From: Mayamaea pseudoterrestris
Taxonomy: Eukaryota
Direction of reading: 5' to 3'
DNA: 64,000 nt
Assembly: GCA_027923505.1 (NCBI GenBank)
Contig: BROI01000004.1
Coordinates: 806,001 to 870,000 of the forward strand
The first letter of the stretch is position 1, and the number at the start of each line of letters is the position of its first letter. The translations under genes and the position numbers were made by a program. The notes beneath the pieces were generated by a model, which saw nothing but the letters and a program-made list of their open reading frames with translations, searched no databases and had not been told where the DNA came from. Positions 1 to 64,000 of the stretch are shown here, one piece after another.

Positions 1-2082
1 GGCGCGACGGAAATTGGAACCTTCGTTGGCAGTGAGCTTGGCCAGTCGGGCGGCCTGATCCTTCTTCTGCAGGCGGCGCCTTTGTGCGGGGTTTTTCGTG
101 CGACTGATATACGTCCAGGGCTCTTCTGATGTAGTTTCCAAGTTAAAACGTACGCGAGCAACGGTGGGCGCCATGGTGGAGTCGACATCGTCAACAGGAT
201 CGGCCGCGGCCGCGGCCACCCTGGGAGGTGTCGCATCGGTGGTTGAAGTAGGTGCGTTGGCGTTCTCATCCGGCACCCTGGGAGCTGTCGCAGCGGGGGT
301 GGATGCAGATGCGTTCTCATCTGCCACCCTGGGAGCTGGCGCAGTGGGTGCTTCTGGAGCTGGAGCGGGCTGAGGAGGCAATGGCGACGGGGCCGCAGCT
401 GCTGGCATACCTTGGGGGTCAGCTTGGGGCGAAGGCGGAGAGGAGTCAGCAGTTTCCAGTGTCGGAGGGCCAACCTGAGTGGCTAGTGCCGCGGCGACAC
501 GCCTGAGCTCCTCCATGTGGCCAGCGTCGCTCGCAGGGACTGGGCTACTTGTGGCGGTCCAGTTGCGTAGAGCACTTGTCATGTCTTTTACAGCTGCAAT
601 GAGAAGGTCCTGGTTGGAGGCGACTGGCATAGTTGTCTGAGTAGGGAACCAGGCAAGAGTGTCAGCAATGCGTTCGGCGTTGGTGTCAGTCGCATACACT
701 CGATAGCAGCGGTAATGCTCTAGCGCGGGTGCAAGATAATAACCATCAACTCCATGAGGTGTATGCGCAGCGCGAATGCTTGGTTTTTCATGTATGATAA
801 CGCGGGTGCCAGCGGGCGCAAGCGGCGTCTTGTTAAAATCAAAGGCGCCATGTAATTGTGCATGAGCCGAGAGCTTGGGATTGATTCTCGATCCTCGTAA
901 CAGATTAAGAGACAAAACGCATTGTGGCAGAAGCTTGTCCCAAAGATACAAGGGAAACTTGGGATCCGTGCCGCAAAGTGTCGCCGTAAAGTGGTTGATG
1001 AACGTGCGAATGGCGCGCTCGGCAGCATTGCGGCGATGAATGTGAGGCGGCGCTAGCTGGTAATCAACTGCTTCAGAGACCATGTATTCTTTCAATGCTT
1101 TGGAGGCTTCGTTGTCGAGGCGCTGGAGCTGTGGTTTGAGGCCTCGAGCGCAGAGATCTTGGTGTACGCGGCCAGGATGCTGGCTCCGCTCTTGTTCTTC
1201 ATTGGTTCGACGAGGATGGCATTGCTATCTTCGTCATAAACAACAAGCATGACTGTATTGCCAGAGCTGGATGGTAACATGAAGCGGCCGGTTAAATCAG
1301 AATGGATCTTGCCTGTCGCTTCGGTATAATTGGCGTAAACACGCATGGAACGGATCGTTGGTGGATCGTTCGGCGGCGGGTTCATATCAGTGTCAAGTTC
1401 AACTGGATCAACTGTAACCGAGGTTGCTTGCTTGGTGCTGCGATGGTTCTTGCGCGTCTGGTCAAGGTGACCCTTTGCTGTTGCCGTGGTGCGGGGCGGA
1501 AAAGCTTTGACTTGAGCCGATGTGATGGCAGGAAAAGTAGTTAGCCGGCCGGCGTCCAAGGCCTTGCAAAGCGTAGAGACTGTAGGATATCCCAGACAAG
1601 CGCTAACGTATGCAACTCGGTCGGCCACTGTGTTGAGTGGTTGGTACATGTTGAGAGCGTAATTGACGCTGGCGGCAGGGCTGCCAGTGGGACGCTGCAT
1701 GTTGACAGTCCAAAGCTTGGTGTCGGAGCTGCGAGTGCCTGCGAGAACAATCTTATCTCCCTTGGTAATGGTGACTGCAGTGTCTGTAAAGATAGCGGAG
1801 CATCCATCATCGCAAAGTTGACCGATTGAAATGAGTGACTGATTCATCTCGGGGAAGACGTGCGCGGTGCATGCATCATATGAGCATCCAGGCAAGGTTA
1901 ACTGAACGGTATGAGTGGAATGCATTGTTGTTCCGCGATTTTGGGGTCGGGGGGCACGAATGTTCTGCCGTACATCTGCCCGTGTCGGCTATGGCTATAG
2001 ATGTAGTAGGCGGGGAGGAGACATCAAGTTCATTTAACTCAAGCTTATTAAATGAACTATTGGTAGATGCCACCCCTCGTCC
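1..2082 (-). pseudogene. pol: Pol (protease, GAG-pre-integrase, integrase, Pro/Ala-rich linker) with apparent frameshifts near 1960, 1155 and ~410
   Basis: ADTG motif is in frame with gag. The protease continues in ORF 1092-1925. The integrase continues in another frame (ARGLKPQLQRLDNEASKALKEY...HYRCYRVY). The breaks may be decay or consensus errors. Confidence 0.85.
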
Positions 2083-3177
2083 CTATTCATCTGTGGTGTT
2101 GCGACCGCGGTTGCGACGAGGAGCGTATGTGGCCTCGTTGCCGCCCATCTTGTTGTTCTTCGTGGCATTTTCTTGATGTCCGGGCGCGCGTCTGTTGCAG
2201 TCCTTGCTAGTATGGCCACAATGTCCATGAGTGTGACAGTATTTCTTGATGCGCGGCGCGTTGCTTGATCCCGTAGCAGCAGCTGCTGGTTGGTGAGGCG
2301 GATGCGCGCGATTGTGCTCTTGAACGGCGGCGGCAATGGTCGCAGCGTGATTGGCTTGTGCTTGGAATCCTGCGTCAGTGGCCGTCTTTTCGATACGACG
2401 AGCTTTGTCAACTCTCTTTAACCACGCAACAAAGTTCTCCCAGGTCTCTGCAGGCTGATTTGGAATTTGTTGTTCAATGGAACGAGTGTGCAAGTCTTGG
2501 CAAAACTGGCTGGTCGCTGTCATGGCAGCCACAGCAAAACGTATCAAGGCGGCGTCGGTCATGGGATCGTTTGTGGCAGCGGCCAAGCGTCGAATGCGTT
2601 CCATCTTGCCCGTGTATGTTTCGATGGATTCGTCCAAGTTGAAAGGTTCGCTGGCTTGAGCGTAGTTTGCTTCAATGAGTTGCGGCGTCGCGGTGCCGTA
2701 CTCGTCCTTGATGTGCTGGCGCACTTGCAAGATGGAAACGTTTTCCATTCCAGTGATTGGATCCTCCAACGCTTGGAGATAAACTGATGGAATTGCTTTG
2801 GTGACCTGGGCCATCAATGCAGTCGCAGTCAAGATGTTCTTGTTGAAGATGTTGGTTCGTACCAAGTGGACGCGCGCGGCCTCGGAGACTTGCGCTGCGG
2901 TTGGATTGCCACCATTGGCACCGACTTGAGGCTCAGGATCGGGTCCTGGAAAAGCTTGAGGAACGTACGCCACACCGCCTGAGCGAACAGCATACTCGAC
3001 AGGAGGGAGCACGAGATGAGCGTGTCCAGCGAGGCCGTTGCCGTAGGAGCTTTGGATGGCGCGCGCGTTTCGAATCAACTCTTGGTCGAACAGGAGGGCT
3101 TCCGTGAAGGTGATGGTGCCAGTGGCGCCCAGAACGGTCAGGTCTTCCTTGGGGAAGAGTAGCTTGGAGTCAGCCAT
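2083..3177 (-). CDS. gag: Retrotransposon Gag (364 aa)
   Basis: Intact ORF with a C-terminal C-x2-H-x4-H-x4-C zinc knuckle typical of CoDi Gag. Confidence 0.9.
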   Translation of the reverse strand: MADSKLLFPKEDLTVLGATGTITFTEALLFDQELIRNARAIQSSYGNGLAGHAHLVLPPVEYAVRSGGVAYVPQAFPGPDPEPQVGANGGNPTAAQVSEAARVHLVRTNIFNKNILTATALMAQVTKAIPSVYLQALEDPITGMENVSILQVRQHIKDEYGTATPQLIEANYAQASEPFNLDESIETYTGKMERIRRLAAATNDPMTDAALIRFAVAAMTATSQFCQDLHTRSIEQQIPNQPAETWENFVAWLKRVDKARRIEKTATDAGFQAQANHAATIAAAVQEHNRAHPPHQPAAAATGSSNAPRIKKYCHTHGHCGHTSKDCNRRAPGHQENATKNNKMGGNEATYAPRRNRGRNTTDE

Positions 3178-3294
3178 GGTGGGAAAAGCGACGGATCACT
3201 TGGAGGGAAGAGCAGCGGGTGCTCGGGCGACGGATCGCTTGTCGTTCCTGGCGGAGGCAGGCAAGAACGAGTGAGGTAACTTGAGAGTTCTCAA

Positions 3295-3764
3295 TGTTAA
3301 ACGACAGATACACAGATGTACTTGCCAATTGTCAGTAAAATTCACGTCTGTTGATGCCTCTAAGGGAGAGACTACTAGTGAAAGTTGATCAAGACGATTG
3401 ACGTGAATTATTATGAGCGGCAATTGTCGCACTGCCTGCCGAGTTCTATCGCTACTTGTGACCGGTGGGAATCTCGGATGGCTCGCTGGACAAACCGCCT
3501 GTCGCTGGGGCATAACTAAAACACGTGTGCTTGGCAACGGTGGAGGCTTCACTTAGGTGGAGGCCGAGCCAGTGCAGCTTCCTTGGATACCGGATGCGGA
3601 ACCCGGAAGTGGAGTATCAACAGCGGCACGACAGCCAATCCAATCCCGTGACCACCCTCTCAGGGGTTAGCGTAAGAGCGGGGGTTCCCCCCGCAATCAT
3701 GGCTCTCTACTCCATCATGGAGGTTGATCCGGCAGCCCAACTGTACCAAAAACAACTCATAACA
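3295..3764 (-). repeat. Putative 5' LTR (~470 bp)
   Basis: Bounded by TGTTA (3295) and TAACA (3760-3764) inverted termini, upstream of gag; AT-rich flank starts right after 3764. The partner LTR is not in the window. An alternative inner boundary is TGTTG at 3349. Confidence 0.55.
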
Positions 3765-4980
3765 ATATAGAATATATATTTGGATATTATTGCACGTTTG
3801 GGTGCTCTATAAAGCCTTGGAAGGCAAAAGATTCACCTTCACACCAAACACCGCGATGCACCGCGCACTGTCGAGCGCGTCGACGACTCATGTTTCTACA
3901 GCATAGCACCTTCCGGTGCACCTTCAACTTCCGCCTACAATGGCTACATGATTGACCAAAATGTGTGCGAGGAGAGCGCACGTGCATGCCTTTTGCGTTG
4001 TTCCAGAGAGGCATAGGCATACACTGCACCGTTGCACCGTCTACACGCTCATTCCGTCATATATCCTCGGTACGAGCAGGACAGAACAAGTCAGGGTTCC
4101 TACAAATCAAGTTTGCTTCTTTTCGCTGACAAGAAACAAGAATAGTGTAGTCACGTTCAGTGCGAGCCGCTTCAATACGGATGCACATGCATCCCTTTTT
4201 CCGTCATCCATCATGCATTTCGTCGCGTCGAAATCAAGTCTCTGCATTGAAAGCAAAAATTTGTGAAATGCGTGGCATTCCCAGCTACATGTTTAGCACT
4301 TGGGGGAATTGCTGGGATACGTGTACGCAGATGAATAGAGTCTGAAGTTTTGGTGGCAATCGGTCGTCTTGCCGACGTTGAGCTTATGGTCTCTTCGATT
4401 GAGTCTAGTAATGCAACAAGCTACTTCTGTAGATATTAGTTAATGTTTTGTATTTTAAATCTGTTGATATTAACCAATGTCATGATGGCAAGTGTCGACA
4501 ACCGACGAGAAGAGCGCAACAAAACGCGTCAACTTGTATGGCGTCCGCCACGGGAACAAGAAAGAATGAAGCCGTCGCTCTTTCACTATGCAATCCCGAG
4601 CACTATAGAGAAGCCACCTGGTAAAACAGAGTAATAATAGCTCTATCAAGAAGCAAGATATGCGCTGGTTTGTGCGGGACCATTCCGTGTCATTTTGATC
4701 GTGGGTTTTCAGTCCCAGAAATTAATAGGCTTAATTATGGATGACGTGTAATGACGTTTTGCTTAGAACCAATCAAACAACGAAACGACCGCTAACTCCA
4801 CGGCGCGCCTTGTTTCAAACGATGAAACGATGAAACGCGCGAAACGACGAAACAACGCCCGCTAACATCACGTCGAAGGCGATTTCACCTTCCCCCTTCA
4901 ACAAGACTTGCCAGCTGTCGCTTCGAAGTCTCCGAGATTGTATTACTGTACCTACTCCATATTGCTATTCGTTTGTCGCC

Positions 4981-7596
4981 ATGGAGACCTTCAACGACTC
5001 GTCGCCGACATCAGCTAGTAGTAGTAGTAGCAGCAGCGACAATGACAGTCCACCTGCTGCGATTTTCAACATGCCGCTACCTAAAAACGATTCTGCATTA
5101 CTTGCACATGAAGAGGATCAACAACCGATTCCGCTTTTGCAGGAACCAACAGATGAACCTATTCCGAATAAGGAAAGAGATTCAAAGCAAAAAAACGAAG
5201 TATTGTCTCGAGATCGCTGCATGATACGTCGGACGTTCAGCAACATTTCCACCGACTCCAAGCCGGACCCGCCGCCATGTCATGCATCGTCAGTCACACG
5301 AGATCACAATGCGCCACGCGGCAAGGATGTCACGAGCAAGCATCGCCATTCCAGTTCCATTCACATGGATGAGCTTCAGTCGCAGCAATACTTTGTCAAT
5401 GTGCCGTCGTCGGATGAAATGAAACTACTTGCGTCCAAGGAGGAGGAGGAAGAAGAAATGTCGGAGGATTTGAATGACGACTCGCATCGACCCTTTGCCG
5501 TATTGCTGGAGGCGGTGCAAAAGGTGACTAGGAGAAGAAGTGAAGGAGAGGATGATGAAGAAGAGGACTCTGACGACGATGATCAAGGAAATGACAATGC
5601 AAAGCTGGCTCATCCGGACGACATTAGCTCGATTCGATCCGTCGCGGCAAGCGCGGCCGATTCGTCGCCTCTCTACAAACGAACGAGCGATGACCATCAA
5701 GCAGCCCAGCCTCCTCGGTATCTGCCTCCACTTCCAACTCATGACACTGGCAGTAACGGCTTTCGTCGAACGTCGAGCAATGGAAGCAGTCTGCATTATC
5801 CAGGACCAGACTCGGACGTTGCTCTGCTGCCACGTGTTGATGAGCATTTCATGTCTCAGCCACACCCCTTGCTGCATCAGCCATCAAGCTTTGGCCATTC
5901 GCAAACATATGCCAATCACAAGTCGCAAAGCTTTCATTCGGAAAGCGAGCAACAAGCAATGCTCCCACCGCCGCCTCCACCAAAACCAAGCAACGGCCGC
6001 CGCAAGATTCGACTGCGCCTGCAGGAGGAGCTTCCGCACGCACCAGTTTCCACTCCGTTCATGAGCACGCGCAAGCATGGAAGCAGCATTTTGGGTCATT
6101 TGCGGCAGCGAAGTACCCGCATCATGTTTGGTGGATCGGACAGTGATGGTTACTCGTCACCAAATTTTCAGGAGCCGTTCGAACCACAAGTCAAAACGAT
6201 ATCACGTGGAACTGTTACGGTGAGCTGGTTTGACGGAACGTCAAGCTTGGAACTGCAGGAGCATGTTCGCAAGACGGTGTTGCGCAAGCTGGGCCTTGAT
6301 CGAAACGCCGAAGTGGTTGATTTTCGCATATTTGATGAAAGCGTGAGCCCGCCGGAAGGTGAGAATTAGTGCAAGCTGAATGTTTGAAACAACAAGAAGG
6401 AACGTGTCTAAGCTAACTAATTTTTATTTGTCGCTACTACAGAGGTCCTCCTGTGTCCATTTATACCCGACGGTTCCGATCTTGCCTTTCGCTACACGAC
6501 GCGCGAACAAAACGATGGAGCATCAACGCCGCTGTCCATTTACTCTGGACGAGCGCCAGATTCGCCGTCTGCAGCTCCGTCTCCTGGACGTAACAAGATT
6601 TTGGCTGGATTGACGGTGAACCAGCTTGCCGTATTGCGTCATCAACTTAACAACTTGGCGCTGGAGACGCCAAAGCAAGGTGCAAGGAAGAAGTTTGACA
6701 AGTCGGAAAAGAAGAATCGTCCGGAAGATGGAAATCAAGAGGTTAAACGCCGCAATGACGATGAGAAACTAGAAGGCGGCGAGAAGAGCGAAGTTAGTAA
6801 TTTGAAGGTTAAAGAAAAAGACGATCAGTCTCTTCGCTCTAACAGGTCCAAGTTGCAGAACGTCCCATCGGTGGTAAATAATGATGGCGAATCTGAATCC
6901 GACGAGGATGATGACGATGCAATGATGCTTCATTCCGAAGATCCCATTGAAGCGGGGCTGCGGCAAATAATGGAAATGCTCATGGAGGATCGTGAGCGAA
7001 AAGACAGTAGTGCGACTACCAGTAGGCGGTCACGTCGAAAGACTGATAAGCGACAGGTCATTTTTGTACTGGCGAACTACTTTGTCCTGTTTCTCTCGGC
7101 CATTGCAATTTTTGCTGAAATCCAAGCACATTTGCCCGGCTGGCAAGCCGCCATTGAAGCGCATTTGACGAATGTTCAGGATTGTGCCGCCGACAAGGAC
7201 GCATTGTTTAAATGCGTTGAGAGTGGCGACTTCGCCGGATTATCTGCTTCTGTCATTCTTTACTTGAGCAGATCTGTAGCTACGAGGAGATTCTTTCTTC
7301 TTGGATTTGACTCGCCCAAGAAGTTATGGACGGTCGTTTATGAAGCACTGGTGACCAGTGTTTGCTGGGGGTTTTCGTACCTCTTTATTCGACGAGGACT
7401 GAACCCTGATACGCGTGACCGATTCTTGCACAAGTATTGGAAAGACTGTGTGTACGGATCACTTGCCGGTTTTAACGCAGCCTTTTTGAAGGCTGTGCTA
7501 AAGAATTTGATTCCTCAAGAAGTTGTCGAGGATGCGTTGCGGGATAGACAGCTCAAGATATTCTCTTGGTTGCCGAGCTTTTCGCTCCACAAGTAA
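4981..7596 (+). CDS. Hypothetical membrane protein: long disordered N-terminus, C-terminal multi-TM domain; intron 6359-6442
   Basis: An 84-bp GT-AG intron joins ORFs 4981-6369 and 6601-7596 in frame (PPE|EVLLCPFIPDG). Hydrophobic segments include VIFVLANYFVLFLSAIAIFAEI. Confidence 0.85.
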
Positions 7597-7706
7597 GTAA
7601 AACCATAGATTAAAAAAGGACTACCTACCTTAGATTAGAAATTATGTCAAAGTAAATAAAAATCGTCAGTTAATGTTAATAAGCGTGATGCGAAACCACC
7701 CTTTAG

Positions 7707-10235
7707 TTAAGAATCATTATTGCTTCGTCGGAAGAAGCGATTAAAAAACCGTCCTTGACTCCTCTCTCCAGCATCCGAGCGAGATGCGCTATTCAACGAA
7801 CGACTTGAGTTACTTCTGGTGCGTCGAGACGACGACCGGGGTGGAAGTGGGCTGGGATGCTCAGACTCCTCTTGCTCCATGACGGACTCTTCCTGTTCCA
7901 TTGAAGTCGATGGACTGACAAGGTTCACAGGCTCAGGAGTTTCCGAATATAGGTCAGAGAAAATGCCCATGTCATCCTCATCGTCGTTTTGGAATATGGG
8001 AGACATGCGACGACGAACACTTGCGGAACGATTTCCACGCCCGCTATTGCGACCCCTTGATAAAAAGTTCCCACCAGCAGCTTCCGGCGTTACGGTCACT
8101 TCAGTACCAGAACTTGTAGCAGTGGCGTCTCCACTATTCATAAGACCAGCTAAGCCTAAGACTCCAGTTGGCATACCTGGAGCCGTAACCACCGCATGAA
8201 TATGAATATCAATTCCACCCGTCCGATCGCTTAGTATCCTTCCCAAGCCTTGCAGACCGCCGTTACCGTCGCCCTCAGAACCGCCCAAGCTTGCCGATGC
8301 AAGGTAGGCACCAAATAGACTTGCTGCATCGTCATTGTTTGACTGCGAACGACTGCGAGGACCACTTCGTACTTCTCCACGCGACGTGTTAACGACGCCG
8401 GAAGAGAAATCAGTATGATCAGGGTCGATGGAAACTTCGTCACTCGCAGCCCCTGTTGTCTCTACACTCTCAACGTGAGCCGCAGACGTGTTATCACTCG
8501 CAGCTGCCGTCACATTCTCCGTCGAGGTCGAATCTCGACTCAATAATGACAGTAAACCTCCCAATGAAGTCGGGTGTCCTTCAACCTCCTCGGCCGGCTC
8601 CAAATCTGGTGGTTCGTCATCCTGACTCTCTCGGTTGGCTCGAGCTAGCGACATGACATGGGGAGCAGTATCGATCAAGGTGCGCCCGAGCCGATCCAAT
8701 AGAGGCGCAAGCACCTCCAAGTCGCGGGTGCTGACTCCACTGTCAGCACGACCACCAGTCCTAGTTCGGACGTTGCTTTCGTCTTGTTTTTCCTCCTCAG
8801 CATTATCGTGCTCGTTCATGTGGTGTCTTTCGAGCCATGGCAGATTCGAAGTGTCATTCCCGTCCACATCATTCCGCAACGCTTGATTATTGCGACCGTT
8901 AATGCGATTTAACAACGAATTGACCTGATGCATTACTCGCCCCAGCTCCGGCAACAACGCTTCTCGATCCTCCATTTCAACATCAGAGCGAAAATGTGTC
9001 GAAGGCGACTCGGCGTAGGCCGATTGGGGTGTCGGACAAGCATGTTGCGAAGAGTTTGGGTGCCGCGTCCGAGTACGAAACAGCCGAATCCGGTCCGAGT
9101 CACTGCGAATCCACTCATCCCAGCGGTGGGGCCATCCATTGTAATGCACCAACAAGAGTTGAACGCCATGATTATCTCGCCGCCTCCAACCCGCATGTTG
9201 ACCTCCTTCGTCGCGAACATCGCCTTGCTCGCACGGTTCCAGAAGTAACTGCGTGCGTCGCTCCAAGTCGGAGGCAGCCACAAAGGCATCCTGATTGCGC
9301 GGCACGCTGGTGATAAACTGCGAGCGCGCTGGTGCGTCAGCAGCAGCATCAATGTCGTCTTGGCGAGGAGGCAAAATCGAGTCTGGATCAACCACGTCAA
9401 TGACTGTTGCTTCCAACCACTGATTCACTGTATCCAAACAATCAATCCACTGTCCCAAGTACCAGCGTCGATTGACTTGCAACGGCGATTCTGCTTGGGT
9501 TGATGGAAGCAGTGTATGAAGCGTCATTAGTCCCTGCCGCACCGACTCCATCGAGCCTGGATCAGGCTGCTCCAAGTCTCCTGCCTCCAAACGATATTGA
9601 TAGCGACGTCGGGACGCTCGAAGTCGGGAGGAACGCAAGCGAGCTGCCGCTGGAGATGTGTTGTTGGTAGTAGCGTCGTCATTATTGTTGGTGTTGCTAG
9701 TATTATTGCCTTCTGAGGTACCGCCGCCGCCGCCGCCTCCCAGGTTCAACAGCGCGGCAAGAAAGTCTCCAGTGCTTGGCGCGGCGTCAGTGTCTGCAGA
9801 AGTTTCAATACTAGTCGACTCTGTGGCATCATCCACTTTAGATGCCTGTTCCTTGCGCTCCATCAAGTGAATCGTATGACCGTCGGCCAAGCCAACAATG
9901 TCCTTGATGCGCAAGGCGGCGGCTGGTTTGTCAATGTCTGCAGCGTTTATACTATTCGTCTTGCTCTTTTCCGTCGACTCGCCTTCTCCAAATATACAGT
10001 TAGTTTCATTACTACTTGTAGCACTATCATTCTCTGGACTCGCTGACGCCGCAACTAGCCGTCCGCGATAAATGAGTCGCTGCCGACTTGGCTCCAGGCC
10101 AGTTACACTTTGAATTTCCTTTTGCAAACGATGAATCTCGTCATTTGGAGAAACTTTTAGAGTAAAACTTGGCTGCTCCGACTGATTCACCTGCTTGATG
10201 GAAATGCTCCATTCGTCGTTACAAGTCGTCGTCAT
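7707..10235 (-). CDS. Ubiquitin-like domain protein with a Tudor-knot/chromo-barrel-like domain (BAG6/CIP73-like architecture)
   Basis: N-terminal UBL (QRLIYRGR...GLADGHTIHL); WIDCLDTVNQWLEATV...LVHYNGWPHRWDEWI; C-terminal IDIHIHAVV. Confidence 0.8.
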   Translation of the reverse strand: MTTTCNDEWSISIKQVNQSEQPSFTLKVSPNDEIHRLQKEIQSVTGLEPSRQRLIYRGRLVAASASPENDSATSSNETNCIFGEGESTEKSKTNSINAADIDKPAAALRIKDIVGLADGHTIHLMERKEQASKVDDATESTSIETSADTDAAPSTGDFLAALLNLGGGGGGGTSEGNNTSNTNNNDDATTNNTSPAAARLRSSRLRASRRRYQYRLEAGDLEQPDPGSMESVRQGLMTLHTLLPSTQAESPLQVNRRWYLGQWIDCLDTVNQWLEATVIDVVDPDSILPPRQDDIDAAADAPARSQFITSVPRNQDAFVAASDLERRTQLLLEPCEQGDVRDEGGQHAGWRRRDNHGVQLLLVHYNGWPHRWDEWIRSDSDRIRLFRTRTRHPNSSQHACPTPQSAYAESPSTHFRSDVEMEDREALLPELGRVMHQVNSLLNRINGRNNQALRNDVDGNDTSNLPWLERHHMNEHDNAEEEKQDESNVRTRTGGRADSGVSTRDLEVLAPLLDRLGRTLIDTAPHVMSLARANRESQDDEPPDLEPAEEVEGHPTSLGGLLSLLSRDSTSTENVTAAASDNTSAAHVESVETTGAASDEVSIDPDHTDFSSGVVNTSRGEVRSGPRSRSQSNNDDAASLFGAYLASASLGGSEGDGNGGLQGLGRILSDRTGGIDIHIHAVVTAPGMPTGVLGLAGLMNSGDATATSSGTEVTVTPEAAGGNFLSRGRNSGRGNRSASVRRRMSPIFQNDDEDDMGIFSDLYSETPEPVNLVSPSTSMEQEESVMEQEESEHPSPLPPRSSSRRTRSNSSRSLNSASRSDAGERSQGRFFNRFFRRSNNDS

Positions 10236-10795
10236 GGTAAAAAGCTAACGCGTTAAAAACTATTTTGGTAGAATCCAGTGAAAATTGGTGCACCGGACAA
10301 ACGTCTCCAACGAAAACCTGGATTCAAAAACAAGAGTCACAGCGTGAGCCATAGGAAGGTTCCATTGCCTACAGACGCATTCGAATCGGCGTAACAATGC
10401 AACGGAGAAACGACGCTTCCGTTCGTGCGGCAGAGGTGCACGTGGAACCGCGCCTCAAGCGTCCGTTTCCTGTGACAAGAAGATGGCGCGACTCTTCAAC
10501 GCACGTACCTATTGTATTAGTGAATGTCTTGTCTTTAGTTGCTAATGGTTCTCTCTATATCTAGTCACAATAAGTAAAGGGGCTCCCAAAGTCTTGTCGT
10601 AGAATGGAGTCAAGGCGACGTGTGCATCATCAGCGAAGGCGGACATCCATCGGCGAAGTTCTGGCGCGGTCTTTTGAAGTAACCTCATCCCTAATGCAAG
10701 CGACATTTCAGTCTTGCGCTTCTTCCTACATACCGGTAGCTACTTACTAAGCCAAAGCTACGAGTAAAGTACATCAGTTGGCACTATATCAAGTT

Positions 10796-12142
10796 TTAGT
10801 AAACTTCTACATGCCATTGCTTCTTTGCTTTTAGTCCCTTGAGCCATTCCTCATAGTCCAATCCCTTCTTTTGGGCGACAGTCTTGAGCATGTCCTGAAT
10901 ACCTGGCATCATTCCCTTGAGTCCACAAAAGTAAATGTGCGCGCCCCCTTCCAGTTTGTTAAAGATTTCATCCGCATACTCCTCCACCTTGTCTTGAATG
11001 TACATTTTGCCCCCTTTTTTGTTTTCCTGCTCGCGACTCAGCGCATAGTCAAGGCGGAAGTTGTCGGGATACTTTTGCTTGACCTCTTGCCACTCATCGT
11101 CATACAGCAAGGCGTCACTATTGGCGACGCCCAAGAATAGCCACGCTTGTCCCTTGTAGGCATTGGCGGCTGGCGTGTCTTCCACGAATAGTCGGCGAAC
11201 GAATCCGCGGTACGGAGCAATGCCAGTTCCAGTTGCCACCATAATGTAGTCCGTCTTTGGGTCCTCCTCCGGCATTAACATAACCTTACCTGCTGGTCCA
11301 GTCATCATGACTTCATCACCAGCCTTGGTGTCGCACAAAAAGTTGCTGCAAATGCCCTTTTTCGCTGGATCGTCTGCCTTGAGCTCGGGGCACCAGTAGG
11401 TTGCCCGACGCACGCACAAGCTTCCCGTCTTACCGGTCATATCATCACCGTAGCGAGATGAAGCAATGGAGTATAAGCGGACTGAATGCGGCTTGCCACC
11501 CTTTTCGCGAACACCAGGTGGAATGACTCCCCATGATTGTCCCTCCCAGTAGGGAAACTTGCCCTGGTGGTCGATGACAATGTGGCAGGTTTCACCAGTC
11601 GCCTTTGGCCCAACAATGCGCTTGGTACTAACAACCTTTCCCTTGAAGGGATCCTTGTTCTTGTAAACGTTGACTGGAACAGTGCTTTGGTCCCAGTATG
11701 GCGACGCTTCCAGAAAATCTTGCTTGCCAGTGCTGCCTCCGCCGCTTTGCAATATTTTGACACTGGCCACTCCAGCGACAATGCCTGCTCCAATTCCAAC
11801 GAGTTGCTTGGCAGTGTAGCCAGTCTCAATGACTGCGGCCGTCTTTTTGGCAGCCAAGGCAGCACCTGGAACTCCCGTTGTGGCCAAGGCAAACGTTCCG
11901 AAAGCACCAGCAACCTTTCCCAAGTGCTATGTACGAATATGATTTGGCGGCGCGTGTAAGTCAACGAGACTGCATATTCCATGCTCCCATAGTATTAGAT
12001 GTCAATTTACCTTAAGTGCTGCTTTTCTCTTGGATCCCTTTTCAGCAGTCATTTCTAGCGACACATGGACGCGAGGAGTAGCGATCGACGGCGTAAAGGC
12101 CGCGACACTCGACGCTGCCAGCAGACACAAAACGATTCGCAT
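10796..12142 (-). CDS. petH: Plastid ferredoxin-NADP+ reductase; intron 11927-12010
   Basis: [28 protein letters not shown] and terminal WHVEVY motifs; exon 1 [18 protein letters not shown] is a bipartite plastid-targeting presequence. Confidence 0.97.
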
Positions 12143-12715
12143 AGTGATGAATCAGCTGCACTACAAACTTTTACGTATTATACTGCGAGCAAGTGGTTAT
12201 ATCATTCGTTCCAAGGCGGGTCCGACAGCAGTCAGCGTAGCAGCAGCACCACATCCATGGCACGAGCGTGCGATGCTCCATGGTTTTGGAAAACGCACGA
12301 GCTCGGAGTGCGTCATCGTTTTGTTGCTCGCACCGGTACCGTGAGAAGCACGTCCGCCTAAAAGCAATCTGAAGATGTTAGCTATCTTGGCCGTACGGTA
12401 CATTATTATTGTATGTTGATCGAACATACCAATTACTATCTTTGACGACATGTGCATCGTGTTCATAGCTTATTGACGGTGCCAATACGCCGCCTGACGG
12501 CATTGCGAATATGTACAATATACGGGGGATGACGTACACGAGCGTTGATCCTTCATCAGCAGTGCTAAAGCATAAAAGCTAGTATCGAATTTTATATAAG
12601 CAGATCTTTTTTGGTTATAATTAGTAAGGATTGCATGAATGAAGAAAGATTGACATGAATATAGCAATAGTTTTTTACGCGACAACGCATGCACAGACGC
12701 ATGCGCTTGGCTTCT

Positions 12716-14300
12716 CTAGGTTTCAGTCAGAATGTCATCCACACTTGGCAAATCAAACTTGCTGGCGACCCGGAGACGATGGTAACGGTCAAACTTCTTG
12801 AAGACGGAGAGCAGTAATTTGCCGCCCGAGGTTTGGCAGCCCTCGCGAACCTTCCGCGCCATGATTTTGGCGACTATGACAACTCGTTTCTTGGAGTAGC
12901 CAGTGTATTTGACCAGCAACGTAGGCTGTAACACGGAAAGGCAAATGATGAAAGACAAGTAGAGACCTGTATATCATTCATATCCGATCAAACGTACCAT
13001 ACCGGGCGATTCGTCATCCAACTTGTCGAATTTTCGAAGTGCGGCGTTGTTCAATGCCAATACAGTCGCCGCAAGGGCTATAAGTGACGGTTGGTAGTTC
13101 AAAAACTCGGGCTCCTCCAACATCCGATCCAAGTAATAATGTGCGGAGAACCAAATAGCCGATTTCAGTTCAATCTGCATCATGTTTAAGAAGCGACACA
13201 TAAACGGATACGCCGTCGGAGACGAGATGCGAAATTGAAGAACCTTTAGAATTTCCCGCTCCGCATCCAAAACGTCTTGGTGCGAATATGCGCGGTCGCA
13301 CATGTAGACAAACTCCTTGGCTTCTGGAGGATAGATGTCTTCGTATTTGCTTGCAATCCAAAGGGCTGCAACTCCAATGAGCTGGACGCGAGTACGAGCG
13401 ACTTGGACGTGGGAGAGGTAGCGATCCAGAATGTTGATCGCAAGGTGCAGCGTCTCGTCAACACAATTAAACTTGTTCTGCAGCTGAACAATCCAATCAA
13501 TCAGAATTTTTCGCACGGTGCCGTTGATCTGGTCAGTGTCGTTAAGGTACGGTCGCACGCGAAAGGTGTCTTCGGCGGCGAACAAGCGCTGGTAGATGTC
13601 CGTCACATACTCTGGTACCTCCAATATATTATTCGCGTTCAGAAGATCATGCGGCGCGATTGCTCGGGTGAGTAGGCATGGATTGAATGGCTGGATGCAA
13701 AGATTGTGATCATCTTGCTTCATGAAATTGCCGCACGTGCTATCATCAATGGAGACAACACCGACCGAGCGAATGTCAGATGAGCGGGATTGGAGGATTG
13801 GCGCGCTGGTAAGGTCTGCAGTGCATCTCTCTTGAGAGATAAGCCGAGAGCGGGTAATCCGACGAGCTTCGTCCTGCACCGCATGGCGAGCTACCTTAGT
13901 TGGGCGTTCCACCAAAACGTCTGCACTGCGACTGCGAGCACGCTTGGTTCGCTGCTCCCGCTCAGACGCCTTTGTACTCGTATTTCGTTTCGTGGGCTTC
14001 TTTTGAGGTACCGGAGGTGCTGCTGAAGTTTCGAGCACCGAAAGAGTCCCTTGTTGCAGAAGTCTTTTACTGCGACGGAGTGTCGGCTGATCCTTCTTGA
14101 TTCTTTGAGATGTTGGCGCATCCTCCCGATTGGTATGATCAATCTGCTCGTGAAAAGAGATATTATTACTTTAGCAGCTGCTGTTCATTATAGTTAAGAT
14201 ATTTGTTAAAGCTTACCAATATTCCGCGTTTCGTGGCAGCATTGGCCAGCTGTTGTTGCGCTGCTCCTCCACGAGCAGCTGCTGCTTTACTCTTCGCCAT
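12716..14300 (-). CDS. A/B-type cyclin; introns 14147-14216 (NAGNAG acceptor) and 12926-12997
   Basis: Cyclin box VRKILIDWIV...ETLHLAINILDRYL...QLIGVAALWIASKYEDIYPP; GT-AG introns keep the frame. Confidence 0.93.
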
Positions 14301-14980
14301 GAGATTCTGCACAGAAGGCAAACATCATTGAGTCGGATCTTAATGAACATTTTTGGTCATGATCAATTAACGAGATAATTACGTCTTAAATGCCGTCGGC
14401 TGCTGCCGAAGAATGAGCGAACATTGTCATGATAAATCCATCACTCACTCACTCAGCCATTGCATACGATTTCTCGCCATGCAAGGCAAATCGGCGACAC
14501 ATCTTCACCTTCTTTGCAGTTTAAGTCGTCTTTTCGCTTACCTCTTGTCTCAAATTATAAATGAAAGGCCAATGATCTTGTATGATGCGGCAGCTTGCAC
14601 CACTATCGTCATGGTCATTTTTGTGTTTGCTTGTTCATGATGATGGCTGCGAATGATGTCGTCGCAGCATCACCCGATCCTATGTCATTGGTTGAAGTTT
14701 TCCAGCTGACGACGTCACGTTCACTCAGCTATCTTCTATATGCACCAATGCAGGCATTTATTTCTCGTAGAAAGGAGATTGCATGATACGCAGTAAGTAG
14801 CATTTTATTAAAGGCATCATTATAAATGCACACCAACTGTAAAGCATGCATTTTAGCTATTGTACGATATCTACATATAGTTAACAGACGAAGGAAACGT
14901 CACTTTTTCCCTTATTTTATGTCAGCCTGGAATTCTGGGCAGCACAACTCGTGACGGTTTGATAGATAGCTGTTTAATGG

Positions 14981-16060
14981 CTACATTAAAGAAGGTCCCC
15001 CAGTCACTTTGGATACAGCGGCATCATTAACCGTTACTCGAATCAGTGGTAGTCCACTCGTTTGACCAGGTACAACTCCTCGAATACCTCGCTGGGTCGG
15101 CAAGTTTGCAAGCCGCTCCAAAAAAGCCATGGATTCGGCATCCAAGACTTGACCGACAACTCGTCTGCTCTTATCCATTGAGGGCGTCGAGTCTGCGGTA
15201 ATCAAAAAGGCACGCTCAAACGATTCGTCGTCGGATTCAAAGCCAGTTCCTCCATAACCAAGCCCCTTTATGGAAACCGATAGCAGGCCTGCTGCGTCAT
15301 GGCTACGAGTGACCTTGTCATTGGCTGTGATGGACGCACTCGGTCGCTTTTGCGGTATGAAATCTGTCACTCTAGAAAGGCCTCGACTTCGCCCAAATGC
15401 ATTGGATTGGCTTGGTACTCCAAATTCTACAGCAACTCCTGGATTAATGTATGAAACAACACCGCCAGCGGCGAGAGAGACGGGAGAAGTCATTGTCTTC
15501 ATGCTGTCACCATTTCCAGCTTGTGTTGTCAATCCTTGCGACAAGAAGTCGATTAGCTCCAGGACGGCGCCTGGACACTCATTTCCGTAGAGACCGAGCT
15601 TGAGTACACCCGATTCCTTTCTTCCAACGTCTATTCGAATAAGAGCGATATGTGTGATATCCACAACTGGCTGAGGAACTTGCTTGCCCATCAATGAACT
15701 TCGAAGTGTGCCATCAGCTCCGCAGAGAGGATCGGATGGGTCGCATCTTTCTTTTGCTCCCCAGCTCCATCCAACAGCACCGTCCCATTCACCAATCTCA
15801 AGACAATTACCAGCGGCACGACACGACTCTTCGGCTCCACCAACTGCTCGCGTGACGCCATTACTCTTCGTCGGTGTGACGAACAAAGTCATTGCCGACG
15901 AAAGAACGCTATTTACAAAAAGTCGCCGACTGCCATTCATTGAATCATTACATTGTGCATTTAGTCTTGTGTGCAATTTCCCAGTTATCTCGTTTACATT
16001 CAGGCAGCTTGCGATAGTGCATAAAAGACTCCAAGAGAGCAATCGGCAGGCCCTGGCCAT
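14981..16060 (-). CDS. Plastid/thylakoid-lumen cyclophilin-like protein (divergent PPIase fold)
   Basis: Signal peptide plus twin-Arg-like SRRLF segment; LKLGLYGNECP, HDAAGLLS and VVGQVLD resemble cyclophilin motifs. Confidence 0.7.
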   Translation of the reverse strand: MARACRLLSWSLLCTIASCLNVNEITGKLHTRLNAQCNDSMNGSRRLFVNSVLSSAMTLFVTPTKSNGVTRAVGGAEESCRAAGNCLEIGEWDGAVGWSWGAKERCDPSDPLCGADGTLRSSLMGKQVPQPVVDITHIALIRIDVGRKESGVLKLGLYGNECPGAVLELIDFLSQGLTTQAGNGDSMKTMTSPVSLAAGGVVSYINPGVAVEFGVPSQSNAFGRSRGLSRVTDFIPQKRPSASITANDKVTRSHDAAGLLSVSIKGLGYGGTGFESDDESFERAFLITADSTPSMDKSRRVVGQVLDAESMAFLERLANLPTQRGIRGVVPGQTSGLPLIRVTVNDAAVSKVTGGPSLM

Positions 16061-16940
16061 GGTGCAAGCAACATCTGTGACAACGGATCGGAAGTTAGCG
16101 CGCGCATCTTCCTGTTCAATGAGCCATTACCGGTGCGATCTCAAGATGTCGTTTACGTACAGTTGTTAAGAAGAAAGACTATGCTGGAAGAGCTCATACA
16201 GTACATATACTACTGTACTGTAGTACGACTATCTTATATCATGCGATGCTGTAAGCGCCCCGACTGATGGCTCTTTGTTTTTAATGGCGGCTGATCACGG
16301 TCCTGGTGATCCAACCTAGCTGACACTGATTCTACTTCTATGAATTCCGTTGAGGCCTACCGCCGGTAGCTGTAACACTCATTCGCCGCATGCTGACGGA
16401 ACTATTCGCAAAAATCTCACAGTGGACCCAAGCAACAAGGGTCGGACAGCTTGGAAAATTTATTGCGTCTTTTACGTAGCTATCTTTAAGCTTGCTACGC
16501 AAATTGACAGAAGCCGCTGAAAAAATCATAATTAGGAGGCAATGACATAGCCTGACAAGATAACTTGAGGTCGCCGCGAGTAGAGCCTTGCTTGCAGACT
16601 TTACCTCTCTTGCAACGCATTACTCTTGCGTCTCTAACATCATCCACAAGTGAGTCGTGGTTGCGATGCTGCGGATAGCATCCGGAAGCAGTAGTCGCGC
16701 ATTCAATGCCCACACGTCGTCATGTCGCAGCAACTTTTGTGGTGAAATAGAGACTACCGGTAGGTGATAAGATAGGGATGATATATGCGAAAAGTGGATG
16801 TGGCGCATCGTCTTGTGGTTCTTCTGCAAAGACGAAAGTAACTCATGGTCGAGTAGTGCGTAATTTTAACATTCTAACTATTTCAACATGTTCTTTACAT
16901 CATTATATGACAAAACCAGTGGCAAACCAAGTCTTCTCCA

Positions 16941-17348
16941 CTATAGTTCCGGCAGCAGCAGTGATTGTAGACTGCCATTTCGAGGAGCTTCCCAGTCAAC
17001 CATGATCCATGCATCATCGTCATTGTCCAGTGCCGGAGGCGACAGAAGTCGCTTCGCAAGCAATGGTCGAGGCGTGACAAACACAGCAGCTGCATCCTTC
17101 ACTTCGAGCATGCGCAGCTTCTGAAAGTCATCATGTATGTCATTAACGTCTCGTTGTGGTCGAGGAGCTAATCGCCATGGCAATGCATTCATTCTTCGGA
17201 GCAATTGATGCCTTGGCTCCGTGCGGCGACGACGAGGACGAAGCTTGATTACCGGTCGTTGACGAACGCGAGCTGCGTCCTTTCTGTTACTCAAACAATC
17301 CTCCAGACATGGATATAGGGGACCTTTAGCTGCCTTGATAATTGCCAT
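16941..17348 (-). CDS. Small hypothetical protein (~135 aa)
   Basis: ORF from MAIIKAAKG in a plausible ACA-ATG context; no recognisable domain. Confidence 0.4.
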   Translation of the reverse strand: MAIIKAAKGPLYPCLEDCLSNRKDAARVRQRPVIKLRPRRRRTEPRHQLLRRMNALPWRLAPRPQRDVNDIHDDFQKLRMLEVKDAAAVFVTPRPLLAKRLLSPPALDNDDDAWIMVDWEAPRNGSLQSLLLPEL

Positions 17349-17599
17349 TGTTGACTGTCTTGTTTGGTGAAGGTTTGGCCTCTCTCGCTTCATTTTATGA
17401 GCCGGAACGTGTTCGAGGTTCCGTGAGAGCGCGCCGCGCGCGTCTCGGAGAAACCTTCCGTGACTCACTGCAACGAGCGAATGTTGTCCCACTACGACAG
17501 CGACAACATCCAATGCGATGACGAATCGACCATGGGGGCTGACGAGAGGTGAAAGTGTTCACACACCCGTATCATATATACTATTGATAACTTACAACC

Positions 17600-18271
17600 A
17601 TGACAAACTCTACAATAAGCAACGACGGCTTGTCTTCATTCTTCAGTGCCTTCCCTGCTGACGACATTCTCATTGACATTGTTCCTTCGCTTGACGCTCC
17701 ACAATCGTTTGCACTCCTTTTGACCAAGAAACCAATCGGTCCATTCATTGCTGGAATTGCCACGCAGGTTCCACTTTGGCTGGCTCTGTTTCTACATCAA
17801 CGATCACTTTGTCAAATTGCTGTGCCGTCATGGTGCTCGGTAGAAAATTTGACCAAGATTTTGGAGTTTGAGCGAACGCACATTGACCTTTGGCCCGACT
17901 CTGCAACGTTGCCGCACTATTATATGGAGATTTATCAACGACTTGCTCAACAAGCAGACAAAGCAGTTGGAGTCTTGATGCAAGACATATTCCAGGTTCG
18001 TTGCGATAAGTTGCAGCAGCAATTTCAAGGGCTATTGAAAGATAACGCTGGAAACTTGTTGGTCATGGTGAATGGAATTGCTAGTCAGGAACTGGCAGTC
18101 TTGCGGCCGTTTGTTTTGCAGGCTTTGAATGATCAGCACTTGTTGAGTCATGTCGCCGATGTATCGACGGCAAAGGAAGCGACTAGTGGAACGGTGGATG
18201 AATCTGGAGTAGGCGATCGATCAGATGCTCCCACAAAAGCGCGTGTTCCTATTCGTCGCTTTCGAAAATAG
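17600..18271 (+). CDS. PSF2: GINS complex subunit Psf2
   Basis: IDIVPS, GPFIAGIATQVPLWLA, PSW, LPHYYMEI and ELAVLRPF match Psf2 motifs. Confidence 0.9.
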   Translation: MTNSTISNDGLSSFFSAFPADDILIDIVPSLDAPQSFALLLTKKPIGPFIAGIATQVPLWLALFLHQRSLCQIAVPSWCSVENLTKILEFERTHIDLWPDSATLPHYYMEIYQRLAQQADKAVGVLMQDIFQVRCDKLQQQFQGLLKDNAGNLLVMVNGIASQELAVLRPFVLQALNDQHLLSHVADVSTAKEATSGTVDESGVGDRSDAPTKARVPIRRFRK

Positions 18272-18456
18272 TAAAGCTATTGACCCGAAACTATCTTCTT
18301 AATTGTCAGTTTGTGCAGAATATTCTTTCTGCATAAAGTATTCTATCGTACATGACGCGATAAAACATGTATGCTATCGCCGCTAGCTGAGTTGAGTGGA
18401 CGCACTCGTCATCTTATCAATGGCTATACCAAGGCTACCAACTCAAGACTTTGGTG

Positions 18457-19733
18457 TTACTTTTGCAAGGCTGCCTTGACTTCTTCGTCAAGTCCTAGTT
18501 TCTTCGCCTCCTTTCGAAGGTCGACACCGCATCGCTTTAGTAGACGTAATGCGTCACTCGGACGGGTGCAGTCTAACGCTTTCCGTATTACCTTTGGCTT
18601 GAATTGTTGTACTTCTTGACCGAAACCTGATGAAAAAATCGGTTCAGCATAACATACACGATGCAAATACAGGCAACAGGACTCCATTTGTAGTAGTAAC
18701 TCACCAACCCACAACAGATTGACATCCATCCACCTTTCTCGGGGCAGCCACGCTTCCAGCTGCACACGCGTCTGCTCTGGCGTTTTACTCTTGACCCAGC
18801 CAAGCTGGTTGAATAGCCGGTGCATGTGTGTATCGACTCCAATTCCACTGGCTCGCTTCCACGCGACGCTTTCGCAAATGTACGCCATTTTCGGACCAAC
18901 TCCCGGCAGCTCCTGCATTTGCTTGGCGTCGGGTGGAATGTCGCCATCAAAACGTTCGAGTAAAATGGCTACAGTCTCCTTAATGTACTTGGTCTTGTTG
19001 TTATGAAAACCAACCTTGTTAATGTAGCCGTTCAGTTCGACTGGCGTCATGGCAGAGATCGCTGATACACTGGCAACGTTGTTTTGCTGCATGGCGCGAA
19101 CCGCCTGCCCAACAGTGGCATCCTTGGTTTGTGACGAAAGCATGAGGCTGAGCAAGGCTTGAAAGCGAAAGTCCTTGGGCGATATAGTCTCGCTGGCGAG
19201 GGCTTCGCATCCAGCCAAGTCCTGATGAATGATATAGAGATGGAATGGCCACTGTATTAGTATAAAGATACCCTTGCTTACCTGCAATCTCCGCCAATCA
19301 GGTAGTGTGACAGTGACATGCATGATGATTTACTTACACACGGCGCACTTTTATCGTTTCGAAGTTCCTCCACTAGACTGTAAATGTTTTCCCAACCCTT
19401 TGGAGGTGTCTTGCTTGGTAACGAGGAAGAAGGAACGGCTTGTACAGATTCTTCGGCAGCAAAAATTGAACCCGACGGAGTGACAATTGCAGCTGCAACT
19501 GATTGACTCGTAGTCGTTTTGGACAAAAGAGCAGTCGGTGTGACTAGTCCATAGGTTGATTCAACAGTCTCCGTCTTGGCTCGCTTGCTGCTTTTCAATG
19601 GAGTGACTGGTGGTCCAGTTTGCGTTATTGTTGATCGAGTGCGTGTCTTCATGGCAAAGAAACCAGCAACGAAAGGTCGACTCGAGGCGGCAGTGGCGAT
19701 TGAATAAATAAGAAAGCAGCGAAAGCGAAGCAT
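18457..19733 (-). CDS. NTH1: Endonuclease III-like DNA glycosylase/AP lyase (HhH-GPD); introns 19222-19337 and 18627-18704
   Basis: RFQALLSLMLSSQTKD, VGFHNNK, LPGVGPKMA, GIGVDTHMHR, LWVGFGQ. The start codon is uncertain (19733 or 19652). Confidence 0.93.
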
Positions 19734-20171
19734 ATGCTGCTGCCGCCGCCTTGGCCAAACACTTGTATAATTGTCGTCGAGCCGCAAGCGTCGTGAGTGG
19801 CAGCAGTGCCATGGTGCGAGGAGAGAAACGGACGCAGAAACGGCGCGCAAAAGCGTGACAAACGTCGGACCGGTACTGATCCTTGTCGATGACCCCGACA
19901 TCACAAAGCGAGACATTAGCGTCCGAATTCTACCAGCACCCTCGAAGCACCTCGAGTGTACTTTGGTATTTTCCTTTCTCGAGCAGTCGATGCGGAGTCG
20001 ACTTGGGAGTTGAACGGTGCTGCAAAACACAAAGGGATTGCAAATTCGGGTCTCGACACAGCAACAGGCTGGACGAAAGCCTAGCGAGATCCAAGATCCA
20101 AGCGCCACTCACCACGACAAGGTAACAAAAGCAGCAGTCTAATTTGAACCAGAAGCAGGATCAAAACATCG

Positions 20172-22637
20172 ATGTCAGCGACAATGGAGCAAACGTCGCC
20201 AAATACATCGCCAGCCTCTCCCATTTCAGACAGTGGCGAAAGCTGTCATTCCAATGATCGCCGGAACAGTTGGAAGGAGAAGCTTTCTCCGTACATGCCC
20301 AAACGCAATTCATCACGTTGCGTCCAACTCGAGCTACAAAATAGCATTGACGATGACTTGCTCGTTGTGTTGAAGCAAGTCGTTCGCACCATTTTGGAGC
20401 AAGAGCCGAAAGTCATTACGAAAAGTTGCCTCTATCGAGTCTTGCGCAAGTTTGCCCGCAGTCAAGTTGACTTGAAGTCACTTGAGACGCAACTGATCAA
20501 AACGACGCGAGAGCTGCATGAATGTCAAATGCAGCTTGCCGTCAAGGAGGAAAATGCTTCTGAAACAAACAACAATGGTACTGTCGCTGCAACAAACCCG
20601 TCGGCGCAGCAGCGTACGACGCAACAGCAAATCATCAAGCTCCAGCAAATGATTATTGATTTGGAAGAGGTTCATACCAAGCAGCGACAAAAGTATGAAC
20701 AAGCGCTGCGCCAGTTCCAGCAGAATCACGAATCGACGCGTCAGTCGCTTGATACAACCAGTCGCGAGCGAAATGATATACAATCGCAGCTGGAGCAGGA
20801 GCGCATTGCGACGGCCGTCGGTGAGCAGGTGATTCAAGCGCTCAGAGAAACGTTGCTGGACAAGGATGAGTGCATAAAAGAGCATGAGCGTGATACTGAA
20901 AGGCTGCAAATGCAGTTGACTACAACTATGCAAGCGGTTGCGGAGCGAGACGAAACTATTGAGCTGCTGCAGAAGCAAATCAACGAAATACAAGTACAAC
21001 AAAAGGCAGTAGGAGCGACTGACGAGGCACAAGCTACTGGTAAAACAGTTGAAATGGACGATACTAGTGCTCATGAGGCAGTAAATACGGGGGATCGTTT
21101 GGAAGTTTCCGTCAAGTCGACTGGTTCTGCTGCAGATATCACCGCCGCCATTCGGGGCGCATCGTTGGAACCCAATGGGTACGAGGTACATTCACACAAC
21201 GGGAAAGAAGGTGGGTTTATGCTATCCCGTATTAACGAACTCGAAAAGCAACGACTAGCGATGATAAAGGTGGCAATGGATACATCCACTACCGAAACCG
21301 CCACTGACATTGATGAACGAATTATTCTCCAAAGAGACAGCGACGATTCTGATAAGCCTTGGCGAGTCGATGAATTGAGGAAACGAAGAGACACTCAAGA
21401 GAAGGACGTGAAGCAGCAGCTTTTCCGCATAAATCAGAGGACGTCGACATCTGGACAAGCAACGGCTCAATCGCCTGATCGAGATTCTGGGTGGAGGTCG
21501 GCCCCAAATTCTCCTTCGGACCGTAATGTTGCAACATTGAAGACGCATGTTGCGGTCCAGGAAGCTCTGGTAAAGGAACGGGATGCCACTATTGAAGAGT
21601 TGCAAGCTCAAGTACAAGATCTTTCGTCTAAACTGGACGCGACAGTGGCCTTGACTGCTTCTCTGGTTATGCGCGACCGTGCACGAACAATTAAGAATGA
21701 CGGTGGACAGGGAAAGCAAGTTGATGCTAAGCAAGTTGACGAGCTACAACGAAGCCTCAAGCACAGCGAAGCAAAGGTTGCAAAGTTAAAGCAAGAATTG
21801 ACTGTAACCAAGCGGAATGCAACTAACTCGGAACAAAAGATCAAACTGCTCGAAACTTTCATTATGGAAGACCTACATGATGAGGTAGTCCTCGGAGAAG
21901 TAACAGAATCACAGAAACGTAGAAAAACTATCGAATCATTTGAAGAAAGCACGCGAAGTATTCTCGATGAGTCGCAAATGCTTGCAATAGAAAAGGCGTC
22001 GCTTAAAACAGAGCTCTACGATTTGAAAAGCCAACTCAGGATTGCACAAGCAATGGTGTCGGACTTGGAAAAAGATCGCAAATCGTTAAGATCCAGAATT
22101 GCGCACATTGATCCACTGGGTGAAATCACAGAAAAGGCAGACATTGAAGCTAAAGTTTATGAGCTAGCGCTTGAGCTTGCCGACGTGACGGTTGAGAGGG
22201 ATGCACTAGCAGAAGAGCTACATATGGGAAAGCAACGCATCATACGACTCGAAGGTGAATGTGCAATAACTAGACGCAATTCATACAAATTAAAGGGATT
22301 GCCCATCATGGCTGACTTGTCAGAAGCAGAAGAAAGTTTTGGTACTATCTCCGAGAGAAGTACCCGCCTTTCCTTCTTTAGCGGGCAGGAAGAACAAGTG
22401 TCACCAGGCTCGCCACCTTGCTCCAGAGATTCAGCAATCCGGGAGGGCATCTGCTCACTCTTTGCGCCTGAACCTTCCTCTGCAAAGCGCCAGTCACCGG
22501 ATGTGAAGCAACTGGAACAACGGATTGCTGATTTGGAAGCAGCGAATAACGCGTATGCAGCATCAGTTGACTCTCTCAAGAGTCAGCTTAATGAATGCAT
22601 GTTCGATCATTCTGGTCACACTACCGGTAGTAGTTAG
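20172..22637 (+). CDS. Long coiled-coil protein (821 aa)
   Basis: Uninterrupted ORF with Q/E/L/K-rich heptad segments. Confidence 0.85.
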   Translation: MSATMEQTSPNTSPASPISDSGESCHSNDRRNSWKEKLSPYMPKRNSSRCVQLELQNSIDDDLLVVLKQVVRTILEQEPKVITKSCLYRVLRKFARSQVDLKSLETQLIKTTRELHECQMQLAVKEENASETNNNGTVAATNPSAQQRTTQQQIIKLQQMIIDLEEVHTKQRQKYEQALRQFQQNHESTRQSLDTTSRERNDIQSQLEQERIATAVGEQVIQALRETLLDKDECIKEHERDTERLQMQLTTTMQAVAERDETIELLQKQINEIQVQQKAVGATDEAQATGKTVEMDDTSAHEAVNTGDRLEVSVKSTGSAADITAAIRGASLEPNGYEVHSHNGKEGGFMLSRINELEKQRLAMIKVAMDTSTTETATDIDERIILQRDSDDSDKPWRVDELRKRRDTQEKDVKQQLFRINQRTSTSGQATAQSPDRDSGWRSAPNSPSDRNVATLKTHVAVQEALVKERDATIEELQAQVQDLSSKLDATVALTASLVMRDRARTIKNDGGQGKQVDAKQVDELQRSLKHSEAKVAKLKQELTVTKRNATNSEQKIKLLETFIMEDLHDEVVLGEVTESQKRRKTIESFEESTRSILDESQMLAIEKASLKTELYDLKSQLRIAQAMVSDLEKDRKSLRSRIAHIDPLGEITEKADIEAKVYELALELADVTVERDALAEELHMGKQRIIRLEGECAITRRNSYKLKGLPIMADLSEAEESFGTISERSTRLSFFSGQEEQVSPGSPPCSRDSAIREGICSLFAPEPSSAKRQSPDVKQLEQRIADLEAANNAYAASVDSLKSQLNECMFDHSGHTTGSS

Positions 22638-22654
22638 CAATAAGTAGAATCCAT

Positions 22655-23686
22655 TCATAGTCGCTTTCGTCGCGTTCGTCGCCGTAATACTACCACCCGA
22701 ACGCCGCCGGTACTTTGAACTACTTGACAATCGCTCGGCAGCATTGTCTTTTGTAGAATGGTTGATAAATTTTCCCTTGTCGCTTGAAAAGGCCAGTTTA
22801 GACTCGACGGCTGGACTGTTTCCAAACCTTGCTGTTGTGTTACAGAGAGAAAGCCGTCCACTTCGGCATTCACATTAAAGCCAGTGTGGCCAAGACTCAA
22901 ATAAATGATCACACCATCATCTGATAGCACCGTCTCCATAGATTCTGCGAGTTGTCGCCATGACCCGGGACTATACGTAAGGTCTGCTCCAATAACAATA
23001 TTGGCTCTTCCAGCTAAATCCATGGCATCCATCATGCCCCATTGCAATTGCTGCGTCGTGACCCTGTCGCTCAAATCATTTGCGTTTACGTTTCGTTTCG
23101 CAAGTTCCATTACCAATGAATTGCCATCCGTTGCCAGTACTTGTTGCGCGCCCAAATGTGCGGCTGCCATGCTGACAAGGCCGGTTCCGCAACCAAGCTC
23201 AAGGATAGTCTTATTTTCCAACAGACTGGGCTCATTATCAACCAGTCTCTCCAGCAGTTGTTTTAACAGCAAGGAGCTGTTCCAAATAGCAGTTCCAGTG
23301 GATCCTGCGGCTGCTACTTGTTGCTCTATTCGCAAAGTGACGACGTTTTCTCCTTCCATTTTAGAACGGCCGCTGCTCGGCAGACGAACCGGTATTTCTC
23401 GGATTGGAATGGCCATGCAGATTTGCGAGTATGCTCCGGGTATGGCTTGCTCCATTGACAAGGCACCGTTCCGGCATTGTCGCGAGATCCCCTCCTCCGC
23501 AGAGTCTGCTACGGGTAGTTCCGATGCTAGTGCAGCCATTGGTGTCGGAGAGCTTGGGAGGAGAATAGCTGTGGAAGCTGCTGATTGACATACAAAACGG
23601 CGCCGTCCAAGCAAGAGATTTTCCAGCGAAAGGCTTGTCACTCTGACTGTGAGTGAAACGATAGACAGGAACTTCCAGAGCATCCT
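22655..23686 (-). CDS. SAM-dependent lysine methyltransferase (METTL21/Methyltransf_16 family), probably plastid-targeted
   Basis: TGTAIWNSS, ILELGCGTGLVS, VLATDG, LQWG, IIGADLTY-type motif; N-terminal signal and RRR segment; start uncertain. Confidence 0.88.
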   Translation of the reverse strand, partial: RMLWKFLSIVSLTVRVTSLSLENLLLGRRRFVCQSAASTAILLPSSPTPMAALASELPVADSAEEGISRQCRNGALSMEQAIPGAYSQICMAIPIREIPVRLPSSGRSKMEGENVVTLRIEQQVAAAGSTGTAIWNSSLLLKQLLERLVDNEPSLLENKTILELGCGTGLVSMAAAHLGAQQVLATDGNSLVMELAKRNVNANDLSDRVTTQQLQWGMMDAMDLAGRANIVIGADLTYSPGSWRQLAESMETVLSDDGVIIYLSLGHTGFNVNAEVDGFLSVTQQQGLETVQPSSLNWPFQATRENLSTILQKTMLPSDCQVVQSTGGVRVVVLRRRTRRKRL

Positions 23687-24062
23687 CATACAGCGCCGAT
23701 GCAAATCAGGCGCTTGACGAGGCTTCCCTGATGGCCTTTCGCTGCAATGTGCGTGGCTCGTAAATGCACAAAAGTATCAAAGTAATTAGCCTATAGCAAG
23801 ATTTCACCTTAGACTATCACGTCCACTGCCAAGTTGACAATCAATAGATAGATTGAATTGCAGCATGGATGGTGTGATGTATCGTCGCCACATGCTTGTG
23901 CGATCAGATCGCGCGCTGCGCCATTCTGCCGTTGATCGCATCGTGTCGCACCGGTCCATTCAAACCCGCTACGACGAATTTTAAACCGTTCTCTCCCGAG
24001 GAAACGACGAAACGATCGATCGCTCAATCAACAGTCACTTTTTCAAAAAACAAAACAAAACG

Positions 24063-25020
24063 ATGTTCAACTTTGGAAAGGTTTCAGCGGTTCCTTCTTG
24101 TATCTACACGTGTAGGGATACAATGAAGATGGGGTTACTACACAAACACCAGAGTGATTCGTGCCGCGGCGGCGGCAGTCTTGCGAGCCTCGGCGGAGGT
24201 TACCATGGCGTCTCCTTGGGATTGGGAATTTCGGCGATGCAGCAGCGGATGGAGTTTAGAGAGGAGGAAGTTCAAGCGAGTGGGGTCGACGAATTGCAGG
24301 ACTTCAGAGCGTTGTTGCGTATGCGTATGAGTGTCGTGGAGGATGCTAACCCTTTGTCGTTCGAGTCCGAGGAGCAAGTCGAGAGTCATCCAACGAGCTT
24401 GCTCGCCAACGACTCGAGGCATGCTTCCCGAGATGACAGCGAGAGTGAGAGTTTGAGTGAGAGTCATGTCTCTGATGAGACTGTCTCGAGCTGCATCGTC
24501 CCGCATCAAGCTTTGATTGGTTCCCTCGCTAGTTCAGTCGTCTGCAAAGGCGTCATACACTACGATTCGATCAGCTTGTTGCAGCGAGGCTTGTTTGCTG
24601 CCTTCCAGCGTTCTACAAGCAGTTCCAGCGCAAGTTCCATCGTCGGTCAAGTTGTAAGCAATTACAACTTGATCAATATTCCAGTGCAAGTATGGTTTGC
24701 GTCGAGTCCGAGTTCTACGGCGCGTCAGTTTCACTTTTCGACGCATCTGCCTACTAGTCCTCGTCGGCACGTTCCAGCCATTACCTGCAGCGCGAGTCCT
24801 ACCACCTATCAAGACGTCATCCAATACAGCTCGACTAAACTACCAAGTCAAAAGGAGTTTGCTATTCTTCATGTTTCTACATTTACGTCCTGCGCGACTT
24901 TTGTTGTCGTCACGGCCTGGCCATGGCGTTTCCTTGTCGGTCAAGCAACCATGATCTTCTTCCTGGCGCGAAGGAAGAAGCCGCCCGACAAGTCATACGC
25001 CATGGTCTGGCCGAAATCGA
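24063..25020 (+). other. Possible first exon / ORF of an accessory locus (the ORF track extends it to 25613 through intron-like repeats)
   Basis: ATG follows an A-rich CAAAACAAAAC context; S/E-rich low-complexity translation; no domain recognised. Confidence 0.3.
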
Positions 25021-27822
25021 GTAAGTATCAACAGCGAGCGACTGTTTGCGCAATTTGTCCACGGACGCACTCCACCCCGCCTTTTCTTTCTTTTCACAGA
25101 TTACTGCTGCTCCAGTTGCCTCGGTGGCAATGTTTCCGGCTGCGACTCCCGTGTTTAACGTTGATCCGGACTAGTGTAAGTACCAAGAGCGAGCGAATAT
25201 TTGTCCAATCAGGCCACGGAAGCGCCCCACCCCCGCCTTGTCTTCCTTTTCGCAGAATAATGACATTATTACTTATTGGATGTGTTCCGGCTGCACCCTT
25301 TGTTTCGACAATGGTACGGGATCGAGTAAGTACCAAGAGCAAGCGAATATCTGTCCAATCAGGCCACGGAAGCGCCCCACCCCCGCCTTTTCTTCCTTTT
25401 CGCAGTGTACTGCTGACATTGCTTCAGCGGATGTGTTACCGGCTGCAACTTCATTGTTTTAACATTATGCCGGACCGAGTAAGTACCAAGAGCGAGCATA
25501 TATTTGTCTTATTGGTCCACGGAAGCGCCCCACCCGCATTTTCTTTCTTTTTCACAGAATACTGCTGCTTCTGCTGCGTTTGGAATCGAGTAACTATCAG
25601 GGAGGGCAACTAAGTCGTGCAAATTGACCACAATAGCGCCCCACCCCGCCTTCTTTCCCTTGCACAGACTGCTGTTACTGTTAGTACGGCGCTTCGGCAT
25701 CGCGTTGACCCCGAGTAAGTACCAAAAGCGAGCGAATGTTCGTGAAAAGTGTCCACAGAAGTACCCCACCCTTTTTTCTTTCTTGCTCCAGACGGCTGCT
25801 GCTGCGGCGGGGGCGGCTTCTTGCAATTCTTACGCTTTGTAACCCTTACCTAGTACGTTTAAAGCGACAGAACGTGTGCGATTTGTTTGCAGAAGCGCCC
25901 CACCCTGCCTTTTTCTTTCTTTCTTTCTATAGGCGACGACTTTCGGGCTCTCTGTAAGTTCTTCAAATGGCTATGAGTGTCTTTTTGTGACTCGCTACAT
26001 GACGCTGCGTTCTCTTCCTTTCAGATGTGGGTTTGTGACGTGATTTATTAGAAAGTTGCTTCTCATAGGCGACAACATCTGGCTTGTGTAAGTTCTGCAA
26101 ATTGTTGCGAGTGTCTCTTGGTGACTCGCTACATGACACTGCGTTCTCTTCCTTTCAGATGGGTTTGCGACGTGATTTATTAGAAAGTTGCTTCCCGTAG
26201 GCGACGACATCTGGCTTGTGTAAGTTCTGCAAATTGCTGCGAGTGTCTCTTGGTGACTCGCTACATGACACTGCGTCCTCTTCCTTCCAGATGGGTTTGC
26301 GACGTGATTTATTAGAAAAGTGCTTCCCAAAGGCGACGACTTCTGGCTTGAGTAAGTTCTGCAAATTGCTGCGAGTGTCTCTGTGTGTTACTGACTCGCT
26401 ACGTGACACAGCGTTCTCTTTCTTTCAGATGGGTACAACGCGTCGTGATTCGTTAGAGATTGGACAAAGGTACGTCCTATACAGCTCTTTAAGTGTCTTG
26501 TAGCGACTTGGTCCCTCATACACAGTCTTCTTCTTTCCAGGCGACTGGCGCTGTGATCTCGCTTGATCCCAGGCGACGAATAAGTACGTTTTGCATATAG
26601 CTGGGGAGTGTTCATTGAGGCCCCTACCATTACTCTGCCTTTTCTTTAATCCTTCCAGGCGATGAGCGGCAAGTACATTTTTGCATGGCGTTAAAGTGTG
26701 TCTCGTTGCTTCCTACCACGCAATGCTTCCTTTCGATAAAGGCGGAACGAGCGGTGATTACTCCTTTGGTTAAGACTGGGTACGTTCTGCATGCTGGAAA
26801 ATGTCTTGTTGTGACCCCTACCATTACGCTGCCTTTCTTCTTTCCTTCCAGGCATCGCTTATGCTTCTTTAAGTTCTACATGTTAATTAATTGCCTCCTC
26901 TTTCTCCCTGGTGCACGTAAGTTCTGCATTGTGCTGGAGGATTGCTCGTGGTGACCCCTACCATTACACTGTCTTCTCTTCCTTTCAGGCGCCATTTCTG
27001 TTTCTGTGAGTTCTGCTTATAGCTGGAGATTGATTGCCTCCTCTTTCTCCATTTTGCACGAAACCATTAGTAAGTTCTGCATTGTGCTGGAGAATTGCTC
27101 GTGGTGACCCCTACCATTACACTGTCTTCTCTTCCTTTCAGGAGTCATTTCTGTTTCTGTGAGTTCTGCTTATAGCTGAAATTGTATCGATGCGTCCTCT
27201 ACCATAACACTGCATTATCTTCCTTTCAGGTTGCACGCTGAAGTTGGCAAGTTCTGCAATTTGCTAGAGATAATCTCACCGTGATCTTTCCAAGCTCAGC
27301 ATGCTTCAGTAAGTTCGATATAATGCTGGAGTGTGTCTCGTTGCGACCCCTACCATTACATTGTCTTCTCTTTCTTCCACGCTACTCGCGCGGGCTCCAG
27401 TAGCCTACACTCTTCCTTCCAGGCCGCAACCGAGCTTTGGTAAGTGCTGCATACTGCTGGAAAGTTGCCCCGTGAACTCCTACCGTTACACCGCGTTCTC
27501 TTGTTTCCTGAACAGACGATGACATCAATGCTGAGCTTTGGCACCATGGTAAGCCTTTCGGAGTCGAGCCCTTTTGCCTTGTCGCGTCTACTACCGGTAG
27601 GCGGTCCGTAAGCGTATCATTCGAGTGACTGCGGTGTTGCGATTCGCTACCTGATTCTGCCTTCGTTACATTTCTGACTTTAAATTCATTCCTGCATCGT
27701 TTCTCTTCAAAGTGCAACAAATTATCATGGCTTTGCCAAGCGGTGGCGATTTGGTACGTTTGAGGTATGTGTGCCCGAATTTGACGTCCTACATGACCTT
27801 CCGTTTTTGTTCTTTTCTGCAG
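25021..27822 (+). repeat. Array of ~20 homologous intron-like units (69-80 bp, GT...AG) in two sequence families
   Basis: Family A (7 units, 25021-25932): GTAAGTACCAAGAGCGAGCG...GCGCCCCACCCCGCC-pyrimidines-CAG. Family B (13 complete units, 25954-27822): GTAAGTTCTGCA...GTGAC(C/T)C(C/G)CTAC...TTCTCTTCCTTTCAG. Confidence 0.85.
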
Positions 27823-27960
27823 GTACTATATGACTTTCCCAGCGGGACGCCGCGTACTCAACAATCATCCCACAAAACCATCGTACTCGTTCACCATCCT
27901 TCCTTCCTCATCGTTCCTTCCACTTCCATGGGTTCTGTCCCACTCTTCCACATCCACACT

Positions 27961-28397
27961 GGCGGCTGCTGGGCAGCAATGAGGCGGCTGCTGGGCAGCA
28001 TTGAGGCGGCTGCTGGGCAGCAATGAGGCGGCTGCTGGGCAGCAATGAGGCGGCTCACTGGGTGAGCAATGAGGCGGCTGCTGGGCAGCAATGAGGCGGC
28101 TGCTGGGCAGCATTGAGGCGGCTCACTGGGTGAGCATGAGGCGGCTGCTGGGCAGCAATGAGGCGGCTCACTGGGTGAGCAATGAGGCGGCTGCTGGGCA
28201 GCAATGAGGCGGCTCACTGGGTGAGCAATGAGGCGGCTGCTGGGCAGCATCGAGGCGGCTCACTGGGTGAGCATGAGGCGGCTGCTGGGCAGCATTGAGG
28301 CGGCTCACTGGGTGAGCATGAGGCGGCTGCTGGGCAGCAATGAGGCGGCTCACTGGGTGAGCACTTAAAAAATGGCGGCTCCGATCACGGATCGAGC
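27961..28397. repeat. Array of 18 GC-rich 22-24-bp hairpin units plus one diverged terminal unit
   Basis: GAGGCG-GCTGC-TGG-GCAGC-AAT (11 copies) and GAGGCG-GCTCAC-TGG-GTGAGC-(A)AT (7 copies). Confidence 0.95.
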
Positions 28398-28604
28398 GGA
28401 AACTGGGCGTGACAAGTGAATGTTGGCAGGTGTCTCACAGCTGGGAGGCGTCAGGACGGTTTTGCGTGCAGTTACATAATTAGCTACGAAAGTGGCTCCC
28501 GGACCTGTCGCCTCCAACTCAAGGCTGTGAGACTAGCGCTCATGATTAACAATCATGAGACCCCTTCATGGCACTCCTCGCTGAACCCACGTTTTCCCCT
28601 GGCG

Positions 28605-28823
28605 AAGATAGACCACCTTGACGCGGTGCTGGGGCTTTCCCACTAAGAGTCTATCACAAAACAAACTTTGGATACGGGTCGTCAACTTTTGTTGATTGTT
28701 GACATCGACCGTCCAAGTCCTGCCGACTGGAAATTACCAAAGATAGACCACCTTGGCGCGGTGCTGGGGCTTTCCCACTAAGAGTCTATCACAAAACAAA
28801 CTTCGGATACGGGTCGTCAACTT
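28605..28823. repeat. 84-bp direct repeat (28605-28688 and 28740-28823), 2 mismatches
   Basis: AAGATAGACCACCTTG(A/G)CGCGGTGCTGGGGCTTTCCCACTAAGAGTCTATCACAAAACAAACTT(T/C)GGATACGGGTCGTCAACTT occurs twice. Confidence 0.95.
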
Positions 28824-31559
28824 CGGCCGCTGATCGTTGCATCAACCGTTTCGACCATGCTCTTAATTAAAGTCGAACGTCGGGCAAAAGTACCAATTGG
28901 CCTGGATCATGCAATCGCCTCTCCTGTCCATCCATCGTGCGGGTGCGCGATTGTTCAATCGCCTCTTCTGCCCAGTCCCATCGCACCCGGCAAAAAACGA
29001 CAGCTCCACTGTTTCTATGTTCTTTCCGCCTTTCTGCCATATCCATCGTTTGACGTCGTCATGGAATGAAGCGTCCATTGTCCCATACTAAGACTAAATC
29101 CCTCTCTGTCAAGTCGTCAATCGGCCCGTAATCCCAATCGTCCAAATTATTAATATTCCTCTCCTTCGGGTGTGTTGCCGCGTCGTTTTGTGGTGTGTCG
29201 GGCGCGCGGGTCAACATCTTTTATCGGCAAAATCTAATATTTATCCTCTTCTTTTTCGATAATCTGCTTTCTCCGACGTCTCTTTCCTGATTGGTTTATC
29301 GGCGTCGTACCATGTTCTTTTTGCAAGTGTCGAGAATGAGGTCATGTCTAAGACTAAATCATCTTTTCAATCGGCCCGTAATAATCTATTCGGCGGTTTG
29401 GGCGGTTGGGTGAAATCGCTCATTATTCATCGTCTCTCTTTTTCGATAACTCTGCTTTCTTTTTGGGTCGATTTTAACACGATTTTCTTGACTAAAATCG
29501 TTATTTTGCAATTTCTGCGGTACATCTGTCCGTTGGCACGGGCTTGACATAAAAAATGACCTGGAGACGACGACTACTTGTAGTTCGTACGTTCGAACTT
29601 TGTCTTTAGAGGGCTGTCGCTGGGTAACCAATACCCCCGACAGTGGTTGCTGTGTTATGTTATCAATATCCACGACAATGGTTACTTCCCTCCTAGGCCC
29701 TGATAATGGTACCCTACGCCCGGCTGCTCCCATGACCAAGAGAAAGACATTCATTTAGTATTTGTGCAAAGTTTCAATATTTGTCGCGTAGCGATAGAGT
29801 CGGGCAATGCGACAATCTTGGAACGCTCCTCGATCGGCAATAGTTCGGCAACCTCCAATTCGGGATAAGGTGCCCTTCACTTGAAGCATTAAGAGCAGAT
29901 CATTGGCCTCCATCGCAATCTGGATTCCAAACAAAGGTTTCAATGACTGGAGGCACGACTGGAGGCAGTCGAAGTTGCAGCAGGCGGCACAGCAGGTAGG
30001 AAGGCTTGCACGTGGTTTCGGTCTTGGCTGGTAGCATTTGCATGACGTGGGTTCGGAAAAGTCTGCGCGCATGTAAGCAACTGGGCTTCATCAGCAATAA
30101 ATCAAAATTTTCGCTGCAGCACTGAGAAAGCACGGGCATGCAGCCTCTCTCAGAAGCATTGGCCTGAGTGTGGCCTGAGATGTTGCCAGGGTATCGATTG
30201 GCCTGAGTGTGGCCAGGGTCTGGTACATTCATGCGATGAGATGTAGAGAGTTGTCACATTTATTCTTGATTTAGGTTTTTGCGCACGACTGGATCATTCA
30301 ATTTCCGTGCATGTGTTTTTGACTGCCAGAGCAACTCCTGCATTTCAACATAGAACAAACTCATATGATCAGATTTTTTAAGTTTGCAACAGAGTGATTG
30401 AGATACCATAAGGTTAAATTCAAGGTTGACATTTATAAAACGAACTGCTATAAGACTCGGCTTTAGAATATGAAATCTGTGAAGAATGCTGGGTGATCTT
30501 ACATTTTGAACTAACTCTATCGCTGTGAACTCTGATGAAGTAAAAATTCATAAGCCTTAGTCTAAAAAACAAATGCTGTTAGCCTCAGGAACATTTAGCC
30601 CGATTTTCTGAAAGCCAGTTCAAAGACAACACGCACGTATATATTGTCGATTTGGTTTGGCGAAAATTAGGAATAGACAACTTTTTACCTCACCTAATCC
30701 TTTTTGACACGATTGCGTTGCACGAAGAATAGCATTGGGGAAATATTTCTTTTTAACGCCTTTGGAAGTTTGGAAGTGATTTTGTCAAATTACAGGGTTG
30801 AAGTTGATGAAGAATTCCCAATTTTTCTTGGAAATGACGAGAAAAAGCTCCGAGGTTAGCCTCTATAGCGCTTGAGAGGACCTCCACAAAAATTTGATAA
30901 ATATCAATGATGGCGGCGTTGAGAGGATTTTCTATAAAGGCCAAGGGTTTACTCAGGCTATTTGCTTAGGAAAAGGAAAGCGCCAGCGCACGAACTTGCT
31001 TTGGTGGCAAAGTATCGCTGCATTGACATAAACACATCTCAAAAGCAGTTAAAATAACATTGGCATCGGGTTGCGAGGCGCAGAAACCCAGGATTTGTAG
31101 AACGCGAGCATGGTCTTGTGAGTCGGTGTCGACTGTTTTCGAGGCAATTTAGTTAGAAGTTTCGAGGAGCTTTGAGTTACCTTTCGCAGAGGCGCCACTG
31201 GCAGCTTTGAGGGTCAAACTGAAGTGACAAAAGAACCAGAAGGCAAACACTATAAAAGATTATTTTCTTCTTTCTAGGCTCTGACGCTTCAATGCTTGTT
31301 GTATGTCCACTCTTCACTAACTGGTCCCACCATCACTGCAGACGGGACGACCCAGGCGCTCGCCTGGTGCAGAGATCCAAAAAAAGTTTGGTAGCGATTG
31401 CGTCGACAGTGGATTAACTTATCCATCGGCAACACGCCAGCGATTTCCAAAGCACAGGTAAAGGGAGGGTAATACCACCACTGCTACCCATGGGGAGTGT
31501 GTGGCACCAGGGCAGGAGTCAATAAAGTCATTGAGTGTCGCAGAACTAGGATAAACGAT

Positions 31560-31720
31560 TTACAACCATATAGCAGGACTGATTGAGCCTCAGCCTTGCA
31601 GAACATTCCAAAATACGGGGGCTGGCTCCTGCCCGTGTGAGAAGGTGGGAGATCATGGCCCAACTCTTGCGCGCCTCTATGAAATTCCTGTGTACTGCTT
31701 GGCAAAACATTACAATGTGA
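31560..31720 (-). mobile_element. Degenerate non-LTR (LINE, RTE-like) retrotransposon fragment, region C-terminal to the RT core
   Basis: Frameshifted translation AVHRNFIEARKSWAMISHLLTRAGASPR / GMFCKAEAQSVLLYGCKS resembles the LINE 'fykavvqsvLLYGsEtW' motif. Confidence 0.6.
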
Positions 31721-32191
31721 CAGCTCAGGTACACAAATGTTAAAACAAATCAAGATGACTTCATGTGCATGGCAGGCATTTCTGCTGCATGCCGCTGCTG
31801 TTTCTGGACAGGACCCTCCCGAATGGTTGGTCAAATTGAAGATTAACCGTTCCTTGTGAACAGTGTAGTACTCGTCGTTGATGGCAGTGAGCATAGCAGT
31901 CTTGAGGGCATTTTTGGTGATAAAAATGAGCTAGAATTTTGTGTTCAGTCAGTTGGTTTGTGAAGCAGTAGCAGGTGGGGCACTTAAATTAGCGCTGGGT
32001 GAATAGGAGGGGCAAATGGAAAGTTTTCATTGGGAAGTGCATCGGGCATGATGAGGCACAGAAAATCGTAGCCGTTGTTGTCAACACGGACAAGAATCTT
32101 GCGTGCGTTGGCGAGGAAAGGAGCAGTGACAGTCAATGGGTCAAGTAAGTGTAAGTTGCGTGAAATTCACTTTAGGAGGGGAGTAGCGAGT

Positions 32192-33430
32192 GTGACACTG
32201 CTGCTGGCCTGGTTTGGAGGCTACGCATTGGACTTGAAAGTGGGATGGACCTGCCTCATTCAGCAGACACATTGGATTTGAGAGTGGATGGACCTCTGAC
32301 TCATTAGGGGGACAATTAGACTTGAAAATGGGATGGACCTCACTCAACTAGCAAGACACATTGGACTTGAAACTGGATGGATGTCACCCTTTAGCGGGTG
32401 AACACATTGGACTTGAAAAGTGAGATGGACCAAACTTGGACTTGAAAGTGGGAAGGACATGACTCATTCAGCGGGACACATTGGACTTGAAAGTGGGATG
32501 GTCCTCATGTGTTAAGCTAAATACATTGGACTTATAAGTGGATGGATCTCACTTATAATCACGACATTATTTGCTATAATATTACTAGCACAGGATTGCT
32601 CACTTATAGCAAGTTTCTTGCTAGACAGATGTTAATTTCTCATATGACATATGGGATTCCAATGGGTTCTGTATTTTGAAGTTGTAAAAAGTGGGTCAAG
32701 TTGACCTGACGGTCTGTGGCACTGCCCCGCTCCTTGCTTGTGAATGTCGCAGAGAGTAGAGATTGTGACACTGCTGCTGGCCTGGTTTGGAGGTTGCTTA
32801 ATGGACATGAAAGTGGATGGTCACTGATTTAGCATAGTGGATGGACCTCACTCATTTAGCAGGAACACATTGGACTTGAAAGTGGATGGGCCTCACTCAA
32901 GTAGTGGGAACACATTGGACCTGAAAGGGATGCAGGAACACATTGGACTTGAAAATGTGGGAACACATTGGACCTGAAAGGGATGCAGAAACACATTGGA
33001 CTTGAAAATGGATGGGCTGCACTCATTTAGCGGGAACACATTGGACCTGAAAGTAGATGGGCGTCAATCATTTAGCTAACCCCATTGGACTTAAAAAGTG
33101 GACGGTAACTGATTTAGCAGGAACACATTGGACTTGAAAGTGGATGGGCGTCACTCATTTAGCTAACCCCATTGGACTTGAAAAGGATGGACCTCACTCA
33201 TTTTGCGGGAACACATTGGACTTGAAAGTGGACGGTCACTGATTTGGCAGGAACACATTGGACTTAAAAGTGGATGGGTGTCACTCATTTAGCTAACCAC
33301 ATTGGATATGAAAGTGGATGAACCTCACTCATTTAGCGGGAACACATCAATTGGCATTATTAGCACAGGATTGCTCACTTACATAGCATTTTTTTGCGAG
33401 ACAGGTTAGTGTCTCATGTGACATATTGAA
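32192..33430. repeat. Degenerate ~46-47-bp minisatellite (CATTGGACTTGAAAGTGGATGGACCTCACTCATTTAGCGGGAACA) inside a two-copy segmental duplication
   Basis: Around 20 copies of the CATTGGACTTGAAAGTGG core. Shared left flank GTGACACTGCTGCTGGCCTGGTTTGGAGG (32192, 32765) and right flank TAGCACAGGATTGCTCACTTA (~32586, ~33361). Confidence 0.9.
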
Positions 33431-34364
33431 TTCTGACAGGTGCTGCTGCCAACACTATAAATTGTGCAATGGCATATCTCTATGACATGCTCCTATCGTT
33501 TGGTTGTACTGCATGATTGAAGCATGTAAAAGCCTTTGCCTCCTCTCATTGCTGATCCTAGCGCGTCTGACACATGTGCTGGTTTGAATGGAATGGAAGT
33601 GGCATGGAGTATGTTTTAGCATTTTCACTTTGCCACAGAACTTTCAGGCTGATTGTTGACCATATTACAAGAAGGTGAGAGCAGGCAGCGCGTAGATCTG
33701 TGTTGCAATACAGGGAACAAGAAAATTCTCTAATGCTTTTTAGCTTGTGGAGCAAGTACGAGTGTCCACTTGTACATACTACCAGCATAATGATTGTGTT
33801 TCGGAGTATGAGCTCAACATAACTTTCCACCATGTATACATAGGATAGCTATGTACTCTACCAACAAGTTACAACACGTATCATATAATATATCACACCA
33901 CTTACGACCCCAGTCAGAGAGATAATGTCATCGTTAATTGACCTTTCAAACAGTTCAGTCCCCGATGTCCGTATCACGTCCTCGCCCGTAGAGCCAGTAC
34001 TTTCATGCATTACGGCCCTATGACCTGTTCACTCTTGGCCTCGCCGCCACGTGACTCAACATGCCAATGATGTTAAGCCCTTGCGTACCTATTATTTAAC
34101 AAATCGCCTGTCAAAAAAGTACTGTTGTTCTCAATGTACGATTTTACTTATCATGATCGATCGAGGGATGACTTGGCCCGCGCTAGACGAGCTCAAAGCA
34201 CACTGACAGGATGGTTTGGCCCTTGTGCATCTCAAACCGCGAAAGCGCGGCGCAGCGGCCATCGTCTCATTCTTTCGAAGCTGGAAACACAACACAAGTG
34301 CTTATTTCTTTGCTTGATCCAACTTGCAATCGAGAGAATATTTCAAGTCTACTGCGATACCATC

Positions 34365-37300
34365 ATGAAACTCATCAACTGTGCGGCTCTGCTGTCGTTG
34401 ATCGGACAAGCCAATGCCAACTGGTACACTCCAAAGGCTGTTCGTGACTTCGACTCCAAGGAAAGTGACGAAAATCTTGTTGCGTCTCAAGTCAGTCATG
34501 AGGCAGCTCTACTTTCGCCGATCAGTCTGACAAGTTGCGACGATCCTGTCGATATCTGCATTATGGACGACCATCCGGAAGGCGCGTTTCGAAAGTGCTG
34601 GCAGGTACTGGCCGGCAACACGATCTTTGCGGGCACCTTTTGCATTACCACCAACGAGTTTGAAGGAAGCGACACGTTCCACATCACGTTCGATACTACC
34701 GGCAGCGGCTGGTTTCTCGACGAGGCGAGTTTGTGGATTGGCGAGCATGGTACGTTTCCTCAAACCATCAAAGGCTTGCCACGCAGCGACCAATTCCCCG
34801 TTGCGACTGGACGTTTGAGCAAGACGCGACCTACCATCTACACGGCCGAGCTTCCTTTCGAGCACACTGGCGCCGTCGACGGACCATCTGGTAAAGTTTC
34901 GGCTTGCTGTGCAGGATCGGCGCCTGCAGTTTACCAAGTGCTTGCTCATTGTAAAGTTTACAACTCCGAATCCAGTCAAGTTGAGTCAATTTGGGGAAAT
35001 GCGACCGAAATCGGAGCGAACTGGGCGATTGGTGCAAATGTTACGCTTGGTTGTGACTGCGTCTCGTCTTCCACCGCTCACCAGGCGAAACGCAAGCGCA
35101 CCATGGCGAATGTACCAAGCCAGGCCATCACCCAATCCGATCGGAAGCTACAAGAAGGTACGAGCGCAGAGTTGTATGACGACGATCATTGGAATGGCTT
35201 ACATCTTCATTTTACTAACCCATCTCGCACAATAGACGCTGCAGACGTTGGTCAAGATCCAAGTACTTTGACGATGGAAGCCGACGACAACGACCTCGTC
35301 GCTGAAGATCAAGAATTTTTCACGGCGGCCAGGAATAACAACCCTAAGCCTACTAAGCCTCCAACTACTAAGCGTCCAACAGTTGCACCACCCCCGACAA
35401 CAGAACCACCGAAGGGCTGCGACACAGCCTATGCCTACTGCATCAACGCACCTCCTCCAAACGATAACAATCTTCCAGGTTGTTTCTCGGATTACGAAAA
35501 CGATTTAAAAAGCAACAGATGGGGCTGGGTTCATCAAGTTCCACCGAGCAGTTCTAATCCCTTTCCTTCCATCCAGTGCATCCTCTACGCTGGAGCAGGA
35601 CAGTGCGACCTTGATAAAGGCAAGAATGCGGGTACTGCCACGATTGAATCGAACAAGATCAAAATTCAGATGGCTGATGGCTATTCTTTAAGCGAGATCC
35701 ACTTTTATCATGGAACAGATGTCTTTCCAGCGGGCCCAAATGGACGTACTAGTTTGGTTGCCCCAGGACAGTACTCCAAGCCCGGATACGTTGCGACGGT
35801 AAATCCAAAGGAGTGGACGCCCAACAACGCCCCAATACAGCCAGGCGAGTATTTCATTTTGCACACCACAGTATGCGAGTCTAGTGCGGCACCAAGCAAG
35901 ACACCAAGCCGCACACCAAGCAAGACCCCAAGCCGCACACCAAGCAAGACCCCAAGCCGCACGCCAAGCAGGACCCCGAGCCGTACGCCAAGCCGCGGAC
36001 CTTCCCGCACGCCAACGCACAATGATCCAAGCCCCTTTCCTACAACTGAGCCCATGTGCCATTGCTGGTGTCCTTGTACTGAAGGTAAGACAAGGTGGGT
36101 GCTTCATACTCTCCAACTACTTTGTCTTTTCTCACCTTTTGTATATCTAATTTTTAAAGTTCCTTCTGGTGCACCAAGCCCATCTCCTAGTGGCGTGCCC
36201 TCACCGTCTCCAAGCGGTGTGCCAAGCCCATCCCCCAGTGGAGTCCCAAGTCCCTCACCTTCTGGTGTACCAAGCCCATCTCCTAGTGGCGTGCCCTCAC
36301 CGTCTCCAAGCGGTGTGCCAAGCCCATCCCCCAGTGGAGTCCCAAGTCCCTCACCTTCTGGTGTACCAAGCCCATCTCCTAGTGGCGTGCCCTCACCGTC
36401 TCCAAGCGGTGTGCCAAGCCCATCCCCCAGTGGAGTCCCAAGTCCCTCACCTTCTGGTGTACCAAGCCCATCTCCTAGTGGCGTGCCCTCACCGTCTCCA
36501 AGCGGTGTGCCAAGCCCATCCCCCAGTGGAGTCCCAAGTCCCTCACCTTCTGGTGTACCAAGCCCATCTCCTAGTGGCGTGCCCTCACCGTCTCCAAGCG
36601 GTGTGCCAAGCCCATCCCCCAGTGGAGTCCCAAGTCCCTCACCTTCTGGTGTACCAAGCCCATCTCCTAGTGGCGTGCCCTCACCGTCTCCAAGCGGTGT
36701 GCCAAGCCCATCCCCCAGTGGAGTCCCAAGTCCCTCACCTTCTGGTGTACCAAGCCCATCTCCTAGTGGCGTGCCCTCACCGTCTCCAAGCGGTGTGCCA
36801 AGCCCATCCCCCAGTGGAGTCCCAAGTCCCTCACCTTCTGGTGTACCAAGCCCATCTCCTAGTGGCGTGCCCTCACCGTCTCCAAGCGGTGTGCCAAGCC
36901 CATCCCCCAGTGGAGTCCCAAGTCCCTCACCTTCTGGTGTACCAAGCCCATCTCCTAGTGGCGTGCCCTCACCGTCTCCAAGCGGTGTGCCAAGCCCATC
37001 CCCCAGTGGAGTCCCAAGTCCCTCACCTTCTGGTGTACCAAGCCCATCTCCTAGTGGCGTGCCCTCACCGTCTCCAAGCGGTGTGCCAAGCCCATCCCCC
37101 AGTGGAGTCCCAAGTCCCTCACCTTCTGGTGTACCAAGCCCATCTCCTAGTGGCGTGCCCTCACCGTCTCCAAGCGGTGTGCCAAGCCCATCCCCCAGTG
37201 GAGTCCCAAGTCCCTCCCCAGCATCTCCAGTGGCGTCCAGCGGGAGCCCTCCCCGTGGCCCTCCTACCTTCTGGTGTACCAAGCCCATCTCCTAGTGGCG

Positions 37301-40300
37301 TGCCCTCACCGTCTCCAAGCGGTGTGCCAAGCCCATCCCCCAGTGGAGTCCCAAGTCCCTCACCTTCTGGTGTACCAAGCCCATCTCCTAGTGGCGTGCC
37401 CTCACCGTCTCCAAGCGGTGTGCCAAGCCCATCCCCCAGTGGAGTCCCAAGTCCCTCACCTTCTGGTGTACCAAGCCCATCTCCTAGTGGCGTGCCCTCA
37501 CCGTCTCCAAGCGGTGTGCCAAGCCCACTCCCCAGTGGAGTCCCAAGTCCCTCACCTTCTGGTGTACCAAGCCCATCTCCTAGTGGCGTGCCCTCACCGT
37601 CTCCAAGCGGTGTGCCAAGCCCATCCCCCAGTGGAGTCCCAAGTCCCTCACCTTCTGGTGTACCAAGCCCATCTCCTAGTGGCGTGCCCTCACCGTCTCC
37701 AAGCGGTGTGCCAAGCCCATCCCCCCAGTGGAGTCCCAAGTCCCTCACCTTCTGGTGTACCAAGCCCATCTCCTAGTGGCGTGCCCTCACCGTCTCCAAG
37801 CGGTGTGCCAAGCCCATCCCCAGTGGAGTCCCAAGTCCCTCACCTTCTGGTGTACCAAGCCCATCTCCTAGTGGCGTGCCCTCACCGTCTCCAAGCGGTG
37901 TGCCAAGCCCATCCCCCAGTGGAGTCCCAAGTCCCTCACCTTCTGGTGTACCAAGCCCATCTCCTAGTGGCGTGCCCTCACCGTCTCCAAGCGGTGTGCC
38001 AAGCCCATCCCCCAGTGGAGTCCCAAGTCCCTCACCTTCTGGTGTACCAAGCCCATCTCCTAGTGGCGTGCCCTCACCGTCTCCAAGCGGTGTGCCAAGC
38101 CCATCCCCCAGTGGAGTCCCAAGTCCCTCACCTTCTGGTGTACCAAGCCCATCTCCTAGTGGCGTGCCCTCACCGTCTCCAAGCGGTGTGCCAAGCCCAT
38201 CCCCCAGTGGAGTCCCAAGTCCCTCACCTTCTGGTGTACCAAGCCCATCTCCTAGTGGCGTGCCCTCACCGTCTCCAAGCGGTGTGCCAAGCCCATCCCC
38301 CAGTGGAGTCCCAAGTCCCTCACCTTCTGGTGTACCAAGCCCATCTCCTAGTGGCGTGCCCTCACCGTCTCCAAGCGGTGTGCCAAGCCCATCCCCCAGT
38401 GGAGTCCCAAGTCCCGCTCCTTCTGGTGTACCAAGCCCATCTCCTAGTGGCGTGCCCTCACCGTCTCCAAGCGGTGTGCCAAGCCCATCCCCCAGTGGAG
38501 TCCCAAGTCCCTCACCTTCTGGTGTACCAAGCCCATCTCCTAGTGGCGTGCCCTCACCGTCTCCAAGCGGTGTGCCAAGCCCATCCCCAGTGGAGTCCCA
38601 AGTCCCTCACCTTCTGGTGTACCAAGCCCATCTCCTAGTGGCGTGCCCTCACCGTCTCCAAGCGGTGTGCCAAGCCCATCCCCCAGTGGAGTCCCAAGTC
38701 CCTCACCTTCTGGTGTACCAAGCCCATCTCCTAGTGGCGTGCCCTCACCGTCTCCAAGCGGTGTGCCAAGCCCATCCCCCAGTGGAGTCCCAAGTCCCTC
38801 ACCTTCTGGTGTACCAAGCCCATCTCCTAGTGGCGTGCCCTCACCATCTCCAAGCGGTGTGCCAAGCCCATCCCCCAGTGGAGTCCCAAGTCCCTCACCT
38901 TCTGGTGTACCAAGCCCATCTCCTAGTGGCGTGCCCTCACCGTCTCCAAGCGGTGTGCCAAGCCCATCCCCCAGTGGAGTCCCAAGTCCCTCACCTTCTG
39001 GTGTACCAAGCCCATCTCCTAGTGGCGTGCCCTCACCGTCTCCAAGCGGTGTGCCAAGCCCATCCCCCAGTGGAGTCCCAAGTCCCTCACCTTCTGGTGT
39101 ACCAAGCCCATCTCCTAGTGGCGTGCCCTCACCGTCTCCAAGCGGTGTGCCAAGCCCATCCCCCAGTGGAGTCCCAAGTCCCTCACCTTCTGGTGTACCA
39201 AGCCCATCTCCTAGTGGCGTGCCCTCACCGTCTCCAAGCGGTGTGCCAAGCCCATCCCCCAGTGGAGTCCCAAGTCCCTCACCTTCTGGTGTACCAAGCC
39301 CATCTCCTAGTGGCGTGCCCTCACCGTCTCCAAGCGGTGTGCCAAGCCCATCCCCCAGTGGAGTCCCAAGTCCCTCACCTTCTGGTGTACCAAGCCCATC
39401 TCCTAGTGGCGTGCCCTCACCGTCTCCAAGCGGTGTGCCAAGCCCATCCCCCAGTGGAGTCCCAAGTCCCTCACCTTCTGGTGTACCAAGCCCATCTCCT
39501 AGTGGCGTGCCCTCACCGTCTCCAAGCGGTGTGCCAAGCCCATCCCCCAGTGGAGTCCCAAGTCCCTCACCTTCTGGTGTACCAAGCCCATCTCCTAGTG
39601 GCGTGCCCTCACCGTCTCCAAGCGGTGTGCCAAGCCCATCCCCCAGTGGAGTCCCAAGTCCCTCACCTTCTGGTGTACCAAGCCCATCTCCTAGTGGCGT
39701 GCCCTCACCGTCTCCAAGCGGTGTGCCAAGCCCATCCCCCAGTGGAGTCCCAAGTCCCTCACCTTCTGGTGTACCAAGCCCATCTCCTAGTGGCGTGCCC
39801 TCACCGTCTCCAAGCGGTGTGCCAAGCCCATCCCCCAGTGGAGTCCCAAGTCCCTCACCTTCTGGTGTACCAAGCCCATCTCCTAGTGGCGTGCCCTCAC
39901 CGTCTCCAAGCGGTGTGCCAAGCCCATCCCCCAGTGGAGTCCCAAGTCCCTCACCTTCTGGTGTACCAAGCCCATCTCCTAGTGGCGTGCCCTCCCAGTG
40001 GAGTCCCTCCCACCCAAGCGGTGTGCCAAGCCCATCCCCCAGTGGAGTCCCAAGTCCCTCACCTTCTGGTGTACCAAGCCCATCTCCTAGTGGCGTGCCC
40101 TCACCGTCTCCCAAGCCTTTCTGGTGTACAAGCCATTGAAGCCCATCCCCCAGTGGAGTCCCAAGTCCCTCACCTTCTGGTGTACCAAGCCCATCTCCTA
40201 GTGGCGTGCCCTCACCGTCTCCAAGCGGTGTGCCAAGCCCATCCCCCAGTGGAGTCCCAAGTCCCTCACCTTCTGGTGTACCAAGCCCATCTCCTAGTGG

Positions 40301-43300
40301 CGTGCCCTCACCGTCTCCAAGCGGTGTGCCAAGCCCATCCCCCAGTGGAGTCCCAAGTCCCTCACCTTCTGGTGTACCAAGCCCATCTCCTAGTGGCGTG
40401 CCCTCACCGTCTCCAAGCGGTGTGCCAAGCCCATCCCCCAGTGGAGTCCCAAGTCCCTCACCTTCTGGTGTACCAAGCCCATCTCCTAGTGGCGTGCCCT
40501 CACCGTCTCCAAGCGGTGTGCCAAGCCCATCCCCCAGTGGAGTCCCAAGTCCCTCACCTTCTGGTGTACCAAGCCCATCTCCTAGTGGCGTGCCCTCACC
40601 GTCTCCAAGCGGTGTGCCAAGCCCATCCCCAGTGGAGTCCCAAGTCCCTCACCTTCTGGTGTACCAAGCCCATCTCCTAGTGGCGTGCCCTCACCGTCTC
40701 CAAGCGGTGTGCCAAGCCCATCCCCCAGTGGAGTCCCAAGTCCCTCACCTTCTGGTGTACCAAGCCCATCTCCTAGTGGCGTGCCCTCACCGTCTCCAAG
40801 CGGTGTGCCAAGCCCATCCCCCCAGTGGAGTCCCAAGTCCCTCACCTTCTGGTGTACCAAGCCCATCCCCCAGTGGGGTGTACCAAGCCCATCCCCCAGT
40901 GGAGTCCCAAGTCCCTCACCTTCTGGTGTACCAAGCCCATCTCCTAGTGGCGTGCCCTCACCGTCTCCAAGCGGTGTGCCAAGCCCATCCCCCAGTGGAG
41001 TCCCAAGTCCCTCACCTTCTGGTGTACCAAGCCCATCTCCTAGTGGCGTGCCCTCACCGTCTCCAAGCGGTGTGCCAAGCCCATCCCCCAGTGGAGTCCC
41101 AAGTCCCTCACCTTCTGGTGTACCAAGCCCATCTCCTAGTGGCGTGCCCTCACCGTCTCCAAGCGGTGTGCCAAGCCCATCCCCCAGTGGAGTCCCAAGT
41201 CCCTCACCTTCTGGTGTACCAAGCCCATCTCCTAGTGGCGTGCCCTCACCGTCTCCAAGCGGTGTGCCAAGCCCATCCCCCAGTGGAGTCCCAAGTCCCT
41301 CACCTTCTGGTGTACCAAGCCCATCTCCTAGTGGCGTGCCCTCACCGTCTCCAAGCGGTGTGCCAAGCCCATCCCCAGTGGAGTCCCAAGTCCCTCACCT
41401 TCTGGTGTACCAAGCCCATCTCCTAGTGGCGTGCCCTCACCGTCTCCAAGCGGTGTGCCAAGCCCATCCCCCAGTGGAGTCCCAAGTCCCTCACCTTCTG
41501 GTGTACCAAGCCCATCTCCTAGTGGCGTGCCCTCACCGTCTCCAAGCGGTGTGCCAAGCCCATCCCCCAGTGGAGTCCCAAGTCCCTCACCTTCTGGTGT
41601 ACCAAGCCCATCTCCTAGTGGCGTGCCCTCACATCTCCAAGCGGTGTGGGTGTGCCAAGCCCATCCCCAGTGGAGTCCCAAGTCCCTCACCTTCTGGTGT
41701 ACCAAGCCCATCTCCTAGTGGCGTGCCCTCACCGTCTCCAAGCGGTGTGCCAAGCCCTCCCCGTGGGCCGCCCCGTGTACCAAGCCCATCCCCCTCAGTG
41801 GAGGTGTCCCAAGTCCCTCACCTTCTGGTGTACCAAGCCCATCTCCTAGTGGCGTGCCCTCACCGTCTCCAAGCGGTGTGCCAAGCCCATCCCCCAGTGG
41901 AGTCCCAAGTCCCTCACCTTCTGGTGTACCAAGCCCATCTCCTAGTGGCGTGCCCTCACCGTCTCCAAGCGGTGTGCCAAGCCCATCCCCCAGTGGAGTC
42001 CCAAGTCCCTCACCTTCTGGTGTACCAAGCCCATCTCCTAGTGGCGTGCCCTCACCGTCTCCAAGCGGTGTGCCAAGCCCATCCCCCAGTGGAGTCCCAA
42101 GTCCCTCACCTTCTGGTGTACCAAGCCCATCTCCTAGTGGCGTGCCCTCACCGTCTCCAAGCGGTGTGCCAAGCCCATCCCCCAGTGGAGTCCCAAGTCC
42201 CTCACCTTCTGGTGTACCAAGCCCATCTCCTAGTGGCGTGCCCTCACCGTCTCCAAGCGGTGTGCCAAGCCCATCCCCCAGTGGAGTCCCAAGTCCCTCA
42301 CCTTCTGGTGTACCAAGCCCATCTCCTAGTGGCGTGCCCTCACCGTCTCCAAGCGGTGTGCCAAGCCCATCCCCCAGTGGAGTCCCAAGTCCCTCACCTT
42401 CTGGTGTACCAAGCCCATCTCCTAGTGGCGTGCCCTCACCGTCTCCAAGCGGTGTGCCAAGCCCATCCCCCAGTGGAGTCCCAAGTCCCTCACCTTCTGG
42501 TGTACCAAGCCCATCTCCTAGTGGCGTGCCCTCACCGTCTCCAAGCGGTGTGCCAAGCCCATCCCCCAGTGGAGTCCCAAGTCCCTCACCTTCTGGTGTA
42601 CCAAGCCCATCTCCTAGTGGCGTGCCCTCACCGTCTCCAAGCGGTGTGCCAAGCCCATCCCCCAGTGGAGTCCCAAGTCCCTCACCTTCTGGTGTACCAA
42701 GCCCATCTCCTAGTGGCGTGCCCTCACCGTCTCCAAGCGGTGTGCCAAGCCCATCCCCCAGTGGAGTCCCAAGTCCCTCACCTTCTGGTGTACCAAGCCC
42801 ATCTCCTAGTGGCGTGCCCTCACCGTCTCCAAGCGGTGTGCCAAGCCCATCCCCCAGTGGAGTCCCAAGTCCCTCACCTTCTGGTGTACCAAGCCCATCT
42901 CCTAGTGGCGTGCCCTCACCGTCTCCAAGCGGTGTGCCAAGCCCATCCCCCAGTGGAGTCCCAAGTCCCTCACCTTCTGGTGTACCAAGCCCATCTCCTA
43001 GTGGCGTGCCCTCACCGTCTCCAAGCGGTGTGCCAAGCCCATCCCCCAGTGGAGTCCCAAGTCCCTCACCTTCTGGTGTACCAAGCCCATCTCCTAGTGG
43101 CGTGCCCTCACCGTCTCCAAGCGGTGTGCCAAGCCCATCCCCCAGTGGAGTCCCAAGTCCCTCACCTTCTGGTGTACCAAGCCCATCTCCTAGTGGCGTG
43201 CCCTCACCGTCTCCAAGCGGTGTGCCAAGCCCATCCCCCAGTGGAGTCCCAAGTCCCTCACCTTCTGGTGTACCAAGCCCATCTCCTAGTGGCGTGCCCT

Positions 43301-45386
43301 CACCGTCTCCAAGCGGTGTGCCAAGCCCATCCCCCAGTGGAGTCCCAAGTCCCTCACCTTCTGGTGTACCAAGCCCATCTCCTAGTGGCGTGCCCTCACC
43401 GTCTCCAAGCGGTGTGCCAAGCCCATCCCCCAGTGGAGTCCCAAGTCCCTCACCTTCTGGTGTACCAAGCCCATCTCCTAGTGGCGTGCCCTCACCGTCT
43501 CCAAGCGGTGTGCCAAGCCCATCCCCCAGTGGAGTCCCAAGTCCCTCACCTTCTGGTGTACCAAGCCCATCTCCTAGTGGCGTGCCCTCACCGTCTCCAA
43601 GCGGTGTGCCAAGCCCATCCCCAGTGGAGTCCCAAGTCCCTCACCTTCTGGTGTACCAAGCCCATCTCCTAGTGGCGTGCCCTCACCGTCTCCAAGCGGT
43701 GTGCCAAGCCCATCCCCCAGTGGAGTCCCAAGTCCCTCACCTTCTGGTGTACCAAGCCCATCTCCTAGTGGCGTGCCCTCACCGTCTCCAAGCGGTGTGC
43801 CAAGCCCATCCCCCAGTGGAGTCCCAAGTCCCTCACCTTCTGGTGTACCAAGCCCATCTCCTAGTGGCGTGCCCTCACCGTCTCCAAGCGGTGTGCCAAG
43901 CCCATCCCCCAGTGGAGTCCCAAGTCCCTCACCTTCCCGCACACCAAGCCGGACGCCTTCCCGTACACCAAGCCGGACACCTTCCCGTACACCAAGCCGG
44001 ACACCTTCCCGTACACCAAGCCGGACACCTTCCCGCACACCAAGCAGGTCTCCAAGCCGTACGCCTTCTCGCACACCTTCCCGCACCCCGAGCCGTACAC
44101 CAAGCCGCACTCCGAGTCGTACGCCCTCTCGCACTCCGAGTGCATGTCCAACCCCTCCATCCAATTGTGAAACCGCGTTTGCATACTGTACGCAATCGGT
44201 GTGTCCCAGCTCGCATGGAAGCACACCAGTTGCTATTCAGCCAAGATGTTTTTCGGAACTTCCGGTAACTCGCTGGGGTTGGTTCCATGTTCTGACCGCA
44301 GATGTTCAGTTTCCTTTTGAAATTCAGTGTGCGCTTTATGCTGGAGCAGCACAGTGCGATCGAAGCAAGGGAACATATGTTGGAACTGCAACAATAACCC
44401 CAACTACGTTCAACATTGACATGAGCCCTGGATGGTCATTGAGTGAAGTCCATTTCTATCATGGAACTGATCCAAAGTCTGTTGCCCAGTCCCCAGGCCA
44501 ATACTCTACTCAGACCTTTTTACCATCAGGCTCTCCTTGGACTCTTGATAAACCTGTCATTAAAACAGGTGAATCATTTATTCTGCACACTAAAACATGC
44601 CCAGTCCCTATAACCAGTCCTCCCAAGAAAAGCCCAACGTCAGCACCAAAGACGTACCCGACGCCCACAAACACGTACCCGACGCCCACAAACACGTACC
44701 CGACGCCCACAAACACGTACCCGACGCCCACAAACACGTACCCGACGCCCACAAACACGTACCCGACGCCCACAAACACGTACCCGACGCCCACAAATAC
44801 GTACCCGACGCCAACAAACACGTACCCGACGCCCACAAACACGTATCCAACACCTACAAACACATATCCTACACCCACGGCCCCTGCTGGTCCACCATGC
44901 GACCCGGATCAATGTGCTGACCTATTGTACCTCAACTCTAAAGGAAAATACAAGGCTGCAGGAAAAGTTTGCTCTGAAATTACTGATAAAGATACTGTCA
45001 AGGTCACATACAAGACAAGTGGAACTGATTACTGTCTCATGAAGCTGCATGCCAACATTGGAGCTATACCCCGTGATCCAAACACCAATGAAATCAAACT
45101 GGGCCAATTCGATGTAAGCTTCAATTCCAACATCAATCCAAAACAACTCAACATGGGAAATTGTTTGAAACAATACACTTTCAAAATCAAACTCCCTAAT
45201 ACATGCGCTGCAGGCAGTACTGTCACGAAAGCACTGGCCGCGCGAGCCTTTATGCAAAATGTCAACGGCAACGCTGCCCAAGATGAAGTGATTGCCTGGA
45301 GTGATGGCGAAGCACTCGTTCCCGCTGACCCAACCGGCGCAATGAGGACTCAGCTAGCACTTCCTTGCTCTTGCCCGAAAGCGTAA
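34365..45386 (+). CDS. Giant secreted Pro/Ser/Thr-rich (mucin/extensin-like) protein, ~3,600 aa; intron 36085-36159; frame breaks inside the array are likely consensus errors
   Basis: Signal peptide [21 protein letters not shown] (RXL) site; two copies of a Cys-rich WGW...LYAGAxQCD...EIHFYHG...PGQYS...FILHT..C domain flank the (PSPSPSGV)n array; SRTP and TYPTPTN repeats; Cys-rich C-terminal domain. Confidence 0.85.
36161..43937 (+). repeat. Coding tandem array: 96-bp higher-order unit (4 x 24 bp) encoding PSPSPSGV, ~81 units
   Basis: Unit CCTTCTGGTGTACCAAGCCCATCTCCTAGTGGCGTGCCCTCACCGTCTCCAAGCGGTGTGCCAAGCCCATCCCCCAGTGGAGTCCCAAGTCCCTCA is repeated almost invariantly. Confidence 0.98.
44652..44880 (+). 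repeat. 21-bp coding repeat (TYPTPTN)x~11
   Basis: Tandem copies of ACGTACCCGACGCCCACAAAC. Confidence 0.95.
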
Positions 45387-45749
45387 TGATTGAAACGTTT
45401 AGCTCCAAATAATGGGTCATAGTAGAATCTATTGCAGTAAACTTTAGTTTTAAACAAGTTATGCTACATGGCAGTCACTCAATTAGCTAATCGTCCCACT
45501 ATTGTGCTACCGGTACTGTACATAGTAGGTGTCGCATCACAACCACTGCAGGCGCCGTTCTAACAAGTACCAATACGACATCATACCCGGTGCGACTTTT
45601 AAAGTTACCGCTCTACTAAACATGCTGCTCGCGACGGACCGTCAAAAGCGTGTTGCACCGACCAGCCGAGACTCGTTTCGTTTGGAAGACCAATTACTAG
45701 TAGTACACTCTCTCTATCAAGTCTTGCATAAACAAGACTAGTCAGAAAC

Positions 45750-46697
45750 ATGAAGGTGCGACATGCAATCGTGTTGATGAGGCTATTTGGGGAGTCGCGT
45801 CCGCAAAACGTTACGCATGCGTCGGTTGTCGTTGCCGGAGTGGTGTTGCGCTAATGCACCTGTACCTCTTGCGTTTTGATACACCATGTGCGCACTCGTT
45901 TATTTTATGAAAATTGTAACTTACTCTGCTTCCTGTTGTTTTACAATTGACAGATCAATATTGCATGCCCGTCGACTGGCATGCAAAAGATTATGGAGAT
46001 TGACGATGAACGTCGTCTCCAGAATCTCTACGACCGCCGCATGGCCCAGGAAATTGATGGAAAGATCCTCGGAGAAGAATTCGATGGCTCCATTCTTCGA
46101 ATCTCTGGAGGAAACGACAAGCAGGGCTTTCCCATGCGTCAGGGTGTCTTGACCAACACTCGCGTCCGTCTTCTCTGCAAGAAGGGCCACAAGGCGTTCC
46201 GACCCCGCCGCGCCGGAGAGCGCAAGCGCAAGTCGGTGCGTGGATGCATTGTTGGATCCGACATTTCCGTCCTCAACTTGGTGGTTGTCCAGGCTCCGGC
46301 GGACAAGCCCATTGTTGGCTTGACCGACGACACTGTTCCACGTCGCCTTGGCCCCAAGCGCGCGAGCAACATTCGCAAGCTGTTCAACCTTACCAAGGAA
46401 GACGATGTGCGCAAGTATGTGATTGCCCGTGTCTTTACCAACAAGAAGGGAGTCACGGTCCGCAAGGCGCCCAAGATTCAGCGATTGGTGACTCCGCTGA
46501 CGCTTCAGCGCAAGCGCGCCAGAAAGGCCGAGAAGATTAACAACTTGAAGCACAGCAAGGAGGAGGCTGCTGCCTACAAGAAGGTTCTGGCGCAACGCTT
46601 GGCCGAGCAAAAGGAGCAGAAGCGCTCGCTCATTAGCAAGCGAAGATCTAGTCGCAAGAGTGCGAAAATGACGGCAGAGCAAGCTGCGCAGAAATAA
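45750..46697 (+). CDS. RPS6: 40S ribosomal protein S6 (eS6); intron 45756-45953 after MK
   Basis: [14 protein letters not shown]...[16 protein letters not shown]...[11 protein letters not shown]...[10 protein letters not shown]...[11 protein letters not shown]. Confidence 0.98.
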
Positions 46698-49649
46698 GGA
46701 AACAACTTAACGATAAGGGAGCTCGTTTACTATACCATACGAACTGTGTTATTCTCGTGTAGCTGTTTGTTTACTTATAGTCATTCAATCTCTTTCAAGT
46801 GCCGAACGACAGGATTTTCGCTCGTAATGCTCATCCCGGTGGAGAAGGCTACCGTTTACGAAAGCTAGCTGGCGCGCTGTGAATCTCTTGGAACAATTTG
46901 CAAATCACGTCATCCAACAAGATGAATGGCAAGTGCTTGTCATTCTTATACTGTCAAGTGCAATTGAAAAGTAGCGAGGTGTTGATGTTAGATTTGTCGC
47001 GCTGAGTAGCTTCGATGCTACCAGAGCGTATGGGTGGACGGTAAGCTCACCATCATGATCATTGAGCATAGAGGCGTCCACATCGCGCTTGCTCCTCGTC
47101 CCCGACAGCGTCGCCAGCCACAAGCAGCATCACACTTGTAATAACAAGTCAAGGTTGTTTTCGCCAGCAATACCAGTAGTCGGCAGACTTGGCAACACTT
47201 GCAGTTGCAAAAATGACGACCATGGTCGTTCAGCGCGCTCATACATCATCGGTTTCCGTGTCAACGATACACGGCAATGGCATTTTAGCAAGATCGCTTT
47301 AATTTAAATCACAGTCAGTGCTACCCATGCTGTTCATGAAGCATCAGGCGGCAGTCAGATGCTGCTACCTTTCAATGACAAAGCTCACTAGCTTTTATGG
47401 TACCGGTATGTGAGGCTATGTTCCTGGTGGGGCGCCACGTACCATTGTCGGCATGTCATTTGTTCGCGAACGCGGCAGAGCCAGCGCATCGAGCTGACGA
47501 CATTATTGCAAGTCGATCATAGGGCTTGAATATCCACGTAATCATAAAATTCTACCCTTGTCACAGAGCATTGCGGTCGGAATGATGCAGATGCAAACGT
47601 GTCCGGCCACAAGCAAAAGGTACCCATCATTGTTCCTTCATTCGGCCCGTCCCTGACAACTCCCGCCATCCTTATACATCCTGATATGCTGGGCCTCGGC
47701 AGCTTGGCGCTGTGCATCATTCTCCTGCAATCTATAAATAGGCTCCTCCGCACCTCATCCAGTTGTGTAAGTAGACCATATAGAAGTTCCATCAAGACCT
47801 GTTTCACAATAAAGTCGCAAGCGCTCCATACGCTCGTTGTTGGGTTGTTGGCGCGAGCTCCCATTGAGCACGACTATCGGCGTACCTACCTGGGCATGTA
47901 GATCTAGGACTAGAGGCGCTTATTCGGGAATTGAGTCTCAAGCGCTCTGCGCGCTCGATCTCGGCCTGCTGACGCGCCTCTTCGAGCTGTCGAGCAAGCG
48001 CCTCGGTCCACTGACATTGACTACACAGTTTTTTGCTAGCGTTTCAGAACGTCTATCTTGCTCTCCGAGCGGTCGATCAAGCATCTGGGTCTGCTCGCGT
48101 TGGTACTTGAGTATTTGATCAGGCTGCTGACAAAGTTGTAGATAACTCGGACTTGCATAGCAGAAATAATGGCTTGGAGAGTTTTACGACACTCTTGCTG
48201 GTAGGCGCATATGGCCCGGAGCTCAACTAACGATGCTTCTGTGTCTGTCTTGGTGTTCCTGGGTTCGCGGCTTTTGCAAAGTATGAATGTAGGCCCGACA
48301 AATTTTAAAGTGATCATCCGGACGATAAGTTGCAACCAGGACGAGAGAACTGCGAGGACCACAGATTGGGGCGGACCGAGTAGAGGGTGCTCTCAGAGTA
48401 AAGGACTATTCTGAGTTCGAAGAAAGCCAACGTGGCGTCAGAGATTGCCAACAAGAGTCTTAACTGAACATAGCCGCATTGATCTTCTTTATCGGCTTCG
48501 TTCCTATCGATTTCCGGAGAAAGGCTCTCGCGGCTTCAAATGTGATTAGCTTATTGTCGATAGTTGCAGCTCCAGCCATTGTCCCTAGTCCTTTAATAAA
48601 TCTCAGATGATATGGCCACCTTGCAGGAACGTTCGCGGAAGAGAAGAAATACAATGACAAAAATTCTTCAGAAAGGAATATTTTCCAACTGAGCCTACAA
48701 GGCATTGGACGGCCGATGTACCATGTCTCCGTCAAAAACGAGATAACTTGTTTTATCCCAGAAACGAGATAACTTGTTTTATCCCAGATTTCCGTCGCGA
48801 AATGCAATATTTCCAAAGGCAAACTCGACTAGCGCAACATGTTGGTCTTGCAGGGGAACAATTTGATTGCGACGCAAAGAGTTGCGCATCAGCATCAACA
48901 TGGCGAGCAACGTCCAAGTGCATTCGCGGAATCGTACGAGTAGCGGCTTGAAGCTCTAGGCCAACCGCGATATAATCATCCCCGTCGCATTAATTGAAGC
49001 GACCAGGTATAAAATCAACAAGCGGACAAGAAACCGAGAAACCCATGTGAATCAAAAAAGACTTTCAATTGGGTTGTCAGTGGAACAAGGCTGAGACAAA
49101 GTCTCTCCGGCGCACGAAATTCGTAATACTGGGGCATTGTTCCTTCCATTGTGCTTCTCGTCATCGACGTCAAAAAACACTACAACGTCCTCGTCTCGTC
49201 ACGCATAGTCTCGCAGCACGATGCATGATCATGGTCGAATGGTGGCACAAATAATGGATCTTTGCACCTTTGTGCGAAACCAGTGAGACATTTTTAATTT
49301 TTAATACCGATACGATTTTAATGATGAAGGATTTCGGCGACGATTCATCCTCGCACACGATACACTATGACCACAGCCACAACCACGGAGCCTTTCGATT
49401 CATCCGGACTTGCTGATTACCTACTTTTCTGGTGATTCACTGTTTATTTATGCTCGCTCCAGCGTGACGCCATTGAATTGTCGATGCCCAACGACATCGG
49501 GCTCCTACAAGTGCTCGAAAGTCGGACGCTTTCACTACTGATAGTTTATGCTCTCGTATTGTTGTGACATATTGAGCTTTACTATAAAAAAAATCTTAGC
49601 TCGGCCATGGAATTATTCACATGTTCCATAAGCAGTTCTTCTACGTTGT

Positions 49650-49967
49650 TTACTCTTCTCTTCTATCTTCGTCTTCTTTTTCCTCCACCTCCTCTTGGTC
49701 TTCTTCTTCTTTTTCTTCTTCTTCCTCCGTCTCCCCCTCCTTTTCGTCGGACTTCGTCACTCGTGTAGTGACAACGGCGCTGGGAGCCAATCCTTTGGCG
49801 GACATGCTACGAGTCTGGATCGGCTCGCGAGCAGCTTCGGTGGCAGCGCGCTTCGTGTTGCGAGCGGTTGGCTCGGCACGACGTACGGGCGCAAGCGCAA
49901 AATGGTTGTACCCTCTCTTAGAAGGACCTCCAGTGCTCATGCGAGCTGTTCTCTTGGTACGGGCCAT
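49650..49967 (-). CDS. Small histone H3-tail-like protein (105 aa) with Met at the K9 position, no histone fold, acidic C-terminus
   Basis: ATG in a CAACAAGTCATC-ATG-GCC context; MARTKRTARMSTGG versus H3 MARTKQTARKSTGG (12/14 identical); poly-Glu tail. Confidence 0.65.
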   Translation of the reverse strand: MARTKRTARMSTGGPSKRGYNHFALAPVRRAEPTARNTKRAATEAAREPIQTRSMSAKGLAPSAVVTTRVTKSDEKEGETEEEEEKEEEDQEEVEEKEDEDRREE

Positions 49968-50464
49968 GATGACTTGTTGATGGTGTAATGGGCGGGCGAC
50001 GATCCTTGTTTGGTGTGCCGCAAAATCCAACTGGCATAGTCGTGATGCCGTTGCATGTTCCGTGACTTCGGAATTCACAGTCAAACAAAAGCATCCGGGG
50101 TGCAAGCTGACTGGAACAGATGCGGTTCGCACGACTGAAATCCTATCTCTGGAATCGTACTGGCACTCGCGCCTTCCCTTGTTGGATTTCATCTTCGCAC
50201 GCAACGACCACAACCACAAAGTCTTTCAAAAGGCAATTGAAATTACTGCATGAGTAGTTTACGTATAATAGATGAAGAAGCAGCATTGAGAGGTTGCAAA
50301 ACTCATGCGAACTTTGGTTCGGCTCCTGCTCGAAAGGAGGTGCGCCGCGCACCGTCGGTTGGTGCGGCTAAAACGAAATTCCTTGACACTCGTGAACCGT
50401 TGGCGCACCGACATTGATGCAGACTGACAAGCAGCAAACATGATGGCATTATAAGTCGCGTGTT

Positions 50465-51478
50465 ATGATGAAGTGCTTGTCGTTTTCCACCTCCCTTGCT
50501 GCAGTCGCGCTGCTGCTTGTTGCGTCTTGTTTCGTGGAAGGATTACATGCTCAGCAGCTTGATGCAGAGGCTCACCATGCTATGGAACAGAAACATGAGC
50601 ATCGATCACTTGGAGACTCGAGCTGGAGCTTTGCAAATATGATGTGTAAGTCTGTTTGTGTGCACCTGCACGTCAATCATAAATCCAGCTTGTCTCAGTA
50701 GTCTCTCGTTCTATACATTCCGTTTTCATCAATAGACCACCTCCATGCTTGTCCACCGCCAGCTCACTGTCCCGGAGGACCTATCGTCAGTCCTCTCCAC
50801 CCATGTGGATGCCCCGACTGCTCCAAGCCGCATCCAAACGATCCAGCTTTCGCGCATGGTTACTGCTACGTTGCATCGTCAAGCAGCGAGTCTTCCTACG
50901 AGGAGGCAACGTCTTCCTACAATTCCACGGAAAGTTTACAAGAAGAAGAAACGGCGCAGAATGGAGCTGCTTCCAACTCGTCGGCCAATTGGATGTTTAG
51001 TCCGCTCTACTACGTGATTGGTGGAGCAGTCCTTGCCGTTGGAGCAGCGGCGGTGATCATGCGACAACGCAACAACAAGACTAGCAACGAATTATTGCTT
51101 GACGACGACGAACACGACGGCAGCAACAACAACAACATGTTGAGCAGCTTGTCGCGGCGCGTCGGTTTGCTAGCAGCGGCTGGTACGGCTGGTGTTGCGG
51201 CAGCCATTGGCTTTGCGGGACGACGAAACAAGCATTATCGATCCGACGCAAGCCTTGGAGACTTGTCGGGCAGTGTCGGCCGGAGAATGCGATCCGTTGA
51301 AACGGGGGGTGACGCTTCGTCTCCTTACTATTGTCGAGAAGAGGAAGTGCCTCCCATGTTTGTCAATGTTCCGGACAAGGGAACTTATTCGCCCGACCCA
51401 ACCTTGGTGGAGCATCCGGAATCAGTGGAAGTGGAAGGCCCGTACCGGCCATCTTCGTATTACTCTGCTTGCGTCTAA
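50465..51478 (+). CDS. Single-pass secretory-pathway protein, silicalemma-associated-protein (SAP)-like architecture; intron 50646-50735
   Basis: Signal peptide, RSL (RXL) motif, Cys/His/Pro-rich then Ser/Glu-rich luminal part, TM YVIGGAVLAVGAAAVIM, cytosolic LSGSVGRRM motif; the intron restores the frame. Confidence 0.7.
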
Positions 51479-51686
51479 GGAAAATTGATGCTTGTTGGCA
51501 ATGTAATATTATGTAACTCTGTATTATTTAAAAAAAGAAAAGGAATGGAACTACAACGTTGTTGGCAAGCTACTGGAGTAATATTCAAATTGAATTCTCG
51601 TTAGCACACCTCAGTGCACTAGCCGCACTATTCTTCGACGTAAAGAAACCGTCGACTTCAGTGTAGCGTTCAAATAAGCTACTGTA

Positions 51687-53545
51687 CTACTTAAGACCAC
51701 TCACGCTCGTTTCGCAAATTTCTGGAGCATGTTCTGCTTTATCCAAGCCATTCACCGTCTTTGCATTATCCCCTCCCTCAGTCTCGTCCAACCAGTCAAT
51801 GAACAAAAGAGGAATTAGCGAGCTAACATTGCAGACAACCGTCAGCCATGCCCTGTCGTAGAGTGAGGAAAAGTGTGTAAGCTTACAGTAGCCTCCATCC
51901 ACCAACAACCCTCGAACCATGCATGGAGCACTCACAAGTTGTCAAAATTGTCGCCTGTTATACCGGCCATCTTTGTCAATAGCGCTCCAAGCTCCGTCCC
52001 TAATGTTCCAGCAGCATTGTTAATGGACATGAGCGTTGCAAACAGCACCGCCTCGATGCCAGGCGGGCATAGTCGAGCCGCCAAGACGAGTGTTGGCATG
52101 AAGGAGATCTGTCCAAGCGCTGCCAGCGCAGCATCGTCCCCAAAGATGAGTGCAGTATCCGGAATGCCTAGCGCGCGGTTAACGTGGGTAATGAGCAAGA
52201 CAGGAAGCATGCCAAGTGGAAAGGATGCGAGCGTGCACCAAAACAGCACATTCTTAATGGATGCCGTTTTCAAATAAGTTTGATATAAAAATACTCCCAC
52301 AAGGCCTGCTCCTGCAGTGAGTAGCCGCACGCGACCAAGAAATTCTGGACCTAGACCAAGGTCGTTGGAAAGAAAGAAGAAAAATGCACCATCGGCCGTT
52401 GGAGTGGCTTGCCAAAGAAAGATGAAAGCAGCTGGTTTGTAAATTGATGGCTTCCGAAGAGCCGACCAAAGTAGATCAAGCTGCTCCTGCATTCCTTGAC
52501 TCTTAGTACTGCCCGTTTCGATAGATGCCTCATCAGCGCGTGTTGCTGCTACGGAACTGTCATTGTTCTCGTCAACTGCAGCATTTCTGTCCTTTTGTTC
52601 GTTCACTCCAAACGAAATGGCCGCCACCAGAAACGGCAAGACGGCTGTAATGCCAAATACGTTTCTCACGCTCAGCACTTCCAATAGCGATCCGCTATAG
52701 TAGGCTGAGAGAATACTTCCCGCACTAGCCGCGCCCCAGCAGAGGCTCTGCAATCCGCCCGCCACCTTGTCATCGTTGGCATACTTTTGCGTCTCCTGCA
52801 CTACAATGCCGTCGGCGACAACGTCACTCATAGCGATGCATGCGCTCGCAAGCGTCAACGCAATGACTGTGCCAGTCATAGCTGTCGAAGCATCGAGCGA
52901 ATCCCACACCAAATCGGTTCCAAGTAGCAAGTAGCAAACTCCGGCCAATAATCCAGCGACAATGAGGTAACTCTTGCGTCTATATCCAAACAGCTTGTAT
53001 CCATCCGAAAGGAATCCATATAGCGGTTTAATGGTCCATGGCAAACTAAAGAGTCCAGTCAGTCCACTAAGCTCGGCTGGTCCCAGGTGTAACGTGTCTT
53101 TCAAAAGGTAGGTTTGTGCTAGCCGTGCCAGTCCAAGGGCCCCTTGAACAAAGTAGATGGTCACAATGGCAGCAAGTTCTGGAGACGGATCAATCCCCAA
53201 TAATATCTTGTCTTTTAAAAATGATGTCACTAGTGAAGGTGACTTTGTAGAGTCTTCGTCGACATTGGGAGACGAAGAAGGATCGGCTAGAAGGAGGCGT
53301 GTTGTCGAGGAAAATACTGCAGGCTCATGTCGCTCTGCAGCTCGATGATGACAGTTTCGCAGTAAGCTTGGCCTTATGAATGCATCTGTATAAGTAAGGT
53401 AGAGTAGAATCAATGAAATTTGTAGATATAACCAACTTAGTCGCTGCGAACAAACCGCCATTGCCAAGAAAGTGGTCTGCCGAAGAATTTGTGAGGATCG
53501 CGCGGGCGAGATTTCCGAAGAGGTCGGACCGGTACTCACTTCCAT
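51687..53545 (-). CDS. Folate-biopterin transporter (BT1/FBT, MFS), probably plastid-targeted; intron 51853-51935
   Basis: IYFVQGALGLARLA, LPWTIKPLYGFLSD, LQSLCWG, FMPTLVLAARLCPPGIEAVLFATLMS; start could be MAVC at ~53461. Confidence 0.93.
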
Positions 53546-53702
53546 TCAAAAGTTCAAAAGCGCGCGACGAAGCAAGATCGAATTCAAGATTGATCTCACA
53601 TGTCTTGATGCTAGAGTACTCAGCCAAACCATTTTCATCGAACTACCGGTAAACATCGTCATCGGGTCAAACAAGTGACGCTTTTCGTGTGCTCTTCAAA
53701 GC

Positions 53703-55250
53703 ATGGACACTAATCTGAGTGACAGCGGCCACCCGCTTGATTCCAAGGAACACCTTCAAGACTACGGCTTTTCCGAGTCAAACTGTCAAAAATGTGGCGT
53801 CCACAACAGTGAGATCAATGGGCTCTTGATGCAATGCGGTAAAGTGAGTTTATACCTTCTTGTGTGCATGTGTGAAACTACTTGTTATGTGGCACTATAG
53901 TGCCTTCCTATAGGAAGCACGGAAGCACACCTCCGCTCACTCGTCCATGCTGTCTGACAGTGCAAGAAAGCATATTACTGCTCGATGAAATGCTTTAATG
54001 AAGGTAAGTCATGCATATGACTGATATTCTTAAACTCACCCTGCTAAGGTTCTCACGATTACGACTGGCTGCCAGATTTACCAAACCACCAAAAATTTTG
54101 CTTGACGAACAGCATAAGAAAGGAGCCGGAACGTCGCGACGAAGAGCAGATCATTTTTGACAAAACAAAAGAGGAAGCAGACAGATTAAAAAGGGAGGCA
54201 GAGGCTGAAGCTGCTAAGAAACGTTGCGAAGAAGAGGAAAGGAAAAAGTTAAAGGCCGAAGCGGACGCGCGTCGGATGCAGGAGGAACAGGAGCGCGAAG
54301 GGAATGAGCAGCAACGCCGAGCCGAGGAGGAACGAGCTAGACTGGCTGCCGATGCAAAGCGTCGTGAAGAGGAAGAGCGTGCTCGAGTTGAAGCGTTGCG
54401 TCAGGCAGATGAAGAAAAACGGGCTTGTGCGAGAGAGAAGGAATGTCGACGTGAGGAGGAAGAAAAGGCTCGGCTTGAAGCTCTTTGCTTAGCTGAACAA
54501 GCAAGGTTGGCGCGCCTGGTAGAGGAGCAACGTCGTTTAGATGAAGAGAAAGCTCGGGTGGAGGTGTTGCGAAAAGTCGAAGAAGCGAGGCGGACTCGCG
54601 AGTTGGAAGAGCAGCGTCGACTCGAAGAAGAGAAAGCTCGGATGGACGCGTTGCGACAAGTCGAAGAAGAACGAAAGGCTCGCGAGTTGGAGGATCGCCG
54701 TCGTTGTGAGGCCGCTGAAAAAGCTAGACTCGAGATACTGCGTCGAGAAGAAGAAAGGGTTCGACGAGAAGTTATGGCTGAACGAGCGCGAGAAGCGGAG
54801 CACGCTCGAGTCGCTGCTGCCGAGGAAGCACGCCAACTCGCTGAAGAGCTAGAGCTTTTGGAGCTTGAATGCAAACGGCGTGAAGAAGCCGAACGAGAGC
54901 GGCAAAAGGAGGAAGCCGCTCGGAAGAAAGCGGAGGAAAAGGAAGCACGTTTAGTGAATGCGCGGCAACTTGCCGAGGAGCAGAGGCAAAAGACGATAAA
55001 GATTCGTCGTGATGGTGCATACATACATTGGCAGCGACTGAATCGACCGACTCGCGACAAGATGAAGGAAACTCTACATTCATTAGGCGACACAAGCGTG
55101 ACTGTGGACGACGCTGATTTGCTTCCATGGATGCCTCATAATCGTACCGTAGACATTCGCGAGATGAACAAGAATGCGGTTGAAGGAGATGGTTTTTGGG
55201 GAACTATTAAAGAGGAGACCGTTATTCTCGACAATGCTAATAATCGGTAG
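53703..55250 (+). CDS. MYND zinc-finger protein with a long E/R-rich charged helix; introns 53844-53960 and 54004-54075
   Basis: Spliced CQKC...QCGK|CKKAYYCSMKCFNE|DLPNHQKFC; E/R/A-rich helix; C-terminal DLLPW domain. Confidence 0.85.
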
Positions 55251-55470
55251 CTGGGAGCATCGGCACGACGTGTAATAAGTACGTATACAGCTGTATACGA
55301 GACTTTCCAGCCAGAAAAATTCAACAAAATTGTAGCGACATAGTGGAAACGACAGTAAAGTACAGATATGGTATTCAATTTGTTTTTAAAATAAGTCCAT
55401 TCGCCTTTAATGTTGCGCCGCCTGGGGCTCGGCAGTGATGCAGCAAATAGTAATAACTTGCGCAAATGAT

Positions 55471-56268
55471 TCAATTCGCCACCGTGCACGGCGAATAACA
55501 CATGGTAAGCCGATCTTTTATTCCGTGCCAAGCTCCTATATACCACGGTTCTGGCTGATTCATACTGTTAGAATGCGATAGATGTTCTGCAGGCACATGC
55601 TCGAATCGTCGCTCCGTGTATCCGTCACCTTGCCAAACAACCTCCTTTCTTCCATCTGGATAAAATGTCGTAGTTTCAGTCGTTGTATACTTTTTGCCAT
55701 TTACTAGTCGAGTCGTTGTTGACGTGTAGGTCCGCTTTCCACTAGTGGGACTTTGTGTAAATTGTGACGAGCCAAAGGCAAATGAAAGGCCACCACTTTT
55801 CAAATGCAGCCGCGAGGGAATTGATACACCGCAATGCGAAATTTTGGACTGAACCTTGCCGCTCGTGTACAAAAAAGCAAATGGATCTCCACAGGTATAA
55901 CCAATGCCTGTTGATTTGCGTTTCCGACTCGTTGTGTCTGTCGTATCTGTCGATTCTTGTTGTGGCTTTGGACGAGGAATAAATGTTGCATCGTCAAAGT
56001 CAGTCTTCTTCTCCTCCTCGTGGCTGCCATCGTATCCACCGTACTTGTAAATGTGATCATATTGCGCCTTTTGCCTTACATCTGTAAGAAGCTCATACGC
56101 TTGCGCAATCTTGGCGAACCGTTGCGTTGCCAAATCCTTCTCCGTTTCCGGGGCGCAAACATATCGATCAGGATGATGCTTTCGAGCAAGCAAATGGTAT
56201 GATCGCTTAATGTCAGCAGGTGTAGCCGTATGCGGCAAATCTAGAGCGGCGTATGGATCCGACACCAT
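55471..56268 (-). CDS. DnaJ (J-domain) protein
   Basis: DPYAALDL...DIKRSYHLLARKHHPDR...FAKIAQAYELLTD. Confidence 0.93.
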   Translation of the reverse strand: MVSDPYAALDLPHTATPADIKRSYHLLARKHHPDRYVCAPETEKDLATQRFAKIAQAYELLTDVRQKAQYDHIYKYGGYDGSHEEEKKTDFDDATFIPRPKPQQESTDTTDTTSRKRKSTGIGYTCGDPFAFLYTSGKVQSKISHCGVSIPSRLHLKSGGLSFAFGSSQFTQSPTSGKRTYTSTTTRLVNGKKYTTTETTTFYPDGRKEVVWQGDGYTERRFEHVPAEHLSHSNSMNQPEPWYIGAWHGIKDRLTMCYSPCTVAN

Positions 56269-56756
56269 GGTGATTGCGTATGATTGCCTTGCAATGATAT
56301 TCCTCTCGAAAGTTGCGGCAGTTAGCGTTGCTCGTGCACGCGCAGCCACTCGTGTTACCGTTCTGAAACCGCTATACCCTGTTCGACGTCGGATGTTGCT
56401 TCGCTGCTACGAGCCACAATGTTCTACAGAAATCAAGCGATAGGTCAAAGGATGAATGGAAATCGTATCTAACTATTGTCGCTTTTTCCGTGTACCATGC
56501 TTTGCTGTTTCGCTGGCCGGAAGCTTTGGATGGCTTTGAACGTTTCGGTTTTGGCGAGCGGGCAAGTCGCGCTTGGATCGCAAATAATTAGCGAACGCAT
56601 GCGCGCCGGCCTTGCTGGCGGAGGTTTTGGACGCATAGCTATGTTTTGTCACCCTATTATGGCTTAAAGCAGCGGTTCCGTTTGTATAGAGCGTATATTT
56701 TGTAATAAACCACGCAAATCATATTTTAACGATACTTGCCATTATGGGAGCATTGC

Positions 56757-59138
56757 TTAGTTATCGCCATTGACCATGTACGAGCTTTGTGAAATCCCGA
56801 GACATGTTGCCGCCAGTTCGACGCTGCGCGTCACATGAGCCACGGAGAAGCGGTTGTCAAGTCCTAAAATATATTGCAGTAGCTCCAAGCGCAAACATGG
56901 CGAGTGCATTTTGGATAGCATTGCGTCAATGGCCTTTAAGAATCGGAACGAGTTGAAGTCCGTGTTGCTGACCGCAGTCTTGAGCTGCTCAGCAAAATTT
57001 CGTCGATTTGTTATAGCCTTTCCACTCACAAATGCCATAAAGTTAGAAGGATTTTCCGAAGCAATCTTAAGATCGCCTTGCGCAGACTTTTGATCATACC
57101 ATGACGAGATGCGAAAGGCCATGTTTTGCTCCCCGTGATTGACCCACTCTTCTACTGCAGCAACTGCCTCGAATGCTCTCGTTCTTGCACTGCCATCCTG
57201 CATGGCTCTCAATACTTGGGCCGCCCCAAGGACAGCCAAGAGTCCGTCAGAATTTGTGGCACTCCGTAGTCGATCAGTGTCGAGCGGAGGAGGAGGTGGC
57301 GGCGGGGCTGGGAAATCAATCATTTCGCCGTGACTACCTTGGACAGCCAATTCTAATTCCTTCTTCATTATTGCGGGATCCCTGCCTAAGGAACTTGAAC
57401 GCGAAAGCTTCGGACTGTTAGGAGAAACCGCCGATTGGTTGTCAGTGGTATCAAATGTATCGGCGTTTCCCAGCAACTTGTTTTCGTGAGTTTGCTCGCT
57501 ACTTTGAGCGGAAGCCACAAGAGTGTAAAGAATCAAGAGCTGCCGTGACGTGTGATAGTCTCCGGATCTGACCGCGGCTGCCATGCCTTCATTGACAACA
57601 TCCTGCAGCTTGTGACTCGCGGCCTCGCCTTCAACTTGTTCTTGGTTTTCTTGTCGGTCATTCTCCATCAACTCCTTCAAAATCGTGGCGACACTGTAGT
57701 CAGTAGCTCCAAACCCACCCGCCAGTCTCGCTAATTCTTCCGGAGTCAGCGTAGATCGAATGCTTTCATCGAAGTCAAGCAGCTCTTCGACTTTCTGCTG
57801 AAACGATGCCTCCTCCGTGTTTGCAATGGTTGTTTTGTGCGCAATGTTAATGTTTTGGAATGGGTTCAGGTTGGTTGAAGCAACTTTCCACAGCTCTTGC
57901 TGCAATGCGTCAGTCAGTACACGAACTCCAGTCTCTGGCGTAATGTACAAGAGTGGAACTGTTTTCATGTGTTCCTCGCCCAAAACGTGCATCAATCGAG
58001 CACGCGTTCGTACCATGGTGATTAAATGTCCAAAGTGAGCAGTGCGAACAAACAGCGCCACTGGTAGACCAACGCCATGTTCAAACGTCCTTTTAATTTT
58101 CTGTCCAGTGACAACATCCTTGCCACAAACAATGCGACCAAATCCACCAACCCGTTGGAACACTTCATTATACGGAATCGCATTCAATCCAGACACTTTT
58201 CGTAAGCCAACCATGTACTCCTTCTTGGTCAAGTAGTCGTCATTATACTTTCTTAACACACTCAATGGTTGCAGCGCCTCTTGTCGTCCATTGATGAGCA
58301 TTCCCTGCGAGTTGCGGTTGAACTCCGTCTTGGCGCTGTAGCCTGCCGGCCATGCCCACGTCATGCTTTGCGCAGCAGCCACGGTTTCCTCGTCTTGTGA
58401 ATCGTAGTCGGGCAAAGAAAAGACGACACCAACTGTATAACTAGTCGTGGAACCGTAGCAGCGCATTTTCCGTCCACTGCTTGGCAAGAGTGTGGTGGAC
58501 GTGATGAACGAATTGAAGGGACGCTGCGAACCATCGGGCGGCTGGTCGAAGTGACTTGGATGCAAGCCGTGGGTAACGGAGCGCGTTTCGATAAAGCGAT
58601 GGATAAAGGAGGTCCAGTCCTCGTTTTGAATCGTCTTGACCACGGCGCGTTGCTCGTTGAGCCTTGTAACAACTTCTTGCTCGGCTGGCGTCAGCGAAAC
58701 GTTAGTTGGTGTTTTTGAATCAAATGGCCCCTGCTGCAGCAGCGGCAAAAAGTTATCGCCAGCGCCAAGCTCCAGTGGCTTGAGCGGTTGCGCCTTTTCG
58801 ACAAAGCCAGCCACATCAATTGCCACTTCATTTTGATGGGTGAACGTTGCTGCTGCTGTATCAGGTACATCCGACATGGTGGACCGTCGCGTCGTCAGAT
58901 TGTCATGATTCTGCGCGGCGCGACGCAACTGGTCGCGAAAGACAATGCTGCGCGCACTCGCGTGATACACCAGGACGGGTGGTGGCAAGTCGCCAGCAGT
59001 AGCAGAATGATGGACTGCAGCAGGAGCAGGCGGAAGGCTGCCTTCGTCGTCGGATGCAGGGCTGCTCCACGAGTTTCTTCGCACATGGGACTTTGCATTT
59101 GTGTCAGTTGTAATCTTGTGATCTGGAGGCGTCTGCAT
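56757..59138 (-). CDS. Hypothetical protein (793 aa)
   Basis: Long uninterrupted ORF with globular-looking segments (TWAWPAGYSAKTEFN; CLRLELLQYILGLDNR); no family recognised. Confidence 0.85.
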   Translation of the reverse strand: MQTPPDHKITTDTNAKSHVRRNSWSSPASDDEGSLPPAPAAVHHSATAGDLPPPVLVYHASARSIVFRDQLRRAAQNHDNLTTRRSTMSDVPDTAAATFTHQNEVAIDVAGFVEKAQPLKPLELGAGDNFLPLLQQGPFDSKTPTNVSLTPAEQEVVTRLNEQRAVVKTIQNEDWTSFIHRFIETRSVTHGLHPSHFDQPPDGSQRPFNSFITSTTLLPSSGRKMRCYGSTTSYTVGVVFSLPDYDSQDEETVAAAQSMTWAWPAGYSAKTEFNRNSQGMLINGRQEALQPLSVLRKYNDDYLTKKEYMVGLRKVSGLNAIPYNEVFQRVGGFGRIVCGKDVVTGQKIKRTFEHGVGLPVALFVRTAHFGHLITMVRTRARLMHVLGEEHMKTVPLLYITPETGVRVLTDALQQELWKVASTNLNPFQNINIAHKTTIANTEEASFQQKVEELLDFDESIRSTLTPEELARLAGGFGATDYSVATILKELMENDRQENQEQVEGEAASHKLQDVVNEGMAAAVRSGDYHTSRQLLILYTLVASAQSSEQTHENKLLGNADTFDTTDNQSAVSPNSPKLSRSSSLGRDPAIMKKELELAVQGSHGEMIDFPAPPPPPPPLDTDRLRSATNSDGLLAVLGAAQVLRAMQDGSARTRAFEAVAAVEEWVNHGEQNMAFRISSWYDQKSAQGDLKIASENPSNFMAFVSGKAITNRRNFAEQLKTAVSNTDFNSFRFLKAIDAMLSKMHSPCLRLELLQYILGLDNRFSVAHVTRSVELAATCLGISQSSYMVNGDN

Positions 59139-59692
59139 GTTTATTGCTGCAATTGAAAGAGTTGTATGGTTTGAAAAAGTGTTGATTGAGACTGCGTCGG
59201 CAAAACGAGTGTAGCTCGACTTGGTTCGGCTCGAGTTTGCAAAATAAAGGAATTATCTCGTCACGTTTCGACCTTTTAATCTCTTTGCTAACAATTTATC
59301 CCGTACTGTATATTGTCTTGTAGTCGCTCGTCGATATCGTCGATTACTTCCATGGATTAGTGGAATCGTCATGACGGAACAGATGGAATGTTCATCAATC
59401 GAGTACCGCTGCGATGATTTCACGGTTTTCGGATCTACCGCAGCGCATTGATGCTTTGATTGCATGAGTTGAAACTGCCGCTATGGCTAACAAGTTGAGA
59501 CTAATAGTTCTGCTTAGTCTTGATGAGGCTACAAATAACTGAAGATGGCTCAAGAGACGCTTACTGTAAATAAAGAAGTAGCGATAGTCGTGTCACGTAC
59601 TAGTACATGGTACAACTACGTGATTTGCTTTTGAATCAGAAGCATATTTGAACAACCGAGCAGCTAATTTATCGCAAGTATTTATAAATGTT

Positions 59693-62600
59693 TCATAATA
59701 CATCCGCTTCAGATGCCAGTTCAGCGAATTTGCTCATCCGCGACGTCCATCCAGTCACAAACCCACAGCTGCCATCGGGACCTTTTGCCATGTGAGACTG
59801 AGCCATAATCTTGCCAGCACGATCCTTCTTCACCGTCAAATTAAGTTTCGGACGTTCCTTGTTGTTTGAACCAAACTTGGACTCGAGATAAACGTCACAA
59901 GTGCGGCAAATTCCATAAAGCTGTCCATCGTAAAGTACACCTTCCACCGATTCCTTCTCCTTCAACGACGACAAGTCGCATCCCAACACCTCTGACAATT
60001 TCACATCATACAAAGTCTCCTCATTGTTCATGGCAATAAACTTCGCCGTGCCCTCATCCACTGACTCGCCAAGGTGTATGCTTTCCAGCCGACCACGAAG
60101 CAAGATTGCCGCACCCTTAGTGACAATGCGAATATCTCGTGCGCCCAAGCCAATGCTGTCCCGTGCCTTAATAAACGAAACAAGATCGCCTCGTCGAGGA
60201 GCTGAAGTTTCATCCGTCGATCCAATGCCGTGGATCGCAATGGCTCCAATCTTGTAGGAAAGATGCTTAAGCGTCACGTTTACTCCTGCTGCTTCCGCAC
60301 TCATTGCGCTAGGAGCCACTTCCAACGCAGCAGCGTCTTCATTTGACTGGCCATTATTCGCAAGATTATCAAACATTTGCGTCGGGTCTCGTAGAAGCAA
60401 TATGCAGCCCATTGCAGCATCGCATCCCTGTGGAGCTTCCGGTAATGATAAATCAACTGTGCTCCAGCGACTCGGCTTGTCTATGGTGGCAGGATGCGAC
60501 GAGCTCCTTTGACGAACCGGCTGTTTCTTAATCCCATTATGGCTTGGCTCCAACAACACCAGTCCCTGGCAAGCATTCTTATCGGCAAGGTTCGGAATCG
60601 TTCCTTTAGGTAACACCTTCACATTTTGCGCGACTCGCTTTCCATTCCTTTCCGTTGTCACCTTGAACGACACTTCGTCGCCCTTTCGAATGCTGTAATT
60701 GGTAGAAGAACTGACAACGCTGGAGAGCTGAAAGAATATTGATTCTCTCTTTGACGCCGCCTCGTCCAGGACGGTTATGAATCCAAAGTTTCGCGCCGTC
60801 ACTATCTCCTTTACAATGCCTAGACCTTCCGCGCTGCCTCCGTCTTGAGCCATTGCAGCTGCAGGTGTAATACGTTCGACAATTCGCATATTCTCAACCG
60901 TGACCATCCCAGTGCGTCGTGACTGAACCACGTCCAACTCTACAATGTCATTAACAGCAAGCGGCGCATCGTTCTTCAATTCGTCGCAAAAGCTGGCGCG
61001 ATCAAAGCGTATGGACGATACAGGCTTGCGTGTTTTTGTCCACTTCTTCTTTCTGCGTTTGTCAGCAGTCCCGGGTGTGGATATGACTTGCCCATCATCA
61101 TCGGATGTAGCACCGTCTGTTGACGCGTCAGCCAACTTTGGCGGTGTCTCGTATCCGCCATCATGTTTCGCAAGCTCCTGGCGCTCCTCTTCCGACAACT
61201 TGCGGATGGAAAGCTTTCCAGGATATGAGGTTTCGCCAGGCACTGGAATATGTGTCACAGATAGCAAGCCCTTTGCATTGAACTCTATCATATTCATGAC
61301 GACTTCATCTTCTTTTGCACTCAAAATGTCATGGTAGATGAGAGCCGTCTGAACAGGCGAGGCAACAAATTCGTCCACCATTTTTGCAACCAGTGGATAT
61401 CGCTCCTCCATCGTCATTGGTAACACTTCCATATCCAAATCAACCATTCCGGCGTATAGCTGCGTTTTATCCTTCTTGCTAATCGTGCCTCGAAGCTTTG
61501 CGCCAAGCGTTTTCGACTGCTGCACTGTACCTGCAGGCAAAAAAAGAATTCGTTGAGCCTTGAGATTTTCTCGTTCCTGTGCTGCCTGGTTCTTGTGATG
61601 CCGTCCAGGCAGCGCGCCTTGGATCCGTCCATGAACGGAAATGTCGAACATCACCTCTGCACCAACTTGCAGTCCCAGCTGTCGGCCGTGCTTGTCTACG
61701 TTCGTCAAGCCCATGTGACGTCTGAGATCGTTCTGTAGCACGTCGGGAAGAACCTGATATAACTTAAAATGCGCATCAACTGGTCGCTCATTGTAATGAA
61801 TGAAGCCGTATGCATCCTTGACAGTGTGGACAATGCCTTCCGATCTAGCCATGAGCGACAAGCTGACCAAGCGAATTCTCCTATCAATCGGATGCTCCGT
61901 GTCTCCTTCTTCCTCAAGCTCAAATGGGGTCGGATTGCGAATCAAATGCTTCGTCGGAGCAGCATGGCAAGCGCCGTCGACGTAATCGCTGACAACGTCG
62001 AAGAGGACCGTGTCACCAAGCTGAATCCATGTTGCCGCCGATGATCCTCCTCGAAAACTATAAGTGCCACCGGGAGAGTCTCTGGCACTCAAATACACCT
62101 CGGTAATCAAGCGGGAGTTGCCGGTCAAGTCGTTGTCTTCGATCGGTTCATGTAAGAGTACCTTGCCCTTGGCTTCTAATGAATGCCCTGCGTCGGCTGG
62201 CTGCGGGCAAAGGACCACAATGCCAGTGACCCCGCAAGCAACGGCATCGTGAAACTTGACGCTACCCTTTGGTTTCAACGAAACTCGGCGAGCACTTAAT
62301 CGCCTTCGCCCATGTGGCTCACCTCCACCATTGGCTTCGTTAACGACGAGAAACTTCATTTCTTGACCTTCCTTGAGCACGAGGTCACCATCACCCAACG
62401 CACGCTCCGTATCGTCCATGTCAATGGTCGAGTAGTGAAAATAGATTTCTTCACGTCGCTTGTTCGACAAGAGAAATCCATACTCGCCCTTGAGCGAGGT
62501 GACGACTCCAACTTCTTCCGTCGCTTCAGCCAGCATTTTCGTCTCCTGCTCATGACGCACCCGGTCTCTTTCAGATAAAATCAAGCTTATGCTTCTAGCA

Positions 62601-63307
62601 AATTGATTCTTGCTGCGCCGGTCTGTCACAATGCTAAACTCAACCAAGTCACCCTTGAGCAGTCGATTTGGCTGTCCCCTTCGACCGTCAGATATAATCT
62701 TGGCGTCCTCGCCGTTCAATGGCTCTGGTTCGTCATGCTGCTGCGTTGGCTGATAGTCATTTTGACGAAAATATAACTCTGGTCCATCGGACACGATCGC
62801 CGCGACGTCCTTTCCATCACGCTGGTCGTCGAGCAAGCGAATGGTGCCATCCAGCGTTTGGCCACGCTCAAACCGAGTCGGTCGATCCACCAATCCCCGA
62901 AAAAGCTTTCCAGGTTCATTTTCCGTCTCCCATGCAATTGAGCCAGGCTCCAGTATCCGCACTTGGTAGGCATTAAGCTTGTCGTTGCGTGTTCCAATAC
63001 GAAACTCCACTTCGGCATCGAGTTGCAGTGAGTCTACTGGTTGCAGTGATTCCGAGTAGTGGAAAAATACTTCCTCCGGTCGATCAGCGCAGTAAATGAA
63101 ACCAAATGATTCCTTGAGACTACAAATGACGCCTTGCTCCAATGGCAATTGCGAGTGATCGGGTGCTTGACGCTGTTGTCTGCCTCCGCGATTGTTGTTG
63201 CTGCGACTGCCGCCGTCGCGATTATTGTAGCTGCGATCTCTATTGTTTCCTCCTTGATTATCAAAATATGACGATTGTCGCGACGAGTTGTTACTGTAGC
63301 TTGTCAT
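59693..63307 (-). CDS. Multi-cold-shock-domain RNA-binding protein, CSDE1/UNR-like
   Basis: Repeated CSD motifs (SFGFI..EVFFHYS; EYGFL..IYFHYS; AYGFI..AHF; NFGFI..IFFQLS) and a C-terminal SUZ-C-like MAKGPDGSCGF. Confidence 0.88.
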   Translation of the reverse strand: MTSYSNNSSRQSSYFDNQGGNNRDRSYNNRDGGSRSNNNRGGRQQRQAPDHSQLPLEQGVICSLKESFGFIYCADRPEEVFFHYSESLQPVDSLQLDAEVEFRIGTRNDKLNAYQVRILEPGSIAWETENEPGKLFRGLVDRPTRFERGQTLDGTIRLLDDQRDGKDVAAIVSDGPELYFRQNDYQPTQQHDEPEPLNGEDAKIISDGRRGQPNRLLKGDLVEFSIVTDRRSKNQFARSISLILSERDRVRHEQETKMLAEATEEVGVVTSLKGEYGFLLSNKRREEIYFHYSTIDMDDTERALGDGDLVLKEGQEMKFLVVNEANGGGEPHGRRRLSARRVSLKPKGSVKFHDAVACGVTGIVVLCPQPADAGHSLEAKGKVLLHEPIEDNDLTGNSRLITEVYLSARDSPGGTYSFRGGSSAATWIQLGDTVLFDVVSDYVDGACHAAPTKHLIRNPTPFELEEEGDTEHPIDRRIRLVSLSLMARSEGIVHTVKDAYGFIHYNERPVDAHFKLYQVLPDVLQNDLRRHMGLTNVDKHGRQLGLQVGAEVMFDISVHGRIQGALPGRHHKNQAAQERENLKAQRILFLPAGTVQQSKTLGAKLRGTISKKDKTQLYAGMVDLDMEVLPMTMEERYPLVAKMVDEFVASPVQTALIYHDILSAKEDEVVMNMIEFNAKGLLSVTHIPVPGETSYPGKLSIRKLSEEERQELAKHDGGYETPPKLADASTDGATSDDDGQVISTPGTADKRRKKKWTKTRKPVSSIRFDRASFCDELKNDAPLAVNDIVELDVVQSRRTGMVTVENMRIVERITPAAAMAQDGGSAEGLGIVKEIVTARNFGFITVLDEAASKRESIFFQLSSVVSSSTNYSIRKGDEVSFKVTTERNGKRVAQNVKVLPKGTIPNLADKNACQGLVLLEPSHNGIKKQPVRQRSSSHPATIDKPSRWSTVDLSLPEAPQGCDAAMGCILLLRDPTQMFDNLANNGQSNEDAAALEVAPSAMSAEAAGVNVTLKHLSYKIGAIAIHGIGSTDETSAPRRGDLVSFIKARDSIGLGARDIRIVTKGAAILLRGRLESIHLGESVDEGTAKFIAMNNEETLYDVKLSEVLGCDLSSLKEKESVEGVLYDGQLYGICRTCDVYLESKFGSNNKERPKLNLTVKKDRAGKIMAQSHMAKGPDGSCGFVTGWTSRMSKFAELASEADVL

Positions 63308-63724
63308 GTTTGGTCGATGAATGAGGCGTAAAAATATTCAGTCTTTCGAACAAGAAACTTGCGAAAGATTTGGGTGTGTATTACTTGGCTCCTCTAGTAT
63401 CTACCCCGAGAGCAAGTTTGCAATAGCTTAGAATCCGCTCAGAGACACAATTGCTTGACAATCTCCGACTCCCAATCGATGCCGATTGATGAATCGAGAG
63501 TTGTGAAAGGATGCAGCAGCAGTTTCGCTTTTGCTTTCCATGGCGCGCGCTTGGCTCATGATCATAAGTCTGGCCGTCTATCGTCCGTGAGTACCGGTAC
63601 GTCGTCCGTTGCTACCGTTCCCAGTCCCGCTACGACAGCATACGATCGCCGAAACGACGACCGCGAACCTCGCTCCGACGAACCTCAGCCTCCAACAAAC
63701 AACAAACATCGGCACTGCCCGACC

Positions 63725-64000
63725 ATGGGCGTTAACCACCGCAAACGAAGACGGACATGGTCTTCTGCCATTGCATGTTGTTACACTACAATATATTCAT
63801 CCTGGACGACAATTATAGTTCACGCAAGCAGCGACTCGACTGTAACGAAAGGCTCGCTTGACGTTCAATCAACATGCAACGCTAATAAAGTCAAAGTCCG
63901 CAAGTTTATACTTCTTTGTGACAGTCCGGGAGCATATTACTATGGGAGTAATACATATCGAAACTCTCGAGTCTGCATGTCAAATGACAAGGCGAACATT
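63725..64000 (+). CDS. Partial CDS running off the window edge (hypothetical, possibly secreted)
   Basis: Open frame MGVNHRK...LLCDSPGAYYYGSNTYRNSRVCMSNDKANI to the window end. Confidence 0.55.
   Translation, partial: MGVNHRKRRRTWSSAIACCYTTIYSSWTTIIVHASSDSTVTKGSLDVQSTCNANKVKVRKFILLCDSPGAYYYGSNTYRNSRVCMSNDKANI

Follow-up and report, generated by a model that had tools for sequence, protein, structure and literature searches.

In the diatom Mayamaea pseudoterrestris, about 21 copies of two short intron sequences stand in series 3' of the stop codon of the gene MPSEU_000312100, within the 64-kb stretch of genomic DNA analyzed here (the window). The array starts with the last intron of that gene, and the remainder of it lies downstream of the gene's stop codon. 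The whole looks like a local by-product of the tandem duplication of real introns. The explanation that we favor, and to which we give about an even chance of being right, is that serial duplication acted on two real introns in a stretch where tandem repeats form easily, and that splice signals together with a homogenization limited to the intron-like modules keep the copies alike. The introns themselves probably do nothing besides being removed.

An orphan gene and its tail of intron-like modules

The product of the first coding exon of MPSEU_000312100 contains, on its C-terminal side, a hydrophobic stretch that we judged by eye to be one membrane span, and it has no Pfam family. Among 1.84 billion representatives, searched with no length limit, the product matched only itself, and a separate search limited to proteins of 175-559 aa gave no relative of the ORF. 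MPSEU_000312100 is an orphan, species-only gene. The identifiers of the gene and of its two neighbors are absent from two supplementary files of PMC9724779. The first module of the array is already intronic in the deposited gene model, whose terminal intron exceeds it by 16 nt because the model places its acceptor at 25115 (CTCCAG) instead of 25099 (CACAG). Only the acceptor at 25115 reproduces the deposited protein exactly, and all sequence 3' of the resulting TAG at 25172-25174 is non-coding in this model.

The array DNA is real and not an assembly artifact, which we dismiss because contigs of sequencing run X1 span 22000-27950 colinearly, in eight pieces among the matches listed. Contigs of four runs (X1, X3, X4, and X5) on 22000-27950 show no joints; none of these runs is recorded as RNA, and contigs cannot show absence. 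Single modules are bridged colinearly in two runs whose type is not on record, namely in X4 by contig 20 (25491-25761, module 25590-25667) and contig 21 (25764-26135, modules 25853-25932 and 25954-26024), and in X5 by contig 28 (24917-25153, module 25021-25099), contig 29 (26408-26603, module 26470-26540), and contig 31 (27077-27413, module 27159-27229). In each of X4 and X5, 12 of the 30 depth bins within 22000-27950 are uncovered by contigs.

The original prediction had listed 20 intron-like units, all of which we recovered at the same positions, each starting with GT (20/20) and ending with AG (20/20). Their donor hexamers are GTAAGT (12), GTACGT (5), GTGAGT, GTAACT, and GTACAT (one each), the first three forms accounting for 18/20, and their 3' ends are CAG in 18, TAG in one, and AAG in one (YAG in 19/20). 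Two units are weak: 25590-25667 has the donor GTAACT, and 26673-26741 combines GTACAT...ATAAAG with a poor pyrimidine tract. Profiles built for nhmmer recover 7/7 listed family A units and 13/13 listed family B units in the 64-kb window. They also give substance to the broken copies that had been mentioned alongside the list, which comprise one extra full B copy that has lost its AG and two partial B copies. The profile scan thus totals 21 full and two partial copies of families A and B, with GT in 21/21 full copies and AG at the homologous place in 20/21. Module lengths are 69-80 nt and spacer lengths 14-238 nt. The features of the gene end and the array are as follows.

24129..25020, + strand: first coding exon of MPSEU_000312100, 297 aa, identical to the deposited protein
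25021..25115, + strand: 95-nt last intron in the deposited gene model, comprising module A1 and 16 nt more
25021..25099, + strand: module A1, 79 nt, GTAAGT...CACAG, profile E 9.9e-21
25116..25174, + strand: final coding segment in the deposited model, with the stop TAG at 25172-25174
25176..25255, + strand: module A2, 80 nt, GTAAGT...CGCAG, profile match
25326..25405, + strand: module A3, 80 nt, GTAAGT...CGCAG, profile match
25479..25557, + strand: module A4, 79 nt, GTAAGT...CACAG, profile match
25590..25667, + strand: module A5, 78 nt, weakened donor GTAACT, end CACAG, profile match
25715..25791, + strand: module A6, 77 nt, GTAAGT...TCCAG, profile match
25853..25932, + strand: module A7, 80 nt, GTACGT...TATAG, most diverged member of family A
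25954..26024, + strand: module B1, 71 nt, GTAAGT...TTCAG, first of the 132-bp whole-unit sub-array
26088..26158, + strand: module B2, 71 nt, profile match
26220..26290, + strand: module B3, 71 nt, profile match
26352..26428, + strand: module B4, 77 nt, with a 6-nt insertion, profile match
26470..26540, + strand: module B5, 71 nt, GTACGT...TCCAG, diverged, profile E 7.6e-10
26584..26658, + strand: module B6, 75 nt, GTACGT...TCCAG, profile match
26673..26741, + strand: module B7, 69 nt, weak signals GTACAT...ATAAAG, profile E 1.7e-07
26780..26851, + strand: module B8, 72 nt, GTACGT...TCCAG, profile match
26917..26988, + strand: module B9, 72 nt, within the 153-bp higher-order repeat common to B10
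27006..27032, + strand: truncated B copy inside a spacer, 5' part only, GTGAGT..., E 0.043
27070..27141, + strand: module B10, 72 nt, within the 153-bp higher-order repeat common to B9
27159..27229, + strand: module B11, 71 nt, GTGAGT...TTCAG, profile match
27249..27271, + strand: partial B copy, donor GCAAGT, E 0.17
27309..27381, + strand: full B copy absent from the original list, GTAAGT kept, homologous acceptor now CACG, E 8.2e-15
27440..27515, + strand: module B12, 76 nt, GTAAGT...AACAG, profile match
27754..27822, + strand: last intron-like unit, 69 nt, GTACGT...TGCAG, marginal family membership (E 1.2e-05), long branch

By their ends, extended donor, pyrimidine tract, and species-typical length, the array units are candidate U2-type GT-AG introns. 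A strict intron pattern (GT[AG][AC]GT, 60-94 nt, and YAG preceded by at least 12 pyrimidines in 15 positions), applied to both strands of the 64 kb, matched 19 times; 17 of the matches fall on the + strand in the bins 24000-28000, and just two in the remaining ~60 kb of both strands. The profile search of both strands of the window gave no family A or B match outside 25021-27822, and the minus strand of the array holds neither an intron pattern match nor a profile match. The units had been said to match the real introns of the window in length, and the 69-80 nt of the modules do fall within the 60-90 nt of the candidate real introns elsewhere in it. One of these candidates, at 51938, cuts the Pfam domain BT1 at the end of an ORF (profile positions 1-390 of 432), and another cuts Cyclin_C in the same manner (profile positions 1-58 of 119). 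The branch motif YTRAY, expected in a zone 15-40 nt before the 3' end, is present in 4/21 modules. Family B modules retain either TGAC or TTAC ~25 nt before their end, and family A keeps a conserved CCCCACCC block in place of YTRAY, with a sole match to the latter in A5, 44 nt from the 3' end. Since both families are intron-like yet internally near-unrelated, and the strict pattern has only two matches elsewhere, at least two real progenitor introns are indicated.

Conservation of modules and spacers

The claim that the units keep their length and motifs while the spacers vary agrees with our measurements (modules 74.4 +/- 3.8 nt, spacers 62 +/- 45 nt). Mean pairwise identity among modules is 0.73 in family A (21 pairs) and 0.69 in family B (91 pairs), with single values spanning 50% to 99%; for the 30-nt flanks it is 0.50-0.52, close to the shuffled baseline. 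Between the two families the identity is 0.57, against a shuffled baseline of 0.49. Homology ends at the GT and AG boundaries, with 26% non-consensus in the module columns of family B versus 54% in the flank columns (Fisher p 7e-18, a value that, like all p-values given below, is optimistic because alignment cells share ancestry and the units were partly picked for GT and AG).

Within the modules, conservation is specific to the splice signals. When the dinucleotides of family B are set against the module body, as the original prediction had proposed, non-consensus cells number 0/28 in GT and 1/28 in AG versus 167/647 in the body (p 5e-4 and p 6e-3, respectively), and the donor hexamer has 7/84 (p 2e-4). 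Changes in the pyrimidine tract are mostly C/T swaps, the transition ratio being 26:14 versus 73:94 in the body in family B (p 0.02) and 17:4 versus 38:40 in family A (p 0.012). GT and AG persist in modules whose terminal branches measure 0.2-0.5 changes per site. The comparison of spacers with units, also proposed at the outset, has a divided outcome: the spacers are less conserved overall, but in the youngest part of family B (25954-26351) they are conserved as well as the modules. An even divergence along the unit, of the minisatellite type, fails for the array at large (0.69-0.73 in modules versus 0.50-0.52 in flanks) and holds only in that part.

The spacers lack a reading frame, as had been noted; their lengths are multiples of three in 4/19 cases, no more than chance, and their spliced sequence of 437 codons is interrupted by stops in every frame (13, 23, and 18). 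A coding spliced product was rejected, the spacers being full of stops. The related proposal of a coding micro-exon cassette did not survive either, as the spacers are stop-rich and asymmetric and the introns are more conserved than the would-be exons. An unspliced coding frame, open to 25613, was also rejected: the three differences between A2 and A3 all alter the residue (by eye), and only the 150-bp period keeps the frame. The unspliced reading of A1-A4 gave 0 protein matches among 1019 candidates (proteins of 108-345 aa).

The suggestion that the introns are the functional units stands insofar as the modules, not the spacers, are conserved and intron-like beyond chance, but the functions offered for them are unsupported. 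A host transcript releasing intronic RNAs is disfavored by an Rfam scan that matched nothing in the array (E up to 1), by the distribution of the C box RTGATGA (0/21 modules; CTGA in 3/21), and by the folding of 8/21 modules, none of which is more stable than its shuffles (z -0.86 to +1.28) or forms a mirtron-type end-to-end hairpin. A single weak Rfam match (E 0.25) lies outside the array, at 23654-23752 on the minus strand. The idea of an introner site finds no copy outside the array in the 64-kb window; terminal inverted repeats are absent in 21/21 modules (1-4 of 12 terminal matches), and any target-site duplication is at most 1 nt in 21/21. Nor is a device of a mobile element borne out, there being no transposon protein domain in the 27 large window ORFs scanned. 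In metagenome contigs, a two-anchor family B pattern produced nine single matches, which we take as chance because neither family profile matches any of them (E up to 10).

Origin and maintenance of the copies

Tandem duplication predicts that neighboring copies are most alike and that whole units are duplicated, and both are seen. The closest module pairs are neighbors (A2/A3, 26088/26220, and 26917/27070), and whole-unit duplicates are also present, as in B2 and B3, which agree in 68/71 module and 55/61 spacer positions. Tandem Repeats Finder resolves 25018-25561 into 3.6 copies of a 150-bp unit (76% matches) and 25929-26434 into 3.8 copies of a 132-bp unit (89%), and a 153-bp higher-order repeat (family D10) relates 26917-27025 to 27070-27178 with 97% identity. 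The family A spacers are homologous to one another. Several more tandem arrays, not intron-like, occupy the surrounding 25-45 kb, and 23000-35000 contains no inverted repeats.

In the explanation that we favor, the progenitors would have been two genuine short spliceosomal introns, of ~79 nt in family A and ~72 nt in family B, and unequal exchange or replication slippage would have duplicated them locally in tandem, at several scales (150-bp, 132-bp, and 153-bp units), on a chromosome stretch that appears to form tandem arrays readily. The spacers would be scraps of flanking exons, which with the modules would form a non-coding 3' tail of an orphan membrane-protein gene. Because the copies are located 3' of the stop codon, these scraps would be unconstrained and could erode through CTG slippage, indels, and substitutions. 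Transcripts would still be read here by intron definition, which would preserve the terminal GT and AG, donor hexamer, and pyrimidine tract along with a lower limit on length, and short-tract homogenization may act only among intron pieces that are still similar. We infer transcription through the array and its splicing, as well as these mechanisms of duplication and homogenization.

Some points speak against this reading. A canonical YTRAY branch motif is confined to 4/21 modules. The identity boundaries of A2/A3 near the splice junctions are not predicted by plain gene conversion. If exon-junction-dependent decay works in diatoms as it generally does, an mRNA with about 20 introns 3' of its stop codon would be targeted for degradation, an odd state for selection to maintain. 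Furthermore, the host gene, without relatives, may be barely functional.

In an alternative that we regard as unlikely, if still a serious contender, the modules derive from real introns but the array is now a dead relic, i.e., untranscribed or unspliced neutral DNA, a degenerate minisatellite with an inherited intron look. Such a relic would be at home in a region crowded with other, non-intron-like tandem arrays, and it would account for the decay toward the 3' end (the AG lost in 27309-27381, the donor GCAAGT at 27249, and the truncated copies), for spacers conserved as well as modules in the youngest sub-array, for the orphan status of the host gene, and for a family A without a standard branch motif at the usual distance from the 3' end. 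However, neutral decay would strike GT, AG, and the donor hexamer as much as the body, and would vary module length like spacer length, whereas the data differ on both counts (standard deviation 3.8 vs 45 nt for the lengths), and GT and AG have been retained even on the terminal branches of 0.2-0.5 changes per site.

The A2/A3 pair speaks for another explanation, intron-precise copying with exact GT...AG borders, which would make the locus an intron nursery, either through reverse-splicing-type transposition within the transcript or through a locally hopping introner without terminal repeats. Inside the borders the two modules are identical at 77/80 positions (96%), their flanking spacers at 96/153 (63%), and the switch falls within ~3 nt of both splice junctions. 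The older B copies are likewise homologous from GT to AG exactly, with flanks at the shuffled baseline, and some spacers are merely 14-21 nt long. Excerpts of PMC12130899 describe introners in two algae, the diatom Thalassiosira oceanica and a member of the Parmales, and in excerpts of PMC3609843 half of the fungal same-gene intron duplicates are without duplicated exons and are suggested to be within-transcript transpositions. One candidate route would be reverse splicing of the excised intron into its transcript of origin, with subsequent reverse transcription and recombination. We nevertheless consider intron-precise copying distinctly improbable. It left no copy beyond the array in 64 kb, no terminal inverted repeats, and no target-site duplication above 1 nt; the closest relatives are always neighbors, and several young duplicates include exon sequence; sharp borders at high identity occur in one pair only; and the mutual homology of the family A spacers is what whole-unit duplication predicts.

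Very doubtful, in our judgment, is a functional multi-intron tail whose splicing has a job, be it the lowering of mRNA through exon-junction complexes and nonsense-mediated decay, the shielding of the transcript from RNA silencing, or the supply of intron-derived RNAs. The conservation specific to splice signals, the constrained module length, and the fact that the module and not the spacer is the conserved unit would all suit such a role, as would the order of a coding gene followed by non-coding exon-plus-intron repeats, which resembles the SNORD115/116 host transcript. However, one intron suffices for decay and twenty add nothing obvious, the modules offer no structured RNA (8/21 folded), Rfam match, or C box (0/21), no relative in other organisms shows conservation, and the 27 ORFs scanned point to no mobile element nearby. 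Scarcely credible is an alternative last-exon cassette, in which the donor at 25020 would join one of many acceptors to give a choice of short cytoplasmic tails: joined to the 21 module acceptors it yields tails of 1-75 residues, several of them Cys-rich (NYCCSSC..., KYCCFCC..., NCCYC, NGCCCGGGG...), and the deposited model does use a second acceptor 16 nt 3' of a strong one, but the tails have no common peptide, homologous nucleotides are read in different frames, spacer lengths are multiples of three only at the chance level given above, several tails have just 1-5 residues, and it is the introns, not the presumed coding exons, that are conserved.

Relation to known systems and significance

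Spider silk genes and fungi already provide examples of iterated homologous introns. For the flagelliform spidroins, Hayashi and Lewis (2000), the work that PMC9779670 cites for them, reportedly found greater homogeneity among the introns than among the exons. According to excerpts of PMC9779670, the flagelliform and Argiope MaSp2 silk genes have serial homologous introns with repeated exons between them, the introns are 94-99.7% identical, their likeness within a gene being maintained by unequal exchange or conversion, and the exons are long, coding, and in frame. The Mayamaea array likewise consists of homologous introns placed serially within one gene; in contrast to the silk genes, its spacers of 14-81 nt encode nothing, keep no frame, and follow the stop codon, and its introns of 70-80 nt are 50% to 99% identical. 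In fungal same-gene intron duplications, as presented in excerpts of PMC3609843, near-identical introns occur in one gene, about half of them with a duplicated flanking exon (segmental duplication), at no more than 16 cases per whole species. The copies described here also occur both with and without a duplicated flanking exon, but the ~21 of them belong to two families and share a single 2.8-kb tail that is not part of the coding sequence. There is thus precedent, within the same excerpts, for iterated introns homogenized within one gene (PMC9779670) and for same-gene intron duplicates (PMC3609843).

Introners of Micromonas, Aureococcus, fungi, and some stramenopiles number hundreds to thousands of copies across unrelated genes, and many bear transposon marks or stable folds (excerpts of PMC12130899 and PMC3609843). 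The Mayamaea modules resemble them as homologous intron families with exact borders whose homology stops at the splice sites, and differ from them in that, in the 64-kb window, all copies are local and lack terminal repeats, target duplications, and a stable fold. In the SNORD115/116 hosts of the Prader-Willi locus and in hosts of the GAS5 and UHG type, each intron holds a box C/D snoRNA, and the introns are far longer. The array shares with these hosts a non-coding extension of repeated exon-plus-intron units 3' of a coding gene, with conserved introns and drifting exons, whereas its modules have neither boxes nor an Rfam match, nor room for a snoRNA. With an ordinary minisatellite it has in common the head-to-tail copies, the periods of 132-153 bp, the greatest likeness between neighbors, and the repeat-rich surroundings; unlike a minisatellite, it conserves one sub-part, with intron anatomy and a retained length, and leaves the remainder at background similarity. 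Among the titles and abstract openings listed for introners in diatoms, same-gene intron copies, iterated or tandemly repeated introns, and Phaeodactylum nonsense-mediated decay, none describes such an array in a diatom.

The origin of new introns is still debated, and the documented recent gains are mostly dispersed introner families, with few duplications within genes. Genes elsewhere in this genome have 0-2 introns each. One non-coding tail with about 21 related short introns that differ widely in age therefore forms a natural series for the fate of duplicated introns, one that shows which signals are kept and which decay, and how homogenization halts at splice sites. If not spliced, the array would be merely a curious intron-derived minisatellite; if spliced, it would be an extreme case of introns 3' of a stop codon and a test of the coupling of such introns to mRNA decay in diatoms. 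If copies also occur in other genes of the genome, the two families would represent a new, very small type of introner in a raphid diatom.

Intron-like modules at the end of an orphan gene

The predicted array of 20 GT...AG units at 25021-27822 (+) is real. Every listed unit, 69-80 nt long, starts with GT and ends with AG; the 3' ends are CAG (18), TAG (1), and AAG (1), and the donor hexamers are GTAAGT (12), GTACGT (5), GTGAGT, GTAACT, and GTACAT (one each). A strict intron pattern (GT[AG][AC]GT, 60-94 nt, and YAG after at least 12 pyrimidines in 15), applied to both strands of the whole window, gave 19 matches, 17 of them in the array on the + strand. Profiles of the two module families, A (~79 nt) and B (~72 nt), recovered all listed units, with no match in the remainder of the 64 kb and none on the - strand. 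Within the array they added the following copies:

27309-27379 (+): extra full family B copy, homologous acceptor to 27381
27006-27032 (+): module fragment
27249-27271 (+): module fragment

Some of the spacers, i.e., the pieces between modules, hold broken modules. Contigs from four sequencing runs of unknown kind pass colinearly through several modules with no joints, which speaks neither for nor against splicing. The unit length, as had been proposed, is that of the real introns of the window, where candidate introns joining open frames measure 60-90 nt. Two of these are backed by domain continuity: an 83-nt candidate (51853-51935) lies exactly where a BT1 domain stops at the ORF end (profile positions 1-390 of 432), and a 72-nt candidate (12926-12997) exactly where Cyclin_C does (1-58 of 119).

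Upstream of the array, the ORF 24063-25019 belongs to no Pfam family and, among 1.84 billion representative proteins, matched only itself. Its sole relative is a Mayamaea pseudoterrestris entry of 316 residues, "hypothetical protein MPSEU_000312100" (100% identical), and therefore the window is nuclear DNA of a diatom. Only a junction of 25020 to 25116 yields the deposited protein, so the last intron of the model is 25021-25115, i.e., the first module, A1 (25021-25099), plus 16 nt. The model takes the weaker acceptor CTCCAG (25115), not the strong CACAG (25099) after a pyrimidine tract, and the two acceptors give different 19-residue tails. According to excerpts of the genome paper (PMC9724779), the 30.6-Mb genome has 11,019 genes, modeled from RNA-seq via funannotate. 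The stop codon of the model is at 25172-25174, and all modules other than A1 lie 3' of it.

Left unspliced, the host frame 23985-25613 (+) stays open for 197 codons past donor 25020, through modules A1-A4, and this unspliced reading of A1-A4 had no protein match. The array has a 150-bp period at 25018-25561 and a 132-bp period at 25929-26434 (Tandem Repeats Finder), both multiples of 3, and we ascribe the open frame to the fact that the period keeps frame. All three differences between modules A2 and A3 alter a residue in that frame. At 24284 the window has G and the contigs of two runs (X1 and X3) have A, at full depth in both, which is either an assembly-versus-reads difference or an allele.

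Conservation of modules, spacers, and splice signals

What is conserved is the module with its intron-like features. Pairwise identity averages 0.73 within family A (21 pairs) and 0.69 within family B (91 pairs), compared with 0.50-0.52 in the 30-nt flanks on either side (0.46-0.49 when shuffled), which sets the array apart from an ordinary minisatellite. Module length is 74.4 ± 3.8 nt, that of spacers 62 ± 45 nt. Conservation in the family B alignment rises sharply at GT and falls directly past AG. The sharpest case is A2 (25176-25255) versus A3 (25326-25405), identical at 77 of 80 positions within the borders but at 96 of 153 spacer positions around them, with the switch at most ~3 nt from both junctions. 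The original prediction of kept modules and variable spacers thus holds overall, in identity and in length, but not in the young sub-array 25954-26351. There, spacers resemble each other as closely as modules do (e.g., modules 68/71, spacers 55/61), and this part is plain whole-unit duplication. The spacers do lack a consistent reading frame, as expected: spliced together they carry stops in every frame (13, 23, and 18), 4 of 19 have a length divisible by 3, and both coding and in-frame spacers were rejected.

Splice dinucleotides proved better kept than the unit body: in family B, non-consensus cells number 0/28 at GT, 1/28 at AG, and 7/84 in the donor hexamer, whereas the body has 167/647, or 26%, and the flanks 54% (body versus flanks, p 7e-18). 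In these counts cells share ancestry, the listed units were picked for GT/AG, and the alignment is anchored on those ends. For family A the donor hexamer has 2/42 against 78/378 in the body. Over the 15 columns that precede YAG, changes are mainly C/T swaps, with transitions to transversions at 26:14 in family B (body 73:94) and 17:4 in family A (body 38:40). Decay does occur, because broken copies show a lost AG (CACG at 27381) and a GCAAGT donor (27249).

A branch motif stands out less well: YTRAY is found in 4 of 21 modules, and family B keeps TGAC or TTAC ~25 nt from the module end. The best-kept internal part of family A is a CCCCACCC block, often GCGCCCCACCCC, at 25069-25080 and at the homologous place in all seven modules, ~22-28 nt before the 3' end. 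It is at the branch-site position but does not read as a standard branch motif, and could serve as a branch region of an unusual type or bind a protein.

Genomic setting

Nothing is unusual about the neighboring genes (a lysine methyltransferase, cyclin, cyclophilin, PSF2, HhH-GPD repair enzyme, BT1 transporter, DnaJ, and cold-shock-domain protein), and no transposon domain was found in the 27 large ORFs of the window scanned. Tandem arrays with units of 45 and 44 bp, a 135-bp repeat, and a 96-bp unit in ~80 copies follow within 20 kb of the array. The 45-bp tandem array (27961-28363; 8.9 copies, 93% matches, two alternating 22-23-bp subunits) is directly 3' of the intron array. Two 98% identical copies of an 84-nt direct repeat (28605-28688 and 28740-28823) lie 135 nt apart, and a degenerate 44-bp array (32180-33350) with higher-order periods of 87 and 130 bp is part of a gene-poor stretch, as 25600-34000 holds no ORF of at least 150 codons. 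The 96-bp units (36162-43936; 96-99% identity, GC 0.62, GC skew -0.30) sit inside open frames at 34077-45383 (+), which gave no Pfam family but one stray sub-threshold match; by eye, we read them as 32-residue repeats rich in Ser and Pro, in a giant gene resembling those of surface proteins. A 24-bp array (43930-44101) and a 21-bp array (44647-44878) follow.

Origin of the array

Most likely, the array consists of real introns that were duplicated locally and accumulated in the non-coding tail of a gene. A tree of 21 modules sets family A (7) apart from family B (13), with unit 27754 on a long, unplaced branch. The interiors of the two families are nearly unrelated (0.57 identity versus a 0.49 baseline), and both have full intron anatomy. 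Because of these unrelated interiors, the shared anatomy, and only two other strict-pattern matches in the window, we take both progenitors to be real introns that lay near the host gene's 3' end. Both would have gained copies through local tandem duplication on several length scales, which fits the observations that nearest relatives are neighbors, that whole-unit copies exist, and that the next 20 kb are repeat-rich. A 153-bp higher-order repeat links 26917-27025 and 27070-27178, and terminal branches of 0.01-0.56 changes per site indicate that copy ages differ greatly. Beyond the stop codon, exon scraps would be free to decay, and the CTG-rich starts of family A spacers may favor slippage. 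What keeps modules alike may be selection that acts on their length and splice signals, together with homogenization restricted to still-similar parts. Presuming transcription and splicing, we give this combination of local duplication of two real introns, splice selection, and homogenization about an even chance.

It is possible, if doubtful, that the array is a dead relic, derived from introns and now unmaintained neutral DNA. This would account for the many repeats nearby and for the decay of distal copies, but the signal-specific conservation and the length constraint would be unexplained. The homology borders and the A2/A3 pair could also result if introns were copied with exact GT...AG borders. 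Such copying is unlikely, as there are no dispersed copies in the 64-kb window, the 21 modules lack transposon marks (terminal matches 1-4 of 12, target duplications at most 1 nt), and whole-unit duplicates contradict it. Nine pattern matches in metagenome contigs included none that fits the family profiles. That the introns are kept because splicing does a job is quite improbable, since neither RNA structure, nor a match to a known RNA family, nor a conserved relative was found pointing to function, and 20 introns are more than a function would need. Eight folded modules were no better than their own shuffles, Rfam, searched up to E 1, matched nothing within the array, and a snoRNA host was rejected (C box in 0 of 21 modules). 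A cassette of alternative last exons, with donor 25020 joined to one of many acceptors, would yield short, partly Cys-rich tails but is without coding conservation and is very improbable.

Local duplication of real introns has precedents. Excerpts of a study of spider silk genes propose the same homogenization logic for their iterated introns (PMC9779670), and a report on fungi describes intron copies within a single gene, some accompanied by duplicated exons and some not (PMC3609843), which resemble the array as duplicated introns within one gene. On the favored reading, the array is a variant of iterated or same-gene duplicated introns, a kind already known, and the locus would become far more important with proof of splicing, of dispersed copies, or of intron-precise copying.

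What the first reader, a model, noticed from the sequence alone, without database searches (positions are those of the whole stretch)
49650..49967. Stand-alone histone H3-tail mimic carrying a natural K9M substitution
Seen: a minus-strand 105-aa ORF begins M-ARTKRTARMSTGG. This is H3 residues 1-13 with Q5R and K9M (ATG codon), and K14 is absent. A later stretch, KRAATEAARE, aligns with H3 18-27 (KQLATKAARK) with both K23 and K27 replaced by E. There is no histone fold; the protein ends in an acidic tract of about 30 residues. Established: K-to-M H3 tails (K9M, K27M, K36M) bind and inhibit their cognate SET-domain methyltransferases (K9M: SUV39H/G9a/Clr4), and the non-histone protein EZHIP works as a K27M mimic. 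Inference: this could be an endogenous or transposon-derived decoy inhibitor of H3K9 methylation (an anti-silencing factor), with the acidic tail binding histones. It sits in a gene-poor stretch next to degenerate sequence.
Basis: partly seen in the sequence, partly recalled or inferred. Interest (0 to 1): 0.85.

Follow-up and report, generated by a model that had tools for sequence, protein, structure and literature searches.

The report
Fold-less histone H3 tail protein with K9M
A small gene in a probable diatom genome encodes a floppy protein that starts with an almost exact copy of the first 13 residues of histone H3, with methionine in place of lysine 9, and a few unrelated proteins from other microbial eukaryotes start the same way, so it may be a natural decoy for the enzymes that silence DNA, though nothing yet shows what it does.

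Summary
Window 49650-49967(-) is an intact 105-codon ORF. Residues 2-14 match H3 1-13 except Q5R and K9M (ATG at 49938-49940). P replaces K14, there is no histone fold, and the last 33 residues carry 23 D/E. The start pattern occurs once in the window and in 0 of 100 shuffles. Four of 4 laid runs show no difference over the N-terminal codons. Two of them are RNA by their GT..AG joints and carry low-depth contigs over the ORF.

The body has no relative in 5.8 or 1.84 billion proteins. Similarity to H3 beyond residue 14 is not above chance.

New here: the same H3(1-13)K9M start without a fold heads three other, mutually unrelated bodies in environmental eukaryotes. These are the L004-6/P0004/P0006 group, the L013/P0005/P0007 group and P0008, which has a BTB domain. 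Whole H3 variants with K9M also exist.

Best reading (0.4): an orphan, disordered protein acting as a soluble K9M pseudo-substrate for SUV39/G9a-type enzymes. Main rival (0.33): a young, functionless chimera of an H3 5' piece. TE linkage is not supported.

The parts
49650..49967 (-). ORF of 105 codons plus stop (protein P0001)
   Evidence: The same 105-aa protein is on record as a called gene on a contig of 1,269,924 bases.
49926..49964 (-). Codons 2-14: a copy of H3 residues 1-13 with Q5R and K9M
   Evidence: All 60 PDB rows shown are H3-family chains, best E 0.12.
49938..49940 (-). ATG codon at the position of H3 K9
   Evidence: No differing letter here in the contigs of 4 of 4 laid runs (contigs can drop rare variants).
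49752..49925 (-). Residues 15-72: basic, unstructured middle part with no significant likeness to H3 or to anything else
   Evidence: Codon-usage score 0.074 per codon, between genes (mean 0.219) and intergenic ORFs (mean -0.029).
49653..49751 (-). Residues 73-105: acidic tail (23 D/E of 33), predicted as one helix
49654..49724 (.). Imperfect (TCTTCT)n, read as GAA/GAG on the coding strand, underlying the acidic tail
   Evidence: period 6, 11.8 copies, 73% matches; family D1; masked as a repeat
49741..49994 (.). Stretch covered by low-depth contigs of two RNA runs. X5 covers 49741-49994 and X3 covers 49741-49956. Both run on into the masked repeat by 45 and 104 letters.
   Evidence: table 8. 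The runs are taken as RNA because their contigs carry GT..AG joints at 50645/50736, 53843/53961 and 54001/54074.
50465..51478 (+). Divergent neighbour: small signal-peptide and membrane protein gene with a 90-base intron (50646-50735). It is not a histone H4 gene.
   Evidence: no Pfam family

Best explanation
The locus is a small, transcribed, lineage-restricted gene of a probable diatom. Its product is an intrinsically disordered protein. After removal of the initiator Met (Ala follows it), the protein would expose a free N-terminus identical to histone H3 1-13, except for R at position 5 and M at position 9. A basic linker and an acidic tail follow.

I read it as one member of a recurrent, polyphyletic class of fold-less 'H3 tail K9M' proteins. 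Its most likely action is as a soluble pseudo-substrate. The Met side chain would sit in the lysine channel of a SUV39/G9a/Clr4-type SET domain in the presence of SAM and hold the enzyme. That would lower H3K9 methylation, much as EZHIP does to PRC2 with a K27M-like peptide.

Shown here: the sequence, its integrity, low-level RNA cover, and the recurrence of the same start on unrelated bodies. Inferred: Met removal, nuclear location, SET binding, any effect on chromatin, and any role of the acidic tail.
For: (1) The copy is exact and in register. 11 of 13 residues match, directly after the start codon, with A at -3 and G at +4. It occurs once in the window against 0 of 100 shuffles.

(2) The copy ends at G13. 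The region beyond is not H3-like. In the G9a-H3K9M-SAM crystal, residues 3-12 of the peptide are the ordered part. A free K9M peptide inhibits Clr4 on nucleosomes (PMC5030085, passages).

(3) The start recurs. A metagenome scan for this start with M at position 9 gave 13 loci. Four of them (2 genes: L004/5/6 and L013) have no fold. A profile search added P0004 and P0006 (L004 body), P0005 and P0007 (L013 body) and P0008, whose BTB domain scores 29.4 bits against a cut-off of 20.5. The bodies of the four M9 groups are unrelated: pairwise scores were reached by 14 to 291 of 300 shuffles.

(4) L006 lies beside a proteasome-beta-like gene (my reading of the ORF's translation; no family scan was run on it), so that group is read as cellular, not viral.

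(5) Within the L013 group (76% identity between L013 and P0007), the 17-residue start differs at one residue and keeps Met.

(6) The window ORF and L004 agree at 15 of 16 residues in codons 2-17 but differ synonymously in 8 of those codons, including two Ser codon-family switches.

(7) Contigs of two RNA runs cover the ORF without any difference.

(8) H3K9me2/3 and a SuVar-family enzyme exist in a model diatom, where the marks lie mainly on TEs (PMC4504042, passages).
Against: The body is an orphan. No relative was found at near length (12 candidates), at longer length (161 candidates) or among 1.84 billion representatives, where the two non-self hits are repeat artefacts. Conservation of this particular gene is therefore unknown.

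Codon usage of residues 1-72 scores 0.082 per codon. Genes average 0.225 with a 5th percentile of 0.066, and one antisense frame scores higher at 0.130. The high score of the full ORF comes from the acidic tail, which is an imperfect GAA microsatellite.

RNA depth is only 2-4. Similar contigs also lie on ORF-free DNA nearby (47000-47632, 48841-49239), so transcription does not single the ORF out.

Invariance of the start among L004 and L013 is by construction, because the search pattern demanded it. Hits found by profile do vary. P0006 has L at R8, P0007 has Q at T3 and a called start 11 residues upstream, and P0010 has R at position 9. P0004 and P0006 differ in reading frame after residue 67-69.

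All four M9 groups lack K14 except P0006. In fission yeast, K14 ubiquitylation strengthens trapping of Clr4 by K9M (PMC8167812, abstract), so trapping may be weak without it.
Confidence: 0.4

Rival explanations
1. It is a young chimeric by-product. A 5' piece of an H3 gene (start codon plus about 14 codons, perhaps with promoter) was copied here and now reads into non-coding DNA and a GAA microsatellite. It is transcribed weakly, the K9M change is incidental, and the product has no selected function.
For: The body is an orphan. Likeness to H3 stops sharply after codon 14, as expected at a junction. Codon-usage signal in the middle is weak, with a better-scoring antisense frame. The tail is made of an imperfect hexamer repeat. 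RNA depth is low and similar cover lies on ORF-free flanks. Relatives of the L004 group are loose (R8L, a frame change).
Against: The same rare change (K9M) together with loss of the fold recurs on at least three other unrelated bodies, though this comes with ascertainment bias. The ORF is intact with a good start context. Eight of 15 conserved codons differ synonymously from L004; this would also follow if each species copied its own H3. There is no H4 partner and no histone-fold remnant nearby.
Confidence: 0.33
2. It is a reader decoy or adaptor rather than an enzyme trap. The free A1-R2-T3-K4 end engages PHD, Tudor or WD40 readers, chaperones or importins of the H3 tail, as the H3 N-terminal mimicry proteins of animals do. 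Met9 and Pro14 merely make the copy blind to K9 and K14 marks.
For: A1, R2, T3 and K4 are kept and the initiator Met should be removed (sequence; MetAP rule recalled). The three rules for PHD engagement (Met removal, R2, K4) are stated in the abstract of PMC8166343. P0010 carries the same start with R, not M, at position 9 on another fold-less body, and viral L030 carries K, so tail copies without Met exist.
Against: This does not explain why the copy runs on to G13, well past what PHD fingers need. It does not explain why Met, rather than any non-methylatable residue, recurs in four groups (biased by the search). Chromodomains of fission yeast did not bind a K9M peptide (PMC5030085, passage).
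Confidence: 0.15
3. It is not a protein-coding unit as drawn. The transcript may be non-coding or start further upstream. In that case an out-of-frame upstream ORF (49918-50094) or the in-frame ATG near 50190 would be used, and the H3-like stretch would be internal or untranslated.
For: The frame is open upstream to 50219, and an overlapping 58-codon ORF starts at 50094. ORF length alone is not beyond chance (my estimate: about 0.7 such open frames expected per window). P0007 was called with an upstream start.
Against: Neither RNA run has cover in 50012-50513, and the X5 contig ends at 49994. Between that point and 49967 there is no other ATG. This is a weak hint, since both runs come from one study at low depth. 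The exact register of the copy directly after an ATG is hard to explain if that ATG is not used.
Confidence: 0.1

Closest known systems
EZHIP (CXorf67), the K27M-like inhibitor of PRC2
   Same: It is a non-histone, largely unstructured protein. It carries a short histone-tail-like peptide with Met at the target-lysine position, and that peptide occupies the methyltransferase active site (PMC6513997, abstract seen in the listing).
   Different: EZHIP mimics K27, not K9. Its peptide is internal and only loosely H3-like, whereas here the copy is N-terminal, in register and 11 of 13 identical. EZHIP is described as eutherian-specific (PMC12842176, abstract in listing). No sequence relation exists: no family or homologue hit. 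Inhibition is demonstrated for EZHIP and untested here.
Engineered or oncogenic H3K9M histone and K9M peptides
   Same: The peptide core is identical: the 8-residue stretch around Met9 occurs in print only as the synthetic K9M peptides of 2 papers. K9M enhances SAM-dependent binding to the Clr4 and G9a SET domains, and the free peptide inhibits Clr4 (PMC5030085, passages).
   Different: Those are mutants of whole, nucleosomal H3 or synthetic peptides. Here the tail is natural, encoded on a fold-less protein, with R at position 5 and no K14. K14ub potentiates Clr4 trapping (PMC8167812, abstract).
H3 N-terminal mimicry proteins (H3TMs: VRK1 and others; Chen et al. 2021, PMC8166343)
   Same: These are non-histone proteins whose processed N-terminus imitates A1-R2-T3-K4 and can engage H3K4 readers (abstract).
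   Different: As I read the abstract's three rules, H3TMs share only the first few residues. Here 13 residues are copied and the K9 position is changed to Met.
Natural whole H3 variants with Met at position 9 (L001/3/8/11, L002, L007, L009, L010, L012; P0009, P0011)
   Same: They have the same start with Met at position 9, found with the same pattern.
   Different: They keep the histone fold (PF00125 is on record for P0009 and P0011) and would enter nucleosomes. The window protein cannot.
Histone-tail copies on giant-virus proteins
   Same: An H3 tail sits on a fold-less protein, sometimes with a hydrophobic residue at a target lysine. L030 combines a tail with acidic and basic tracts.
   Different: Those are viral. 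The window locus sits among intron-bearing housekeeping genes. My two scans of viral contigs found no Met-9 tail. The first gave 0 loci. The second gave 4 loci, none of which I judged H3-like by eye from their translations.

Membership tests
Histone H3 (Pfam PF00125 core histone) | Histone fold (three helices, about residues 45-135) | tested here: not met
   No PF00125 hit for the ORF or for 10 stop-free pieces downstream in all three frames. Residues 15-105 against residue 46 to the C-terminus of five H3 stand-ins were reached by 240 to 449 of 500 shuffles. The AF2 model is coil plus two helices, pTM 0.26.
Histone H3 (Pfam PF00125 core histone) | N-terminal tail in register after the initiator Met | tested here: met
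   Residues 2-14 match H3 1-13 at 11 of 13 positions. Beyond residue 14 the likeness is not significant.
K-to-M pseudo-substrate inhibitors of histone lysine methyltransferases (H3K9M/K27M peptides, EZHIP) | Met at the target-lysine position within the enzyme's recognition sequence | tested here: met
   ATG at 49938-49940. The flanking residues T6-G13 are identical to H3, and residues 3-12 are the ordered part in the G9a complex (PMC5030085).
K-to-M pseudo-substrate inhibitors of histone lysine methyltransferases (H3K9M/K27M peptides, EZHIP) | SAM-dependent binding to, and inhibition of, the cognate SET-domain enzyme | not testable with these tools
   No genome is held for the window, so no cognate SET protein was available. 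No complex prediction was run.
K-to-M pseudo-substrate inhibitors of histone lysine methyltransferases (H3K9M/K27M peptides, EZHIP) | Sequence homology to EZHIP | not tested
   No direct comparison with an EZHIP sequence was run, because none was fetched. Indirectly, the ORF has no Pfam family and no homologue in the protein searches. The likeness claimed is functional only.
H3 N-terminal mimicry proteins (H3TMs, PMC8166343) | Removable initiator Met, R at position 2, K at position 4 | tested here: met
   The sequence M-A-R-T-K is present. Met removal is inferred from the small second residue (rule recalled). The three criteria come from the abstract.
H3 N-terminal mimicry proteins (H3TMs, PMC8166343) | Binding of PHD or Tudor readers | not testable with these tools
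   A biochemical property.
   Zero of 9 flanking ORFs hit a TE family. There are no inverted repeats and only microsatellite-type direct repeats in 46500-51500. Copy number in the genome could not be tested.

The most novel reading that the evidence does not exclude
Microbial eukaryotes have repeatedly built natural 'oncohistone mimics'. The module is H3(1-13) with K9M, which traps H3K9 methyltransferases. It is placed at the free N-terminus of otherwise unrelated proteins: an acidic tail here, a BTB domain in P0008, and a small helical domain plus coiled coil in the L013 group. The different bodies would decide what happens to the trapped enzyme, for example titration, relocation, or (for the BTB form) delivery to a cullin ligase. 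The window gene would then be an endogenous regulator of heterochromatin and TE silencing in a diatom. It would be the K9 counterpart of EZHIP, and whole H3 K9M variants in other protists would be a nucleosomal version of the same trick.
Probability: 0.25. Interest if true: 0.9.

Novelty: new variant of a known kind. Interest (0 to 1): 0.7.

Why it matters
K-to-M histone changes are known as cancer mutations and laboratory tools. The one accepted natural mimic, EZHIP, targets PRC2 in placental mammals.

A natural, genome-encoded K9M tail on a non-histone protein would show that cells use the same chemistry to tune H3K9 methylation, the mark that silences transposons. The same start on unrelated bodies in other eukaryotes would make that case stronger. 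In a model diatom this mark lies mainly on TEs (PMC4504042).

It would also give a compact, testable handle: one 105-residue protein and one Met-to-Lys control. With it one could ask how heterochromatin is regulated in a major group of marine algae.

My searches of the held literature found the Met-9 peptide only as a synthetic reagent, and no natural K9M tail. No supplementary files were looked at, and subscription journals are largely outside the library.

If instead it is a neutral chimera, it still documents how histone 5' ends seed new ORFs.

Tried and rejected
The whole genome of the window is not held. Copy number, the species' own H3 genes and its SET proteins could therefore not be examined.

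No RNA holder was listed by the look-up of sequencing runs. RNA status of X3 and X5 was instead inferred from spliced contigs. Parts without cover in those runs are not used as evidence.

A downstream in-frame 'ERA-stop' at about 49459 briefly suggested a decayed H3 3' end. About 2 such hits are expected by chance in the window (my estimate), and no frame between shows H3 likeness. I rejected it.

P0002 and P0003, the only non-self hits of the 1.84-billion search, are internally repeated proteins whose weak scores add up. They are not relatives.

The Atlas look-alike of P0001 scored 0.79, below the level that means anything.

An F-box-like reading of the L004 and L013 bodies was not supported. 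Pfam gave no F-box at E up to 10. hhalign of the two groups is carried by the shared start. The AF2 model of the L013 group (pLDDT 73, tail disordered, three short helices plus a long helix) had no PDB match at E up to 0.001.

No upstream (5' flank) likeness was seen between the window ORF and five other Met-9 loci, judged by eye in an alignment of 6 sequences.

A looser viral scan for the Met-9 core gave 4 loci. All had T at position 10 in non-H3 contexts, so they are chance matches.

Cluster look-up of six hits gave no names or taxa.

I attempted a comparison of fold-less fractions. Two of 8 distinct Met-9 genes in metagenomes lack the fold, against 1 of 36 complete H3-like starts in viral contigs. 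The two sets come from different collections and the numbers are small, so this is suggestive only.

Complex prediction was not used, because no cognate SET-domain protein was available.

Full report
**1. What is there.**

On the minus strand, 49967 to 49650 is an uninterrupted ORF of 105 codons plus stop. After the initiator Met, the next 13 residues are those of histone H3 positions 1-13 as printed for PDB H3 chains, with two changes: R for Q5 and M for K9. The Met codon is ATG at 49938-49940. Position 14 is P, not K.

Residues 1-72 are basic (16 K/R, 3 D/E). Residues 73-105 are acidic (23 D/E, 5 K/R). The acidic part is encoded by an imperfect hexamer repeat, (TCTTCT)n on the plus strand at 49654-49724.

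The start context is A at -3 and G at +4. The degenerate DNA pattern for this start, with position 9 free and up to 2 mismatches, matches once in the window and in none of 100 shuffles.

**2. It is not a histone and not a decayed whole H3 gene.**

- Pfam finds no family above noise for the ORF.
- Pfam finds no histone family for ten stop-free pieces covering all three minus-strand frames between 49200 and 49936.
- No H3 fold motif occurs in any frame of the 64 kb (the motifs were recalled).
- A phmmer search of residues 1-75 against PDB sequences returned 73 sequences at E up to 10. All 60 shown are H3-family chains or peptides, best E 0.12 and 16.2 bits. The identities lie in residues 1-14.
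Residues 15-72 did not align with residues 15-45 of the stand-ins better than shuffles: the observed score was reached by 116, 225, 29, 186 and 352 of 500 shuffles. They also did not align with the rest of each stand-in, from residue 46 to its C-terminus (223, 154, 267, 275 and 367 of 500).

Homology to H3 is confined to about the first 14 codons.

A single-sequence AF2 model is coil with helices at 35-45 and 77-104, pTM 0.26.

**3. Is the sequence right, and is it expressed?**

No whole genome is held. Of 22 runs listed for 49560-50060, five hold half or more of the sampled words. Four were laid on 47000-54500.

X1 (possibly the source sample) and X2 each cover the region with one long contig. 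They differ from the window only at 51309 and 52658.

X3 and X5 have no recorded type, but their contigs carry GT..AG joints (50645/50736; 53843/53961; 54001/54074), so they contain RNA. Each has a contig over the ORF: X3 covers 49741-49956 and X5 covers 49741-49994. Both continue into the masked repeat. Depths are 4.0 and 2.3, with no differing letter.

So the ATG at position 9 stands in 4 of 4 runs, although contigs can hide rare variants. The ORF is transcribed at a low level. The same runs also have contigs on ORF-free DNA nearby, so transcription alone does not prove a gene.

Neither RNA run covers 50012-50513. This is a weak hint that the transcript starts close to the ORF.

**4. Context.**

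The window is ordinary, gene-dense eukaryotic DNA. It holds ribosomal protein S6e (45981-46694), a BT1 transporter (51935-53545), a cyclin, GINS Psf2, an HhH-GPD glycosylase, DnaJ and cold-shock-domain proteins.

The BT1 protein's nearest Atlas cluster is commonest in Bacillariophyta, and the introns seen are 72-117 bases. A diatom is therefore likely.

The divergent neighbour at 50465-51478 is a small membrane protein gene, not H4. I found no TE domain in 9 flanking ORFs and no terminal repeats in 46500-51500.

**5. Relatives.**

The body is an orphan.
- The near-length search found only the protein itself among 12 candidates.
- The longer-length search scored none of 161 candidates.
- A full HMMER pass over 1.84 billion representatives gave three hits at E up to 0.001: the protein itself and two internally repeated proteins that I reject.

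Codon usage was scored against 11 Pfam-supported genes of the window.

| Segment | Score per codon |
|---|---|
| Whole ORF | 0.221 |
| Residues 1-72 | 0.082 |
| Residues 15-72 | 0.074 |
| Genes | mean 0.219 (58-codon windows) to 0.225 (72- and 105-codon windows); 5th percentile 0.001 at 58 codons and 0.066 at 72 codons |
| 65 intergenic ORFs | mean -0.029, sd 0.096 |
| One antisense frame | 0.13 |

Coding support for the middle part is therefore equivocal.

**6. The start recurs elsewhere.**

A scan of metagenome contigs for the exact start with Met at position 9 gave 13 loci.

- Nine encode whole H3 proteins with the fold. They represent six distinct proteins: L001/3/8/11, L002, L007, L009, L010 and L012.
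- Four encode fold-less proteins. L004/5/6 carry one 100-residue gene, which lies beside a proteasome-beta-like gene (my reading of its translation; no family scan was run on it) and so is read as cellular. L013 carries a 137-residue gene.

A profile of the first 40 residues of the window ORF, L004 and L013 was searched against proteins of 71-2000 residues. It scored 9 of 254 candidates at E up to 10.

| Hit | Description |
|---|---|
| P0001 | the window protein itself |
| P0004, P0006 | L004 body; P0006 keeps K14-A15-P16 and has L at R8 |
| P0005, P0007 | L013 body; P0007 has Q at T3 |
| P0008 | same start on a BTB domain, 29.4 bits against cut-off 20.5 |
| P0010 | fold-less, with R at position 9 |
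| P0009, P0011 | whole H3 with Met-9 |

After the shared start, the five fold-less groups are unrelated to each other. Between-group scores were reached by 14 to 291 of 300 shuffles, while within-group z values were 44 to 70.

Caveats:
- Invariance of the start in L004 and L013 is imposed by the search pattern.
- The profile favours Met.
- P0004 and P0006 change reading frame after about residue 67.
- Within the L013 group the start is no more conserved than the best part of the body.

As a rough control, the same start with position 9 free was scanned in viral contigs and found 37 loci. Residue 9 was K in 33, R in 2, H in 1, A in 1 and M in 0. 35 of 37 had fold motifs. One ORF runs off its contig, and one complete fold-less ORF (L030) has K at position 9.

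**7. Mechanism.**

Established (PMC5030085, passages read):
- K9M strengthens SAM-dependent binding of the H3 tail to the SET domains of Clr4 and G9a.
- A free K9M peptide inhibits Clr4 on nucleosomes.
- In the G9a-peptide-SAM crystal, residues 3-12 are ordered and Met fills the lysine pocket.
- S10 phosphorylation or S10D weakens binding.

K14 ubiquitylation potentiates trapping of Clr4 (PMC8167812, abstract). EZHIP shows that a non-histone protein can use such a peptide against PRC2 (PMC6513997, abstract in listing). H3K9me2/3 and a SuVar-family enzyme exist in a model diatom, with the marks mainly on TEs (PMC4504042, passages).

Inference: the window protein copies exactly the enzyme-bound stretch plus the free N-terminus, keeps R8, S10 and T11, and replaces K9 by Met. 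It could therefore act as a soluble pseudo-substrate, possibly switchable at S10. The absence of K14 argues that trapping, if any, is of the simple competitive kind. Nothing here shows binding.

**8. Verdict.**

The decoy interpretation is plausible and now has comparative backing, but it rests on an orphan gene with weak coding statistics.

| Reading | Confidence |
|---|---|
| Functional K9M decoy | 0.40 |
| Neutral young chimera | 0.33 |
| Reader decoy | 0.15 |
| Mis-drawn unit | 0.10 |

It is best filed as a new variant of a known kind: K-to-M pseudo-substrate mimics and H3 N-terminal mimicry proteins.

The literature searches found no natural K9M tail. The Met-9 peptide word occurs in 2 papers, both as a synthetic peptide. 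No supplementary files were looked at.

Earlier notes of this scan report H3-tail copies with K27M, or K9I and M, on giant-virus DNA. None concerns this genome.

Noticed in passing
window 36162-43936 (within overlapping + strand ORFs 34125-45386): About 80 tandem copies of a 96-base unit (96-99% matches). The unit reads as four PSGVPSPS octads. This is a very large Pro/Ser-rich repeat protein gene or array with no Pfam family.
   Followed up: partly
L001, L003, L008, L011, L002, L007, L009, L010, L012; proteins P0009, P0011: Natural whole histone H3 variants with Met at position 9 and an intact histone fold. They occur in at least six distinct environmental eukaryote genes plus two database proteins. 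The 'oncohistone' change exists as a normal gene in some protists.
   Followed up: partly
P0008 (150 aa, seen on 4 Logan contigs): The same H3(1-13) Met-9 start is fused to a BTB/POZ domain, 29.4 bits against a cut-off of 20.5.
   Followed up: partly
L016, L018, L041 (viral contigs): Giant-virus-type whole H3 genes with Met where K27 would be (A-R-M in the K27 context).
   Followed up: no
L030 (viral contig, ORF from 701, 145 aa): A fold-less protein with an unaltered H3 tail (residues 1-22, K9 kept), followed by acidic and then strongly basic tracts. The layout resembles that of the window protein.
   Followed up: no
window 47000-47632, 48369-48531, 48841-49239: Low-depth contigs of the two RNA runs lie on DNA without ORFs over 120 aa. 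These may be unannotated transcripts or UTRs in the 'gene-poor' stretch.
   Followed up: no
window 51309 and 52658: Two single-base differences (G>A, T>C) between the window and the long contigs of runs X1 and X2. Both lie outside the ORF.
   Followed up: no
window 33000-33347: A short tandem array with nested periods of 44, 87 and 130 bases.
   Followed up: no
window 22658-23704 (-): A seven-beta-strand lysine methyltransferase (Methyltransf_16, E 2.9e-23). It is not a SET enzyme and has no evident link to the finding.
   Followed up: no
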